A DNA stretch of 63,968 nt, the filler included. It is 6 parts of 6 records of this genome, joined end to end, with 100 filler letters (N's around TTAATTAATTAA, not from the genome) between each part and the next. Parts side by side here need not be neighbours in the genome. Positions count along the whole stretch, not along the records: positions 19,959 to 35,905 come from DRR723986_10280; 5 more parts are not named here. The stretch is one strand, 5' to 3'. The notes under the pieces were generated by a model. It worked only from the letters and a program-made list of their open reading frames with translations, ran no database searches and was not told where the DNA came from. Position numbers and translations under genes: made by a program. Below, in pieces: positions 1 to 63,968 of this stretch (within the stretch, counting starts at the first letter, position 1; the number at the start of each line of letters is the position of its first letter).

Positions 1-6
1 ACCGGA

Positions 7-1191
7 TCAGCCTTCGCGCCCGTCGGGCCGCGGACTGGCCAGAATGCCAGTGTAACGTACGAGAAACAGGCCATAGGCCAGTATCCACAGCAGCGTGCTG
101 GTGCCAATGCCGGGGTGCCAGGGAATCAGGTTCAAGGCAGTCAACACTCGAACAACCGCAGCCAGTTGTATGGCTACAAACGCGAGAACCATGCCCTTTG
201 GCAGCACCAGAGGGCGGCCGGTGTGGCCCAGTGACACGCGAGCAATCACGCCCAGAATCAGGCAGCCGATGGCGCCGGTACCGGCCGCATGGCTCCAGGC
301 ATTGGTTGGCCATCCCGCTACCAGAGAACCCGCCAGTAGAATCAATGCAACCGGCACCCAGAGAATGGACAGGTGAAGAATCCAGAGCAGAGGATCTTTG
401 CGCACCAGCCAGCCTTTCCAGTTATACAGGCGCACGAGCATCAAGGCTGCTGTAACCACAGCAAGGGCGGCGGTGACGGTTTGCCAGCCGGTAACCAGAG
501 ATGCCATCAGCAGGATCATGGAAAACAGCGCCGCCATATCCAGTGCCGGAATCATCTTCACCGCCTCGGCATTGCCACCACGCTGGCGCAGCCATCCGGC
601 TGAGAATGCCGGGGTAATCCGGCCTCCGATGATACTGATCAGGGCCATGGCCATGATCAGCGCACCATAGCTGAACGCCATGTTCAGGCGGGTGACAAAG
701 CCGATTTGCATCAGCCAGAGCAGCCCGAGCACCACCAGGATCATCTGCTGTCGTTTCTGGCGGGCCTTCCACACGCGCCAGCCGGCATCGATCATCACCA
801 GGGGCAGGAACGCCAGATTCACGCCCTGTACCAGCCAGTCCGGCAGGTTGCCGCCAAAGGCCAGCAACAGGCGACCGGCCAGCCAGACGCCCCAGAGACC
901 TGCAAGCAGTGCACCGTGGGTTCGGTTGGTCTGGGTCCAGACGCAGACAGCAGTGAGCAGAAAGCCTGCGATGGCGGCAGACAAAAAGCCGAACAGCATT
1001 TCATGCTGGTGCCAGAACAGGGCGGGCAGGGCCAGTGGCAGCTGAACCAGGCCGGTGACTTCCAGGACCCATACCGGGATGGCAACAATGGCCAGTACCG
1101 TCATGGACAGGAAAAAAATCCGGAAAGGATAGGAAAAGAGTTGGCTGAGGCTGGCAGACGCCCGTTCAGGGGAAGTCGGTATGGCCTGCAT
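7..1191 (-). CDS. nnrS: NnrS family protein (NO-stress membrane protein)
   Basis: Multi-TM ORF with WHQHEMLFGF, GFLLTAV..WT, IGGRITPAF and RVSLGHTGR motifs; ATG at 1191 preceded by GGAG. Confidence 0.92.
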   Translation of the reverse strand: MQAIPTSPERASASLSQLFSYPFRIFFLSMTVLAIVAIPVWVLEVTGLVQLPLALPALFWHQHEMLFGFLSAAIAGFLLTAVCVWTQTNRTHGALLAGLWGVWLAGRLLLAFGGNLPDWLVQGVNLAFLPLVMIDAGWRVWKARQKRQQMILVVLGLLWLMQIGFVTRLNMAFSYGALIMAMALISIIGGRITPAFSAGWLRQRGGNAEAVKMIPALDMAALFSMILLMASLVTGWQTVTAALAVVTAALMLVRLYNWKGWLVRKDPLLWILHLSILWVPVALILLAGSLVAGWPTNAWSHAAGTGAIGCLILGVIARVSLGHTGRPLVLPKGMVLAFVAIQLAAVVRVLTALNLIPWHPGIGTSTLLWILAYGLFLVRYTGILASPRPDGREG

Positions 1192-1206
1192 AGATGTCTC
1201 CCACAT

Positions 1207-1227
1207 ACATGTATTCTGGGTATATGT
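1207..1227. promoter_or_regulatory. Putative NsrR-type operator upstream of nnrS
   Basis: Imperfect palindrome ACATGTAT-TCTGG-GTATATGT resembling ATGYAT-N5-ATRCAT, just upstream of the nnrS RBS. Confidence 0.5.
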
Positions 1228-1252
1228 TAAACCTTCGCGCCTGTATTAACCA

Positions 1253-1268
1253 TACCTGCTTGGGGGTA
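1253..1268. promoter_or_regulatory. NarL/NarP-like 7-2-7 site
   Basis: TACCTGC-TT-GGGGGTA in the nnrS/sirB2 divergent intergenic region. Confidence 0.45.
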
Positions 1269-1314
1269 GTTTGCGTACAATGGCCGCAAATCGTTTGTTA
1301 ACAAAGGAACTTTC

Positions 1315-1686
1315 ATGACCTCGTACATGATCCTGAAGCACCTGCACATGACCACCGCCTACCTCACCATCACGCTGTTTGCCCTGCGGCTACTGCTGGA
1401 TGCGGTCGGGCGACCGGGCTGGCGCCAGACGCCGCTGCGGTTCATTCCCCATATTAACGACACCATCTTGCTGGTCGCGGCGATTGCGCTGGTGTTTGTG
1501 GCCGGTTATGCCTCTGCCATGCCGGGTTGGCTGATCACCAAGATCGTGTTGTTATTCGGTTACATCATTGCCGGGGTGTTTGCGCTGAAAACCACTGTGG
1601 GCAAGCCCGTTCGCATCGTGGCGGCGGTACTTGCCCTGGTCCAGGTGAGTGCCATTTTCCATCTGGCCATGGCCAAGCCATTCTGA
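1315..1686 (+). CDS. SirB2 family membrane protein
   Basis: KHLH, PHINDTILL and WLITKIVLLFGYI motifs; 4 TM; RBS AAGGA. Confidence 0.88.
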   Translation: MTSYMILKHLHMTTAYLTITLFALRLLLDAVGRPGWRQTPLRFIPHINDTILLVAAIALVFVAGYASAMPGWLITKIVLLFGYIIAGVFALKTTVGKPVRIVAAVLALVQVSAIFHLAMAKPF

Positions 1687-1687
1687 A

Positions 1688-2509
1688 TCAGCGTTTCTCG
1701 CTGACCTGCTTCGTCAGTTCCTGTAGCTGTTCCTGCACAGCCTGGAGCTGACGGGCAATCTCATCCCGCTCGTCGTGAGCCTTCTGGGCCTGTTTGGCGT
1801 TCTGCTCCTCGCTCATCACTTCCAGTATCGCCCCGATCATCATGTTCAGGAAGACAAACGCTGTCAGGAAGATAAAGGTCAGGTAGTACAGCCAGCTCAT
1901 GGGATAGTCTTCCATGGTGGCATACATCACGTCGGTCCAGTCCTCAAAGGTGGCAACCCGGAACAGCGTGAGCATGGCGATGGCGACATCGCCCCAGAGT
2001 GTTTCGTCAACGCTGGCGAAGAACATGGAGCCCATGGCAGCGTAGATGTAGAAGATGATGAACATCAGCAGGGCAATGTAGCCCATGCGTGGAATGGCTT
2101 TGAGTAACGAGTTGATCAGAAAGCGCAGCTCGGGCACCACTGATACCAGTCGAAGCACCCGGAATACCCGCAGTAGCCGGCCCAGCAACACCGCCTCGGA
2201 ATTGTCCAGAGGGATCAGGCTGCCGATAACCACGATGGTGTCGAACAGGTTCCAGCCATCCATGAGAAAGCGGCGTTTGAGTGGGCAGGCGGCGAACCGG
2301 AACAGGATCTCCACCAGAAAGAACAGGGTGATGGCGTTGTCCATCACCGACAGGCTCTGTTCCACCAGAGGTGGCAGATCATAGGTTTTGGCGCCGATGG
2401 TCAGGGCAGACAGAATAATGATGGCGATAACAACAGTCTGGAACACCTTGCTCGATTCAATGCGCTTGAGCTGGGCAAAGCTGCTGGCGGGATTCATGTC
2501 CATGGACAT
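1688..2509 (-). CDS. Bacterial voltage-gated cation channel (BacNav-like ion transporter)
   Basis: 6 TM; S4 RLLRVFRVLR; WNLFD in S3; filter TFEDWTD; C-terminal coiled coil. Start placed at ATG 2509 after GGAG. Confidence 0.9.
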   Translation of the reverse strand: MSMDMNPASSFAQLKRIESSKVFQTVVIAIIILSALTIGAKTYDLPPLVEQSLSVMDNAITLFFLVEILFRFAACPLKRRFLMDGWNLFDTIVVIGSLIPLDNSEAVLLGRLLRVFRVLRLVSVVPELRFLINSLLKAIPRMGYIALLMFIIFYIYAAMGSMFFASVDETLWGDVAIAMLTLFRVATFEDWTDVMYATMEDYPMSWLYYLTFIFLTAFVFLNMMIGAILEVMSEEQNAKQAQKAHDERDEIARQLQAVQEQLQELTKQVSEKR

Positions 2510-2586
2510 CTCGACGGCTCCGGGAGAATTGAAACGCGGCAATTCTAAAGCTCCGGAGCCGGCGGTGGTAGGTCTGTGATCTGAGT

Positions 2587-3045
2587 TTAATCGACCAGGT
2601 GGAGGATTTGCTGCCACTCGGCATCGCTGACCGGCATGACCGAGAGTCGGCTGCCTCTGCGCACCAGAGGCAGTTCACTGAGCTCCGGCATGGCTTTGAG
2701 TGTGTCCAGGGAGATCAATGCCGGCAGTTTCCGTTCAAACTGCAGGTCGACCGCTTGCCAACGAGGCTTTTCCGCAGTGCTTTTCGGGTCGTAGTAGGAA
2801 GACTCCGGGTTGAACTGGCTCGGGTCCGGGTAGGCGGACTTCACTACGCGAACAATACCGGCAATGCCGATGCGCTTGCAGCTGGAGTGATAGATAAAGA
2901 CCAGATCTCCCACCTGCATCTTTGCCAGGAAGTTGCGGGCCTGGTAATTGCGCACACCATCCCAGGGAATAACACCCTCAGGCTGACGGGCAAAATCATC
3001 AATGCCACACTCAGAGGGTTCGGTTTTAACCAGCCATTTTGCCAC
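2587..3045 (-). CDS. EVE domain protein
   Basis: WLVKTEP, WDGVRNYQARN, YHSSC and RLSVMPV motifs. Confidence 0.93.
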   Translation of the reverse strand: MAKWLVKTEPSECGIDDFARQPEGVIPWDGVRNYQARNFLAKMQVGDLVFIYHSSCKRIGIAGIVRVVKSAYPDPSQFNPESSYYDPKSTAEKPRWQAVDLQFERKLPALISLDTLKAMPELSELPLVRRGSRLSVMPVSDAEWQQILHLVD

Positions 3046-3083
3046 CAGAGGAGCTCCACTCGATCATTGTCGGGCCAGTATAC

Positions 3084-3105
3084 AAAAAAGCCCCGAAGGC
3101 GGGGC
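3084..3105 (-). terminator. Rho-independent terminator after narK
   Basis: GCCCCG-CCTT-CGGGGC followed by a T-run on the minus strand. Confidence 0.75.
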
Positions 3106-3133
3106 ATAAAGCACGAAACGGTGTCCGGGGCGG

Positions 3134-4492
3134 TTATCCGTGTTGGTTGGACCCCTGCCTGGGGGCACCCGCTGCCGGATGACGGTTCATGGGATAGAAC
3201 AGCTGCGGGGAGGCCAGCTCCGGCAGATCGGTCTGCTCGGTCTGGGCCGCCCATTCCACCCGTTCCGCTTTGCGGATGGCGTAGTGCATCCAGGCCAGGG
3301 CTGCTGCCACAATGGCGAACATCAGCATGAAGCAGCTTTGCCAGATGCCGGTTATGTCGTTCAGCACACCAAAGGTGAGTGGCAGGATGAAACCGCCGAT
3401 ACCGCCGATCATGCCCACCACACCACCCACGGCACCGACATGCATCGGGTAATACACCGGAATGTGTTTGTAGACCGCCGCTTTACCCAGTGACATGAAA
3501 AAACCGAGGATAAAGGTGAGCACCACGAACATGGGCAGGCTCATGGCCAGCGTGAAATTGATATCTCCCTCGATGCCATGCACCACATAGCGGGTGGGCG
3601 GATAACTGAGCAGGAAGGTACAGACTACCGAGGCAATGAATGTCCAGTACATCACACGTCGGGCGCCGTAGCGGTCCGACAGCCAGCCCCCGAGGACGCG
3701 GAACAGGGATGCCGGGATGGTATAGAGCGCGGCGATCATGCCGGCGGTTTTGATGTCCAGGCCATAAACGCCGATCAGGTAATGGGGTAGCCAGAGGGCC
3801 AGGGCAACAAAGGCGCCGAACACAAAAAAATAGTACAGGGCAAAGCGCCACACCCGAAGCTCCCGGAGCGGCGCCATCTGTTCGGCAAACGATTTCTGTT
3901 CGGCGTTTCGGCGTTGTTCGGCCAGCGGGTCGGTTTTTGCCAGTAGCAGGAAGGCGATACCCATGATGGCCAGCACCGTGGCGTATATCTGCGCGGTTTT
4001 CTCCCAGCCGAAGGCTACCAGCAGAAACGGGGCGCCGAAGTTGGTCACGGCAGAACCGACGTTGCCGGCGCCGAAAATGCCCAGTGCTGTACCCTGTTTA
4101 GCCGGTTCAAACCAGGCCGCAGTATAGGCCACCCCGACAATGAAAGCGCCGCCGGCCAGGCCCACCCCGAGGGCCCCGACCAGCATCATGGCGTAAGTGG
4201 TAGCAAAGGTCAGCAGATACACGCAGGCCGCCGTGGTCAGCATCAGAATACCGAACACCCAGCGCCCGCCGTAACGGTCGGTCCAGATGCCCAGGAATAA
4301 TCGACTGATGGAGCCGGTAAGAATCGGCGTGGCCATCAGCAATCCCAGCTGGGTGTCGGACAGCGCCAGCTCTTCACTGATGCGAATGCCGATGATGGAA
4401 AAGATGGTCCAGACGGCGAAACAAAGGGTGAAGGCAAAGGTAGAAAGGCCCAATGCCCGATATTGCTGAGCTTTGGCGGGCATGCTCGTCAT
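3134..4492 (-). CDS. narK: NarK family nitrate/nitrite MFS transporter (NarK1-like)
   Basis: MFS with GTALGIFGAGNVG, YFFVFGAFVAL and LGKAAVYKHIP motifs; ATG 4492 after GGAGAG. Confidence 0.88.
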   Translation of the reverse strand: MTSMPAKAQQYRALGLSTFAFTLCFAVWTIFSIIGIRISEELALSDTQLGLLMATPILTGSISRLFLGIWTDRYGGRWVFGILMLTTAACVYLLTFATTYAMMLVGALGVGLAGGAFIVGVAYTAAWFEPAKQGTALGIFGAGNVGSAVTNFGAPFLLVAFGWEKTAQIYATVLAIMGIAFLLLAKTDPLAEQRRNAEQKSFAEQMAPLRELRVWRFALYYFFVFGAFVALALWLPHYLIGVYGLDIKTAGMIAALYTIPASLFRVLGGWLSDRYGARRVMYWTFIASVVCTFLLSYPPTRYVVHGIEGDINFTLAMSLPMFVVLTFILGFFMSLGKAAVYKHIPVYYPMHVGAVGGVVGMIGGIGGFILPLTFGVLNDITGIWQSCFMLMFAIVAAALAWMHYAIRKAERVEWAAQTEQTDLPELASPQLFYPMNRHPAAGAPRQGSNQHG

Positions 4493-4663
4493 GGTCTCTC
4501 CTGGCCAGATAACTCTCCTCTGAAACCATACCAAAAAGCCGGATTTCTGGGCCGACGCATTAGAGGTACCTCCTGCTGGGTGCAAAGGGGGTAGGTCAAT
4601 GGTCACTATCCCGGGAAAGGTGATATTCCGGGGCTTTCTCTGGTGGGGTACGCGAGTTCAGGC

Positions 4664-4677
4664 TTGATCAAGATCAA
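4664..4677. promoter_or_regulatory. FNR/Anr/Dnr box (perfect consensus)
   Basis: TTGAT-CAAG-ATCAA. Confidence 0.85.
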
Positions 4678-4706
4678 TTATGGTAGCTGGGTGCTATGGG
4701 GTAATG

Positions 4707-4720
4707 CTGACTGATATCAA
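4707..4720. promoter_or_regulatory. Second FNR/Anr/Dnr-like box
   Basis: CTGAC-TGAT-ATCAA; a minus-strand -10 CATAAT at 4682-4677 lies at roughly class II spacing. Confidence 0.65.
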
Positions 4721-4764
4721 CTCGAATGCCTCCGTTTTGGGGGGTGTGATACCGGGAGAACCCC

Positions 4765-5226
4765 ATGAACATCATGATTGCCTACGACGGTTCCCGAAAC
4801 GCGAAACTGGCGCTGGCCCAGACCATCACCATGTTTCGGCGGCTGGAGCCAAAAATCACGCTGGTTGCGGTGGCAGAAAACCCACGCGACATCACCTCCG
4901 GCAATGAAGACCTGTTTCAGGAAGAAGTGGGCGAGCTGAAACAGCACCTGCAGGAAGCGCTGGAACTGTGTGAAAGCGAGCAGGTAAGCGCTGAGACCCT
5001 GATGCTGGAGGGTGACGCCCGAAAGAGCCTGCTGTTTGCCGCAGAGAAGAAGGTACGGCCAGACATGCTGGTCATCGCTCGTCACAGTCATGAGCCTGAC
5101 GGCGGCTTCATTGCCCGATCATTGACCTATTTCGTGGACGAACTGGATTACATGACGTTTGGCAGCGTCAGCTCCTTCCTGGCTCGCCGGATCCAGTGTC
5201 CGCTCCTGATTCTGCCCAGCCGTTGA
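4765..5226 (+). CDS. Universal stress protein (USP)
   Basis: N-terminal IMIAYDGS and C-terminal GSVSSFLARRIQCPLLIL motifs. Confidence 0.9.
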   Translation: MNIMIAYDGSRNAKLALAQTITMFRRLEPKITLVAVAENPRDITSGNEDLFQEEVGELKQHLQEALELCESEQVSAETLMLEGDARKSLLFAAEKKVRPDMLVIARHSHEPDGGFIARSLTYFVDELDYMTFGSVSSFLARRIQCPLLILPSR

Positions 5227-5272
5227 TGGCCGGGAATACCTGTTTCCATTGTCTTAGCCCCGGGAGGCTGAA

Positions 5273-6778
5273 ATGAAAGTCGCTGACGTATTCCGCGTTC
5301 GCAATCCGGAGATCAGGGCACTGCATCTGACCTGGATTGCCTTCTTCATTACTTTCTATGTCTGGTTCAACATGGCGCCATTGGCGTCCAGCATGCTCAA
5401 AAGCGTGGACTGGTTGACCAAGGACGACCTGCGCCTGTTTGCCATCTGTAACGTGGCGCTGACGATTCCCGCCCGCATTATCGTGGGTATGGCGCTGGAC
5501 CGCTTCGGTCCACGTAGGGTGTTTTCGGTGTTGATGGTGGTGATGGCCATACCGGCGCTGGTGTTTGCTTTTGGTAACACCATGGCTCAGTTGCTGGTCA
5601 GCCGCCTGGTACTGAGCTCCATCGGTGCCAGCTTTGTGGTTGGTATTCATATGACTGCCATGTGGTTCAAACCCAAGGACATTGGCTTTGCAGAAGGCTT
5701 TTATGCGGGCTGGGGCAACTTTGGTTCTGCGGCGGCGGCCATGTCACTGCCGACCATTGCCATTACCATGTACGGCGGTGAAGACGGCTGGCGCTGGGCC
5801 ATCGCCCAGAGTGCCATCGTGATGGCGGCCTACGGCGTCTACTACTGGTTCGCGATTACCGACGGCCCTGCCGGTACCGTGCATCGCAAACCCCGCAAGG
5901 CGGTGGCGCTGGAAGTCAGCACCTGGGGTGATATGGTCAAGCTGATCCTGTGGACCATTCCTTTGGTCGGAGTATTGGCAATTCTGGTGTGGCGTATCCA
6001 GAACATGGGGTACCTGTCTGCCACCGGGGCTGCTATCTGTTACGCGGTGATCTTCGCCATTGTCTGCTATCAGATTGTTCAGATACTGCGGGTAAATGTA
6101 CCCATCCTGAAGAAAGGCGTGCCTGAGGACGACAAATACCCGTTCAACAGTGTTGCTGCCCTGAACAGCACCTACTTCGCTAACTTTGGCGCGGAACTCG
6201 CCGTGGTCTCCATGCTGCCGATGTTTTTCGAAGAGACCTGGAGCCTGAGCGCAACGGCAGCGGGGCTGATTGCGGCCTCTTTCGCCTTCGTGAACTTGAT
6301 GGCGCGTCCGATGGGCGGCCTGGTATCTGACCGCATGGGGAACCGCCGCTTCGTGATGCTCAGCTACATGTTCGGTATTGCCGTAGGCTTCGGACTGATG
6401 GGCCTGCTGGATTCCAACTGGCCTCTGATCGTGGCTGTGGCAATCACTGTGTTCACATCCTTCTTCGTACAGGGGGCAGAAGGCGCCACCTTTGGCATCA
6501 TCCCGTCTATCAAGCGCCGGTTAACCGGTCAGATATCCGGTATGGCAGGGGCTTATGGCAACGTCGGTGCGGTGGTCTACCTGACCATCTTCACCTTCGT
6601 TACCCCGACCCAGTTCTTCTTCATCATCGCCGCTGGAGCCTTTGTCAGTTGGATACTGTGCATTATGTGGCTGAAGGAACCCGAGAGCGGCTTCTCTGAG
6701 GAATACCACGTGTCTTCTGTCGATCTACAGATCGAAGAAGAGGAGCGCCAACGGTTGGCGGGCCAGACAGCACGGTAA
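5273..6778 (+). CDS. narK: NarK/NrtP-type nitrate/nitrite MFS transporter
   Basis: GFAEGFYAGWGNFG, NFGAELAV and QGAEGATF nitrate-signature-like motifs; RBS GGAGG. Confidence 0.88.
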   Translation: MKVADVFRVRNPEIRALHLTWIAFFITFYVWFNMAPLASSMLKSVDWLTKDDLRLFAICNVALTIPARIIVGMALDRFGPRRVFSVLMVVMAIPALVFAFGNTMAQLLVSRLVLSSIGASFVVGIHMTAMWFKPKDIGFAEGFYAGWGNFGSAAAAMSLPTIAITMYGGEDGWRWAIAQSAIVMAAYGVYYWFAITDGPAGTVHRKPRKAVALEVSTWGDMVKLILWTIPLVGVLAILVWRIQNMGYLSATGAAICYAVIFAIVCYQIVQILRVNVPILKKGVPEDDKYPFNSVAALNSTYFANFGAELAVVSMLPMFFEETWSLSATAAGLIAASFAFVNLMARPMGGLVSDRMGNRRFVMLSYMFGIAVGFGLMGLLDSNWPLIVAVAITVFTSFFVQGAEGATFGIIPSIKRRLTGQISGMAGAYGNVGAVVYLTIFTFVTPTQFFFIIAAGAFVSWILCIMWLKEPESGFSEEYHVSSVDLQIEEEERQRLAGQTAR

Positions 6779-6808
6779 AAACGTTCCCTTTACAACGGGA
6801 GCTGTGAC

Positions 6809-6841
6809 AACCCGCCGCGGAGCAATCCCGGCGGGTTTTTT
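6809..6841 (+). terminator. Rho-independent terminator
   Basis: AACCCGCCG...CGGCGGGTT stem followed by a T-run. Confidence 0.75.
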
Positions 6842-6880
6842 GTATGCTCGGAGGAAAGTGGTCGCAACAGGAGATAGGCC

Positions 6881-7507
6881 ATGGGGTTCTGGGAACGCTG
6901 GTCCGGGCTGCTGGGGGCGGTGTTGGCGCTGGCCCTGTTACTCGGGCTCTGGCAGCTGCTGGGCGAGGGCGAGGACCTGGAAGCCCGTGACAGCAGGGGC
7001 AGAACGCCTCTGATTGTTGCAGCGGAAGAGGGCGATACTGACCGGGTTGCCGAGCTGATCGAGCGCGGGGCCCGGGTTGACGCAGGGGATGACTGCAACT
7101 GGACAGCCATGGTGAGGGCTGCCTCCCGTGGTCATACCGACAGTCTTGCCTTCCTGCTGGACCATGGCGCTGAGATTAACCATGCCGAGAAAACCGGCTA
7201 TACGGCCCTGATGGGAGCGGTGATCGCCAACCGCCCGGAGGCTGTACGCCTCCTGTTGGCCAGAGGCGCCGATCCCGACATCCAGGAATACGAGAACGGG
7301 CAGACCGCGCTGATGATGGCGGTGCGCAACCGCAATCCGGAACTGGTTCGTTTGCTGCTCTCTGCCGGGGCAGATCCGGAGCTGGTTAATAAAGCGGGCA
7401 AGAGCGCCAGGGATCTGGCCCTGGTGGCAAGTGCCGGGGAGGGGGAGCCCATGCAGCAGGTGCTCAATGCCCTGGGTTGTGAGCCCGAAGCCGTGGAAAA
7501 ACGCTGA
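6881..7507 (+). CDS. Membrane-anchored ankyrin repeat protein
   Basis: N-terminal hydrophobic segment then about four ankyrin repeats (GRTPLIVAA, GYTALMGAV, GQTALMMAV). Confidence 0.88.
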   Translation: MGFWERWSGLLGAVLALALLLGLWQLLGEGEDLEARDSRGRTPLIVAAEEGDTDRVAELIERGARVDAGDDCNWTAMVRAASRGHTDSLAFLLDHGAEINHAEKTGYTALMGAVIANRPEAVRLLLARGADPDIQEYENGQTALMMAVRNRNPELVRLLLSAGADPELVNKAGKSARDLALVASAGEGEPMQQVLNALGCEPEAVEKR

Positions 7508-7533
7508 TCATCGGTAGTTCCCTGCCGCCATAT

Positions 7534-7558
7534 AAAAGCCGGCCCTTGCGGGGCCGGC
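7534..7558. terminator. Terminator hairpin between convergent genes
   Basis: AAAA-GCCGGCCC-TTGCG-GGGCCGGC; T-run on the minus strand. Confidence 0.65.
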
Positions 7559-7589
7559 GAGCAGAGGTCTAACGCTTGGATTCTTGCTG

Positions 7590-9182
7590 TTACGGATTCT
7601 TGATGTAAGCGTTCTTGCGCAGGTAGAACCACCAGTTAACCACCAGGCACACCGCATAGAATACCGCAAACCCGTACATGGCCACTTCCGGGGTGCCGGC
7701 CTGGATCTCCTGGCCCATCACACGAGGGGCGATGAAGGCGCCGTAAGCGGCGACGGCCGAGGTCCAGCCCAGTACCGGGCCCTTCTGCTGCTGGTTGAAG
7801 ATAAAACCAATGCTGCGGAAGGTGGAGCCATTGCCAATTCCGCTGGCGGCGAACATCACAATGAACAGGATCAGGAACAGCGCAAAGTAGCTGTTCGGAT
7901 CAGTTGAGTTGTAGGCCAGCATCATCACGTAGCCGGTAGCGACCGAGGCGACGACCATCACCACTGAAATGATCTGGGTAACGATCGAGCCGCCCATCTT
8001 GTCGGAAATCCAGCCGCCGACCGGACGAATCAGGGCGCCGACGAACGGCCCCATCCAGGCCCAGGTCAGAGCGCTGGGCGCATCCGGATTGACTACACGA
8101 GTCATGGTACCGTCGGCGCCTACTTCCATCATGTTGCCGAAGATGACGCTGATGGACAGGGGCAGGGCGGCAGAAAAGCCGATGAAAGAGCCGAACGTAA
8201 GAATGTAAAGTACGGTCATGGACCAGGTGTGCTTGTTGCTGAAAATAGCAAACTGGTTCTTGATGTTGGGTTTGATGTCACCGGGGATCAGTCTGAGCAG
8301 CACCACAGTCAGCACGATGGTGATGGGCAGGGCCAGCCACATGTTCATGACTGACAGGGCCCAGACGCCGGCAATAGAGGTCAGCAGGCCAACGCCATAG
8401 AGACCAAGAATCTTGCCGAAGGCCGACATTGGGTTGCCGGGATTGGGAGTCACCACCTTGAGGTTGTTCATGCCGAACCAGCCCGCGAAGGCCAACGGAA
8501 TCAGAAAGACCAGCCAGATGAAGCCGGCGTTCTGGATCCAGGTGTCGGTGCCGGCCTCAATACGGCCGATCAGGGTGCCGCTGGGGCTTTGCAGTTGCAT
8601 GGGGTCACCGGCAAGAGCACCGAACACGCCAACGGTCATTACCAGTGGAATCAGAATTTGCATGGTGGTCACGCCGAAGTTACCCAGGCCGGCGTTCATG
8701 CCCAGACCGTAACCCTGTTTGCTCTTCGGATAGAATGCACTGATGTTGCTCATGGAGCAGGCAAAGTTACCGCCACCAATACCGGACAGCAACGCCAGTG
8801 CCTGGAACACGATGAACGGTGTGTCCGGGTTCATCAGGGCGACACCGGTGCCGAAAGCCGGGATCATCAGCAAGGCCGTGGTCAGAAAAACGGTATTGCG
8901 ACCGCCAGCAATCTTGATCATGAACGAGGCCGGAATTCGCAGGGTGGCGCCAGAAAGGCCGGCAATGGCAGTCAGCGTGAACAGTTGTTCAACGGTGAAA
9001 GAAAAGCCCAGGTTTTTCATCTGGGTGGTGATCATTCCCCACATCAGCCAGATGGCGAATCCCATCAGCAGGCTGGGGATGGAAATCCACAGGTTGCGGG
9101 AGGCGACTTTTTTGCCCTCCCGCTCCCAGAACTCCTCACTTTCGACATCCCAGTGTTCAATGTCAGCGTTGGTTTTTGCCAT
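7590..9182 (-). CDS. narK: NarK2-type nitrate/nitrite antiporter
   Basis: RNLWISIPSL, GIGGGNFACSMSNI, TFGSFIGFS and GIGNGSTF motifs. Confidence 0.92.
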   Translation of the reverse strand: MAKTNADIEHWDVESEEFWEREGKKVASRNLWISIPSLLMGFAIWLMWGMITTQMKNLGFSFTVEQLFTLTAIAGLSGATLRIPASFMIKIAGGRNTVFLTTALLMIPAFGTGVALMNPDTPFIVFQALALLSGIGGGNFACSMSNISAFYPKSKQGYGLGMNAGLGNFGVTTMQILIPLVMTVGVFGALAGDPMQLQSPSGTLIGRIEAGTDTWIQNAGFIWLVFLIPLAFAGWFGMNNLKVVTPNPGNPMSAFGKILGLYGVGLLTSIAGVWALSVMNMWLALPITIVLTVVLLRLIPGDIKPNIKNQFAIFSNKHTWSMTVLYILTFGSFIGFSAALPLSISVIFGNMMEVGADGTMTRVVNPDAPSALTWAWMGPFVGALIRPVGGWISDKMGGSIVTQIISVVMVVASVATGYVMMLAYNSTDPNSYFALFLILFIVMFAASGIGNGSTFRSIGFIFNQQQKGPVLGWTSAVAAYGAFIAPRVMGQEIQAGTPEVAMYGFAVFYAVCLVVNWWFYLRKNAYIKNP

Positions 9183-9276
9183 GGTTAAGCTCCTCGTTTC
9201 CTCGACCCGGAGCCACCTGAATCAGTGGCTGTCACGGTATTGGGCTCATTTTGCAAACGAGGCAGGTGTTTCAATC

Positions 9277-9290
9277 CTGACAAATATCAA
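9277..9290 (-). promoter_or_regulatory. FNR/Anr box of the narK2 promoter
   Basis: Minus strand TTGAT-ATTT-GTCAG with a -10-like CAAAAT at 9253-9248; NarL-like heptamer TACCTCT at 9433-9427. Confidence 0.7.
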
Positions 9291-9438
9291 GGAAGGTTAT
9301 CTGCAATATGATCTCGCGATTCGGTTGCTTCGGCGGCAGGTTTTTCTGGCTTTTAAAGCCTTTAAAAACAATTTGTTATGGTGGTGGTATGCCGTAGGTA
9401 GTAGTTGCCTTTCGAGTTGGCGCAGTAGAGGTAGCCAA

Positions 9439-9759
9439 TCATTTCCGGTGGCTATGGCGGGCCGTGCCGGGTTTGTGCGTAAGCGGATATAGGGCCATTA
9501 CCTGACCGGCGACGCCTGCAAAGGTCAGAGCCCAGCAGCCGGAAGAGAACCAAAGAAGTTCAGGTTGGGAGTAAGGCGTGGCCCCCGCCAGGTAGCGGCT
9601 TATGGTGGCGGCTGCCACCAGTATCGCGATGGCGATAACCTGCCATGCCGGCGGAAATGTCCGGCGTGCCCGCTGCCAGGCCAGTCGAAGCATCACGCTA
9701 CCCGACAGTGTCCCCAGCGCCCCGACAACAATCAGGTGCAACGAGGGCAGAACCGGCCG
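9439..9759 (-). CDS. NnrS-like protein, C-terminal part (truncated by contig end)
   Basis: HLIVVGALGTL..VMLR motif and terminal TM helices typical of the NnrS C-terminus. Confidence 0.6.
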   Translation of the reverse strand, partial: RPVLPSLHLIVVGALGTLSGSVMLRLAWQRARRTFPPAWQVIAIAILVAAATISRYLAGATPYSQPELLWFSSGCWALTFAGVAGQVMALYPLTHKPGTARHSHRK

Positions 9760-9859
9760 NNNNNNNNNNNNNNNNNNNNNNNNNNNNNNNNNNNNNNNNN
9801 NNNTTAATTAATTAANNNNNNNNNNNNNNNNNNNNNNNNNNNNNNNNNNNNNNNNNNNN
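9760..9859. other. Artificial contig linker
   Basis: N-run, TTAATTAATTAA (stops in all six frames), N-run. Confidence 0.98.
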
Positions 9860-10623
9860 ACCGGTTTTTGACACATGCGGCGGTTCTTAGCGCGTATATG
9901 TCACCAAACCGGCCAATCGCCACACATCGCAGGATCTCTGGTAGCCTGAGTTCTGCTAAGCGGACAAAGCACCATTTCGCTGCAATTTCGCAAAGGTCGG
10001 CAATGGGTTCATGCACCGCAGTAATAGACGATGTATAGCAGTGGCTTGTTGGCCTAACCTCATTCTTGCCAGCCCATTCTCAGGAATGGGTTGTTTGCTC
10101 TGGCTTTGCAGACTGTTCAAGCGGCCGACCAAAGGATACTGCAATTGTATCTGCTAAGTACTAATCTTCCCCCTTCTACATCAGAAAGCACTTGGAACTG
10201 AGATGGGGCGGCGCTGTTTCTGTCTTTGGTACAGGAGACGTACATCTTGTAGGCAGCCCCGTTGGGATTTTTGGCCTAGGGCACCGGTGGTTTGCAGAAG
10301 TGGTTGTAATGCTAGGCCTATATGCCCATTTAGAAGCTAAAAATGACTTGGGCTCTGTGTTTGAAATTCGCAGCACCTTAGCCATTGGCAAACGTTTGAA
10401 AAACGGTAGAGCAATATCAATGGGCTGTACCCACAAATCCAATGCCTCAACCGCGGCGAAAAACGCCGGGGTTAATGCGCTGCTGCTGCGTTGGCATTTT
10501 CCCCTCTAACAATACCCCGTAGCCAGCAACTGAGGCAGGGCCCGAGTTCACCAACCGTTTCAGAAAGAGTCCTAAGTGCCGCGTTTGAAACATCTAGTCA
10601 TATAGATTTGTCTGATATATCCC

Positions 10624-10656
10624 TATTCAATACTTCTAATGTAGAAATATTGAATA
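10624..10656. promoter_or_regulatory. AT-rich inverted repeat abutting the araC start codon
   Basis: TATTCAATA-C-TTCTA-ATG-TAGAA-A-TATTGAATA. Confidence 0.6.
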
Positions 10657-11666
10657 TGCCCAGCGTAACCAATGCATTCGCACGCGCTATGGCCGAAGCG
10701 GCCGGGATGACGTTAACAGATGAAGGTGCGCTGGTTTCGAACGGCGCCGTCGTCCTTCGTTTGCCACGTCCCATCGATGGGTTGCTTGCAGACACAGATT
10801 ACTTTGATCTTATCGACTGGATACGCGAACGGCATCCTGATGAAGTTGCATTAGTCGAAGCCTATGCCACATCCATTCAAACCGATGATCTTGGCGTTCT
10901 TGGGCTGGCAATCAAAACGGCACCAACGCTACGGGCCTCTCTGCAGCGTGTTGAACGGTATTTTCGTCTTGTAACAGACACTGCTGTTTATCAGCTTGTT
11001 GAAAAAGGCCCCGACGCCTTTTGGATTTTCCAGAGCCAAACACTTCATCGTGCTGCGCTTGAGCTACGCAACGAATGCGCTCTTGCAGGCTTTGCACAAA
11101 ATATGCACCGGTTCGTTGGATCCGGACTTGTTCTGAGTTCGGTTTCGTTTCGCCACACTTGCCGATGTGATCCAGATCGATACGCAGCACATTTTGGGTG
11201 CCCGGTCCAATTCAATGCGGACCAAGACGCGATCCAGCTCAAAATTGAAATGCTCGACCTCTCGAACCGGCTTAGTGACCAGGCAGTATCGGACTTCCTG
11301 ACAGGGCACCTCGAAACTAAAATGAGTTCGCTCAAAGACCCTCAGTCATTCAGCAGCATGCTATTACATCATCTTACCCCAACGCTCAGCACTGGGTTGC
11401 CTCAGGCAGCGGACATTGCTCGCGAAATGGGCATGAGCGAACGCACGTTTTATCGCCGTCTTGCAAAAGAGGGGCTTACGTTTCGCGACGTGCTGGCGAA
11501 CGCCCAATCTTCGCTCGCGCAAAAGCTTCTGCGAGACGACAAGGTTTCAATCGCAGAGATTGCCTTTTTGACCGGCTTTTCCGAACAAAGCACCTTTACT
11601 CGTGCCTTTAAGCGATGGGTTGGTAAGGCCCCGGCCCAGTTCAGACAGCAATCTTCTACTGTTTGA
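10656..11666 (+). CDS. AraC family transcriptional regulator
   Basis: N-terminal LGVLGLAIKTAPTL ligand-domain motif; C-terminal double HTH (IAREMGMSERTFYRRL; IAFLTGFSEQSTFTRAFKRW). Confidence 0.92.
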   Translation: MPSVTNAFARAMAEAAGMTLTDEGALVSNGAVVLRLPRPIDGLLADTDYFDLIDWIRERHPDEVALVEAYATSIQTDDLGVLGLAIKTAPTLRASLQRVERYFRLVTDTAVYQLVEKGPDAFWIFQSQTLHRAALELRNECALAGFAQNMHRFVGSGLVLSSVSFRHTCRCDPDRYAAHFGCPVQFNADQDAIQLKIEMLDLSNRLSDQAVSDFLTGHLETKMSSLKDPQSFSSMLLHHLTPTLSTGLPQAADIAREMGMSERTFYRRLAKEGLTFRDVLANAQSSLAQKLLRDDKVSIAEIAFLTGFSEQSTFTRAFKRWVGKAPAQFRQQSSTV

Positions 11667-11685
11667 TCTGCACAATGTCTGTCTA

Positions 11686-11722
11686 TGGCAGGTTTGGCCA
11701 AGATCGTGGCAGGCTGGGCCAA
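11686..11722 (+). promoter_or_regulatory. Tandem direct repeats, probable AraC-family binding site
   Basis: TGGCAGGTTTGGCCAA (11686) and TGGCAGGCTGGGCCAA (11707): 14/16 identical, 21-bp period. Confidence 0.75.
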
Positions 11723-11837
11723 TACCAGCACCCCATACCCAGCGTAATGTCGTCTCATGGACCAACAGAGAGGAATGTCAGCGTGAGCGCATTGCTACGC
11801 CGCCACAGCCTCTCCCCGAAAGAGAAAGACGTTCGCC

Positions 11838-12086
11838 ATGAGACAGGGCAACAGAATACCTCAAGTAACCTCTACCAATCGTAACGGCATTGCGCCTTGG
11901 GAAATACCCCAAGCGGGATATACCGACAGAACTGGTATGTACGGCATGCTGGTTGTCGCCATCGTGGCGGCACTGCTCGTCGGTGCGATGGCATTCCTGA
12001 TTTTTATGTCAGGTGAAACGTTGACGCATGCGCTGCACGACGGCGGCATAGCAGATGCGGTCACGGATTTGCCCTCTATGGCCTAA
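11838..12086 (+). CDS. Small single-TM hypothetical protein
   Basis: 82-aa ORF with one hydrophobic helix; first ORF after the direct repeats. Confidence 0.5.
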   Translation: MRQGNRIPQVTSTNRNGIAPWEIPQAGYTDRTGMYGMLVVAIVAALLVGAMAFLIFMSGETLTHALHDGGIADAVTDLPSMA

Positions 12087-12294
12087 CCAAGCACGGCTCC
12101 ATCAAACACCAGTTCTGTTCGAACCAACCGTTTGAGGAACACGGCACCGATCCCCCATCACGGTTCAAGCCCCTCCTGATGCCTATAGCGCAAGCGGGTT
12201 GGCGGTGGCGTGGCTCGTGTAAGGGACTTCACCTCACCCACCGGCAGCAAAATACCTAACCAAGCTGCCACCATCCAAGCAAAGGACCCTTTCC

Positions 12295-13158
12295 ATGAAT
12301 GAGCATGATCACCACCACAGTAGTTGCGGTTGCGATGTTACGCCCGAGCGCGTTGACATGGCTCGTCGCCGTCTGATGACACGGGCTGCAGGAGCCGCCG
12401 CGGCAGGCGTGGCCGCCGTGGCAGGCGGAACAGCAACCGCCGCAACTGAAGAGGCTCGCGCCTATTATGCAGACCCCAAATCTCCCGGCCTGCCCCAGAT
12501 CGACATGAATATTGATCCAGGCCGCACAGCATTGGTCGTCACGGATCCGCAGATCGACTTTTTGTCCGAAGACGGCGTAACTTGGGGGGTCGTTGGCGAA
12601 AGCGTGACCGAACAAGGAACCGTGGACAACATCGAGCGTTTGTTCATCGCGGCAAAGGCCGCAGGCATGCCTGTTTTCATCTCTCCCCACTATTACTACC
12701 CCCACGACCACAAGTGGAATTTTGAAGGCACACTGGAAGCGACCATGCATTCCATCGGTATGTTTGACCGGCTGGGGCCGCTGAACCTTGAGAACTTCGA
12801 AGGATCGGGCGCTGATTGGATGCCGCAATACAAGAAGTACATTGAAGATGGCGAAACCATCGTCTGTTCGCCGCACAAAGTTTACAGCCCGGCCCAAAAC
12901 GATCTGAATCTTCAGCTGCGGAAACGTGGAATCGACAAAGTGATCCTGGCAGGTATGTCCGCGAACCTCTGCACGCAGGCGCACCTCTATGATCTGCTGG
13001 AACTGGGGTACGAAGTTGCTGTCGTGCGTGATGCGACCGCCGGTGCAAAGGTACCCGAAGGCGATGGATATCTGGCTGCGCTGATCAACTTCCGGATGGT
13101 TGCAAACGGTCTCTGGTGGACAGACGACGCAGTGGACCGGATTGGAAAATCCGCCTGA
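12295..13158 (+). CDS. Tat-exported cysteine hydrolase (isochorismatase family)
   Basis: Twin-arginine signal ARRRLM plus Ala-rich h-region; catalytic D (VTDPQIDF), K (HKVY) and C (SANLC). Confidence 0.88.
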   Translation: MNEHDHHHSSCGCDVTPERVDMARRRLMTRAAGAAAAGVAAVAGGTATAATEEARAYYADPKSPGLPQIDMNIDPGRTALVVTDPQIDFLSEDGVTWGVVGESVTEQGTVDNIERLFIAAKAAGMPVFISPHYYYPHDHKWNFEGTLEATMHSIGMFDRLGPLNLENFEGSGADWMPQYKKYIEDGETIVCSPHKVYSPAQNDLNLQLRKRGIDKVILAGMSANLCTQAHLYDLLELGYEVAVVRDATAGAKVPEGDGYLAALINFRMVANGLWWTDDAVDRIGKSA

Positions 13159-13288
13159 CGAAGGGTCTTTGACTGGTCAAAAGAGACCTTTTCAGAGTCC
13201 CAAACACACTCTCGGCACGGTGATGCCTCTGCTGCCCTCCCCAGCCTAGCACTGCCGTGCCCTTATCCCTCAATGAAAAGAGAAAATC

Positions 13289-13774
13289 ATGAACACCACT
13301 TCATTTCTTCACGCGACGGCCCTTGCGGTAACACTTGCTCTTGCCTCTCCTGTTTTCGCTGCCGACGAATACAACGTCTCAAATGGGCTCAGCCTCAACG
13401 GAAACCCTCTGGGGATGCACGGCGTAGATCCAGTTTCGATGTTCAAAGATGGCGCCCCTGCTGTTGGTGACGCGATGTATACATCCAGCCATGACGGCGT
13501 GGACTATTACTTTAGCACGGCCAAAGCTCAGCAAGATTTTGAAGCCGATCCCAAAACCTATTTGCCCCAATTTGGCGGGTTCTGCGCCTTTGGCGTGTTT
13601 GTTGGCAAAAAGCTAGACGGTGATGTCCGGTATGCCGACATTGTCGATGGAAAATTGTACCTCTTTGTCAATGCTGCGATCTTCCAAAAGTATCAGGAAG
13701 ACAAAACCTCTGTGATCAAAGGGGCAAACGCAAAATGGGTCGAAATCGTGCATTCACCAGTGAGTGATCTCTAA
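13289..13774 (+). CDS. Secreted YHS domain-containing protein
   Basis: Signal peptide (..VFA|A); GVDPVS, YYFST, PQFGGFCAFG and IVDGKLYL motifs. Confidence 0.85.
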   Translation: MNTTSFLHATALAVTLALASPVFAADEYNVSNGLSLNGNPLGMHGVDPVSMFKDGAPAVGDAMYTSSHDGVDYYFSTAKAQQDFEADPKTYLPQFGGFCAFGVFVGKKLDGDVRYADIVDGKLYLFVNAAIFQKYQEDKTSVIKGANAKWVEIVHSPVSDL

Positions 13775-13966
13775 CTCAACGATTGGCCAAACTCCGGCGC
13801 CTACTGACCAGATGGAGGTGCCCCAGTCTCTTTCTCTCTGCCTGCAAGATCAGACTGCACTGATCTTCGTTGCCGCACACACCTGAAAAATGGTTGCCCA
13901 GCCTCGTTGAGGATGCGCCCGATAACATCAGGCACATGCGGGAACCAACTGAAAATGGAACCGAAC

Positions 13967-14536
13967 ATGACGACTTTTAGCACACACACTTTGGACACTG
14001 CACCAGCGGCCGCCAAGCCAATCCTGCAAAACGCACTCAAGGCCTATGGGTTTGTGCCGAACCTCTATGCCACTATGGCAGAGGCGCCGACCATTCTGGA
14101 AGGGTACACAACCTTATCAGAAATCTTCGGCAAAGCTGATCTTTCAGAAACCGAACGCCAGATCATCTTGATGACCAACAATCGTCTCAACCGCTGTGAT
14201 TACTGCATGGCAGCACACACAACTCTTTCTCAAATGGGAGGTGTCAAAGAAGAGGTCATCAAAGCTCTGCGCAATAACACACCTATTCTGGACAGCAAGT
14301 TAGAAGCCTTGCGTCAGCTCACGATTGAACTTCACAAAAGCCGCGGCTGGTTAACGAGTTCACAAATGGAAAAGGTGTTAGCTGCTGGCTATACACGACA
14401 AACTATTTTCGAAGTCATTCTCGGCACAGCCCTAAAGACGTTGTCGAATTATACTAATCACATCGCAGAAACAGATTTGGACGCTGCCTTTGTCCCGAAC
14501 ACATGGACTGTCGTAGATTCTCAAGCAGCTGAGTAG
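13967..14536 (+). CDS. Carboxymuconolactone decarboxylase/AhpD-like protein
   Basis: GFVPNLYATMA, CDYCMAAH (CxxC) and KTLSNYTNH motifs. Confidence 0.88.
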   Translation: MTTFSTHTLDTAPAAAKPILQNALKAYGFVPNLYATMAEAPTILEGYTTLSEIFGKADLSETERQIILMTNNRLNRCDYCMAAHTTLSQMGGVKEEVIKALRNNTPILDSKLEALRQLTIELHKSRGWLTSSQMEKVLAAGYTRQTIFEVILGTALKTLSNYTNHIAETDLDAAFVPNTWTVVDSQAAE

Positions 14537-14918
14537 TATCAAAGGCTGGTCAGCTGCTAAAAAAAATGCTGCCAACCATTGACCAGTAATAAAAATGTGA
14601 ACCGCCAACTGAGAGCATCTCTCGGTTGGCTATCCGCGAACTCTCCTTTTCTGGACGCAACTCACCCAACTGTCGAGGCAAGAAATTTTATGCTTCGAAC
14701 CCATTACCAACCTTACCTTAATCAGCCACTTTGCTGCCAAGGCGTGTCTGTTCCCAGCCCAAAGTTGACCTTCAAGTGGTCAAATTTCGATTTTTACCAC
14801 CTGCATCTCAAAGCTCATACCGGGGATTATTCAGTTCTAGCGCTCTAAAATTTAGACAAGCAATTGCCAGAACCTTCAACCGGCGGCTCTAAATTAGCAG
14901 ACATATTTCGCCTACCAG

Positions 14919-15185
14919 CTAGCCGATTTTGACTTTGTGCTTTGACTCAGCTTGTTGAAAAACAGCCATAGTAACAAAAATTCCAGCAATAATGGCCATG
15001 TGTGCCACGGCGGTGACGCCAAACACGATGTAACTACCAAGCGAAATTGAGAAAACTGCGCTCCACATCCAAGCTAGCATTTGCATCAACATGTGGGCGA
15101 CGGGCAGCGATTGGTTCCTCAGGGGACTTTTTGTCTCGTCCATAATTGCCGAAAACCCGAAATTTTCTGATCTAGTAAAATTCAT
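14919..15185 (-). CDS. Small two-TM hypothetical membrane protein
   Basis: RBS GGAGG; MQMLAWMWSAVF and TAVAH helices. Confidence 0.7.
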   Translation of the reverse strand: MNFTRSENFGFSAIMDETKSPLRNQSLPVAHMLMQMLAWMWSAVFSISLGSYIVFGVTAVAHMAIIAGIFVTMAVFQQAESKHKVKIG

Positions 15186-15339
15186 CTCTTTTCCTCCGTT
15201 GTGCTGACTATACGGATCGCGAGGCGGTTTGGATCACACTGCCCCAAGTCAAAGTATCTTTGAATGCATCGTTCTGAACGGTCATTTGGTGCCTTCGGCA
15301 GATGATTGAATTTCAATATAAGGCACCCGCACAGGCTGG

Positions 15340-15732
15340 CGCAGTCACATGCAATCTATGACAACACAGAAGAGAAATTTGAGTTTATCCATAGCAAGAG
15401 TCGGGAGAATACGATGAAGTATCTGAAAGATACCGATGTCGTGTTGGATTATGGATGTGGAACAGGAACCACCGCCTGCGAAATTTCAAGCTTAGTGAAA
15501 CGTGTTCGTGCGATTGATATTTCATCTGGAATGATCGAAATTGCTAAGATCAAAGCGGCTTCTGACGGCGTGGTCAATGTTGATTTTGACCACGCCGATA
15601 TCTTTGATGAACAATTTGAAGAGTGCAGATTTGGACGCTCTGGTGTCAGATGATCGATTTGATGTCACAACTACAGAAGAGATTTTTAAAGGCGCATCCA
15701 GCTACTTTATGGTGGCAACGAAAGCAACTTAG
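15340..15732 (+). pseudogene. Class I SAM-dependent methyltransferase remnant
   Basis: VLDYGCGTG and AIDISSGMI motifs; no good start; the C-terminus (..SSYFMVATKAT) is in another frame after an apparent deletion near 15625. Confidence 0.7.
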
Positions 15733-16529
15733 CTGGCTGGGATGTGTGGCGTTCTTTCGTTTTTGGCAACGTTCCCAAGTTCAATGATGGTGTGGCTCCA
15801 GTTTCGGTGATGTCGATTTCGAATTCGAGCCCAAGATCCCGCAAAGCAGTCATTGGAGCCGGTGCTGCGAAAAGTCGGTTTTGTCAACTCAGCTTCAGTT
15901 CGCACCTGACGCCGCGAAAGGCGGCTCCGCCCAGATCAGCCACTCATGCCCGATGGGGTGAACTGGTGGATCGAGGCCAAAGTCACCTATGCTACGCGAC
16001 GCATCAACGTCCGTTCTGGGTAGTGCCGCGAAGACGGCCTCGTGACCGGCCTAAAGCAACCTTCAAGAAGAAATTCTGCCGGTGCGGCGAAGCTTCACCG
16101 AACCAGCATTTCGCGCGGATGTAAAATGAGTAGATTCGAGACGTGCCCTGAGCAAAAGTCGCTGCTGCTTTTCTGATGAAGTCGAATTTCGACCTCTAAA
16201 TTTGGACCTTCACCAGATTTTGTTTAGACCTGTTTCGAATGAACGTTTGTATTTCGCGTATTGTTACCGCTGAAGATCGACTTATGGTTCTTCCTCCGTG
16301 ATGGGTGCAGCTCATATAGTAAGATTATTCATTTGATGATGTGATGCTTTGTGTTGACCTCTATGGTCTTAAAAAATTGAAAATGGCGGTAAGGCGAACA
16401 GGGTTTGGGATTTCAGAAACATGATGCAAGCTTCTGAAAAACAGAATAAATTGCGCGCAAGGACCATTATCCATTGATGAAATCTATGATCGTCGAGTGG
16501 CATTCGCGGCATCTCTGGCGGCCCAAAAT

Positions 16530-16789
16530 TGCTCACCGATGCTGTCTTCGCTATGCAGGCCATCCAACACGATCCTGATCTTCTCTTCAGAGGAATAATG
16601 CTCGCCCCTCTCATCGATACTGCGTATCAATTGCCGGGCAGTGGTGCGCGCGTTTGATATCTTTGATGATCTTCTCGCCAAGGCTCTTCGTTGTCTTTCT
16701 CATCGTCCGCTCCTCAGTGGCTACGATGAGCAACAGACCCTCTCTTAGCAAATTACCCTATTTGGACCCATAAGTGCTGACGTCAAACA
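16530..16789 (-). mobile_element. IS3-family left end and degraded orfA
   Basis: Minus strand begins TGTTTGACG..; ATG 16703 MRKTTKSLGEKIIKDIKRA, then after an interruption HYSSEEKIRIVLDGL..EDSI. Confidence 0.75.
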
Positions 16790-16894
16790 AGAGTCGATCT
16801 TATGCTAATTTCACCATCTGAAATCACATTCGACCAAATCAACAATTTTGTGCCGGTGTTAGCTTCATGAAATTCGATAATCCTATCTCCGCCC

Positions 16895-18577
16895 TCAAAC
16901 CTGGAACACAGTCTCGCCTTTCCAAATTGTCTCCTGCACTTGGATGTCAGCAATTTGCTTTGACGACATTGTGCGTATATCATCAGACAAAACAATGAAA
17001 TCCGCCCATGCGCCCGAAGTCAATGTGGCCGTCTGCTCTGCTAAGCCAAGTGCCCGTGCAGAATTTTTCGTAAAAAGCGACAACGCTTCATCAAGGCTGA
17101 TGGCTTGCGATGCGTTCATCGTTCCCGGGTAAGTCCCCGTCGGATCGCGCCTGTCCAGCATAGCAGCCAGACCGCTCCAAGGATCGGCATCTGGAGCGCT
17201 GGCAGGCCAATCAGTGGCAAAGATGACGTCCGCGCCTGCATCGAGCAAATCACGGATGCGGTGTAGATTTTGCATTTGCTGTGAACTTAGAACGGCTTGT
17301 TGTGACGGGGTCGCGGCGTTTGGCATCCATAGCTTAGGTGACACTTCGGCAACCGCGTTCAAGGCCGCAAATCGGGGTAGATCAGCATCGCTGACAAATG
17401 CAGAGTGTGCAATTTCATGGCGCAACCCAGACGCTCCGTTGGCGCGCCGGGCCGCCTCGATTGCGTCCAACCCTTTGCGAATGGCATTATCGCCGACCGC
17501 ATGCATCTTGACGATATATCCGTGCCGGTCCAGTTCAATCACCGTTTCGTTCAGTTCCTCTGGTGACATCAGCAGAGTTTCATCAGGAGCATGATTTGCC
17601 AGGTCATAACCGGGAGCAGGCTGGTAGGCATCAAGAAACGAGGCGGTGTGCGCCGGTGCCACGCCATCGAGAAAAAGCTTAGCATAGTGCAGGCGCAGAT
17701 CATCGCGTGCATAGGTCTCGCGCAAGCGGTTCACCTCAGCCAAGGGGACCCGACCGCCCGACAAGGGAGAATAGGCTGTGATATGTGCAGCCCCGTGTAT
17801 CGTCCAGCGCCCTTCATCACAGGCTTGGGCATAGGTCTTTAGGATGTCCTCATCTGCCATCGGTTCCCTAAATCCGGTATATCCAAGACTGTTGAGATAC
17901 TTCACTGCATAGTCACATGCCTGCCGAAGCTGATCTGGGGTCTCGGCAAGTGATTTGCTCACCGGTGCCAGGGCCGCTTCGGCGAGAAAGCCGGTGAGAC
18001 GCCCATCTTCATCGCGTTCAATCACCCCACCTTGAATTGGCGCTGAATTTTCACCTAGGCCTGCGTGCGATAAGGCAAGCGTGTTGCACCACATCGCATG
18101 TCGGCTGGTGTCATAGAGCGCGACAGGATTGTCAGGTGCCAATTGGTCAAGCCATGCGCGCGGCGACATTCCTAGATCATCGCGCATCTGGTATCGCCAT
18201 GGGCCGCCACTGACCCACCCCCCTTTGCCAACACTCTGCGCGCGCTGACGTACCGCATCGCCAAGCTGGGCGGTTGTGGCTGTATAGCCGACATAGACCT
18301 GAAACAGATCACGGCAAGCCCCCCAAAGGGCGTGCGTGTGGGATTCGATAAGGCCCGGCATAACAAACCTGCGGCCCAGCGAAACAAGCTGGGTATTGGG
18401 GCCGGCAAAGGCATCCATATCGTCATCGCTACCGCAGGTCAGAATGCGGCCATCGCGGACAGCGATAGCCTGTACCTGAGGATTAAGAGGGTCCAGCGTC
18501 ATAATGTTGCCGCCGTGAAAGATTTTATCTGCCTTTTGCATCTGCATTCCCTGCCGTTGTTGACAATGTGTCGTCAC
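16895..18577 (-). CDS. Amidohydrolase (amidohydrolase_3/YtcJ-like)
   Basis: PGLIESHTH, KLFLDG, MHAVGD, RHEIAH and FATDWP metal-binding motifs; start may be 18547. Confidence 0.88.
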   Translation of the reverse strand: MTTHCQQRQGMQMQKADKIFHGGNIMTLDPLNPQVQAIAVRDGRILTCGSDDDMDAFAGPNTQLVSLGRRFVMPGLIESHTHALWGACRDLFQVYVGYTATTAQLGDAVRQRAQSVGKGGWVSGGPWRYQMRDDLGMSPRAWLDQLAPDNPVALYDTSRHAMWCNTLALSHAGLGENSAPIQGGVIERDEDGRLTGFLAEAALAPVSKSLAETPDQLRQACDYAVKYLNSLGYTGFREPMADEDILKTYAQACDEGRWTIHGAAHITAYSPLSGGRVPLAEVNRLRETYARDDLRLHYAKLFLDGVAPAHTASFLDAYQPAPGYDLANHAPDETLLMSPEELNETVIELDRHGYIVKMHAVGDNAIRKGLDAIEAARRANGASGLRHEIAHSAFVSDADLPRFAALNAVAEVSPKLWMPNAATPSQQAVLSSQQMQNLHRIRDLLDAGADVIFATDWPASAPDADPWSGLAAMLDRRDPTGTYPGTMNASQAISLDEALSLFTKNSARALGLAEQTATLTSGAWADFIVLSDDIRTMSSKQIADIQVQETIWKGETVFQV

Positions 18578-18586
18578 CTGGCCTGT

Positions 18587-19858
18587 TCAGTTAAAAAGGT
18601 TGCCATATTTCGTTCGCAGTTCCTTTTTCTGAACTTTGCCCATTGCATTGCGCGGCAGTTCATCGACGATAAACACCTTTTTGGGCTGTTTGAAGCGTGC
18701 CAGTTTCGACCTGATCCCTTCCGAGATCGCATCAGGATTTACGTTGGACGAATTTTCCGCAACGACCACCGCAACAACTGCTTCGCCAAAGTCCGGATGC
18801 GTAACACCGATCACAGCGCTTTCAACAACGCCCGGCAGGTCGTCGATAAGCAATTCGATTTCCTTTGGATAGATGTTGTAGCCGCCGGAAATGATAAGAT
18901 CCTTTTCCCGTCCGACAATGTGGACATATCCATCCTCGTCAATCCGGCCCAGATCACCGGTGATAAAGAACCCGTTATCGCGCAGCTCCTCTGCCGTTTT
19001 TTCCGGCATCTTCCAATAGCCCGCAAACACATTTGGGCCCCGCACTTCCAATGCGCCGATATCTCCCTGCGGCAGGACATTGCCTGTTATGCTATCTGTC
19101 ACGATCACCTCGACCCCGGGCAGTGGAAATCCCACTGTCCCTGGCTTGCGCGCGCCATCATAGGGGTTGGAGGTGTTCATATTGGTCTCTGTCATGCCAT
19201 AGCGTTCAAGGATGGCGTGACCTGTCAGCGCGTGCCATCGGTCGTGAGTTTCGGCCAACAAAGGGGCTGAACCGGAGACAACCAACCGCATGTCGCGCGC
19301 CGCATCGGCAAGCCCCTCTCGACTCAGCAATCGGACATAAAACGTCGGCACGCCCATCAGAACCGAGGCCGAGGGCATATATCCCAGGATCGCGTCCGGG
19401 TCGAACTGCGCCATAAAGATGCAAGAGCTGCCCGCCATCATGGTGACATTCAACGCAACGAACAATCCATGGGTATGAAAGATCGGCAAGGCATGGATAA
19501 GGACGTCTTTGGACGTGAATTGCCAGTACTCCGCCAGTGTTTCAGCATTTGAGGCCAAAGCCCCATGTGTCAGCATCGCCCCTTTGGACCGCCCCGTTGT
19601 GCCGGAAGTATAAAGGATTGCGGCAAGGTCATTCTTGCCACGGGCAACAGGCACAAACCCTGCATCCTGTTGATCGCGCAAATCAATAAGCGTCCCAGTC
19701 TCATCAGGCGCAATTGTCAGCACCGCAGCAACGCCGCAGGTATCAGCAATGGGTGAAAGTTCCTCCAGCCGTTTGGAATCACAGACCAGAACACGCGGTT
19801 CTGCATCGTTCAGAAAGTAGGTCAGTTCAGCCGCTGTATAGGCCGTATTCAAAGGCAG
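18587..19858 (-). CDS. matB: Malonyl-CoA synthetase (5' truncated)
   Basis: YTSGTTGRSKG, HALPIFHTHGLFVA, ILERYGMTET and PRNAMGKVQK motifs. Confidence 0.88.
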   Translation of the reverse strand: MPLNTAYTAAELTYFLNDAEPRVLVCDSKRLEELSPIADTCGVAAVLTIAPDETGTLIDLRDQQDAGFVPVARGKNDLAAILYTSGTTGRSKGAMLTHGALASNAETLAEYWQFTSKDVLIHALPIFHTHGLFVALNVTMMAGSSCIFMAQFDPDAILGYMPSASVLMGVPTFYVRLLSREGLADAARDMRLVVSGSAPLLAETHDRWHALTGHAILERYGMTETNMNTSNPYDGARKPGTVGFPLPGVEVIVTDSITGNVLPQGDIGALEVRGPNVFAGYWKMPEKTAEELRDNGFFITGDLGRIDEDGYVHIVGREKDLIISGGYNIYPKEIELLIDDLPGVVESAVIGVTHPDFGEAVVAVVVAENSSNVNPDAISEGIRSKLARFKQPKKVFIVDELPRNAMGKVQKKELRTKYGNLFN

Positions 19859-19958
19859 NNNNNNNNNNNNNNNNNNNNNNNNNNNNNNNNNNNNNNNNNN
19901 NNTTAATTAATTAANNNNNNNNNNNNNNNNNNNNNNNNNNNNNNNNNNNNNNNNNNNN
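19859..19958. other. Artificial contig linker
   Basis: N-run, TTAATTAATTAA, N-run. Confidence 0.98.
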
Positions 19959-19988
19959 CGAATTTACACCACGCCCCGGGACGCTACC
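19959..19988. mobile_element. Probable IS256-family terminal inverted repeat inserted in the terminase gene
   Basis: TTTACACCACGCCCCGGGACGCTACC reads YTTPRDAT, a pattern recalled from IS256 ends; terminase similarity stops right after MQRLSE. Confidence 0.6.
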
Positions 19989-20624
19989 TTCGGAAAGTCG
20001 CTGCATCACTAACACAGTTCTGAATTCTGCCGGACTGTTGGTGCGGCTTGAGAAGGTGTTGTCGAAAAACTCTGCGGTCTTCGCGCAAACAGCTTCATTG
20101 TCTGCGTCTGATGCTTTCAAGGGATCGTCGATGATGTGGATATGAGCGCCTTGCCCAGTCACACCCCCATCGACCCAAACTGCCTTGCGGAAACCTCCTT
20201 CAGACAAATGGGTTTCTGATTCCGTGTCCTTTGCCGGTTTGTTTGCAAACACAGGAAAGATCGCCTGGATTTCCGGATGGGAAATCAGCTTTCGGAATGT
20301 CCGGTGGATGGATGTCGCCAGATCCTGCGAATAGCTGGCGACCAGGATACGCAAGGTAGGGTCGTGCCCCAGCAAGAAGGCTGGCCATGCAACCGATATG
20401 ATCTCTGACTTCAATGAGCGAGGTGGCATCAGGACCATGAGATTGCGATTATCACCATCCCGGACACGGTCCATTTGGTAACATATCGCGTCGATATGAT
20501 AGTTGTCCTTGAGTGGTTCTCCGGGATGGAGGCACTCATAACATTTTCTGGCAAAGGTGCCAAAATCCAGTCGGCATGCTGCATAAATTTCGGCTTTGGT
20601 GGGCGTGGACTCAGTCGGAGTCAT
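19989..20624 (-). CDS. Terminase large subunit-like ATPase, N-terminal part (interrupted)
   Basis: MPPRSLKS (Walker A), ILVASYSQDLA, IIDDPLK (Walker B) and VMQRL motifs; ATG 20624 after AAGGAGG. Confidence 0.82.
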
Positions 20625-21003
20625 TTTGTCCCTCCTTTGATACCAGGGTTCTTGCCAGGAACTTCTTGAGGAGCGCTTCATCCTCTGCCGTCGCCGGCAT
20701 ATTGGCGGCGGTCATACCGGTATCCTGTGGCAGGTGTATAGCGGCGAGCTTCAGCAGCTCCGCAAGGGCTTTGACGTTGCCCGAAAGTGCATCATTTACG
20801 AGTTTCATGACCGCAGCCTCGAGCTTTGTCGTCCTGGTTTTCTTACCTTGGACCCTGATCTCGATCTTCGAAGCGAGTTCCTTCTGGATGACCGACCTAA
20901 GCGATTTCGCGCCCTTTGGCCGGCCCTGCGGGTTGCCGGACTGGCCGGGTTTGAACTGCGACTTCTTGGGCGGCTTGCTATAGCCAATGGGCTCCTTGCT
21001 CAT
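20611..21003 (-). CDS. DUF5681-like protein (candidate terminase small subunit)
   Basis: IGYSKPP..QFKPGQSGNPQGRPKG motif; ATGA overlap with the MTase stop. Confidence 0.82.
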   Translation of the reverse strand: MSKEPIGYSKPPKKSQFKPGQSGNPQGRPKGAKSLRSVIQKELASKIEIRVQGKKTRTTKLEAAVMKLVNDALSGNVKALAELLKLAAIHLPQDTGMTAANMPATAEDEALLKKFLARTLVSKEGQNDSD

Positions 21004-22355
21004 GCCTCGCCCTCCTTGTCCGGAGGTGGCAGGAGCAAAGTAGCCGGTGCGGGCAGGGCGATGACGCCTGGCGGGCTGGGTCTCTCCAGCAAGGCTTTGC
21101 AGCCCGTCATCTCCTCCCATCGCCGCACTGCGACATCACAATACTTGGGCTCCAGTTCGATGACGCGGGCGCGGCGATTGGTGCGCTCGGCAGCGAGGAT
21201 GAGTGTGCCGGAGCCACCGAAGCCGTCGATGCAGATGTCACCTGGCGCAGAGGCATCCAGGAGGGCGTCCGCGACCATGGCGACGGGTTTCACCGTTGGA
21301 TGATCGGCGAGGTCCTGGTCGCGACCTTTGCGGAATGTATTGGCACCAGGATAAGACCATACGTTCGAACGGTTCCGGCCGAACCGGCCGAGTTGAACAT
21401 TGTTGAGATGAGGTGCGATGCCAACTTTGTAGACCAGGAATAACTCGTGACGGGATCTGTAGAATGAACCCATGCCGGCATTGGTCTTGGTCCAGACGAT
21501 CATGTTGAGGTAATCATCGTAGATCGGGTCAGCGGCTGCGAAGAGTTCGCGCAGATGCCTGTGGTCGATTGCAATTAAGTGCACTCCGCCGTCGAGTGTG
21601 CAATTAATTGCATTCTGGAGGGCGGCGGTGAGGAACCCGGTGAATTCATCGGAAGTCATTTCACCGGACGCCATGGCGAACTCATCGTGACCTTTGGATG
21701 AAACGTGCCCCCGGATCCGGACATTGTAGGGCGGATCGGTAAAGCAGACGCGCGCGACCTCGCCACGCATCAGACGGTCCCAGATCGCCGCTTCCAGGCA
21801 GCTGCCACAGATCAGGCGGTGATCACCGAGGATCCAGACATCGCCCGGTTGGGTGACCGGGATAGTCGGGGGCTGAGGAACAGGAGGCTCATCCTCAGTT
21901 TCGTCGTCTGGACCGATCACAAGATCGATTTCGCCGATGTCGAAGCCTGTGGTTTCGAGATCGATGTCGCAGCCCATCTCGACCAGCATCGAGAGTTCCT
22001 GCTTCAGGGTGGGGCGATCCCATGATCCGTCTTCCACCAATTTGTTCGATGAGAGAACGAATGATGCTTTCTGATCCGGCGACATATGAGAAACGCGGAT
22101 GGCCGGGATGAACTCCAGGCCGATGAATTGGTAGGCCTTCACCCTTTCATGTCCGGACAGAATTGTGTTGTGTTCGTCGATGATGATCGGATCAAGCAGG
22201 CCAACATCCTGAATGGATTTGATCAGCTTCTTGAGTTTGCTGGCCGAATGCCGGCGGGCGCGCCGTGGGTAAATGATCAATGTCGCAATTGCGACGCGTA
22301 TGACCGTCGGCATAAACCCATTCAAATACGGGTCGGGTTCGGGCGTGTTGCCCAT
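21000..22355 (-). CDS. ParB/Srx-N fused beta-class DNA amino-methyltransferase
   Basis: N-terminal PIIIDE..ILSGHER; DPPYN (motif IV) before HPTVKP and DGFGGSG (motif I). Confidence 0.92.
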   Translation of the reverse strand: MGNTPEPDPYLNGFMPTVIRVAIATLIIYPRRARRHSASKLKKLIKSIQDVGLLDPIIIDEHNTILSGHERVKAYQFIGLEFIPAIRVSHMSPDQKASFVLSSNKLVEDGSWDRPTLKQELSMLVEMGCDIDLETTGFDIGEIDLVIGPDDETEDEPPVPQPPTIPVTQPGDVWILGDHRLICGSCLEAAIWDRLMRGEVARVCFTDPPYNVRIRGHVSSKGHDEFAMASGEMTSDEFTGFLTAALQNAINCTLDGGVHLIAIDHRHLRELFAAADPIYDDYLNMIVWTKTNAGMGSFYRSRHELFLVYKVGIAPHLNNVQLGRFGRNRSNVWSYPGANTFRKGRDQDLADHPTVKPVAMVADALLDASAPGDICIDGFGGSGTLILAAERTNRRARVIELEPKYCDVAVRRWEEMTGCKALLERPSPPGVIALPAPATLLLPPPDKEGEA

Positions 22356-22358
22356 CGA

Positions 22359-22425
22359 AGTCTCCTTTGTAACGCGAACGAAACCTTCGGAATTTTCCGA
22401 GAGTTTCGTCGGCGTACTGGAGACT
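22359..22425 (-). promoter_or_regulatory. Long 5'-leader hairpin sequestering the MTase RBS
   Basis: Nested pairings AGTCTCC/GGAGACT, GTA.CGC/GCGTAC, ACGAAAC/GTTTCGT and TCGGAA/TTCCGA. Confidence 0.75.
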
Positions 22426-22561
22426 GACCGGCGTGCCCGACAGGAGCGTATTGAGCACCCCGGTATTGCGCCGGGGCCGGTAAGATCAGCGTGCCGTCAA
22501 TTTGATGACTGAACCTGTCGATGGCAAGGGCTGCATGATTCGGTCGAGTGGCGCAAGAGCG

Positions 22562-23167
22562 TTATTCCTTGGAATAGGCCGATGTAACCGCATCCCGAAA
22601 CGCCTTCAGCTCGTTGATGTGAAACCGTCCATCCCGGTCGACGCCGGATTGTCCCTGGATGCGAAAAGCGAAGACCGTCTCATCTTTGGCTTCCATGTCC
22701 GAGATGACCTGGTCCAGTTCTTCGGGCGTGAATTCAAACACCATGTCTTCCCGGTGCATGCAGCCATAGGAGGAGCAGCGATTGGCATTGAACGATACGC
22801 GCTCGACCGGCCGCGTTGAGAGCGTATGTTGGAAGGTTACAGAGACCGGGTGAAGCCAGGTACCGTTGATGTCGCTGGTGACATAGCCCTGCAGGGCGAC
22901 ATGTCCCGCATCGCGAAACTTGTAGCCGCGAAGGAACTGATCTTCCTGCGGGCCCCAGACAAACTGGAAATCCTGGTAAGCGCCGCGCGTGTTGATTTCG
23001 ATGGAGGGATTGAGCGGTTCATCCACAACGCTCACGCCGGCAGCAAAGTCCGGCTCCGTCATGGCGAGGAAGGCATTCTCCCGTTCTTCAAGTGTCTCGG
23101 TGACAGCGCATCCGGATAAGACGAGGGCCAGGGCAGGGGCGGCGAGCGAGATTTTGTGGGTCAGCAT
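22562..23167 (-). CDS. Lipoprotein of unknown function
   Basis: Lipobox LSGC; RBS AAGGAG; C-terminal CSSYGC pair. Confidence 0.8.
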   Translation of the reverse strand: MLTHKISLAAPALALVLSGCAVTETLEERENAFLAMTEPDFAAGVSVVDEPLNPSIEINTRGAYQDFQFVWGPQEDQFLRGYKFRDAGHVALQGYVTSDINGTWLHPVSVTFQHTLSTRPVERVSFNANRCSSYGCMHREDMVFEFTPEELDQVISDMEAKDETVFAFRIQGQSGVDRDGRFHINELKAFRDAVTSAYSKE

Positions 23168-23235
23168 GGAAACTCCTTTTGCATTCAATGAGTCTCATTA
23201 CCGCTCAGCTCGCGCCGGAACTCAAGCGAAAAAGA

Positions 23236-23266
23236 GACTCATAGTCTGTAGATCAATCGACAGCAT
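23236..23266 (+). promoter_or_regulatory. C-box (controller protein operator)
   Basis: GACT-CAT-AGTC-TGTA-GATC-AAT-CGAC-AGCAT, 18 nt before an ATG with no SD; matches PvuII/AhdI-type C-box architecture. Confidence 0.8.
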
Positions 23267-23284
23267 CAGCGTCGCTTGGGCGCC

Positions 23285-23494
23285 ATGGATATCCGCAAGA
23301 AATTTGGCAAACGGCTCCGTGCCCTGCGGGAAGAGCGAGGCTGGTCGCAGGAAGAGTTTGCCGATCGGGCAGGACTCCACAGGACCTATGTGTCAGCCGT
23401 TGAGCGAGGTGTGCGCAACCCCACGCTTTCTGTGTTGGAGCGGCTGGCGAAGGCGCTCGGCGTGTCGATGGCAGAACTGGTTCAGGCGATCTAG
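23285..23494 (+). CDS. XRE-family HTH protein, C (controller) protein type
   Basis: FGKRLRALR..SQEEFADRAGLHRTYVSAVERGVRNPTL motif. Confidence 0.88.
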   Translation: MDIRKKFGKRLRALREERGWSQEEFADRAGLHRTYVSAVERGVRNPTLSVLERLAKALGVSMAELVQAI

Positions 23495-23573
23495 GCTGGC
23501 GACCTGACTTTCCTGCAGCTTCTCCACTCTGACGCGGGTTGAGTGCCCGATCCAAAGCCGTCATCTTTCCCTC

Positions 23574-24284
23574 ATGTGTGGCAAGTTCTCTTACATGGCG
23601 ACCTGGGCCGAAGTGCACAGCTTCTCGCAGCCACTTGCCGCGCGTCCCAGCAATGCGCCGGAAGAGACAGCCACACCCATGCGCCGTGCACCGGTCATGC
23701 ACCTTGGCGATGGCAGTCGCACTATGACGGAAATGCGCTGGGGGTTCACGAGAGAGCGGCACGGGCGCCTCTATCCCGATCACATCCATGCGCGGGACGA
23801 CAAGCTGCTCTCGTCCCGTCTATGGCGCCCGCATTTTGAAGAGCGGCGCGGCCTGCTCATCGTCAACAGCTTCAACGAGGGTGAAGAGGTCCCGACCTAC
23901 AAACCGGACCGCGTTACACCGACCGGCAATACGAAGACCGTCCAATGGACGATCCGGCCGAAGGATGGCTCGCGCCTGGCGATTGCGGTTATCTACCGGG
24001 AGGCCCCTTCACCCGATGGGGCGGTGATGGAATTTGTGATGTGCACGACGCTGGCCAACAAGGGGATATCCGAATTTGTCATTGGCGATCCGGACCAGCG
24101 TATGCCGGCGGTCCCGAATGAATCCGACATACCCGTCTGGCTGGGGGAGGCGCCGGCCAGCCTCGAAGAGGTGCGCGCCTGTCTTCGTCCCTATGAAGAT
24201 GATGGAGCCTGGGACATGCGACCTGAAGAGCACGGCAAGTCACCAGCTAAGCACAGGGCATCCGGCCAGGGCGACCTTTTTTAG
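23574..24284 (+). CDS. SOS response-associated peptidase (SRAP/YedK/HMCES-like)
   Basis: N-terminal MCG; MRWG, HAR, FNE and RMP motifs; C-terminal QGDLF. Confidence 0.85.
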   Translation: MCGKFSYMATWAEVHSFSQPLAARPSNAPEETATPMRRAPVMHLGDGSRTMTEMRWGFTRERHGRLYPDHIHARDDKLLSSRLWRPHFEERRGLLIVNSFNEGEEVPTYKPDRVTPTGNTKTVQWTIRPKDGSRLAIAVIYREAPSPDGAVMEFVMCTTLANKGISEFVIGDPDQRMPAVPNESDIPVWLGEAPASLEEVRACLRPYEDDGAWDMRPEEHGKSPAKHRASGQGDLF

Positions 24285-24353
24285 GCGTGTGCCTGAGCGT
24301 TCCACAGGAAAATTGGCGGGACGCCTTGCCTTTTACCGGATCAAGGAGAAAAA

Positions 24354-24368
24354 GAACAAAACAAGAAC
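24354..24368 (+). promoter_or_regulatory. Alphaproteobacterial LexA (SOS) box
   Basis: GAAC-AAAACAA-GAAC, 23 nt upstream of ATG 24392. Confidence 0.8.
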
Positions 24369-24391
24369 AATAATTCAGAAGGAGACGCCAA

Positions 24392-24646
24392 ATGGGGCGC
24401 TACAAATCTGTCCTCATGGCGGAGCAGGATGCGCGGGATTTTCCGCACCACGTGTTTGTTCCCGTTCCTCCGAACGGACTTGGAAAACGTATGGATACTA
24501 TTGCCGCCTGGATAGATTTGAACGTTGGGCCTGACTGGCGGATGCATGGGCATCTTGGGAAAGACGGTCACATGGCTTGTTACATGTTCAGGTCAGCGGA
24601 AGAGGCGGGGGTGTTTCAGGCGGCGCTGGAGGCGGGGGAGGTTTAA
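24392..24646 (+). CDS. Small hypothetical protein, probably SOS-inducible
   Basis: 84-aa ORF with strong RBS AAGGAG and an upstream SOS box. Confidence 0.75.
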   Translation: MGRYKSVLMAEQDARDFPHHVFVPVPPNGLGKRMDTIAAWIDLNVGPDWRMHGHLGKDGHMACYMFRSAEEAGVFQAALEAGEV

Positions 24647-24872
24647 TGTGTGGAATGGCGGTTTGGCGATCATCGGCAAGGTGAGCTGCCATAATTCGGA
24701 GTTATTGGGGGCTTCCTTGAGCGCGAGCTGGCATGATGCTCGCTAAGTGTACTGACGGTTCGAATATCGCTTTCACCCAATGTGCAGATCCCGTCGCGGC
24801 TAGGGGCTCTGTCAGACACCCCGGGCGGGCCCGCCGAAATGTTCGTAAGCAGATAATAGGGGCGGAACGGGA

Positions 24873-25343
24873 CTACCGTTCCACGCAAATGAATTTCATA
24901 TGAGCGATGTTCCCGCCTTCCGGCAGGTCCGGGAGCGCTGCGCGCGGATCGGCGACTGCGGCTTCTTCAGCGCCGTCAAGCACGAGCTGGCTGAGAATGT
25001 CCGACATGGAAGCAGCATAGGTTCCGTCTGCAGCACCGTCGCAGGTATAGGGCAGGGCCCCGTCTGAAAATTCTGTTGACGGCCTGAGGCTGAGACTGAT
25101 GTCGCTGCAATAGGAGTTTGCCGCGAACTGGGCCGTATCGGCAAGCGCCTCGCAGGAGCGATCTGGTCTCTTCGTCGTTATGACCAGGACCCCGCCCTCG
25201 CGCTCGCCGGCAAGTCGTGTGATGCAGCTGCCGGAATAGGTGCCGCTATAGTCGCAAGCTTTGTCCCCAGCGGGTTCGGCGGCAGCCGGCTGGGACAAGA
25301 GGCAAAGGGCAGCAAGGCCCGACAGGCTCAGATATTGCGACAT
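24873..25343 (-). CDS. Secreted cysteine-rich hypothetical protein
   Basis: Signal peptide MSQYL..PAAA; six Cys in the mature part. Confidence 0.65.
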   Translation of the reverse strand: MSQYLSLSGLAALCLLSQPAAAEPAGDKACDYSGTYSGSCITRLAGEREGGVLVITTKRPDRSCEALADTAQFAANSYCSDISLSLRPSTEFSDGALPYTCDGAADGTYAASMSDILSQLVLDGAEEAAVADPRAALPDLPEGGNIAHMKFICVER

Positions 25344-25515
25344 GGTTTCGCCCCGTTCGATCTCTTGGAGCGGCCAGTGTTCGTCGAGATTCAGAATTTT
25401 TGCAAGCGCCAAAATTCGACTTTAAATCGAACGATATGTGTACGAATTATAACAATTGACAGGTGCGGGGGATGCTCGTTTAGGTGGCATTGCAGTTTTG
25501 GGGCAGGGGGTGCCG

Positions 25516-25923
25516 GTGAAGTTATTTGTGGCCATTGGCCTTTGTCTGGTCGCTCTTCTTCCTGTCGCTCGGGCTCAGACCGCAACCGCGACTTACACCT
25601 ATGACGCGCTCGGCCGCCTGACGGGAAGCGCCAGCACTCCGCTGCCCCCGCCAGCAAGTAACCAGGCGCCTGTCGCTCAGGACGCTTACTATGTTTGTGA
25701 TGCCCATGAGAAAATCATCATCCATGCCTGGCATGTCTCGACGGATCCCGACGGGGATTTGCTCACATATGACTATGTCTCTCAGGGCGCCCTGTCGAAT
25801 GGCAACCAGACCCTGACGATCTGGTCCTCATCAACACACGGGGCTTCCATTTTTATCAACTATACCGTGTCGGACGGCCATGGCGGGACCGATTCCAGCG
25901 TCATCACCTTGTACTCAGAGTAG
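25516..25923 (+). CDS. Small secreted protein: single YD repeat plus Ig/cadherin-like domain
   Basis: Signal peptide (..ARA|Q), TYTYDALGRLT, Pro linker, then NQAPVAQD..DPDGD.LT..YTVSDGHGG. Confidence 0.75.
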   Translation: MKLFVAIGLCLVALLPVARAQTATATYTYDALGRLTGSASTPLPPPASNQAPVAQDAYYVCDAHEKIIIHAWHVSTDPDGDLLTYDYVSQGALSNGNQTLTIWSSSTHGASIFINYTVSDGHGGTDSSVITLYSE

Positions 25924-26008
25924 CCTTTTTCCTGCTGTCCAGCAGTAAGGCTGCCAAACCGGGCGCACCCTGCTGTTTACCCAGACATCCATTGAGCCGA
26001 GGAAGCCA

Positions 26009-29000
26009 ATGCGCCTGAAGTTTTCGAGATTTTTTGCGTCGGTGATAATTGCGTCGCTTGTGTCGGGAGGGCTGGCCGAGTGCTTTGCGCAAACAGCGCC
26101 GCCGCCGAAGACCGAACTCGAGAAGCGCCAAGGCGCAGAATACCGTCTGACGGCCTTCGGTCCGGACCTGATGGGCGATGGGATAGATCCCCACACCGGA
26201 ACGATCCAGTTTTCGCAAACGGATGTCAGCCTGCCGGGCAATTTCCCGTTGGAAGTCGCGATTCGCCGTAAACGTAGTCAGGGCCGCTTCTACCAACCGG
26301 GCGTTGCCGTCGAATTTGGAGACTGGCAGCTGGATGTGCCTCGCATCAACGTGGTGCTGGCTTCGTCCATAAACTGGACTGGCAACCGTTGCTCCATGTC
26401 GTTCGGGTCGTATTTTACGCCGGTCTATCAGGGCGGCACGCAGTTTACCGCATCGAAGTACTCAAACGGGGTTATCCTCGATGCAGGCGGATCGCCGGGC
26501 CAGCAGGTCATGCAATCACCGCAGGGCGCACAATGGCCGGCAGGTACAACGCATGTGACCGTCGATGACTGGAGGCTCAACTGCATCACAGCTTCGGATG
26601 GCGGGCAGGGCTTCCTGGCTTATGCGCCGAATGGGGATCAGTACCGGTTCGATCGCTATTACAAGATCGATACAGAGGCCCTCGGAGCGGAGAGTCCGAC
26701 AGGGCCGTGGATTCCGCGTAAGCGGCACATTCTTGCCGCGACGCAGGTGACCGATGTCAATGGCAACACGGTCAATTACAATTACGATTCATCCAACAGG
26801 CTGACATCGATTGTCGCGAGTGATGGCCGACGCATCGATCTTGCCTATAGCGGTTCAGGAAAACTGATTCAGAGCGTCACCGCAAATCCGGGAGTCTCAG
26901 GTGAGCGGGAGTGGGTTTATACTTACGGGACGGTTTATACATCCTTTGACCAGGAGCCCAATGTCGGCATTACAAACGCCTTGACGTCCGCAACGCTTCC
27001 GGACGGCAAGTCTTGGACTTTCGATATTGCCGGGATGGCCGCCAACCCGGGGCTTGGCCTGCACTGTCCGCAAGCCGATCAGACCCTCACGATGACCCAC
27101 CCCTACGGCACTGTGGGTGTGTTCAAGCTGAAAGAGCGCCGGCACCGGCAGAGCCTCAACGAGCAGGACCAGATCCGCGAGACGTGTCCCAACGAAGACG
27201 TCAGCGGCGGCGATCCGAGCCTCAACCCGTACAAGCTGCGCGTCGCGCGCATCATGTCGACGGTCGAGAAGCGCCTTACCGGTCCGAACCTGCCGGCTAT
27301 GGTCTGGCTGTACGACTACGAAAGTGACCAAGGCGACCCGGGGTCGTCCGCCAGCGACCCGACGAACTGGTCCAAGGTTCTCGACCCTGAGGGCCACCAG
27401 ACAAAATATTACCACCGTTGGACCCGGGATCCGCTTGGCGGAAAGCTCGTCAAGAAGGAAGTCCGCGATACGCCGAGCAGTCCGGTTCTCGAGACAACAA
27501 CTTATTCCTATGTGCAGGAGGCGTCCATTGGGTCGCCTGTGTCCGGGTTTGCACACGCGACGACCTCGTTCAAGAAGACCCTAATCGACACCGTGACCAT
27601 CGCGCGCGAAAGCTATACGATGTCGACGCAGTCGAGCTACGACAACAGTTTCTCGTCCGCGACCTACAGCTTTGGGAACCCGACGACGATCGTCCGGGGG
27701 TCCAGCCTCGGCGGCAATCGCACGCAGACCCTCACCTATGAGCACAACAAGACGAAATGGGTCTTGGGGCTTCCGCTGACGTCGACTTTCAATGGCCGGC
27801 TCTACGACAGCTATCATTATGACGCGTATGGCCGCGCGGACCTTCAGTACAAGTATGGCGTTCTGGCGCAAACCTATGCCTACGAAACCGCAACAGGCGC
27901 AAAAGGCGCGCTCAAGTCGGCAAAGAATGCCCTCAATGAAACGGCCACCTTCAATCAATGGAAGCGCGGCATCCCGCAGCAAATCATCCGGCCGGATCTG
28001 ACAAGCATCACCCGCGTCGTCGATAATAATGGCTGGGTCACATCTCAGACGGACGCAAAAGGGACGACGACGGGGTTCACGTACAACGCCATGGGGTGGT
28101 TGACGTCCATTAATGTTCCCTCTCCCTGGGCTGATGCGACGCTGACCTATACCGGGCTCGGGACGACCAATGCCTATTCGACGGCGACGGTCGGTACGAT
28201 CGAGACGGTCGTCTGGTACGACGCATTCCTCCGTCCGTACAAGGTGCGCACACGTCCAATCAGCGGCGGCGGGCTGACGAGCTTCATCAAGACGACCTAT
28301 GACGGGCTGGGGCAAACTGTCTTCACCTCGCTGCCGTCAACCTCGTCTAATCCGACGACCGGCACAGAAACGGAATATGATGCCCTGGGGCGCGTCCTGA
28401 AGGTCAGGGACAATATCACAAATGGCTTCACGGCGACCGCGTACCTGACAAATGGTCAGACGCAGGTCACGGATCCAAAGGGCAATGTGACTACAACGAC
28501 GAGCCGGTTCTATGGGGCGCCTGACACGGCCGAAGTGACGCAGATCGTCCAGCCTCTGGGTCTCACATCGACCTTTAGCTATGACACCTGGGGCAACATG
28601 ACCCTTCTGAACCAGTCCGGTTCCCAGAATGGCTATACGTCCAACATCAACCGGCAGTTCTGGTACGATACGCGCAACAGGCTCTGCCGGCACAGGGCGC
28701 CGGAGCTGGGCGATGAGCTCTTTGGTTATGACGCGCTCGATCGGTTGACAAAGAAGGCGAGTGGGCAATCGGCGGCCAGCGGTTGCGTGACGACTTTGCC
28801 TGCCGCGGCCACAACGACAACCGTCTATGACGAGATGGGCCGGGTCACGGACATCAACTTCCCGTCCGGATCGGGCACGCCGAACATTGTCAAAGACTAT
28901 GACGATAACGGCAATCTGACATCGGTTACCCGGAACGGCATTGCCTGGGCCTACGACTATAACGCGCTCGATATGCTGGATGAGGAAGAGCTCCAGCTCG

Positions 29001-30748
29001 ATGGTCGTACCTACCAGTTTACTTATGGATATACCCCGGAAGGATTCCTGTCTTCTGTCGGACGTCCCTGGGGATCGAGTGCGGACTTTGTCCTGAATGG
29101 GCTTGGCCAGCCGACGGGCCTCATCGCGAACGGTTCGGCCATCGCTTACGGCGGAACATATTTTGTGAACGGTCAGATGGCTGGTTTGTCGCTCAGCAAC
29201 GGGTTCGCATATTCGGCAACGCAGAATTCGCGGCAGCTGGTTGAGACCTCGAAGGCCGTCAAAGGAACGACCAAGGCGTTCGATGCGACGTATACATATG
29301 ATCCGGTGCTTCCGCGGATCGCGTCGATTACCGACAATGCGGGGATCGGTAATGCCGGTCCATGGGGCACGGCGACCTACACCTACGATATCCTGAGCAA
29401 TATGCGCCGGCAGGTGATCGACACGACGCGCACAATCGACATCAACTACAATTCGGCCAACCGTGTCTCCCAGTATCGCGACGATGCTGTCAGCTCCTCG
29501 TGGAATACAGTCTCACACGACGCGCGCGGCAACGTCACCACCAAAGGCGGGCTGGGCTTTGTCTATGATTTTGCCAACCAGCCGACAGCGGTGACCGGAG
29601 CCGTCAGCGCAACTTACACCTATGATGGTAATCTCAAGCGGGTAAAATCGTTCGAAGGCGGGGACACAACTTATTCCATATATTCCTCTTTGAGCGGAAA
29701 AATATCTGCCATTGATAATCCGACATCCGGCGCGCGCTTCACCATCGTCAACATGGGGCCTGTGTCGATCCGGCTCAATCTGGACGGAACGTTTGAGTTT
29801 ACCCATAACGACCACCTTGGCAGCCCTGTTGCCAGCACCAGCTCATCAGGCTCAGTGCTTTGGGTAGAGTCCTATCTTCCATTCGGGGAGAAGCGCTATG
29901 ACCCGGCCGCGAACCGGGACAAGCCAGGGTTCACCGGACACATTGATGATGACGCAACCGGCCTGACCTACATGCAGGCGCGGTACTATGATCCCGTGCT
30001 CGCAAGGTTCCTGTCGACAGACCCCATCGGATATCGGGATCAGATGAACCTGTATGCGTATGTTGGAAACAATCCAGTGAATATGACTGATCCATCGGGG
30101 ACGAGGGCGAATACGGCTGCGCCTACCGGAAATACGTGTTCTCGGGTGGGGGGAAACAGTTGTGCTGGACACTACACAGATGGCGCTAAGATGGGAAAGA
30201 TATCTTCTGCGCCGATCCCTACAGCTGGTGGAAACAGCGGTGCCAGGGGCGGCGGCGGTGCGCGTCGCCCTGGCATTGGGCACAATAGCCGCGCGAACTA
30301 CGGTCCGCGTCGCCGGCAGTATGAGGAGTCTAGAGAAGATATTGCGCGCAATGATCCGCTTAATCCGCGAAGTGCCCCTATTATTGCCAGCGATTCTTGG
30401 GAGCCGACTGCCCAGCAGGTACAAGATATGGAAGTGGCAGCGCTTGCCTCTGACTATTACGCTGGAATACGAACAATGATTTTCGATCAGGCGCAGGTGC
30501 CGGGACCCAGTTCTGTGTTGATCGCTCCGAGTGAGAGCGAAGTGATGCGCATGGGGCGCGAGTTTGTTGGTCCGAGTGCCCGGATGACAAGCAATGGTAA
30601 GGGGTGGTACGATGATGCGTCAGGTCGGACTTTTCGCTTCCCAACTGAGAAAGGCTCTCGCGAGGGTAGTTGGGCAAATTTCCAACAAAAGTTCCCAGAT
30701 GGAACCGAGTCAAATGTGCATGTGCGGGTTTCCCCACCGTTTCCGTGA
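26009..30748 (+). CDS. Signal-peptide Rhs/YD-repeat polymorphic toxin
   Basis: Sec signal; many YDxxGR repeats; core DHLGSP..GFTGH..YMQARYYDP..FLSTDP..PVNMTDPSG; 215-aa C-terminal extension from 30101. Confidence 0.92.
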   Translation: MRLKFSRFFASVIIASLVSGGLAECFAQTAPPPKTELEKRQGAEYRLTAFGPDLMGDGIDPHTGTIQFSQTDVSLPGNFPLEVAIRRKRSQGRFYQPGVAVEFGDWQLDVPRINVVLASSINWTGNRCSMSFGSYFTPVYQGGTQFTASKYSNGVILDAGGSPGQQVMQSPQGAQWPAGTTHVTVDDWRLNCITASDGGQGFLAYAPNGDQYRFDRYYKIDTEALGAESPTGPWIPRKRHILAATQVTDVNGNTVNYNYDSSNRLTSIVASDGRRIDLAYSGSGKLIQSVTANPGVSGEREWVYTYGTVYTSFDQEPNVGITNALTSATLPDGKSWTFDIAGMAANPGLGLHCPQADQTLTMTHPYGTVGVFKLKERRHRQSLNEQDQIRETCPNEDVSGGDPSLNPYKLRVARIMSTVEKRLTGPNLPAMVWLYDYESDQGDPGSSASDPTNWSKVLDPEGHQTKYYHRWTRDPLGGKLVKKEVRDTPSSPVLETTTYSYVQEASIGSPVSGFAHATTSFKKTLIDTVTIARESYTMSTQSSYDNSFSSATYSFGNPTTIVRGSSLGGNRTQTLTYEHNKTKWVLGLPLTSTFNGRLYDSYHYDAYGRADLQYKYGVLAQTYAYETATGAKGALKSAKNALNETATFNQWKRGIPQQIIRPDLTSITRVVDNNGWVTSQTDAKGTTTGFTYNAMGWLTSINVPSPWADATLTYTGLGTTNAYSTATVGTIETVVWYDAFLRPYKVRTRPISGGGLTSFIKTTYDGLGQTVFTSLPSTSSNPTTGTETEYDALGRVLKVRDNITNGFTATAYLTNGQTQVTDPKGNVTTTTSRFYGAPDTAEVTQIVQPLGLTSTFSYDTWGNMTLLNQSGSQNGYTSNINRQFWYDTRNRLCRHRAPELGDELFGYDALDRLTKKASGQSAASGCVTTLPAAATTTTVYDEMGRVTDINFPSGSGTPNIVKDYDDNGNLTSVTRNGIAWAYDYNALDMLDEEELQLDGRTYQFTYGYTPEGFLSSVGRPWGSSADFVLNGLGQPTGLIANGSAIAYGGTYFVNGQMAGLSLSNGFAYSATQNSRQLVETSKAVKGTTKAFDATYTYDPVLPRIASITDNAGIGNAGPWGTATYTYDILSNMRRQVIDTTRTIDINYNSANRVSQYRDDAVSSSWNTVSHDARGNVTTKGGLGFVYDFANQPTAVTGAVSATYTYDGNLKRVKSFEGGDTTYSIYSSLSGKISAIDNPTSGARFTIVNMGPVSIRLNLDGTFEFTHNDHLGSPVASTSSSGSVLWVESYLPFGEKRYDPAANRDKPGFTGHIDDDATGLTYMQARYYDPVLARFLSTDPIGYRDQMNLYAYVGNNPVNMTDPSGTRANTAAPTGNTCSRVGGNSCAGHYTDGAKMGKISSAPIPTAGGNSGARGGGGARRPGIGHNSRANYGPRRRQYEESREDIARNDPLNPRSAPIIASDSWEPTAQQVQDMEVAALASDYYAGIRTMIFDQAQVPGPSSVLIAPSESEVMRMGREFVGPSARMTSNGKGWYDDASGRTFRFPTEKGSREGSWANFQQKFPDGTESNVHVRVSPPFP

Positions 30749-30824
30749 TTGCCATATCGAGCTAAGTCTTATCCCCGCGGTCTTTCTGCATTAATGCGTC
30801 CCTTCAGCGCGAATCGGAGTTGGA

Positions 30825-31226
30825 ATGAAAAACGTTCGAATACGACTAAGATCGTGGGACTTAGGGGTCGATGATCAATTCGCAAACAGGCAGATCGACG
30901 CCAAGGACATGCCTGAAATAATAGTGCATATGTACTTGAGCTGGGGGGATAATCTCTCTGAAGACGTCTTTTCTCTTACAATAGTTCCGCATACGAAAAT
31001 CATGCAGAGCAGGATGTGTTACTTTAGTAGAGTGCTCGTTGTGACTGACGTTTTCCACGCTAGTGAAGTCGTTCAGGCAATCTCTGATTCTCTTCAGGAA
31101 TTGAGTTTTGATTCGAAAGAGGACGCGCTAACGCACCTAAGGCAGTTATTTGAGTGGGAATTCGAACCCGAACCGGATGCGCAATTTCGGAATAGGCTCA
31201 ATGCAGCTTTGGCATCAGGGAAATGA
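30825..31226 (+). CDS. Cognate immunity protein, Imm8-like
   Basis: Directly after the Rhs gene; AT-richer; EDVFSLTIV and C-terminal FEWEFE (WE-aromatic) motifs. Confidence 0.7.
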   Translation: MKNVRIRLRSWDLGVDDQFANRQIDAKDMPEIIVHMYLSWGDNLSEDVFSLTIVPHTKIMQSRMCYFSRVLVVTDVFHASEVVQAISDSLQELSFDSKEDALTHLRQLFEWEFEPEPDAQFRNRLNAALASGK

Positions 31227-31746
31227 CATTTGGGCTACTTCGAATGGTCTGCAGGATAACTTAGGCAAGACCGCTTTCGTCGGCTTCATGCTTAATGAGC
31301 GTCCGGCCTCGCATATGAGCCTGGTGCTCATATACCGGGCACTCTGTGCGGTCTAGCCTGACAGAATGTATGAAGCGACATATGAACGGTAAGACAGCAT
31401 TATAACTACAACAAAGGAAGCGTGGGGTTTCGTCGCGAATTTGGTCGGTCGTCTGGAATTTGTGTCCGTGTATCAGACGGGCAATTCAGTGCGTGAGCGG
31501 AGGATTTAGGGGGGGGCTGTATAAGGAGATTGCTTCGCTGCCGAATTTTAGTTTGGTTGACCCTGATTGACCGGCCACTTGGGCTGGAAAGGCGTCGGCG
31601 CATCAAGCCGATTTGCTCAGATATGAAGCGCGTTGGCTGCGTGGCGCGTGCGGTCACCAATAGTATCGCATTCGCCGAGTAGGATGTCCCGAATTCCAAC
31701 ATTGTGGTTTGATAAAGCAGCGCGGATTTCTCTGCCGCGTCGCGCC

Positions 31747-32235
31747 TTACTGGTTAAATAGGCGAAGCGACTTCGCGGTGCTGCCGTGCCGAAATGTTAC
31801 TTCATTGTTGACTATTGAACTTACGTGTCCCCAAGGCGTATCATCGCCAACTCGAACGGATATGGCTGTTGCACCAGGCGCCCATTCAATAAGAGCAGAG
31901 GCGTTCGCGCCGCTCCCGGATATTCCCAACAGTCGTGGCTCGTGCTGCGGCTCAACGATTTCCACCGCTTGCTCCATCCTGGAAAATGCTTTCCGCTCAG
32001 GCGAAAATCCGGATCGATTACAAATGTCCGACGCAAAAACCGCAAGCTGATCTTCCGTCCAAACCAAAAACGCGACCGGCTCTGCCTGGGCCTCCGCGGG
32101 GACAGCGCTTTCCGTCGCGGCCTCACGCCCGACCGGTCCGGGGGCCGGGAGTCCGCTTGCCCAAATCCCGGATCCGGCGATCGCGGCCGAGAGCAACATC
32201 AAAAACAGCGGTAAGGCGGGCCAGGCGCGCGTCAT
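31747..32235 (-). CDS. T2SS accessory protein (GspC/GspN-like)
   Basis: Single TM, FSPERK and PRLLGISG..ASALI motifs; last gene of a coupled gsp operon. Confidence 0.5.
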   Translation of the reverse strand: MTRAWPALPLFLMLLSAAIAGSGIWASGLPAPGPVGREAATESAVPAEAQAEPVAFLVWTEDQLAVFASDICNRSGFSPERKAFSRMEQAVEIVEPQHEPRLLGISGSGANASALIEWAPGATAISVRVGDDTPWGHVSSIVNNEVTFRHGSTAKSLRLFNQ

Positions 32236-32771
32236 GGGACAATCTCCGACCAGACAGACATGTCCAGTGCGATGCGGAGGTGCCGGTCCGGACTGGTCGT
32301 GGGAGATGTCGTCCGGATGTTCGTATTGTCGAGGAGAACGGGGTATTCCACCCCGGCAAGACCTTCCAGGACCTCCGTCACGGTCTGCAGGTCTCCTTCG
32401 AAGACGAGATGCAGACGCAGTGCCACAAGGCCCTCCGGTGTTGTGAATGCAGGCAATTCCCGTATGTCCGCCACCTGGCCGCCGTGCGCGTTCACCAGTG
32501 TGATCAACTCGTTCTGGAGCGTGGTCCCAAGGCTGTTGTCGGATACGCTCGTCAGATATGCAGAGTAGGCTTCAAACCGATTTGGCGGCAGGGGGCGGGT
32601 GAGGCGTGTCTCGAACGCCAACATGCGCTCCTCCGTGCCTTGCAACAATTGCCACTTTTCGAAGATTCCGAAACCAGCATTCAGAAGCAGGAGCAAGACC
32701 GTGCCGGACAGAAGGGTCAGCAAGGCGGCGCGTGCCAGCCGGGCGGCAAGAGGGGGCGTCTCTGTCCTCAT
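32232..32771 (-). CDS. gspM: T2SS protein GspM/PilO-like
   Basis: N-terminal TM, short coiled coil and ferredoxin-like pattern; follows gspL. Confidence 0.6.
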   Translation of the reverse strand: MRTETPPLAARLARAALLTLLSGTVLLLLLNAGFGIFEKWQLLQGTEERMLAFETRLTRPLPPNRFEAYSAYLTSVSDNSLGTTLQNELITLVNAHGGQVADIRELPAFTTPEGLVALRLHLVFEGDLQTVTEVLEGLAGVEYPVLLDNTNIRTTSPTTSPDRHLRIALDMSVWSEIVP

Positions 32772-33697
32772 TTCGTCCCCGTCTCGATCGTGATCACGAA
32801 CGCTTCAGTTCTATCCGGACGTGTGGAGACAGGCTGCGCAAACCGCACGGGATAATCGGGGTAAGCCTGCACCAGGCTCGTAAGCGTCTCGGCTGCGTTA
32901 CGGGAAGCGCCGCTGATGCGGATCGAAGTCCCGTCGAAGTCGACGGAAGTCCACCAGGCATTCGGCGGCGTGTTCTGCGTGAGCTCTGCCAGGGCCGACA
33001 TGCGCCCGGCAGGCGATAGAAGGTCGGGTTGCATTGCGGCAATCCGGCCGAGCGCACCGGTTTCCCGCTCCATTGTGTCCCGTTCAAGGAGACGGGCCCG
33101 AAGTTCGCGTTCCTGTATCAGCGAGGCTTTAACCGAGTTTTCGAGCCAGGTATCGACACCGGCCAGAAGGGCAAACAGGCTGGCGATGAAGCAGATGAGC
33201 GATACGATCAGAAATCTTGCCTCAAGTTTCTGGTCCAGGTGCTGCGCGGGCGGCGTCCAGGCATTGTCCGTCCCCGGTGCGATAAGCTGAAGATCCGCCA
33301 GTCCGAGTGTCCGGGATTTTTCTTGAAGCCGGTCGATCAGGTCGTTTCGAAGATGAAGGAATTCCAGCCCTCCCGGGCGGCCCGCCTCTTGCCGGACGAG
33401 CACGATTTCGTCTGCCTCGGCCAGCGGCGCCAGCCTGCGCAGCTCGTTTCGCGCAATTTTCTTCAGGTCGGCATGAGAGGTCGCCTTGCCATCGAAGTCA
33501 TGGGTATAGGCATCGGCCTTTCCCAACCGGATGAGCGGCACTTCGTCTGGTTTCTTTTCGAGGCTCAGAAACGCTTCCAGCGGTATTGCGGCGTCGGCGC
33601 TGACACAAGCATGCGGCTCCGAACGCCGGCCCAGCATGAAGGAGAGCGCACGATCCAATCGGGAGGGAGTCTGCCAGAGAAGGCCTGAGGGTTTCAC
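32768..33697 (-). CDS. gspL: T2SS protein GspL/PilN-like
   Basis: Cytoplasmic domain, TM, then LAELTQNTPPNAWWTSV..IRISGAS PilN-like motif; GTGA overlap with the upstream gene. Confidence 0.7.
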   Translation of the reverse strand: MKPSGLLWQTPSRLDRALSFMLGRRSEPHACVSADAAIPLEAFLSLEKKPDEVPLIRLGKADAYTHDFDGKATSHADLKKIARNELRRLAPLAEADEIVLVRQEAGRPGGLEFLHLRNDLIDRLQEKSRTLGLADLQLIAPGTDNAWTPPAQHLDQKLEARFLIVSLICFIASLFALLAGVDTWLENSVKASLIQERELRARLLERDTMERETGALGRIAAMQPDLLSPAGRMSALAELTQNTPPNAWWTSVDFDGTSIRISGASRNAAETLTSLVQAYPDYPVRFAQPVSTRPDRTEAFVITIETGTK

Positions 33698-34014
33698 ACG
33701 CACCTCCGTCCGATCGGGTCGAACCGGCACGCTGCGGTGCGGTCTATGCGCGCCGCCGAAAGGGCGAGGGGCGCGCCATCATCGATCGCAAGGACCGCAC
33801 CGTCGCCCAGGGGCGCGTGGGATTTGACGAGCGCTTCGTCTGCAAGGGCCGCGGGATAAATTGCCTCAAGCGCGTGGATATCATCGACGATTGTGCCAAG
33901 CCGTGACCAGGTCCGGCCCTGCTGGAATATGGCCTCGCCCAGAAACATCATGCCGAGCGACAGGACGACCAGAGCGGCAAGCAGTTCGGCGACGGTGAAG
34001 CCATCATCCCGCAT
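33694..34014 (-). CDS. Short prepilin-type pseudopilin (GspJ-like)
   Basis: MRDDG|FTVAELL prepilin peptidase site. Confidence 0.7.
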   Translation of the reverse strand: MRDDGFTVAELLAALVVLSLGMMFLGEAIFQQGRTWSRLGTIVDDIHALEAIYPAALADEALVKSHAPLGDGAVLAIDDGAPLALSAARIDRTAACRFDPIGRRCV

Positions 34015-34381
34015 TGTCGGCACTCCGCAGGCGAACCGTCCTGGCCGTGATCGAGGTATCTGCGCCGGAACCTGCCCTCCAGGAAACGGTGACCTGAATG
34101 TCCGAAAAGACGACGCGGTCACCCTCTGCAGAAGCGCGCTCCGTATCCTGGCGTGACCAATGAAACCCTTTCCCCTGAATGACAAAATCACCCGCATCCT
34201 CACGGATCGACGGATCCTCGAGCACGGCCCGGGCCACATAGGCTGCGATCAACCGGTCATGCGCGCGGGTTACCGCTTTCTGGCTGGTCACATTGAATGA
34301 CAGGAAGCTTGTCAGGAACAGGCTGCAAATCAGGAGTGCGACGAGCGCGTCTGCGAGGACAAATCCGGATTCCTGTTTCAT
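34004..34381 (-). CDS. Pseudopilin (GspI-like)
   Basis: ESG|FVLADAL prepilin site (Asp at +5); C-terminal IQVTVSW. Confidence 0.65.
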   Translation of the reverse strand: MKQESGFVLADALVALLICSLFLTSFLSFNVTSQKAVTRAHDRLIAAYVARAVLEDPSIREDAGDFVIQGKGFHWSRQDTERASAEGDRVVFSDIQVTVSWRAGSGADTSITARTVRLRSADNAG

Positions 34382-35565
34382 TGGATCGCATCTCCCATTC
34401 CGGAGAGCGTCCCGAGGATGGAGAGCATAAGGCCGGCAATGGTGGCGCCCATGCCGATCACGAGAGCAGGGCCGAGGATGCCGGAAAGCCGGTCGATGCC
34501 AGACATGGCCCGCGCATGGCAGATCCGGCCTGCTTGGCGTACGGAGTTCGCAAAAGCGCCTGAGCGTTCACCGAGAAGGGCAAGCCGCTGGAGTTCGGGC
34601 GGCAGTCCGTCCGTCCGGCTGAAGGCTGCACTCAGGACTTCTCCGTCCCGTATGCGGGCGGCGATCCGGTCCCAGGTCTTCGCAAGCCGGGGATTGGAGG
34701 TCGAGGCGGCAAAACGGAGCGCCGTTTCAAGTGGCCGGCCGGCATCGAGCAACGCGGCAAGAACCTCACAGGATTGTCCGACCTCGAGGTCGCGCGAGAG
34801 ACCGCGGATACCGGGCAGGGCAAAGAAGACCTGTGCAATCGATCTTCTGACAGACAAATTCCGCCCCGCCAGAAACAATGCCCCCACGAGCAGGGCAAGT
34901 CCCGCAAAGACAAGGGACGAATTGACCTTCAGCCAACCCCCGGTTCCGGCCAGCGCAAGGACAAAGCCGCCACTGCCGCTGTCTTCGAGGATCGGGGCGA
35001 GCGCGGGAGCGACGTAGAGCGTGATGACAGTCAGGGCAATGAGCCCGAGGCAGGTGATGAAAAGCGGGTAGGCGAGGGCTTCGCGTATTTTCGTAAGGGC
35101 CGCAGACCTGTCGGCCAGGAAGCCCGCTCCTTTTTCAAGGAGCGTGTCCAGGCCAGCGCCTGCTTCGCCCGCAGCGGCGAACTCCGCCAGCATGGCTGCG
35201 CCGCCGCCAGCGCTGCGGAGTGCCGAGGACAGGGAACCGCCCGCATCGACAGCGCGAAGCGTGTCGCGCGCGAGCCTTGCCGGCCCGCCCCTTCCTTTTG
35301 ACTGGATATCGAGGGCATTGCGCAGCGGCGCGCCGGCTTTCAGGAGCGCAGCAAGTTCGGACGCGAAGGCTGAGGCTTCCAGCGGGGTGACGTTCGTGCG
35401 TTGCTCGAGCGCGAACCAGCGACGCGCCGAGCTTTCCCTTATGTCGATCAGGAGATCGCCCCCGGCCGCGATGAGCTGGCGTGCCTGCGCCTCGCCGGGC
35501 GCAGAAATCACCCCCTTGCGGCGGGCGCCTGTGCGGTCAATCGCGGAGTACTGGAACCGGGCCAT
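34378..35565 (-). CDS. gspF: T2SS inner membrane platform protein GspF
   Basis: MARFQYSAID, AGEAGA, ALAYP and GERSG motifs. Confidence 0.88.
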   Translation of the reverse strand: MARFQYSAIDRTGARRKGVISAPGEAQARQLIAAGGDLLIDIRESSARRWFALEQRTNVTPLEASAFASELAALLKAGAPLRNALDIQSKGRGGPARLARDTLRAVDAGGSLSSALRSAGGGAAMLAEFAAAGEAGAGLDTLLEKGAGFLADRSAALTKIREALAYPLFITCLGLIALTVITLYVAPALAPILEDSGSGGFVLALAGTGGWLKVNSSLVFAGLALLVGALFLAGRNLSVRRSIAQVFFALPGIRGLSRDLEVGQSCEVLAALLDAGRPLETALRFAASTSNPRLAKTWDRIAARIRDGEVLSAAFSRTDGLPPELQRLALLGERSGAFANSVRQAGRICHARAMSGIDRLSGILGPALVIGMGATIAGLMLSILGTLSGMGDAIQ

Positions 35566-35567
35566 GG

Positions 35568-35876
35568 TCAGAGCAGCCCCACGATTTCAGAAAACGTGGT
35601 GCGTCCTTCCGCAGCGAGGCGGAGCGCCTGCGCTGCAAGCGCCTGGCCTGGCGCAACCGGTTCTGCGTGACGGGAGAATTCTGCAAGCGCAAGGCGCCCG
35701 GAAAAACCTTCGTTGCGGCAATGCGAGCAGCCTGACGGCCGGAAGAGATCGCTCGGGGCCGTAAGGCCGTGGTGATGGAACGTTCCGGCTTGCGGTTCGG
35801 TGATCGGCACGAGCGTCTTGCAATGCTCGCAAAGGGTCCGGACAAGCCGCTGTGCCATTGCGCCCAGGAGGCAGGC
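35568..35876 (-). pseudogene. gspE: GspE ATPase C-terminal fragment, interrupted at its 5' side
   Basis: AQRLVRTLCEHC..GCSHC..GFSGR Zn module and GRTTFSE; similarity ends at a TGTTGATT IS-like end. Confidence 0.75.
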
Positions 35877-35905
35877 TGTTGATTGCCGTTGAGAATTGAC
35901 CCTGG
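35877..35905. mobile_element. Probable IS21-family terminal inverted repeat
   Basis: TGTTGATTGCCGTTGAGAATTGACCC at the contig end, TG-start pattern recalled from IS21 ends. Confidence 0.65.
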
Positions 35906-36005
35906 NNNNNNNNNNNNNNNNNNNNNNNNNNNNNNNNNNNNNNNNNNNNTTAATTAATTAANNNNNNNNNNNNNNNNNNNNNNNNNNNNNNNNNNNNNNN
36001 NNNNN
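35906..36005. other. Artificial contig linker
   Basis: N-run, TTAATTAATTAA, N-run. Confidence 0.98.
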
Positions 36006-39000
36006 CAACCCGGCCACCATCATGACCGACCCGGCAATGGCTGATGCCACCTACATTGAGCCGATTGCCTGGCAGACTGTTGAAAAAATCATCGAGAAAG
36101 AGCGCCCCGATGTACTGCTGCCAACAATGGGTGGGCAGACAGCGTTGAACTGTGCGCTGGACCTGGATCGCGAAGGCGTACTGGAGAAATACGGCGTAGA
36201 GATGATCGGCGCCAAGAAAGACGCCATCGACATGGCCGAAGATCGCCAGTTGTTCGATCAAGCGATGAAGCGTATCGGTCTGGAAACGCCGCGCTCTGCG
36301 ATTGCACACAGCATGGAAGAGGCGCTGCAAGTTCTCGACTCCATCGGTTTCCCGGCGATTATTCGTCCGTCGTTCACAATGGGCGGCAGCGGCGGTGGTA
36401 TTGCCTATAACAAAGAAGAGTACGTGGAGATTTGTACCCGCGGCTTGGATTTGTCGCCCACCAACGAGCTGTTGATCGATGAGAGCCTGATCGGCTGGAA
36501 AGAGTTTGAAATGGAGGTGGTGCGTGATCGCAATGACAACTGCATCATCATTTGTGCCATCGAAAACTTCGACCCGATGGGTGTACACACTGGTGACTCG
36601 ATTACCGTTGCCCCCGCGCAAACGCTGACTGATAAAGAATATCAAATCATGCGAAATGCCTCTTGCGCGGTGCTGCGTGAGATCGGTGTTGAAACGGGCG
36701 GTTCGAACGTCCAGTTTGGTATGAACCCGAAAGACGGCCGCCTGGTGGTGATTGAGATGAACCCGCGGGTGTCTCGTTCATCGGCATTGGCCTCGAAGGC
36801 CACCGGCTTCCCAATTGCTAAAGTCGCTGCCAAGTTGGCGGTGGGTTACACCCTCGATGAGCTGCAAAACGACATTACCGGCGGCGCAACGCCAGCGTCA
36901 TTTGAGCCGAGCATCGACTATGTCGTGACCAAGATTCCGCGCTTTACCTTTGAGAAGTTCGGCGAAGCACAGACCAAGTTGCATACGCAGATGAAGTCGG
37001 TTGGAGAGGTGATGGCGATTGGCCGCACCTTTCAGGAGTCCGTGCAAAAGGCACTGCGTGGTCTGGAAGTAGGCTCTGCCGGCTTTGAGCACAAGATTGA
37101 TGTCGATCGCGACGATGCCCGCGATGTGTTGATTGCCGAGCTGACCAACCCTGGCCCTGAGCGCATTTGGTATGTGGCTGATGCTTTCCGTGCTGGCATG
37201 TCGGTGGAAGAGGTGTACGAGCACTCGTGGATCGACCCCTGGTTCCTGGTGCAGATCGAAGACATTGTTAAGTCTGAAAACGCCCTGAAGAAGGTGGCTC
37301 TGTCGGATATTGACGAAGCGCTTATGCGTCGCCTCAAGCGCAAAGGTTTCAGCGATCAGCGCTTGTCCGTGCTGCTGGCAGTGAGTGAGCGGCAATTGCG
37401 CGCCCGCCGTCACGCGCTAGGCGTATTGCCGGTGTACAAACGGGTGGATACCTGTGCGGCAGAGTTCGCTACGTCTACGGCGTATATGTACTCAACCTAC
37501 GAGGAAGAGTGCGAAGCCCAGCCAAGCGAGCGCGAAAAAATTCTGGTTATCGGTGGCGGTCCAAACCGCATCGGTCAGGGCATCGAGTTTGACTATTGCT
37601 GCGTGCACGCGGCATTGGCCATGCGCGAAGACGGTTACGAAACCATTATGGTGAACTGTAACCCTGAGACGGTTTCCACCGACTACGATATTTCCGACCG
37701 CCTGTATTTCGAGCCAGTAACGCTTGAAGATGTGCTGGAGATTGTGGCGAAAGAAAAGCCCAAGGGCGTGATCGTGCAGTTTGGTGGGCAGACTCCACTC
37801 AAGCTGGCCCGCGACCTCGAGGCTGCCGGCGTGCCGATTATTGGTACCAGCCCTGAGGCGATTGACCGCGCTGAAGACCGCGAACGCTTCCAGCAAATGA
37901 TTGAGCGCCTGAACCTCAAACAGCCGCCCAACACCACAGTGCGCTCTGAAGAGGCGGCATTGGCCGCTGCGCAGAAAATTGGCTATCCATTGGTTGTTCG
38001 CCCGTCTTATGTATTGGGTGGCCGCGCCATGGAGATCGTTTACAAAGAGGAAGAGCTGGAGCGCTACATGCGCGAAGCAGTGAAGGTGTCCAACGAGTCG
38101 CCGGTACTGCTGGATCACTTCCTGAATGCGGCAGTAGAGGTCGACCTCGATGCCGTGTCAGACGGCAAGCAGGTGGTGATTGGCGCCATTATGCAGCACA
38201 TCGAGCAGGCGGGTGTTCACTCGGGTGACTCGGCGTGTTCGCTGCCGCCGTATTCGCTCGATGCCGAAACGCAGGACAAAATGCGCGAAATGGTCAAGCG
38301 CATGGCCCTGGAGCTTGGCGTTGTCGGCCTGATGAACGTGCAGCTGGCCGTGCAGGATGGCGAGATCTACGTGATTGAGGTCAACCCGCGCGCTTCGCGT
38401 ACCGTGCCCTTCGTCTCCAAGTGTATTGGCCTGTCCTTGGCCAAGGTGGCCGCGCGCTGTATGGCGGGTACCAGCCTTGCCGAGCAAAACTTTACCGCCG
38501 AGCGCGTGCCCGATTACTACTCGGTGAAAGAGGCGGTTTTCCCCTTCAATAAATTCCCCGGTGTCGACCCGATTCTCGGGCCCGAAATGAAGTCGACGGG
38601 CGAGGTTATGGGCTTGGGCGAAAGCTTCGCAGAGGCCTTCTCTAAGGCGGCTCGCGGTGCTGGCGAAGTCTTCCCAACCGAAGGTCGGGCCTTTATCTCG
38701 GTGCGAGACCCAGATAAGGCGGGCGCTGTTGCGGTAGCGAAGCAGTTGCTGGAGTTGGGCTTTGAGCTGTGCGCGACTCGCGGAACGCACAAAGTCCTGG
38801 CCGATGCGGGCCTGGCTTGCCAACGCGTGAACAAGGTAATGGAAGGGCGTCCGCATATCGTCGATATGGTCAAAAATGGCGATATTGATCTGATTATCAA
38901 TACCACTGAAGGTAAGCAGGCGATTGCCGATTCATCGCTGATTCGCCGCTCTGCTCTGCAGAATAAGGTGAGCTACACCACGACGCTGGCGGGGGCGGAA

Positions 39001-39081
39001 GCCATTTGCCAGGCGCTGGTGTTCGGCGCTGAGCGCACGGTGCGTCGCCTGCAGGATGTGCATGAGGAGTTGGTAAAATGA
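36006..39081 (+). CDS. carB: Carbamoyl-phosphate synthase large subunit (5' truncated)
   Basis: [26 protein letters not shown] and [15 protein letters not shown] motifs; MGS domain. Confidence 0.97.
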
Positions 39082-39563
39082 GTCAGCAAACCCCGATGAC
39101 GGTGGCCGGTGAGCAGGCGTTGCGCGATGAGCTTAAGCGCCTGAAAACGGTTGATCGCCCTCGCATTACTCAGGCGATTGCCGAGGCCCGTGAGCACGGC
39201 GACTTGAAAGAAAACGCCGAATACCACGCTGCGCGTGAGCAGCAGGGTTTCTGTGAAGGTCGTATTCAGGAAATTGAAGGCAAGCTATCCAATGTGCGGG
39301 TGATTGATATCACCACAATTCCCTGTACCGGCAAGGTGATTTTCGGCACCACTGTGTCGCTGATCAATTGCGATACCGACGAAGAAGTAACCTACCGCAT
39401 TGTTGGTGAGGATGAGGCCGACGTGAAGGCGGGTAAGATCTCTGTCACGTCGCCGATTGCGCGCGCCTTGATCGGTAAGGAAGAGGGTGATGTGGCGGTA
39501 GTTGCTGCCCCCGGTGGCGACATCGAATACGAAATCGACCAGGTGCAACACCTCGCAGAGTAG
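39078..39563 (+). CDS. greA: Transcription elongation factor GreA
   Basis: [13 protein letters not shown] and [10 protein letters not shown] motifs. Confidence 0.97.
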
Positions 39564-39582
39564 CGCCGCACAGCGCGCTGAT

Positions 39583-39891
39583 TTAGGCGCGCAGCAAGTT
39601 TGACAGGCGCGGGTTGGGCTTTTTCGCGGCGCGGTAGATCAGCGCTATTTTACCGATAGCCTGTACCAACTGTGCGCGGCTTCCCTCGCACAGTTGATCG
39701 ATCAATTCGCGCCGCTCGCCTGGATCGGCAACATTGACTTTGACCTTGATCAGTTCGTGGTCCTCCAGGGCCCGCTCCAGTTCCTGCTCCACACCTTCAC
39801 TCAAGCCTCGGTCGCCAATCATCACAACAGGGTTGAGTTTGTGGCCAATGCTGCGCAGATGTTTTTTGTCGCTGGCGGTGAGTGCTTCCAT
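39583..39891 (-). CDS. yhbY: Ribosome assembly RNA-binding protein YhbY
   Basis: GHKLNPVVMIG and HELIKVK motifs; conserved position. Confidence 0.93.
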   Translation of the reverse strand: MEALTASDKKHLRSIGHKLNPVVMIGDRGLSEGVEQELERALEDHELIKVKVNVADPGERRELIDQLCEGSRAQLVQAIGKIALIYRAAKKPNPRLSNLLRA

Positions 39892-40003
39892 AGGTATCTA
39901 GCTGTGTTGGTTTACGGGAGCGTTATTGTACGGGAAAGGTATACTGTTAGCGATACGCCCGTTTTGGGGCTCGGCCCGTTTACATACAAAAAAGGGAAAT
40001 GCG

Positions 40004-40627
40004 GTGGCAAAACGATCTTCTTCTAGTGGTGCATGGCTGAAAGAGCACTTTGATGACCACTACGTGAAGCGCTCCCAAAAGGAGGGCTATCGCTCGCGCG
40101 CCTGTTATAAGTTACTGGAAATTCAAGAAAAAGACCGTCTGATAAAGCCTGGGATGTGTGTTGTTGATCTGGGCTGCGCGCCGGGTGGCTGGTCCCAGGT
40201 AGCGGCAGAACTGGTGGGCGACCGGGGGCGTGTATTGGCCTCAGATATTCTGCCGATGGATACACTGGCTGGCGTTGAGTTTATTCAGGGTGATTTTACC
40301 GAAGAGTCGGTATTCAACGAGCTGCTCGCCGCGCTGGGTGATCAGCGGGCCGACCTTGTAATTTCCGATATGGCCCCCAATATGAGTGGAGTGAAGGACG
40401 TGGATCAGCCCCGCTCTATGTATTTATGTGAGCTGGCCCTTGATATGGCGGCTCATGTGCTCCGCCCTGGTGGCGATTTCGTAACAAAGATATTCCAGGG
40501 CGAAGGCTTCGAGGCGTATTTTCGAGACATGCGCAGCCGCTTTGACAAGGTAATAACGCGCAAGCCTGCGGCATCGCGGCCGCGCTCGCGTGAAGTTTAT
40601 TTGCTGGGGCGTGGCCTCAAGGCGTAA
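40004..40627 (+). CDS. rlmE: 23S rRNA Um2552 methyltransferase
   Basis: [20 protein letters not shown] and SDMAPN motifs; GTG start. Confidence 0.96.
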
Positions 40628-40741
40628 TGGTGCTGCGGCCATTTGTTCGTAGAGAGCGTGGAATTTCTGTAGTAGAGTGGGGTCTAGGACTGTGCGCCTG
40701 GCCAACTGGCTTTGCGCAGCGTGCGATATGAGGATCGGTTT

Positions 40742-42703
40742 TTGAACGACATGGCTAAAAATTTATTATTGTGGCTGGTTATCGCCGCAGTGTTGCTGAC
40801 AGTATTTAATAACTTCAGCGTGCAATCGCCTACTGAGCAGCTCAATTACTCCCAGTTTATTACTGAGGTGCAAAACGAGCGTGTGCAAAAGGTGGTGATC
40901 GATGGATTGGTCATTAGCGGCCAGCGTAACGATAATAGCCGGTTCGAAACCGTTCGCCCCTTGCTCGATGATCCCAAGCTGATTGACGACCTGCTGGAAC
41001 ACAATGTTGTTGTAGAAGGGCGCAAGCCTGAGCAGCAAAGCCTGTGGACGCAATTGCTGGTCGCCAGCTTCCCGATTTTAATTATTCTCGCGATCTTTAT
41101 GTTCTTCATGCGCCAGATGCAAGGTGGCGCGGGTGGCGGCAAAGGCGGCCCGATGGCGTTTGGCAAAAGTAAGGCCAGACTGCTGAGTGAAGACCAGATT
41201 AAAACCACCTTTGCTGATGTTGCCGGTGTCGATGAGGCGAAGGAAGACGTACAGGAGTTGGTTGAGTTCCTGCGCGACCCCGGAAAATTCCAGCGTTTAG
41301 GCGGCCGAATCCCTCGCGGCGTATTGATGGTGGGGCCCCCGGGAACGGGTAAAACCCTGCTTGCCAAGGCGATTGCCGGTGAGGCAAAAGTCCCCTTCTT
41401 CTCGATTTCCGGTTCAGACTTTGTCGAGATGTTTGTCGGTGTAGGTGCTTCGCGTGTGCGGGACATGTTTGAGCAGGCCAAAAAACAAGCACCCTGCATT
41501 ATCTTTATCGATGAGATCGACGCCGTCGGCCGTCACCGTGGTGCCGGCATGGGCGGTGGTCACGATGAGCGTGAGCAAACCCTGAACCAGCTGCTGGTTG
41601 AGATGGACGGTTTTGAAGTTAATGATGGCGTTATCGTTATTGCCGCGACGAACCGCCCCGATGTGCTTGACCCGGCCCTGCTGCGCCCCGGGCGTTTTGA
41701 CCGCCAGGTCGTGGTTGGTCTGCCCGATATTCGCGGACGTGAACAAATCCTGAAAGTACATATGCGCAAATTGCCGGTCGGTGACGATGTGGATGCCGCG
41801 GTTATTGCTCGCGGTACACCGGGTTTCTCGGGTGCTGATCTGGCGAACCTGGCAAACGAGGCGGCGCTGTTTGCCGCGCGGGCAAATTCGCGCCTAGTGA
41901 CGATGGAACAGTTCGACCTGGCCAAAGACAAGATCATGATGGGCGCCGAGCGCAAATCGATGGTGATGTCGGAGAAGGAAAAGCTCAATACCGCTTACCA
42001 CGAGGCCGGGCATGCCATTGTTGGCCGCGTTGTGCCTGAGCACGATCCCGTTTACAAGGTGAGTATTATTCCGCGTGGGCGCGCCCTGGGTGTGACCATG
42101 TTCTTGCCAGAGGAAGATCGCTACAGCCTGAGCCGTCGCCACATTATCAGCCAGATATGCTCGCTGTTTGGCGGTCGTATCGCTGAGGAGATGACGCTGG
42201 GTGCCGACGGCGTCACTACCGGGGCGTCGAACGATATTCAGCGTGCCACCGACATCGCGCGCAAAATGGTAACGAAGTGGGGCCTGTCAGAAAAAATGGG
42301 CCCACTGATGTACGACGATGCTGATGAAGAAGTCTTTTTGGGTCGCTCTGCCGCTCAGCCTGGCAAGGGTGTCTCCGGCGAGACAGCCAGACAGATCGAT
42401 GAAGAAGTACGACGCATCATCGATGAGTGCTATGCCAAGGCGCAGAGCATTTTGGAAGAAAATCGCAGTAAGCTGGATATGATGGCTGAAGCATTGATGA
42501 TGTACGAAACCATCGATGCCAAGCAGATCGACGACATTATGGCGGGGCGCAAGCCACGCAGCCCAGCGGGCTGGGACGACGACCAGAATCGTCGCGGCGG
42601 CCAACAGCGCCCGGTGGTGGATGACGAAGCGGAAGAAGACGCCGAGCAGCCACGCAAGCGCGGCCCCGAAGACCCCTTTGTTGATTCGGTAAGCGATCAC
42701 TGA
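40742..42703 (+). CDS. ftsH: ATP-dependent zinc metalloprotease FtsH
   Basis: [14 protein letters not shown] and HEAGH motifs; start TTG 40742 or ATG 40751. Confidence 0.97.
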
Positions 42704-42708
42704 TCCCG

Positions 42709-43578
42709 ATGGCTTTATCGAAGATTCCCGAATCGCCACAGCTCAGCTGTGGCGATCGCGTTTTAGACCTCTCGAAACCGCAGTTAATGGCGGTAATCAA
42801 TGTCACTCCCGACTCGTTCTCCGATGGCGGGCGCTATTTCCGTGATGGCGGTTTGCACCTCGATACCCTGCTGAACCAGGTTGATGCAGCGCTGCGCGCC
42901 GGTGCCACCATGATAGATATTGGTGGTGAATCAACGCGCCCCGGCGCGGCGCCGATCTCTGAAGCGGAGGAGGTGGCGCGTGTGCTGCCCGCGGTGGAAG
43001 CGGTTGCGCGGCGGTTTGATGTGGTGATTTCGGTGGATACCAGCACGGCTTCTGTGATCGCCGAATCCGCTTCGGCGGGGGCTGGGTTGATCAATGATGT
43101 GCGGGCTTTGCGTCGCGAGGGGGCGCTGGCGGCTGCTGCCGACTCCGGCCTGCCGGTTTGTTTGATGCATATGCGCGGCGAACCGGGGGATATGCAGCGT
43201 CAACCGCAGTACGAGGATGTCGTCACTGAGGTAGAGGCCTTCTTGCGTGAACGCGTAGCCGCCTGCGCCGAAGCGGGAATACCAGCGGAGCGCTTACTGC
43301 TGGATCCCGGTTTTGGCTTTGGTAAGACGCTAGCCCACAACCTGGCCTTGTTCCGCCGCCTGCCGGAATTGTGCGCCTGGGGTTATCCGGTGTTGGTGGG
43401 AGTGTCGCGCAAGTCTATGGTGGGCGATATTACCGGACGAGCAGTTGCTGATCGCATGCCCGGTAGTATCACCCTGGCTGCTCTCGCCGCCGAGCGCGGC
43501 GCGGCCATCATTCGTGCCCACGATATCGCTGAAACGGCCGATGCCTTAGCCGTCGCCGCAGCGCTAAAAGGATTCTGA
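42709..43578 (+). CDS. folP: Dihydropteroate synthase
   Basis: [27 protein letters not shown] and SRKS motifs. Confidence 0.96.
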
Positions 43579-43580
43579 TA

Positions 43581-44915
43581 ATGACAAGAAAGTATTTCGG
43601 CACTGATGGTGTGCGCGGTCGAGTGGGGGAGTTTCCCATCACTCCCGAGTTTGTTCTGAAGCTGGGCTGGGCGGTTGGCCAGGTGTTCGCAAAAGAAGGC
43701 CGCAGCCGAGTGTTAATTGGTAAGGACACGCGGATTTCGGGGTATATGTTTGAGTCCGCGCTGGAAGCGGGCTTGGTGGCGGCAGGCGTAGATGTGCGTT
43801 TGTTGGGGCCAATGCCAACGCCAGCGATTGCCTATCTGACCCGTACCTTTAAGGGGCGCGCTGGGATTGTTATTAGTGCCAGCCACAATCCGTATTACGA
43901 CAATGGTATCAAGTTCTTTTCGGCTGAAGGCAGTAAGTTGCCCGATGCGCTTGAAAGTGCAATCGAAGCGGCGATGGACCTGCCGATGACCACCGTCGAC
44001 TCGTCGGCGCTGGGCAAGGTCAAGCGCATAGATGATGCAGCGGGCCGCTATATTGAATACTGCAAATCGACGGTCGGCTCCGACCTTTCCCTGAGCGGCC
44101 TTAAACTGGTTTTGGATTGCGCCCACGGTGCGACCTACCATGTGGCGCCAGCGGTGTTTGCCGAGCTGGGGGCCGAACTCGTGGTTATTGGTGCAGCGCC
44201 GGATGGCTTAAACATTAACGCCGGTTATGGCTCGACCGACCCCAAAGCGCTGTGCGAGCGCGTGTTGGCAGAGAAGGCAGATTTGGGTATTGCCTTTGAT
44301 GGCGATGGCGATCGCGTATTGTTTGTCGACAGCAATGGCGAGCTGGTCGATGGCGATGAATTGCTGTACATCATTGCCGCGGATCAACGCCGTCGCACGG
44401 GTCGCTGTGATGGTGTGGCGGGAACACTTATGTCCAACCTGGGCTTGGAGCTCGCGCTTGGCGAGCTTGGTATTCCCTTTGAGCGCGCCAACGTCGGCGA
44501 TCGTTACGTGAAGGCATTAATGAATGAGCGAGGCTTCTCGCTGGGTGGTGAAAATTCGGGGCATATTATTTGCTCGGATGTGAGTACCACCGGCGATGGC
44601 GTAGTGGCTGCGCTGCAAGTACTGAAAGCCATGCAGACACAATCCGCTTCGCTCTCCACTTTGCGCGCGCCACTGCAGATGTTGCCGCAAGTGATGATAA
44701 ACGTTCGTACAGCGGGTGCCTTCGACCTGAGTGACGCCGCGTTGCAGGCGGCAGTTGCTGATGTGGAGGCAGAGCTGGGTGATCGAGGGCGGGTATTGCT
44801 GCGTGCCTCGGGCACCGAGCCGTTGATTCGCGTCATGGTTGAAGGACATGACGAGCAGCAGGTACAGCGGCTCTGCAAGCAGTTGGCGCAGCGCGTCGAA
44901 AGCTTGGCAAGCTGA
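43581..44915 (+). CDS. glmM: Phosphoglucosamine mutase
   Basis: [15 protein letters not shown] and FDGDGDR motifs. Confidence 0.96.
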
Positions 44916-44976
44916 TGTTGTATGTGTGTATAAGTTTATGTAAGATTGGCGCCCATTTTGCGCTAAGGGAAGTGCT

Positions 44977-45732
44977 ATGCGGAGCAAACTGGTAGCAGGT
45001 AATTGGAAAATGCACGGAGATCGTGCGGCTATCGGTGAGTTGCTGACTGCCCTAAAAGCTGAATTACCCTCTGAGCCAAGCGTTGATATCGCCGTTTTCC
45101 CCAGCGCGGTTTATATCAACGACGCGATTAAGGTGCTCAAGGGAAGTCCGGTTGCCGTTGGTGCCCAGAATGTCTGTGAATACGCCGGTGAAGGTGCATA
45201 CACGGGTGAGGTGTCGGCAGCCATGTTGGCCGATGTTGGTTGTCGCTATGTGATTGCCGGGCACTCTGAGCGCAGGGCGCTTTATGGTGAAAGTGACGCG
45301 CTTGTCGTCACAAAGGTTAAGCGCGCTCTTGATGTAGGCTTAACGCCAGTGCTGTGTGTGGGGGAATCGGAGTCCGAGCGCGAAGCTGGGCAAACCCTAG
45401 AAGTGGTTGCGCGTCAGCTTAATGCGCTGTGGGATCAGCTGTCAGTGGCAAACTTGGGTTCCTTGATAGTGGCTTACGAGCCGGTGTGGGCAATTGGCAC
45501 TGGTAAGACCGCCACCCCGGAGCAGGCGCAACAAGTACACGCGTTTATTCGCAGCGTGTTTGCCGAAAAAGATGCCAATCTCTCAAATGAGATGAGAATT
45601 CTTTACGGCGGCAGTGTAAAAGCGGCAAATGCTGCTGAGTTATTTAGCCAGGCTGATATCGATGGTGGCTTGGTCGGTGGCGCATCGTTGAATGCGCAGG
45701 AATTTTCCGCAATATGTCGGGCGGCGGAGTAA
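44977..45732 (+). CDS. tpiA: Triosephosphate isomerase
   Basis: GNWKM, GHSERR and AYEPVWAIGTG motifs. Confidence 0.97.
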   Translation: MRSKLVAGNWKMHGDRAAIGELLTALKAELPSEPSVDIAVFPSAVYINDAIKVLKGSPVAVGAQNVCEYAGEGAYTGEVSAAMLADVGCRYVIAGHSERRALYGESDALVVTKVKRALDVGLTPVLCVGESESEREAGQTLEVVARQLNALWDQLSVANLGSLIVAYEPVWAIGTGKTATPEQAQQVHAFIRSVFAEKDANLSNEMRILYGGSVKAANAAELFSQADIDGGLVGGASLNAQEFSAICRAAE

Positions 45733-46107
45733 ATGGAACAAATTATATTAGTTGTACATGTTTTGGCTGCGCTGGCCATTATCGGTTTGATCCTTGTTCA
45801 GCAGGGTAAAGGTGCCGATATGGGGGCGTCTTTTGGTGCAGGTGCATCGCAGACGTTGTTTGGCAGCGATGGTAGTGGTAATGTGCTGACCCGCGCGACC
45901 GCGATCCTGGCAACACTGTTCTTTGTAACCAGTTTGTCGTTGGCTTATGTGGCCAAGCAGCGCAGTGTCGTTGGTGAAGATATCATTGATGTACCTGTTC
46001 TGGAGGAGAGTCGCGAAGTGGCTCCAGTGCCTGAGGGTGACCTCCCTGAGGCGGCTGCGTCGGACATGCCGGCGATGAGCGACAGCGACATGCCCCAGGG
46101 GCAGTAA
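45733..46107 (+). CDS. secG: Preprotein translocase subunit SecG
   Basis: QQGKGADMGASFGAGAS motif. Confidence 0.95.
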   Translation: MEQIILVVHVLAALAIIGLILVQQGKGADMGASFGAGASQTLFGSDGSGNVLTRATAILATLFFVTSLSLAYVAKQRSVVGEDIIDVPVLEESREVAPVPEGDLPEAAASDMPAMSDSDMPQGQ

Positions 46108-46118
46108 GTAGTAATAAA

Positions 46119-46147
46119 GCCGAAGTGGTGGAATTGGTAGACACGCT
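46119..46147 (+). tRNA. tRNA-Leu 5' part (truncated before the anticodon)
   Basis: GCCGAAGTGGTGGAATTGGTAGACACGCT directly after secG, the usual leuU position. Confidence 0.85.
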
Positions 46148-46247
46148 NNNNNNNNNNNNNNNNNNNNNNNNNNNNNNNNNNNNNNNNNNNNTTAATTAAT
46201 TAANNNNNNNNNNNNNNNNNNNNNNNNNNNNNNNNNNNNNNNNNNNN
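46148..46247. other. Artificial contig linker
   Basis: N-run, TTAATTAATTAA, N-run. Confidence 0.98.
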
Positions 46248-46941
46248 CAAGCAGGACGTGATGTTTGCCGGTGGCGGCGAGGAACTGGACTGGACGTTGT
46301 CTTGCCTGTTTGACGCCATGGGCGCGATGAGCAGCAAATACAACGACACACCAGAAAAAGCCTCCCGTGCGTTTGACGCCAACCGCGATGGTTTTGTCAT
46401 CACTGGCGGCGGCGGCATCGTGGTGCTGGAAGATCTGGACCATGCCTTGGCCCGCGGTGCGAAAATCTATGCCGAAGTGACCGGCTTTGCCGCGACATCG
46501 GACGGCCATGACATGGTTGCCCCCTCTGGCGAGGGCGGACAGCGGGCGATGGAACTGGCCCTGGCCACCCTGCCCGAAGGCCGCAAAGTCAGCTATATCA
46601 ACGCCCATGGCACCTCGACCCCGGTCGGCGATGTTGGCGAAATCGAAGCGGTACGCCGCGTCTTTGGGATCGGAAACACACCGCCCGTCAGCTCAACCAA
46701 ATCCCTTACCGGTCACGGTCAGGGCGCAGCGGGCGCGATGGAGGCGATCTTTTGCCTGTTGATGCTGGATAATGATTTCATCACACCGTCGATCAACGTT
46801 GAAACCCTCGATCCGGCGCTCAATCCAGAAGAGATTGCAACAGATCTGGTTGAAAACGCCGGATTGGATTCTGTCATGACCAATTCCTTTGGCTTTGGTG
46901 GCACCAACGGGTCTATGATCCTGTCCAAGTATCAGGGGTAA
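46248..46941 (+). CDS. fabB: Beta-ketoacyl-ACP synthase I (5' truncated)
   Basis: [15 protein letters not shown] and NSFGFGGTN motifs. Confidence 0.9.
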
Positions 46942-46949
46942 GGAACAAA

Positions 46950-47741
46950 ATGTCGGATTTGCTTACAGGGAAACGCGGCCTGATCATGGGTGTCGCGAAC
47001 GAACGGTCCATTGCATGGGGCATTGCCAAGGCGATGGCCGGCGCCGGGGCCGAACTGGCCTTTACCTATCAGGGGGAGGCCTTTGGCTCGCGTTTGCGCC
47101 CCTTGGCGGAATCGGTGGGATCGGACTTCATGGTCGATGTGGATGTGACCGATGATGCCTCGCTCGACACCGCTTTTGATCAGCTGGCCGCACGCTGGCC
47201 GACGATTGACTTTGTGGTCCATGCGATTGCGTTTTCCGACAAATCCGAACTGACCGGACGGTTTCTGAACACCAGCCGGGAGAACTTCAAGAACTCAATG
47301 GATATCTCCGCCTACAGCTTTATCGAAGTGGCCCGCCGCGCCCATCCGCTGATGGTGGAAAACGGCGGCACCTTGTTGACGCTGACCTATCAGGGGTCCA
47401 ACCGCGTTGTGCCAAACTACAATGTCATGGGTGTGGCCAAAGCGGCGTTGGAAAGCGCAACGCGCTATCTGGCCAATGATCTGGGGCCCGAAGGCATCCG
47501 GGTAAACGCCATTTCACCCGGCCCGATGAAAACACTGGCAGGCGCAGCCATCGGCGGTGCCCGCAAGACCTACAAGCACACGGACCAGAACGCCCCGCTG
47601 CGTTCCAACGCGACGCTTGAGGCGGTGGGCGGCACGGCGGTTTATCTGGCCTCCGATGCGGGCGCATGCACCACGGGCGAGATTGTTCGCGTGGACGGCG
47701 GCTTTCATGTTCTGGGCATGCCCCAGCAAGACAACCTGTAA
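46950..47741 (+). CDS. fabI: Enoyl-ACP reductase FabI
   Basis: GVANERSIAWG and YNVMGVAK motifs. Confidence 0.93.
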   Translation: MSDLLTGKRGLIMGVANERSIAWGIAKAMAGAGAELAFTYQGEAFGSRLRPLAESVGSDFMVDVDVTDDASLDTAFDQLAARWPTIDFVVHAIAFSDKSELTGRFLNTSRENFKNSMDISAYSFIEVARRAHPLMVENGGTLLTLTYQGSNRVVPNYNVMGVAKAALESATRYLANDLGPEGIRVNAISPGPMKTLAGAAIGGARKTYKHTDQNAPLRSNATLEAVGGTAVYLASDAGACTTGEIVRVDGGFHVLGMPQQDNL

Positions 47742-47753
47742 TCAGCGATAGTC

Positions 47754-47775
47754 GTAGGGCGGGGTTCACCCCGCC
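47754..47775 (+). repeat. GTAG-type REP-like palindrome
   Basis: GTAG-GGCGGGG-TTCA-CCCCGCC between convergent genes. Confidence 0.6.
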
Positions 47776-47804
47776 ATACCTGCCCGAAACGATTGCCCAT
47801 GCGC

Positions 47805-48920
47805 CTACCGCAACGGCGGCGTCTGCCACAGCCAGATTTTCAAACCGCCATGCGCCACGGATGGGCCAAGCGGTTTCCAAGGCAGTCCGGTCGCCTTGGC
47901 CAATGGCGGCTCTGACGTGACCAACCCGACGCGCCAGCCCTTGAACCGGTCCAGCAGGGTCTGCCCCAAGGTGCCATACAGCGGGTAAAGCAATTTCTTG
48001 TTGCCGATGCGCGCACCATAAGGCGGATTGACGATCACCAAACCGGGCGGCCCCTCGGGCGGCGTGATCTCACCCGCGCCATGGCAGGAAAAGCTGCACG
48101 CCTGTGCAACACCTGCTCGTTCGGCATTGGCCGTGCTCATCCTGATTGCGCCGGCGTCCCTGTCGGATCCAAAAAACTGTTTTCTTGAAAGGGCTTGCGG
48201 CGCGCCTTCCTTCAATGCCTCCCAAGCGACCTCATCAAAACTCGCCAGATCCTCAAAGGCGAACCGCCGGCTGCGCCCCGGTTGCAAGCCCGCAGCGATC
48301 TCTGCCGCTTCGATCAAAAATGTGCCGGACCCGCACATCGGATCAACGACAGGTTCCTGCCCGTCATATCCGCATTGGCGCAAAAACAGCGCCGCGAGGT
48401 TTTCGCGCATCGGCGCTTTGCCAACCGCTTCTTTGTGACCGCGCTTGTGCAAGGCCTCGCCACTGGTATCGAGGCTGATCGTGACCTGATTGTCGTGAAT
48501 ACGCACCTTCACAACCATCTCTGCCTCGGGCGAAACGGTGATGCCATGGCTTTCGCGCAGGGCGGTTTCAATCCGCTGGGTCGCGGCCTTGGCGTGATAG
48601 ATCTTCGAGGCTTTGCACGTCACCTGCACCTTGACCGGCACATCGGTCCGCAGCACATCACCCCATGGAAATTTGCGCGCGCGTTTGTCCAGCTGCGCCA
48701 GATGGAAGGCCATGAAAGATCCGATCCGCGCCAGCACCCGCACCGCACCGCGCAATTCCAGATTGGCCCGCCAAACGTCATGCCAGCCGCCCATGATGGT
48801 CACGCCGCCGCCGGTGATCTGCGGATCGGCAAAGCCACGTTCGCTCACCTCTTGATGCAAAAGCGGTTCAACGCCCGGTGCGCAAACAAGGAAAATCTCA
48901 AATGTATCAGATGTGTTCAT
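47805..48920 (-). CDS. THUMP-domain RNA methyltransferase (RlmL-like)
   Basis: LHKRG, APMRENLAA, DPMCGSGT and NPPYG motifs. Confidence 0.9.
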   Translation of the reverse strand: MNTSDTFEIFLVCAPGVEPLLHQEVSERGFADPQITGGGVTIMGGWHDVWRANLELRGAVRVLARIGSFMAFHLAQLDKRARKFPWGDVLRTDVPVKVQVTCKASKIYHAKAATQRIETALRESHGITVSPEAEMVVKVRIHDNQVTISLDTSGEALHKRGHKEAVGKAPMRENLAALFLRQCGYDGQEPVVDPMCGSGTFLIEAAEIAAGLQPGRSRRFAFEDLASFDEVAWEALKEGAPQALSRKQFFGSDRDAGAIRMSTANAERAGVAQACSFSCHGAGEITPPEGPPGLVIVNPPYGARIGNKKLLYPLYGTLGQTLLDRFKGWRVGLVTSEPPLAKATGLPWKPLGPSVAHGGLKIWLWQTPPLR

Positions 48921-49028
48921 GCGCCCTGCTTAATCGCTTTGACAGGTGGCGGCGAGGGGCAGTTGCAAATTCTGATCTTTTGGCCTGCCTGCCCTTTTTC
49001 TGCCGATTTGTTGGTCTACCTCTCGGAT

Positions 49029-49376
49029 ATGAGTTTTGGCGAGACATACAAACACGAAACCCTGCAATCGCGGCGCGACCGGTCGCGGCGTTCGATGTTC
49101 TGGGCGCGTATCCTTGGCATTACGTTGATGCTGACCATCGGCGCGATTCTCAGGTCAGAGCCGCAGCTGCGTCAGGATCTGATGGATGCCGGGATCAATG
49201 GCATTCTCAAACTGACCAAACGGGACCAGCCGCAATTCGCAAACGCACCCTTGCCGTCCAACACACAAGCCAATGGCGGGATCAGGATCAACCGGCCTGT
49301 GACCGAGGCGCCAGATAGCGGTGCATTGGCGGCCCAAGCCGGGCGGCGTGTCGCCGCCCGAAAAGTCGGGGATTAG
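49029..49376 (+). CDS. Hypothetical single-TM protein
   Basis: 3' part of a long ORF that lies wholly in the intergenic gap; one TM helix. Confidence 0.55.
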   Translation: MSFGETYKHETLQSRRDRSRRSMFWARILGITLMLTIGAILRSEPQLRQDLMDAGINGILKLTKRDQPQFANAPLPSNTQANGGIRINRPVTEAPDSGALAAQAGRRVAARKVGD

Positions 49377-49397
49377 GGCCGCAACCCCAACGCCGGT

Positions 49398-49826
49398 TTA
49401 GCCGATTGAAATCAGCTCAATATCAAATTGCAGGTCTTTGCCCGCAAGCGGGTGATTGGCATCCAGTGTCACGGTCGCCTCGTCCACCTCAACCACCATC
49501 ACTGGCAGCGCTTGCCCGTCAGGGGTCTGCATCTGCAACTGCGTGCCAACCTCAAGCGGGATATCCGCCGGAATGCCTTCGCGCGGCACAGCCTGACGCA
49601 TCTCAGGGTTCAGCGGGCCGTAAGCATCTGCGCAGGCAATCTTCACAACCTTTTTATCGCCAACCGCCATGCCGGGGATCGCAACATCAAGGCCGGGAAT
49701 GATCTGGCCAGAGCCAACTTCAAATTCCAGCGGCTCGCGCCCTTCGGAACTGTCAAAGGTCGTGCCGTCCAGCAACGTCCCAGTGTAGTGAATGGCGACT
49801 TTATCGCCTGATTTGACCTCAGCCAT
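49398..49826 (-). CDS. FKBP-type peptidyl-prolyl isomerase (SlyD-like)
   Basis: HYTGTL, FDSS and DANHPLAGKDLQF motifs. Confidence 0.92.
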   Translation of the reverse strand: MAEVKSGDKVAIHYTGTLLDGTTFDSSEGREPLEFEVGSGQIIPGLDVAIPGMAVGDKKVVKIACADAYGPLNPEMRQAVPREGIPADIPLEVGTQLQMQTPDGQALPVMVVEVDEATVTLDANHPLAGKDLQFDIELISIG

Positions 49827-50008
49827 CGAAAACTCCAATTGTATCGGGAAAATGGGCGGAGGCCGCGTATCTGCGCAGGTGCTCCGGGTTCGGCGCAATG
49901 TTTCAAAGCTGTGCCGCCGTGTAAACCCCCTGCCCCGTATTGGCATTTCGCCTCTTTTCCCTCCCTGCCTGCCGTGACAGTCTGAGCGTGAAGCCCAAGG
50001 AGAGCGCC

Positions 50009-50695
50009 ATGCCCATCACCACCTGTGTCTTTGATGCCTACGGTACGTTGTTCGATGTCGCCGCCGCCGCACGCCAGGCCGCGTCAGAGCCCGATTTCGC
50101 CGCGATCAAGGACGACTGGCCGCAGGTTGCCGAACATTGGCGGCTCAAGCAGCTGCAGTACTCCTGGCTGCGGGCCGTGGCGGACGCACATACGGATTTC
50201 TGGGAGGTCACGCAAAATGGTCTCGACTGGGCACTTGAAAAGACCGGCCATGCGGGGGATGCGCCCCTGCGCGAACGGCTCTTGGCGCTCTATTGGGAAT
50301 TGCAGGCCTACCCGGAGGTGCCCACAATGCTGGCCGCGCTCAAGGCGGGGGGGCTGAACACAGCGATCTTGTCAAACGGGTCACCCGACATGCTGCAAGG
50401 GGCGGTGGACAGTGCGGGCATCGGTGATGTTCTGGACACAAGCCTGTCTGTGCAAAGCGTGGGCATCTTCAAGCCCGATGCGCGGGTTTATGATCTGGTC
50501 GGGCAGCATTTTGGCTGTGCCAAAGACGAGGTTTTGTTCGTGTCTTCAAATGGTTGGGACGCAGGTGCCGCCACAGGATACGGGTTTACCACGGCATGGG
50601 TGAACCGCATTGGTGATCCAGTGGACCGCCTGCCCTGGACCCCCAAACATGTGATGCCTGATCTGACGGGCATCCCCGAATTGGCGGGCGCATAA
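50009..50695 (+). CDS. Haloacid dehalogenase type II
   Basis: FDAYGTLFD, LSNG, FKP and SSNGWD motifs; RBS AAGGAG. Confidence 0.9.
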   Translation: MPITTCVFDAYGTLFDVAAAARQAASEPDFAAIKDDWPQVAEHWRLKQLQYSWLRAVADAHTDFWEVTQNGLDWALEKTGHAGDAPLRERLLALYWELQAYPEVPTMLAALKAGGLNTAILSNGSPDMLQGAVDSAGIGDVLDTSLSVQSVGIFKPDARVYDLVGQHFGCAKDEVLFVSSNGWDAGAATGYGFTTAWVNRIGDPVDRLPWTPKHVMPDLTGIPELAGA

Positions 50696-51519
50696 TGGCG
50701 ACATTCACGACCTCTGATGGCCTCTCCCTTCACTACACCGACGAAGGGGCGGGCCTGCCGATCCTTTGCCTTGCCGGACTGACGCGCACCGGCGCGGACT
50801 TTGATTATGTGATGCCGCATCTGTCCGGTCATCGGGTGATCCGGCTGGATTATCGCGGGCGCGGCGGATCGGATTTTGATCCCAATTGGCAGAACTACAA
50901 CCTCAACGTGGAATGCCGCGATGTGGTGGAATTGCTGGACCATCTGAAGCTGGACAAGGTTGCGCTGCTTGGCACATCCCGTGGCGGGCTAAATGCGATG
51001 GTATTGGCCGCTTTGGCCAAGGGCCGGCTGCTGGGCGCGGTGCTCAATGACGTGGGGCCGGTGCTGGACCCAAAGGGGCTTGAACTGATCATGGGGTATA
51101 TTGGCCGCAACCCATCCGCCAAAACCCATGCCGAGGCTGCGGCGACCATGGCCGCGCTTTTTACCGATTTTCAGAATGTCCCGGACAGCCGTTGGCTGGA
51201 AGAAGCAGAAAAACACTACACACAGACAGAAAGCGGGCTGAAGATCACCTATGATCCGGCACTGCGCAAAGCGGTCGAGGCGGCCGCCAAGGCCGATCCG
51301 GTTGACCTGTGGCCCCTGTTTGATGCCCTCGCGGACTTGCCGATCGCGGCAATCCGTGGTGCCAATTCCAATTTGCTGAGCGCCGGAACACTGGCCGAAA
51401 TGCACCGCCGCCGCCCCGACATGATTGCCGCAACTGTGCCGGATCGCGGCCATGTCCCGTTTTTGGATGAACCGCAGGCCGTTGCCGCCCTGCACGAATG
51501 GTTAGGATTGCTAAAATGA
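50695..51519 (+). CDS. Alpha/beta hydrolase
   Basis: GTSRGG nucleophile elbow; GHVP. Confidence 0.88.
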   Translation: MATFTTSDGLSLHYTDEGAGLPILCLAGLTRTGADFDYVMPHLSGHRVIRLDYRGRGGSDFDPNWQNYNLNVECRDVVELLDHLKLDKVALLGTSRGGLNAMVLAALAKGRLLGAVLNDVGPVLDPKGLELIMGYIGRNPSAKTHAEAAATMAALFTDFQNVPDSRWLEEAEKHYTQTESGLKITYDPALRKAVEAAAKADPVDLWPLFDALADLPIAAIRGANSNLLSAGTLAEMHRRRPDMIAATVPDRGHVPFLDEPQAVAALHEWLGLLK

Positions 51520-52487
51520 ACATAGAAATGATCCGCGCCGCCGCTGCGCGCCTCAAGGGTCACGCCCGCGAAACGCCTTTGCTGAATGCGCCTTTGCTGG
51601 ATGATCTGGCGGGGCGCCGCGTCTGGGTGAAACCGGAATGCCTGCAACTGACCGGCAGCTTCAAGTTCCGCGGTGCCTGGTCGGCCCTTTCTGCCCTCGC
51701 GCCGGATGTGCGGTCCAAGGGCGTCATCGCATTTTCAAGCGGCAATCACGCCCAAGGGGTTGCATTGGCAGCGAAGATGCATGGCGCACCTGCGGTGATC
51801 ATCATGCCGTCCGACAGCCCCACCCTCAAGATCGAGAACACCCGTGCTTATGGGGCCGAAGTCGTGCTCTATGATCGGGCCGGCGAAAGCCGCGAAGAGA
51901 TTGGCGATAAGTTGGCTCAAGATCGCGGGCTGACGCTGATCAAACCTTATGATGAGCCGCAGGTGATCGCCGGACAAGGCACCACCGGACTTGAAATCGC
52001 CCGCCAAGCGGCAGAGCAAGGCATTGAAAAAGCGGATGTTATTGTCTGCTGCGGCGGTGGCGGCCTCACTTCAGGCATCGCGCTGGCGCTTGAGGCGGAG
52101 GCGCCGGGCCTGCGCGTGCGCCCGGCAGAGCCTGAAGGCTTTGACGATGTGGCGCGGTCCTTGCAATCGGGGCAGATCGAACGCAACCCCCGCACATCGG
52201 GCAATATCTGCGATGCGATCATCACCCCGCAACCGGGCGAGATTACTTTTCCGATCATGCAGCGGCTCGCTGGCCCCGGATTGGTGGTGTCCGAAACTGA
52301 GGCGTTGCAAGCGATGGCGCATGCCTTCAACTGCCTCAAACTGGTGGCCGAACCGGGGGGCGCGGCGGCATTGGCGGCGGCCCTTTATCGGCGCGATGAG
52401 ATCGAAGGCGACGATGTGATTGTCACAATCTCGGGCGGCAATGTGGACGCGGCGATGTTTATCCGTGCCTTGGAAACGCTGGCATGA
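51516..52487 (+). CDS. Threonine/serine dehydratase family PLP enzyme
   Basis: TGSFKFRGA, SSGNHAQG, GGGGL and SGGN motifs. Confidence 0.9.
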   Translation: MNIEMIRAAAARLKGHARETPLLNAPLLDDLAGRRVWVKPECLQLTGSFKFRGAWSALSALAPDVRSKGVIAFSSGNHAQGVALAAKMHGAPAVIIMPSDSPTLKIENTRAYGAEVVLYDRAGESREEIGDKLAQDRGLTLIKPYDEPQVIAGQGTTGLEIARQAAEQGIEKADVIVCCGGGGLTSGIALALEAEAPGLRVRPAEPEGFDDVARSLQSGQIERNPRTSGNICDAIITPQPGEITFPIMQRLAGPGLVVSETEALQAMAHAFNCLKLVAEPGGAAALAAALYRRDEIEGDDVIVTISGGNVDAAMFIRALETLA

Positions 52488-53680
52488 CCCAGTTTTCCAT
52501 CGCCAGTTTCAACGTCAAGAACCTGATCGGCCCCAATCAGGAATATTACAAATTCCAATCCTACACGCCCGAGGAATACGCCTGGAAAGAAGACTGGCTG
52601 GCCGATCAGATTGTATCACTGAACGCCGATATCATTGGCTTTCAAGAGATTTTCGATGAGGAAAGCCTGCGTGCCACTATCGCCCGTGCTGACCGCTATG
52701 GCCAGGACAGCAATGATGCCTCTGTGCCCGGTGAGGACAAAAGATACCGCCACCGCGCGATCTTTGACCGGCTGGCCTTTCGGGATTACAGCAACGCCGC
52801 TCTGGCTTTTGCGCCCAATGTGCATGACGGCGAACCCGGACAGCGCCGCCCCGGCGTTGCGATCCTGTCGCGGCTTGGTTTTGCCGAAGACCCGCAGATC
52901 ATTCAGGTGCTGGACACCCCGCTTGAGATCCCCTTCCAGACCTTTGGCGGCGATGAGGGCGGGCATTTCACCATTCAAAAACTCAGCCGCCCGATCCTCA
53001 AGGTGCGGGTGCCGGTGGGCGATCAGATCGTTACCGTATTTAACTGCCACCTGAAATCAAAACTGGGCGAATTTATCCGGGCCGAAGGGGCCGAATATCC
53101 TGCCGAGGCCGATCTAACACAATATGACCCTGTTGGCCGGGCCTTGGGCGCGGCACGGTCGGCAATGCGGCGCATGGCCGAAGCATGGGTGTTGCGCGGG
53201 GCCATCGTCGGGGAATTGCGGCAGGGCCGCCCTGTGATGGTGTTGGGTGATTTCAACGACAACGAACATGCGGTCAGCACCGAGATTATCATGGGCGAAC
53301 AGCCCTTTAAGAACTACGCCTGGATGCTGCGCCATGATGCGGAGCATCGCGGCGACCGTTATTCAGAGGCCGAAAGCGCACAGATCACCGAAAGCATCGA
53401 GGCCATGCGCCTGCATTCGGCGGAAAAGATGTTTGTCCGCAAATCCCTGCGCGACATGGTCTATACCTCTGCCTTTGGCGGGGTCTATGAGAGCATCGAC
53501 CAGATCATGATGTCGCGGCATTTTCTGCCCGATTGGAAAGGCCATATCGGCGAGATGTCCTATTTCACCGTATTGAACGACCATTTGACAGATGGCAGCC
53601 ACCCCGAAGCGCCCTATAACAAGCTGGCCTCGGATCACGGGCAGATCATGGCGACCATTCAATTGCGGGAGGGCAAATGA
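52484..53680 (+). CDS. Endonuclease/exonuclease/phosphatase family protein
   Basis: SFNVKN, FQE, HLKSK, GDFND and SDH motifs. Confidence 0.88.
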   Translation: MTQFSIASFNVKNLIGPNQEYYKFQSYTPEEYAWKEDWLADQIVSLNADIIGFQEIFDEESLRATIARADRYGQDSNDASVPGEDKRYRHRAIFDRLAFRDYSNAALAFAPNVHDGEPGQRRPGVAILSRLGFAEDPQIIQVLDTPLEIPFQTFGGDEGGHFTIQKLSRPILKVRVPVGDQIVTVFNCHLKSKLGEFIRAEGAEYPAEADLTQYDPVGRALGAARSAMRRMAEAWVLRGAIVGELRQGRPVMVLGDFNDNEHAVSTEIIMGEQPFKNYAWMLRHDAEHRGDRYSEAESAQITESIEAMRLHSAEKMFVRKSLRDMVYTSAFGGVYESIDQIMMSRHFLPDWKGHIGEMSYFTVLNDHLTDGSHPEAPYNKLASDHGQIMATIQLREGK

Positions 53681-54468
53681 TGAAGATGTTTGATACCGGT
53701 GATGTGCGCCTGCACTACCGCGTCGATGGGCCGGACGACGGCGCGCCGGTGGTTTTTGCCAATTCGCTGGGCACCGATATGCGCCTGTGGGATCCGATTT
53801 TGCCGATGTTGCCCAAGGGGCTGCGGATCATCCGGTTTGACAAACGCGGTCACGGGCTGTCCTCCTGCCCGCCCGGCAACTATTCCATGGGCAGTTTGGT
53901 CACCGACACCGAAAGGTTGCTGGATCATCTGGGCATCAAGGAATGCGTTTTTGTGGGCCTGTCGATTGGCGGCATGATTGCACAGGGGCTGGCGGTCAAA
54001 CGGCTGGATCTGATCCGCGCGGTGGTTCTGTCCAACACCGCAGCCAAGATTGGCAACACCCAAATGTGGGACGAGCGTATTGGCGCAGTGCGCAAGGGCG
54101 GCATAGAAGCCCTTGCCGATGCGGTCATGGAACGTTGGTTTGCGACCCAGTTCCGCGCCACGCCAGAGCTTGAGCTGTGGCGCAATATGCTCGCACGGCA
54201 GGATGACAACGGATACATCGGGTGTTCCGCCGCGATCTCTGGCACGGATTTTTACACGCCGACCTCCGGCCTGCGCCTGCCTGCCCTGGGCATTGCCGGG
54301 TCCGAAGATGGCTCAACCCCGCCCGATCTGGTGCGCGAGACCATTGATTTGATCCCCGGCTCCAAGTTCCATTTGATCCGTAAGGCGGGCCATTTGCCCT
54401 GTGTCGAACAGCCCGAAGAATACGCGCAGGTTTTGACCGATTTCCTCAAAGGTGTCGGTCATGTCTGA
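53677..54468 (+). CDS. pcaD: 3-oxoadipate enol-lactonase
   Basis: NSLGTD, DKRGHG and GLSIGG motifs. Confidence 0.88.
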   Translation: MMKMFDTGDVRLHYRVDGPDDGAPVVFANSLGTDMRLWDPILPMLPKGLRIIRFDKRGHGLSSCPPGNYSMGSLVTDTERLLDHLGIKECVFVGLSIGGMIAQGLAVKRLDLIRAVVLSNTAAKIGNTQMWDERIGAVRKGGIEALADAVMERWFATQFRATPELELWRNMLARQDDNGYIGCSAAISGTDFYTPTSGLRLPALGIAGSEDGSTPPDLVRETIDLIPGSKFHLIRKAGHLPCVEQPEEYAQVLTDFLKGVGHV

Positions 54469-54841
54469 TCGTTACGACAAAGGCATGGAGGTGCGCCGGT
54501 CAGTCTTGGGCGACGCCCATGTGGACCGCGCAGAGGCGGCAAAAACCGATGCCGACGTGCCCTTTCAGACCCTGATCACCGAGGGCGCATGGGGCAATGT
54601 CTGGGCCTCTGACGCGATCTCGCGGCGGGAAAGATCCATGCTGACGCTGGCCTTGCTGGCCGCGATGGGCAATTTTGACGAAATCCCGATGCACATCCGC
54701 GCATGCGCCCGAACAGGGGCCAGCCAAAGCGATATTATCGAAGCGTTTCAGCATGTTGCGATCTACTGCGGTGTGCCAAAGGCGAACCACGCGATCAAAT
54801 TGGCCAAAAAGACCTGGGCCGAAATGGAATTGGAAGACTAA
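54461..54841 (+). CDS. pcaC: 4-carboxymuconolactone decarboxylase
   Basis: GMEVRRSVLGDAHV, AWGNVW and AIYCGVP motifs. Confidence 0.9.
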   Translation: MSDRYDKGMEVRRSVLGDAHVDRAEAAKTDADVPFQTLITEGAWGNVWASDAISRRERSMLTLALLAAMGNFDEIPMHIRACARTGASQSDIIEAFQHVAIYCGVPKANHAIKLAKKTWAEMELED

Positions 54842-54844
54842 GAC

Positions 54845-56170
54845 ATGGCCGCATCGGTATTTGACAGCCCCCTGTTCGCGCAGCTTTTCCCGACAGGCGA
54901 CACGGGGCGGCTTTTCTCGGACAGCGCCGCCATCCGCGCCATGCTGCTGACCGAAGGGGCGCTGGCCAAGGTGCAGGGCGATCTGGGTGTGATCCCGCAA
55001 ATCAGCGGCGCCGCGATTCATCGGGCCGCGATGGAAATCCAAGTAGACCCCGGCGCGATTGCCAAGGCCACGGGCGCGAACGGGGTCAGTGTTCCGGGGC
55101 TGGTCGCAGCGTTCCGCGATGAGATGCAAGCGCCCGAACATGCCCAATTTGTACATTGGGGCGCGACATCGCAGGATATCATCGACACCGCATTGATGCT
55201 GCGCTTGCGGCAGGCTTTGGCATTGGCCGAGACGGACCTGCGCGAGATTTTGATGGCTTTGGGCGCACAGGCTGCGGAACATGCCACCCTGCCGATGCCC
55301 GCCCGTACCTATGGGCAACATGCCACGCCAACCACATGGGGCGCGGTTCTGGCCGAATGGGGGATGCCGCTTTTGGATGCGCTTGGTGAGTTGGACGTTT
55401 TGCGCAAATCATCGCTTTGGGTCTCCCTGTCCGGTGCCTCTGGCACGGCCTCTGCCTTGGGCGAGAAAGCCGCCGAGACCCGCGCGGGATTGGCCAAATC
55501 CCTGGGTTTGGGTGATCCGATGCGATCCTGGCACACGGACCGCACCCCCTTGTTGCGGATCGCGGATTGGCAGGGGCGCGTGATGGCGGCGTTGGCGCAT
55601 ATTGGCCAATCGCTGATCGGGCTTACCGGCAGCGATGTTCAGGAGATCAGTCTGGGCAGTGCCGGAGCCTCCTCCACCATGCCGCAAAAACAAAATCCTG
55701 TCGGACCTTCCGCAATCCTTGCCCTGTCGCATCAGTTCACCGGTCAGCGGGCCACTTTGCAAGCCGCCGCCGCCCATCAACATCAAAGGGATGGCGCGGC
55801 GTGGTTTGCCGAATGGATGGCCCTGCCGCCGCTTTGCCTGTCACTGGCTTCGGCCTTGGAACACACCAAACGGCTGGCCAGCGGGATTGCGCCGCGCCCC
55901 GTGCAGATGCACGCCAATCTGGAGGCCACGTTGGGCCTTATCCATGCCGAAGCGCTCAGCTTTGCATTGGCCGACTTGATGCCGCGCCCCGAGGCGCAGG
56001 CCAAGGCCAAGGCGCTTTGCCTGGAGGCGATGGAGAAACGCATCCCGCTCAAAGACCTGGCAACCGCAGCTTATCCAAAGCTCGATACAACTGCATTTGA
56101 CCCCGTCGCGGGTGCAGGACATGCCGCCCAAGATGCGGCAGATTTTGTCCGACGCACAAAGGATCTCTAA
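54845..56170 (+). CDS. pcaB: 3-carboxy-cis,cis-muconate cycloisomerase (class II fumarate lyase family)
   Basis: HWGATSQD and SSTMPQKQNP motifs; follows pcaDC. Confidence 0.8.
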   Translation: MAASVFDSPLFAQLFPTGDTGRLFSDSAAIRAMLLTEGALAKVQGDLGVIPQISGAAIHRAAMEIQVDPGAIAKATGANGVSVPGLVAAFRDEMQAPEHAQFVHWGATSQDIIDTALMLRLRQALALAETDLREILMALGAQAAEHATLPMPARTYGQHATPTTWGAVLAEWGMPLLDALGELDVLRKSSLWVSLSGASGTASALGEKAAETRAGLAKSLGLGDPMRSWHTDRTPLLRIADWQGRVMAALAHIGQSLIGLTGSDVQEISLGSAGASSTMPQKQNPVGPSAILALSHQFTGQRATLQAAAAHQHQRDGAAWFAEWMALPPLCLSLASALEHTKRLASGIAPRPVQMHANLEATLGLIHAEALSFALADLMPRPEAQAKAKALCLEAMEKRIPLKDLATAAYPKLDTTAFDPVAGAGHAAQDAADFVRRTKDL

Positions 56171-56174
56171 CAAC

Positions 56175-57374
56175 ATGCGCCCTGCCGTTCTGTTTATCAT
56201 GGCCACGGTGATGATTGATGCCATGGGCATTGGTCTGATGATGCCGGTGATGCCCGATCTGATCCGCGAGGTGCGCGGGCTTGCACTCAGTGACGCCGCG
56301 CTTTGGGGTGGGGTCATGGCCACCAGTTTTGCGGTGATGCAATTCCTGTTCGGGCCAACGTTGGGCGGCTTGTCCGACCGCTATGGCCGCCGGCCGGTTT
56401 TGTTGACCTCGCTCGTGGTGATGGCAATCGATTATGTGGTGATGGCATTGGCAGGCAGCATATGGTTGCTGCTTATCGGGCGGATTGTCGGTGGAATAAC
56501 GGCAGCAACCCATGCGACCGCCACGGCCTATATGGCAGATATCTCAGCCCCCGAGGACCGGACCAAGAACTTTGGATTGATCGGGGCCGGGTTCGGCATT
56601 GGTTTTGTTCTGGGGCCGCTCATTGGTGGTTTGCTGGCCGAATATGGCACCCGCGCACCGTTCTGGGCCGCAGCCGCCCTGGCCACGGCCAATGTGGTTT
56701 TGGGTTGGTTTGTCTTGAAAGAAACGGTCACCGATGCCACCCGCCGCCCCTTTGAATGGTTGCGGGCCAATCCTTTTGGTGCATTGCGGCAGTTGCGCAA
56801 ACTGCCCGGTGTTCTGCCTTTGGTGGCGGTTTATTTCCTCTATCACGTGGCCTTTGCGGTCTATCCTTCGGTCTGGTCCTACTTTGGGCAGGAGCGGTTT
56901 GAATGGTCCGCCTCGGTGATCGGGCTGTCGCTGGCGCTCTTTGGTGTGGCGATGGCGCTGGTGCAAGGCGGCGCGATCCGGTTGACGCTGAAATGGTTCG
57001 GCGAACGCGGCACTGTGAACTTTGGCTTTGTCTTTGCCATCGCAAGCTATGGCGCCATTGGGGTGATCACCTCGGGCACGCTTGCCCTGATCCTGACCCC
57101 GATTGCCGCCATTGGCGGGGTCATCCCCCCTGCGCTTCAGGGGGTGATGTCACGCCGCGTGGACGCCAACGCCCAAGGCGAATTGCAAGGTGCGCTCACC
57201 TCGACCACAGCACTGGCGATGATCTTGTCGCCCTTGGCGATGACCGCCAGTTTCTCGGAGTTTACCAAAGCCGGAACCGCCTTCTATCTGCCGGGCGCAC
57301 CATTTCTTTTGGCCATGGCCCTGAGCATTCTCGCGCTGGCGATCTTTGTTTTTTCGCCCCGTAAAACAACGTGA
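56175..57374 (+). CDS. TCR/Tet family MFS transporter
   Basis: DAMGIG, LSDRYGRRPV and GFVLGPLIGG motifs. Confidence 0.88.
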   Translation: MRPAVLFIMATVMIDAMGIGLMMPVMPDLIREVRGLALSDAALWGGVMATSFAVMQFLFGPTLGGLSDRYGRRPVLLTSLVVMAIDYVVMALAGSIWLLLIGRIVGGITAATHATATAYMADISAPEDRTKNFGLIGAGFGIGFVLGPLIGGLLAEYGTRAPFWAAAALATANVVLGWFVLKETVTDATRRPFEWLRANPFGALRQLRKLPGVLPLVAVYFLYHVAFAVYPSVWSYFGQERFEWSASVIGLSLALFGVAMALVQGGAIRLTLKWFGERGTVNFGFVFAIASYGAIGVITSGTLALILTPIAAIGGVIPPALQGVMSRRVDANAQGELQGALTSTTALAMILSPLAMTASFSEFTKAGTAFYLPGAPFLLAMALSILALAIFVFSPRKTT

Positions 57375-57466
57375 CGTAATCGGCCAAAACAGGGGTCGTA
57401 TCTTCGCTTGCGCCGCATGGCTTTTCTCGCCAACCTGATGGGTGACCCGCGAGGAAAGGAAAGCCC

Positions 57467-58555
57467 GTGACCCTGATCAAAGCCGCCGTCGCCCATGAGT
57501 TTGGTGCGCCTCTGAAAATCGAAGACGTGCAATTGCGCGCGCCCGGCGGCAGTGAGGTGGAAGTCACCCTTGATGCCGTCGCAATCTGCCATTCCGACAT
57601 TTCCTTTGCCGAGGGGGCATGGGGTGGATCCCTGCCTGCGGTCTATGGCCATGAGGCTGCCGGACGGGTTACGGCCGCTGGCCCGACTGTGCGCGGCTTG
57701 TCGGTGGGGGACAGTGTTGTTGTCACCTTGATCCGCGCTTGCGGCACCTGCCCCAGCTGTTCTGGCGGCAAACCGACCATCTGTGAGACGCCTTATGACG
57801 GCGATCACGGCCCGTTGAAAACCGCCGGTGGCGGCATGTTGCATCAGGCAATGGCCGCCGGTGCCTTTGCTGAAAAGGTGGTGGTTGAGCAGTCGCAAGT
57901 TGTGAAAATCAGCCCCGACATCCCCAAAGACGCCGCCAGCCTGATCGCCTGCGGCGTGATCACCGGGGTTGGCGCGGTGGTCAATGCTGCCGGTCTTCGG
58001 GCCGGTCAGGATGTTGTGGTGATCGGCGCCGGCGGCGTTGGCCTCAATGCCATCCAAGGCGCACGGATCGCAGGCGCACGGCGCATTGTGGCTGTGGACA
58101 TGAGCGAAGAGAAGCTGGAAATCGCCAAAGAGTTTGGCGCAACCGATGGTGTTCTGGCCACCGACCCCAAGCCGTGGCGGGCCGCGCAAAAGGCCATGGG
58201 CCGCGGGGCAGATGCGGTGATCGTCACTGTGGGGGCCATTCCGGCCTATGACACCGCCCCGCGTTATTTGGCGGGCGGCGGCAAGGTGATCATGGTCGGG
58301 ATGCCGCATTCCGGTCAGGTCTCGACCTATGAGCCGGTCATGCTGGCCGCGGTGGGTCAGGGCATGGTCGGCTCCAAGATGGGCGACGTGGTGATCCAGC
58401 GGGATATCCCGTGGATGGTGGATCTGTACCTGCAGGGGCGGCTGAAACTGGATGAGTTGATCTCGGGGCGCTGGAGGCTGGATCAGATCAATGACGCCAT
58501 TGCCGACACCAAGACCGGCGCGGCGCGGCGCAATGTGATTATGTTCGACCGTTGA
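57467..58555 (+). CDS. Zinc-dependent alcohol dehydrogenase
   Basis: ICHSD, GHEAAG and GAGGVG motifs. Confidence 0.9.
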   Translation: MTLIKAAVAHEFGAPLKIEDVQLRAPGGSEVEVTLDAVAICHSDISFAEGAWGGSLPAVYGHEAAGRVTAAGPTVRGLSVGDSVVVTLIRACGTCPSCSGGKPTICETPYDGDHGPLKTAGGGMLHQAMAAGAFAEKVVVEQSQVVKISPDIPKDAASLIACGVITGVGAVVNAAGLRAGQDVVVIGAGGVGLNAIQGARIAGARRIVAVDMSEEKLEIAKEFGATDGVLATDPKPWRAAQKAMGRGADAVIVTVGAIPAYDTAPRYLAGGGKVIMVGMPHSGQVSTYEPVMLAAVGQGMVGSKMGDVVIQRDIPWMVDLYLQGRLKLDELISGRWRLDQINDAIADTKTGAARRNVIMFDR

Positions 58556-58564
58556 CTGTGAGTT

Positions 58565-58589
58565 CCGCAGATCCTGTTTGGATCTGCGG
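58565..58589. terminator. Hairpin downstream of the ADH gene
   Basis: CCGCAGATCC-TGTTT-GGATCTGCGG. Confidence 0.55.
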
Positions 58590-58596
58590 CCGGATT

Positions 58597-58696
58597 NNNN
58601 NNNNNNNNNNNNNNNNNNNNNNNNNNNNNNNNNNNNNNNNTTAATTAATTAANNNNNNNNNNNNNNNNNNNNNNNNNNNNNNNNNNNNNNNNNNNN
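58597..58696. other. Artificial contig linker
   Basis: N-run, TTAATTAATTAA, N-run. Confidence 0.98.
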
Positions 58697-58843
58697 GTCG
58701 CGGTTGCCCTCGATATAGGCGACCTTTCCATCCTTCATGTGAACGTTGATGCCGCAACGGCAGGCACACATGTAGCAGGTCGTCTTGCGGATCTCGTCCG
58801 ACACTTTCGGGGAGAGATCAATCGCGGGTTGCGTATGGGCCAT
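58697..58843 (-). CDS. soeA: Molybdopterin oxidoreductase N-terminus, SoeA-like (3' truncated)
   Basis: KTTCYMCACRCGINVH 4Fe-4S motif with no Tat signal; only 49 aa visible. Confidence 0.7.
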
Positions 58844-59013
58844 GGGTTGTCCTGTACCTTCCTGCCGGAATACCTGTTCTTCATTTCCGCTGTCTGCGGC
58901 GAACGGAACACAAAAGTTTGGCTCTTTCCAGAACGTTTTATCGCATTTCTGCTAACCGTGCTTGACCCGGCAAGCGAGGGCCAGTCTTTTAGGGGTGATA
59001 TGGCCAGTTTCTC

Positions 59014-59027
59014 TGTAAGCGCTTACA
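59014..59027. promoter_or_regulatory. LacI-family-type operator
   Basis: Perfect 14-bp palindrome TGTAAGCGCTTACA with central CG. Confidence 0.6.
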
Positions 59028-59029
59028 TT

Positions 59030-60229
59030 ATGTCGCACAGATCCCCCCTCTTCGCGGGGCTTTTGGTGCTGTCTGCCTGCGTGCCTGGGGGCGAATCACC
59101 AAACGACGCAGCCTGTATCTCGACCAATAGCACCCCAATCGTGCAGCGTGATGTCTTTCAGCCCGGCGCAATTACGGTGGCTGCCGTGGGCGATGTTCTG
59201 ATGCACGTTCTTCTACAAGAAGATGCCGCGTCACAGCCCGATGGATACGGCACTTTGCTGCGCCACGCCGCGCCCTATCTGCGGCTGGCCGATATCACTG
59301 TCGCCAATCTGGAAGGCCCCGCCGCGCGCGACCTGCTGGTCAGCGGGGCCGAGCGCGCAGTTCCCGAAGGCGTGATCCATGACGGGCAGGTCTATTCCGG
59401 CTATCCCACCTTCAACTACCACCCCTCGCTGGTCCCGGCGCTGCGCGATGCGGGCATCGACGTGCTGCAAACCGCGAACAATCACGCGATGGACCGGGGG
59501 TCTTTGGGGGTGGATCGGACCCTGCAAGCGATTGCGGCGGCAGGCTTGCCCCATACCGGCACGCGACCCCGCAGCGCACCTGATGCGCCCTGGCATACGG
59601 TGGTGACGGCGGGCGGTCAGCGTATCGCTTTCCTTGCCTGTTCCTACTCGACCAATGGCCGCGCCGATCCGCAGGGCCAGATGCTGCTGTGCTATGGAGA
59701 TGAAGCCGAGGTGCTGGCCACCGTCCGCAGCCTGCGCGCCGACCCCGCGATTGATGCGGTGATCTTCCTGCCGCATTGGGGCAACGAATATGTCCAGACC
59801 CCCGATGCCATCCAGCGCAGGCTGGCGCGCGCTGCGCTGAACGCGGGCGCTGCCGCCGTCATCGGCACCCATCCGCATGTGCTGCAACCGATCGAAGCCG
59901 TTCGCACCACCGACGGGCGCGATGCCTTCATCGCCTATTCGCTTGGCAACTTCATCTCGTCGCAATGGGCGTTGGCGCAGCGGACATCCGCGATCCTCTA
60001 TTTCGACCTGCTGCCCGGCCCGAACGGGCTGGAGGCGCAGATGCCGGCCTATCTGCCGACCCGCGTGACGCGCTATGTTTCGGGCGTTGTGGTTCAGCCT
60101 GCCGAACAGGCCGTCGACGGCCAGCAAAGCGTCACCCATGTGGCGCAGGTCCTGGGGCGCGAGGGCGTTTTGAGCCTTGCCGATATCGCCCGCCTTCAAG
60201 GCCGCCCGATCTGCACACGCGGCGGCTGA
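59030..60229 (+). CDS. CapA family metallophosphatase-fold lipoprotein
   Basis: Lipobox LSAC; VGDVLMH, ANLE, ANNHAMD, HWGNEY, GTHPHVLQ and YSLGNF motifs; alternative start 59000. Confidence 0.85.
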   Translation: MSHRSPLFAGLLVLSACVPGGESPNDAACISTNSTPIVQRDVFQPGAITVAAVGDVLMHVLLQEDAASQPDGYGTLLRHAAPYLRLADITVANLEGPAARDLLVSGAERAVPEGVIHDGQVYSGYPTFNYHPSLVPALRDAGIDVLQTANNHAMDRGSLGVDRTLQAIAAAGLPHTGTRPRSAPDAPWHTVVTAGGQRIAFLACSYSTNGRADPQGQMLLCYGDEAEVLATVRSLRADPAIDAVIFLPHWGNEYVQTPDAIQRRLARAALNAGAAAVIGTHPHVLQPIEAVRTTDGRDAFIAYSLGNFISSQWALAQRTSAILYFDLLPGPNGLEAQMPAYLPTRVTRYVSGVVVQPAEQAVDGQQSVTHVAQVLGREGVLSLADIARLQGRPICTRGG

Positions 60230-60302
60230 CGCGACGCAGGTGCTTGCGCAGCTTCGCGGCCCATGCGACCCTGACCATCTGATCAAAAACGGACCCGACG
60301 GG

Positions 60303-61301
60303 ATGACCCAGACAACCCTAGAGACCACAACCACTTCGGCGGGGCTGCCGCAGGTCAGCGACCCGCGCAATCCCGGCATGGCGCTGGATATGGATTGGGT
60401 GATGGGGGCGCAGGCCAACACCTCGGCCATCGAACGCCGCTGCGCCACCCTGCCCGGCCGCCGGACGGTGAAGAAAGAGTTTCAGGCCGCGTGGCTGGCC
60501 CGTGCGATCAGCTGCATCGACCTGACGACGCTGGCGGGTGACGACACGCCGGGGCGCGTGAAACGGCTCTGCGCCAAGGCGATGCAGCCGGTGCGGGCGG
60601 ATCTGTTGGAGGCCATCGGCCTGCCGAACCTCACCACTGGCGCGGTCTGCGTGTATCACGAGATGGTGCCCTACGCGGTTGAGGCGCTGGCGGGCTCTGG
60701 CATTCCGGTCGCGGCTGTGTCCACCGGCTTTCCGGCGGGGCTCTCGCCTTATCATCTGCGCGTGAAAGAGATCGAGGAAAGCGTTGCCGCCGGGGCCAAG
60801 GAAATCGACATCGTCATTTCGCGGCGCCACGTGCTGACCGGCAATTGGCAAGCGCTCTACGACGAGATGAAGGATTTCCGCGAAGCCTGCGGCGAGGCGC
60901 ATGTGAAGGCGATCCTGGCGACGGGCGAGTTGGGCACGCTGCGCAATGTCGCCCGCGCCTCGCTGGTGTGCATGATGGCCGGGGCAGATTTCATCAAGAC
61001 CTCGACCGGCAAGGAAAGCGTCAATGCCACGCTGCCGGTGTCGCTGGTGATGATCCGGGCGATCCGAGCCTATCAGCAGGTGACCGGCGTGCGTGTTGGC
61101 TACAAGCCCGCGGGCGGGATTTCAAAGGCGAAGGACTCGCTGGTGTATCTGTCGCTGATGAAAGAGGAACTGGGCGACAGATGGCTGCGCCCCGACCTCT
61201 TCCGCTTCGGGGCCTCGTCCCTTCTGGGCGATATCGAGCGGCAACTGGAACATCACGTGACCGGGGCCTATTCCGCCAACTGGCGGCACGCGATGGCGTA
61301 A
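60303..61301 (+). CDS. deoC: Deoxyribose-phosphate aldolase (long type)
   Basis: IDLTTL, GADFIKTSTGK, KPAGGI and RFGASSLL motifs. Confidence 0.93.
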   Translation: MTQTTLETTTTSAGLPQVSDPRNPGMALDMDWVMGAQANTSAIERRCATLPGRRTVKKEFQAAWLARAISCIDLTTLAGDDTPGRVKRLCAKAMQPVRADLLEAIGLPNLTTGAVCVYHEMVPYAVEALAGSGIPVAAVSTGFPAGLSPYHLRVKEIEESVAAGAKEIDIVISRRHVLTGNWQALYDEMKDFREACGEAHVKAILATGELGTLRNVARASLVCMMAGADFIKTSTGKESVNATLPVSLVMIRAIRAYQQVTGVRVGYKPAGGISKAKDSLVYLSLMKEELGDRWLRPDLFRFGASSLLGDIERQLEHHVTGAYSANWRHAMA

Positions 61302-61317
61302 CTATCGGGGAGAGTGC

Positions 61318-61566
61318 ATGAAGCGGTACTTGATTGTAATAGCGGCTATCTACGGGGTAGCGGTCGCGATCCCGTTGCTGCAAGCACCTGCGACGGCTAC
61401 CCCCTATGGATTGGCTCTTGTGGTTGCAGATTATGTCGGCACAGCCACGGCCATAGTAGCCCTTGGAATGATCGGGCTGCTCTATCGGCGCGACCCTTAT
61501 AATGGGTTTCTAGTAGGCGTAACACTTGCCGGAATTGGCGTACTTCTAGGTGGAATACAGCGATGA
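61318..61566 (+). CDS. Small three-TM hypothetical protein
   Basis: RBS GGAG; ATGA overlap with the next gene; A/T-ending codons unlike its neighbours. Confidence 0.65.
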   Translation: MKRYLIVIAAIYGVAVAIPLLQAPATATPYGLALVVADYVGTATAIVALGMIGLLYRRDPYNGFLVGVTLAGIGVLLGGIQR

Positions 61567-63914
61567 CTGTGAAAGAAATCTTCGAGACCATGGAGTACGG
61601 CCCTGCGATGGAAGACGCCTCCGAAGCCCGCGCGTGGATCGCCAGGCATGAAGGCCGGTTCGGCCAGTTCATCAACGGGGCGTTCACGGCACCGGGCGAA
61701 ACCTTCGCCACGAAGAACCCCGCCACGGGCGAGGAACTGGCGCAGGTCACGCAAGGCAGTGCGGCGGATGTGGAGGCAGCGGTGGACGCCGCCTCCAAGG
61801 CCTTCCCCCGTTGGTCCAAGCAGTCCGGCCACAAACGCGCCCGGCATCTCTATGCACTGGCGCGGCTCTTGCAGAAGCACAGCCGCCTGTTCGCGGTGCT
61901 GGAAACAATGGATAACGGCAAGCCGATCCGCGAGAGCCGCGATATCGACGTGCCCCTCGCGCAGCGGCATTTCTATTATCACGCCGGTCTGGCGCAGCTG
62001 CGGGATGCCGAATTGCCGGGACACCAGCCGCTCGGCGTCTGCGGGCAGGTGATCCCGTGGAACTTCCCGCTTTTGATGCTGTCATGGAAGATCGCGCCTG
62101 CGCTGGCGGCGGGCAATACGGTGGTGTTGAAACCTGCGGAATACACGTCGCTCACCGCGCTGCTCTTTGCCGATATCTGCCGCGAGGCCGGGTTGCCCAA
62201 GGGCGTGGTCAACATCGTGACCGGCGACGGCGCGACGGGGGCTGCATTGGTCGACCATCCGGGCGTCGCGAAAGTGGCCTTTACCGGCTCGACCGAGGTC
62301 GGGCGCAAAATCCGGCAGGCAACGGCAGGCAGCGGCAAGGCCCTGACGCTCGAACTGGGGGGCAAGTCGCCCTACATCGTCTTCGACGACGCCGATCTCG
62401 ACAGCGCCATCGAGGGGCTGGTCGATGCGATCTGGTTCAATCAGGGGCAGGTCTGCTGTGCGGGTTCCCGCCTGTTGGTGCAGGAAAATATCGCCGAGGA
62501 TTTCCACGCAAGGCTGAAGGCCCGCATGGCCAATCTGCGCGCGGGCGATCCGCTGGACAAATGCATTGATATCGGCGCGGTGGTGGACCCGGTTCAACAC
62601 GCGCAGATCAGCCGCATGGTCAGTGAGAACACCGCCGGAGAGACCTATCACGCGCCGATCGAGATGCCGTCCGGGGGCTGCTTCTACCCGCCCACGCTGA
62701 TCACCGGGCTGGAACCGGCCGACCGGCTGATGCAGGAGGAAATCTTTGGCCCCGTCCTTGTGTCCTCCACCTTCCGCACGCCGGAGGAGGCGGTGGCGAT
62801 GGCGAACAACACCCGCTACGGGCTGGCCGCGACGGTCTGGACCGAGAATGTGAACCTGGCGCTGGACGTGGCGCCGAAACTGGCGGCGGGGGTGGTTTGG
62901 GTCAATGCCACCAACCTCTTTGACGCTGCTGCCGGATTTGGCGGGGTGCGCGAAAGCGGCTTTGGCCGTGAAGGCGGGTGGGAGGGGCTTCTGGCCTATC
63001 TCAAGCCTGCGGATGCGGGCAAGCCGGTGAAACCTGCGAAGGTTCATGACGCAGGTGAGACGGATTTCGACGGGATCGACCGAACTGCGAAATTTTATGT
63101 CGGCGGCAAGCAGGCCCGGCCCGATGGGGGCTATTCGCGGCCCGTTCATGGGCCTCGGGGCGCGCTGATCGGCCATGTGGGGATCGCCAACCGCAAGGAT
63201 GTGAGAAACGCCGTGGAGGCCGCGCAGAAAGCCGCCGGATGGGGTAAGACCACCGGGCATCTCAGGGCGCAGATCCTCTACTATCTGGCTGAAAACCTCG
63301 GCGCGCGGGGGGCGGAATTTGCCGACCGTATCCGGGCACAGACCGGGCGCAGCGCGGCCTCGGCCCGTGAGGAAGTGGAGATCGCCCTTTCCCGGCTCTT
63401 CTCCTACGCAGCCTGGGCCGACAAGTTCGACGGCGCGGCGAAATCCGTTCCGATCCGGGGCGTGGCGCTGGCGATGAACGAACCCGTGGGCGTGATCGGG
63501 GCTTTCTGCCCGGAAGACGCGCCTTTGCTGGGACCGGTCTCGCTGCTGGCGCCCGCGATGGCCATGGGGAACCGGATCGTGCTGGTCGCGGGCGAAAGCG
63601 CGCCCTTGAGTGCGACGGACCTTTACCAGGTGCTCGACACGTCGGACGTGCCGGGGGGCGTGGTCAACATCCTGACCGGGGCGCATTCCGAGCTGGCCAA
63701 GCCGCTCGCCACCCATATGGATGTGGAGGCGGTGTGGAGCTTCTCTTCCGCCGAAATCTCTGGCGTGATCGAGGCAGGCAGTGCCGGGTCGCTGAAGCGG
63801 ACCTGGGTCAATAACGGGCGCAACCCGGATTGGTTTGGAGCAACTGGCGAGGGCAAGGCGTTTCTGCGTGCGGCAACCGAGGTGAAGACGATCTGGGTGC
63901 CTTACGGGGAATGA
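61563..63914 (+). CDS. Two-domain aldehyde dehydrogenase (ALDH16-like)
   Basis: PWNFP, FTGST, LELGGKSP, GQVCCAGSR and EEIFGP motifs, then a second partial ALDH domain; 783 aa. Confidence 0.92.
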   Translation: MTVKEIFETMEYGPAMEDASEARAWIARHEGRFGQFINGAFTAPGETFATKNPATGEELAQVTQGSAADVEAAVDAASKAFPRWSKQSGHKRARHLYALARLLQKHSRLFAVLETMDNGKPIRESRDIDVPLAQRHFYYHAGLAQLRDAELPGHQPLGVCGQVIPWNFPLLMLSWKIAPALAAGNTVVLKPAEYTSLTALLFADICREAGLPKGVVNIVTGDGATGAALVDHPGVAKVAFTGSTEVGRKIRQATAGSGKALTLELGGKSPYIVFDDADLDSAIEGLVDAIWFNQGQVCCAGSRLLVQENIAEDFHARLKARMANLRAGDPLDKCIDIGAVVDPVQHAQISRMVSENTAGETYHAPIEMPSGGCFYPPTLITGLEPADRLMQEEIFGPVLVSSTFRTPEEAVAMANNTRYGLAATVWTENVNLALDVAPKLAAGVVWVNATNLFDAAAGFGGVRESGFGREGGWEGLLAYLKPADAGKPVKPAKVHDAGETDFDGIDRTAKFYVGGKQARPDGGYSRPVHGPRGALIGHVGIANRKDVRNAVEAAQKAAGWGKTTGHLRAQILYYLAENLGARGAEFADRIRAQTGRSAASAREEVEIALSRLFSYAAWADKFDGAAKSVPIRGVALAMNEPVGVIGAFCPEDAPLLGPVSLLAPAMAMGNRIVLVAGESAPLSATDLYQVLDTSDVPGGVVNILTGAHSELAKPLATHMDVEAVWSFSSAEISGVIEAGSAGSLKRTWVNNGRNPDWFGATGEGKAFLRAATEVKTIWVPYGE

Positions 63915-63944
63915 GGGTGTTTCGCCGCCTGACGGCGCCGACCC

Positions 63945-63968
63945 GCGGGGGGATCCTCCCCCCGCACC
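63945..63968. repeat. GC-rich extragenic palindrome at the window end
   Basis: GCGGGGGGATCCTCCCCCGC-type hairpin downstream of the ALDH gene. Confidence 0.4.

Follow-up and report, generated by a model that had tools for sequence, protein, structure and literature searches.

The gene at positions 25516..25923 (+ strand) of the window, by which we mean the entire 63,968-nucleotide stretch of DNA that was analyzed, encodes a 135-amino-acid protein (P0001) that appears, from its sequence and gene context, to belong to an accessory protein family of T6SS-independent Rhs toxins. We call this family H. Its members are defined by a signal peptide, by a YD unit with which the mature protein begins, and by a variable C terminus. 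The family is not described in the literature that we found; the supplementary synteny figures of one preprint (10.1101/2025.05.08.652813) might show a small upstream ORF. In our judgment, the chances are even that H is a dedicated accessory subunit of Sec-exported, T6SS-independent Rhs toxins, with its YD unit paired to the toxin shell. P0001 itself is, to judge from its alignment, a divergent and shortened member of the family that carries one YD repeat where the norm is two.

The assembly, export, and targeting of T6SS-independent Rhs toxins with signal peptides have so far been largely unexplained. H is abundant yet only generically named, and it offers a handle on Rhs assembly. Should H dock on the shell, it would represent the first YD subunit supplied in trans to an Rhs cocoon, and this would account for the swapping of binding modules without changes to the 4–5-kb toxin gene.

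A putative exported protein with one YD repeat

The P0001 gene starts with a GTG codon, ahead of which lies a Shine-Dalgarno-like run, and ends with a TAG stop codon. Residues 1–20 form a putative Sec signal peptide (25516..25575, +), as assigned by inspection and by a column of the family alignment. By inspection, the N terminus comprises K2, a hydrophobic run, and A-R-A, after which cleavage is predicted, and then Q21. The mature protein would start with QTATATYTYDALGRLT, and the mature N terminus of the family falls at the same alignment column, only several residues ahead of YD motif one. The single YD repeat (residues 21–39; 25576..25632, +) has the core T-Y-T-Y-D-A-L-G-R-L and is recognized by Pfam, NCBIfam, the alignment, and profiles built only from H proteins. 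RHS_repeat of Pfam (PF05593) matches residues 20–39 with 24.3 bits (cut-off 22), and YD_repeat_2x of NCBIfam (TIGR01643) matches residues 23–37 with 21.2 bits (cut-off 15.8). Each match covers one of the two motifs in the model (positions 13–31 of 38 and 16–30 of 42, respectively). One YD motif corresponds to one hairpin turn, which is why TIGR01643 is named "2x."

The repeat is followed by a Pro-rich linker, TPLPPPASNQAP (residues 40–48; 25633..25659, +), visible in the sequence and in the alignment, and by a Big_9 or cadherin-like Ig domain (residues 49–132; 25660..25911, +). Pfam assigns Big_9 (PF17963) to residues 49–132 with an E value of 1.5e-9 and 39 bits (cut-off 23.6), spanning model positions 1–88 of 89, and Cadherin_5 (PF17892) to residues 49–130 with an E value of 3e-7 and 30.6 bits (cut-off 26.5). 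The first-pass annotation of this DNA had proposed the same architecture, namely a predicted signal peptide, a single YD repeat at the mature start, a Pro-rich linker, and a cadherin/Ig-like domain, and every element was borne out by inspection or by the Pfam and NCBIfam matches. With one repeat and no Rhs-associated core, P0001 does not qualify as a shell-forming Rhs protein. No match to EagR/DUF1795, PAAR, or VgrG was found in P0001 with Pfam and NCBIfam at E ≤ 1.

The H stop codon ends at 25923 and the ATG of the Rhs gene begins at 26009, which agrees with the distance of 85 nt given previously. This spacer (25924..26008, +) contains a GAGGAAG-like ribosome-binding site, and a simple scan of its 85 nt revealed no terminator-like site. 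The Rhs toxin gene (P0002; 26009..30748, +), identified with Pfam, NCBIfam, and hhalign, encodes 1579 amino acids. Its product has a signal-peptide-like start, an N-terminal domain, and a YD shell from approximately residue 242. Five RHS_repeat stretches are present, the Rhs-associated core (TIGR03696) occupies residues 1289–1364, and residues 1366–1579 form the C-terminal putative toxin region. A PDB sequence search with these C-terminal 214 residues gave no match at E ≤ 1. The profile of a sphingomonad N-terminal Rhs protein likewise gave no match to P0002 with hmmsearch, and with hhalign it aligned only to residues 242–344 (probability 95.8%). Downstream lies an immunity gene of the Imm8 family (P0003; 30825..31226, +; Pfam).

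Conservation and selection in the H family

A search of 5.8 billion proteins retrieved 14 relatives of P0001, which are 162–203 amino acids in length. In an alignment of P0001 with 13 of these relatives, P0001 is 30–37% identical to the others. The common plan consists of a signal peptide, the sequence T-Y-T-Y-D-A-L-G-R-L, a Y-D-x-A-G-N-R repeat, a Pro-rich linker, and Big_9. P0001 carries the first YD signature, T-x-T-Y-x-Y-D-A-x-G-R-L, and its residues Y27, Y29, D30, A31, G33, R34, and L35 occupy invariant family columns. The second YD repeat, Y-x-x-D-x-A-x-N-R, is nearly invariant in H and is missing from P0001, which alone among the 14 aligned sequences has a gap over the D-x-A-G-N-R half. 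P0001 also lacks the Cys pair of most Big_9-type H members and the C-terminal Cys that is frequent among its aligned relatives.

One explanation for these losses is that P0001 is a decaying remnant whose second YD repeat disappeared by in-frame deletion and whose function is gone. The missing half-repeat and C-terminal Cys would fit this scenario, as would the lack of any relative closer than 37% identity in the 5.8-billion-protein search and the full two-repeat H that accompanies a relative of the window Rhs. Broken H genes also exist elsewhere, including a frameshifted copy in genome G237 and matches with internal stops. Yet the ORF of P0001 is intact and retains its signal peptide, Shine-Dalgarno-like run, linker, and above-cut-off Big_9 domain. 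Residues D77, G80, L83, Y116, G123, and T125, which are the invariant columns of the Big_9 domain, are kept, and a lone YD repeat suffices for a full hairpin motif. We consider decay of this kind to be rather improbable.

On H profiles built without P0001, the N terminus of P0001 scores 19–23 bits, whereas the repeats of the neighboring Rhs protein P0002 score at most 6.7 bits. This difference indicates that the match is specific to the family and not due to chance. More generally, the H profile gives 59–115 bits on H proteins and at most 19.5 bits on the repeats inside 83 Rhs or Rhs-partner ORFs. Among the same 83 ORFs, no H-like unit was found fused within Rhs genes that lack H. Seven pairs of H genes were compared, and the four with unsaturated synonymous sites have dN/dS values of 0.05, 0.14, 0.16, and 0.25. 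The H family is under purifying selection.

These results bear on the notion that P0001 is an ORF that arose by chance or that broke off from a larger gene, either for an Rhs protein or for a Big_9 array. When genome contigs were scanned with a profile of the P0001 alignment, 78 of the 79 loci proved to be giant proteins with arrays of Big_9, so that the Ig part by itself is a common element. P0001 nevertheless has its own signal peptide (by inspection) and stop codon, its N terminus is family-specific, other H members are under purifying selection, and no Rhs repeat resembles the H unit. An origin as a fragment, which the first-pass annotation had named as an outcome that would overturn its proposal, is hardly credible in light of these data. 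The sole true relative among the 79 loci (L077) is in Sphingomonas soli, where a small H gene is followed by genes for a 620-amino-acid exported protein and an 847-amino-acid Rhs protein and then by an immunity gene. A second H–Rhs locus of the same kind is present in that genome.

Many H proteins carry nothing beyond the YD unit. Among 97 such bare H proteins, the invariant residues include, in order, E, T, Y, Y, D, A, G, R ... G ... N ... Y, followed by D ... N, R ... T. Of 7999 candidates that were scored with a profile of bare H, at least 3465 cluster representatives of 37–175 amino acids match at E ≤ 1e-5. The 120 top-ranking matches have lengths of 69–86 amino acids, and their annotations go no further than "hypothetical," "YD repeat-containing," or "RHS repeat domain-containing"; lower ranks may contain fragments. 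Named sources of the matches include Novosphingobium as well as Parablastomonas, Allosphingosinicella, Tsuneonella, Pelagerythrobacter, and Sphingopyxis, all of which belong to the Sphingomonadales.

Genomic association of H and Rhs genes

The association was measured in both directions in 301 Sphingomonadaceae genomes. The forward sample comprised 58 distinct H genes, drawn from the listed matches that cover the YD part, and 54 of these were assessable in that at least 3 kb of downstream sequence was available. A same-strand Rhs-like ORF lies downstream of 47 of the 54 (start at −264 to +2619 nt). The remaining seven include two H genes that adjoin divergent Rhs genes at 141 and 929 nt, one that is separated by 2.6 kb from a two-piece Rhs with divergent orientation, one that is followed by a T2SS operon with Rhs genes 15 kb farther on, and three without an intact Rhs downstream. 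Overall, no Rhs is within reach of 4 of the 54 H genes. Rhs cores (TIGR03696) occur in 77 of the 301 genomes; among the 42 genomes that carry H, 38 have such a core.

For the reverse tally, which was made by hand, we considered the listed Rhs frames with a length of 745 amino acids or more, 68 in number. Four frames at contig starts and one tandem second copy were dropped, leaving 63 assessable genes; 16 further unlisted core matches lie outside this tally. An H neighbor is present for 52 of the 63, located upstream on the same strand in 47 cases and divergently in five, and the other 11 have no H nearby. At least four additional genomes have H genes that fell below the threshold of the first H search. 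Some sphingomonad loci also split the Rhs protein into a protein of ∼600–720 amino acids and another of 742–934 amino acids.

The first-pass annotation had raised the prospect that single-YD genes consistently precede Rhs genes of this kind. Both tallies confirm that small YD genes regularly precede signal-peptide Rhs genes in Sphingomonadaceae, but the single repeat does not characterize the family, in which two repeats are the norm and P0001 is the exception.

To look beyond this family of bacteria, a class-wide sample was searched, which yielded H in 2 of 401 genomes. One of the two is the genome on which the sample was centered; in the other, G387, which is not a member of the Sphingomonadaceae, H is 76 nt ahead of a 1667-amino-acid Rhs-like gene. 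A metagenome scan with the first 364 amino acids of P0002 produced four Rhs relatives whose upstream region is present. One of them (47% identity) has an H gene 17 nt upstream, whose product combines five Big_9 domains with two YD repeats. For the remaining three (identities of 51%, 47%, and 30%), no H lies within ∼2.8 kb upstream, and the region is occupied by an integrase, by a Fic protein, or by unrelated ORFs. Because 11 of the 63 sphingomonad Rhs genes and three of the four closest relatives of the window Rhs lack H, H is not obligatory for every Rhs.

Variation in the C-terminal part of H

Only the signal peptide and the YD unit are constant in H. According to Pfam matches on 65 H proteins, 39 have no domain beyond the RHS repeat. 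Big_9 alone is present in 16 and accompanies Calx-beta in two more (18 with Big_9 in total). Calx-beta is found alone in five proteins and with a sub-threshold B-lectin match in one, giving eight with Calx-beta, and B-lectin alone is found in two, giving three with B-lectin. Two Calx-beta members, 653 and 942 amino acids in length, are arrays in which four and eight stretches were matched, respectively. Among the 39 proteins that lack a domain, ∼25 are bare, with a mature peptide of ∼46 residues, and nine have a short hydrophobic C-terminal tail.

Genome G237 has two H genes whose YD units are 88% identical; one unit leads into Big_9 (in the frameshifted copy) and the other into Calx-beta. The expectation that the C-terminal domains vary was thus correct, and the domain patterns support the conclusion that the C-terminal part of H is exchangeable. 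The earlier proposal of a swappable receptor-binding module holds in its first half, but receptor binding does not apply generally. The 39 of 65 members without a C-terminal domain rule out receptor binding as the core function of the H family.

The nature of these domains also invites the explanation that H acts on its own as a secreted adhesin or surface protein, which travels with Rhs in mobile islands and does not interact with it. Adhesins commonly contain Big_9, Calx-beta, and B-lectin modules, and a few H genes occur without Rhs, among them a partial, IS21-disrupted H-like copy on a Novosphingobium plasmid (from a plasmid collection) that has only IS21 elements beside it. In contrast, the linkage of H to Rhs is tight and co-oriented, often across tens of nucleotides, and it recurs in many genomes and with both Rhs architectures. 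Furthermore, the sole invariant part of H is a repeat of the Rhs type, and the bare forms carry no adhesin domain at all. An independent adhesin is a very unlikely identity for H given this distribution.

Export and type II secretion genes

A crude hydropathy rule assigns signal-peptide-like N termini to all 27 Rhs or first-piece proteins encoded downstream of H, one of them doubtful, and to 10 of 12 Rhs proteins without H. TssC, the T6SS sheath protein, is absent from all five H-rich genomes examined. Because of these N termini and the absence of TssC, H-linked Rhs systems are predicted to be Sec-dependent and T6SS-independent.

The window is composed of joined contigs, and the piece that contains the H gene also carries type II secretion genes (31750..35858, −), which are convergent with the H–Rhs module. 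They comprise orf162, GspM (T2SSM_b), a GspL/PilN-like gene, pseudopilins, GspF, and a GspE fragment that sits at the contig end. A functional tie between these genes and the H–Rhs module is possible. A distinctive 11-gene T2SS variant occurs in 4 of the 301 sphingomonad genomes, all four of which are Rhs-positive, and it is joined to H and/or Rhs in all three assessable cases. In one genome (G067) this operon runs straight into H and then Rhs, and in another (G162) H and Rhs genes lie on either side of the same T2SS operon. As described in the available text of a preprint (10.1101/2025.05.08.652813), some Rhs families of Xanthomonas and Ralstonia are tied to gspG and T2SS.

A general requirement for T2SS was not supported. 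By a hand count, GspE-like genes show no enrichment in genomes with H (∼20 of 42, versus 142 of 301 overall), and GspF of the window is only 25–32% identical to sphingomonad GspF.

The main rival to an H subunit is a transient capping or secretion-targeting role. H would then be a periplasmic helper that caps or nucleates the sticky edge of the nascent Rhs sheet or hands folded Rhs to a T2SS, and would not remain as part of the particle. Most H proteins are bare YD units with nothing to display, T2SS operons adjoin H–Rhs genes in G067, G162, and the window, and the preprint cited above, in the portion available, connects other Rhs families with gspG/T2SS; each of these points is compatible with a helper. 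On the other hand, the GspE-like genes are not enriched, and lectin, Ig, and Calx-beta heads, or arrays of 4–8 Calx-beta or five Big_9 domains, are ill-suited to a chaperone. We judge a purely transient helper to be unlikely.

A possible role for H in Rhs assembly

If H is instead a dedicated accessory subunit, which is the reading that we prefer, H and Rhs would each be exported to the periplasm. The YD hairpin or hairpins of H, presumably unable to fold alone, would pair with the exposed edge of the Rhs YD β-sheet by β-strand addition, and H would thereby join the surface of the cocoon. The part after the Pro-rich linker would point outward, which here would be one Big_9 domain and elsewhere Calx-beta, bulb-lectin, or nothing. 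Where present, this outward part could act as an added module for binding or for spacing. The assembled particle may, in certain lineages, exit through an adjacent type II secretion system. With its one repeat, P0001 may bind less strongly or may be in decay. An Atlas model of a lone bare H is poor (pLDDT 0.52), which fits the need for a partner.

Some Rhs genes lack H, most H proteins are headless, and P0001 lacks the second repeat. These observations speak against an obligatory structural role.

The variation of H was also compared with that of Rhs. Mean identity is 0.45 for the H unit and 0.40–0.44 for the Rhs shell. In one-piece systems, similarity of the H unit follows that of the toxin tip (Mantel r of 0.24) less closely than that of the Rhs shell (up to 0.67), and the best correlation is with the distal shell. 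In two-piece systems, the best correlation is with the proximal protein (r of 0.54 versus 0.33). An assignment of the docking site from these values was dropped because the one-piece and two-piece systems disagree, and we claim no docking site.

A broader interpretation is that Gram-negative Sec-exported Rhs toxins in general are multi-subunit particles, in which H caps or completes the cocoon by strand addition and serves as a universal socket for interchangeable lectin, Ig, or Calx-beta heads, and that some of them are exported by T2SS. H and the split shell proteins would then give rise to two- or three-piece particles, an Rhs counterpart of the umbrella toxins discussed below, and a dedicated type II secretion system would export the assembled particle in some lineages. 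We put this forward tentatively and consider it possible but doubtful.

Comparison with known systems

Several known systems resemble H–Rhs loci in part, and a YD mini-protein is described in none of them. In the TcB–TcC cocoon of Tc toxins (e.g., Yersinia YenB/YenC2, PDB 4IGL), the YD/RHS sheet continues across chains. The TcB–TcC shell is made from more than one polypeptide, and some sphingomonad loci similarly divide Rhs between two proteins. With the H profile, weak matches were obtained to YenC2 as well as to further Rhs and teneurin shells of solved structure. We know of no Tc component that is a 46–190-amino-acid protein of one or two YD repeats. Tc toxins differ further in that no TcA-like partner is present here and that H-linked Rhs proteins carry predicted Sec signal peptides.

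Small genes just upstream of Rhs are also typical of T6SS-dependent systems, in which VgrG, PAAR, and EagR/DUF1795 are needed for loading or delivery. These helpers are cytoplasmic, have folds unrelated to H, and depend on the T6SS, whereas H is predicted to be exported by Sec and TssC is missing from the five H-rich genomes. Linkage of DUF1795 and of vgrG/hcp to Rhs is reported in the accessible part of 10.1101/2025.05.08.652813.

The closest precedent for exchangeable heads supplied in trans is the umbrella toxins of Streptomyces, UmbA/B/C (PMC11062931). As presented in the sections available, repeats of a secreted polymorphic toxin scaffold separately made, lectin-tipped spokes, the particles differ in lectin composition, and the complex was seen by cryo-EM (PMC11062931); a complex with H, by comparison, is proposed from sequence. 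By the same account, umbrella toxins have other repeat and spoke folds, come from Gram-positive bacteria, and contain no YD repeat.

The hit locus of Bdellovibrio (PMC3818213) provides another partial parallel. There, according to the portions of the report at hand, the small Sec-exported protein Bd0108 is co-transcribed with the exported RHS/YD protein Bd0109 and binds it in vitro, and the locus adjoins pilus or type II-like secretion genes. By its description in these portions, Bd0108 differs from H in having no recognizable fold or reported YD repeat and in being involved in pilus regulation rather than in a toxin system.

Secreted Rhs toxins with accessory ORFs include the bacteriocin Bcn-A of X. 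perforans (PMC7259588), and XRhs F VIII and RRhs F II are T2SS-linked Rhs families (10.1101/2025.05.08.652813). As far as the available text of these two sources goes, they share with H–Rhs systems T6SS independence, small accessory ORFs, and linkage to T2SS genes, and they act from the supernatant. Their accessory ORFs lie downstream or are gspG, and none is described there as a YD-repeat mini-protein.

Finally, some RHS toxins contain bulb-lectin, RicinB, discoidin, or similar domains fused in cis, for which the accessible text of Zhang et al. (2012; PMC3482391) proposes anchoring of the toxin or improved contact with the target cell. The adhesion domains described there lie within the toxin chain, whereas the heads of H are encoded on a separate protein whose constant part is the YD unit.

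Type II secretion genes adjoin H and Rhs genes

The H–Rhs–Imm8 module of the window is followed by a type II secretion system (T2SS) operon on the opposite strand (31750-35858, −), which is convergent with the module. A conserved 11-gene variant of this system is present in four of the 301 Sphingomonadaceae genomes sampled, all four of which also carry Rhs. The variant consists of genes for GspE, GspF, and GspG, followed by three pseudopilin genes and those for GspL, a T2SSM_b-type GspM, orf187, GspD, and orf252. The loci concerned are L204 and L143 (genome G067), L140 and L201 (G162), L202 (G136), and L205 (G264). In every case that could be assessed (3/3), the variant is physically joined to H, to Rhs, or to both. 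In G067, the T2SS operon leads straight into H and then Rhs. At the level of whole genomes, T2SS presence is not enriched among genomes with H.

Rhs is divided into two proteins in many sphingomonads

In many sphingomonads, Rhs is encoded as two proteins that are predicted to be exported separately (L120, L123, L124, L131, L133, L135, L142, L151, L153, L156, L163, L168, L171, L172, and L197). The first protein (∼600–720 amino acids) combines an N-terminal domain with the first YD repeats and has a conserved motif containing two cysteines at its C-terminal end. The second (742–934 amino acids) comprises YD repeats, the core, and the toxin. This split, which corresponds to a point near residue 680 of the one-piece Rhs in the window, recalls the division between TcB and TcC.

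The toxin tip of the Rhs protein

The C-terminal 214 amino acids of the window's Rhs (30104-30745, +) have no match in Pfam, NCBIfam, or PDB sequences. The immunity gene that follows (30825-31226, +) encodes Imm8, which appears with Tox-EHHH and Ntox7 toxins in a published listing (Zhang et al. 2012, PMC3482391). Judged from this pairing, the tip may be a divergent nuclease of either kind.

Variants of H and unusual genomic settings

In nine H proteins (L138, L140, L143, L146, L153, L161, L167, L170, and L176), the C-terminal domain is replaced by a short, conserved hydrophobic tail resembling V-V-V-P-L-N-G-F-T-I-I-P-L. This tail could be a second strand-donating element. Genome G190 carries two H genes that are divergent from their Rhs genes (L159 and L173), and the run of genes beyond each H resembles, in gene size and order, a putative conjugative type IV secretion set. 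An H-like YD segment is also located on a plasmid of Novosphingobium sp. EMRT-2 (L211; NZ_CP039699.1, 130898-131595), where it lacks annotation, precedes a gene annotated as 'Calx-beta domain-containing protein', and is flanked by IS21 elements. No Rhs is found near this copy, which is disrupted.

Genomic context and host of the window

Upstream of H lie several mobile-looking genes (20614-24284), encoding DUF5681, a ParB-N/N6_N4 DNA methylase fusion, an XRE regulator, and an SOS-response-associated peptidase. The Rhs module may reside on an island or prophage remnant. Between these genes and H, and divergent from H, is a 179-amino-acid ORF with a signal-peptide-like start (24876-25412, −), which matches no Pfam family and has no relative among the fetched loci.

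Paired runs of 44 Ns separated by 12 bases occur five times (9760-9859, 19859-19958, 35906-36005, 46148-46247, and 58597-58696), so the window looks like several contigs set end to end. The H–Rhs–Imm8 module lies on the piece spanning 19959-35905. FtsH from another piece is only 58%–60% identical to FtsH of four alphaproteobacterial genomes, so the host is probably not a sphingomonad, although sphingomonads are the center of the H family.
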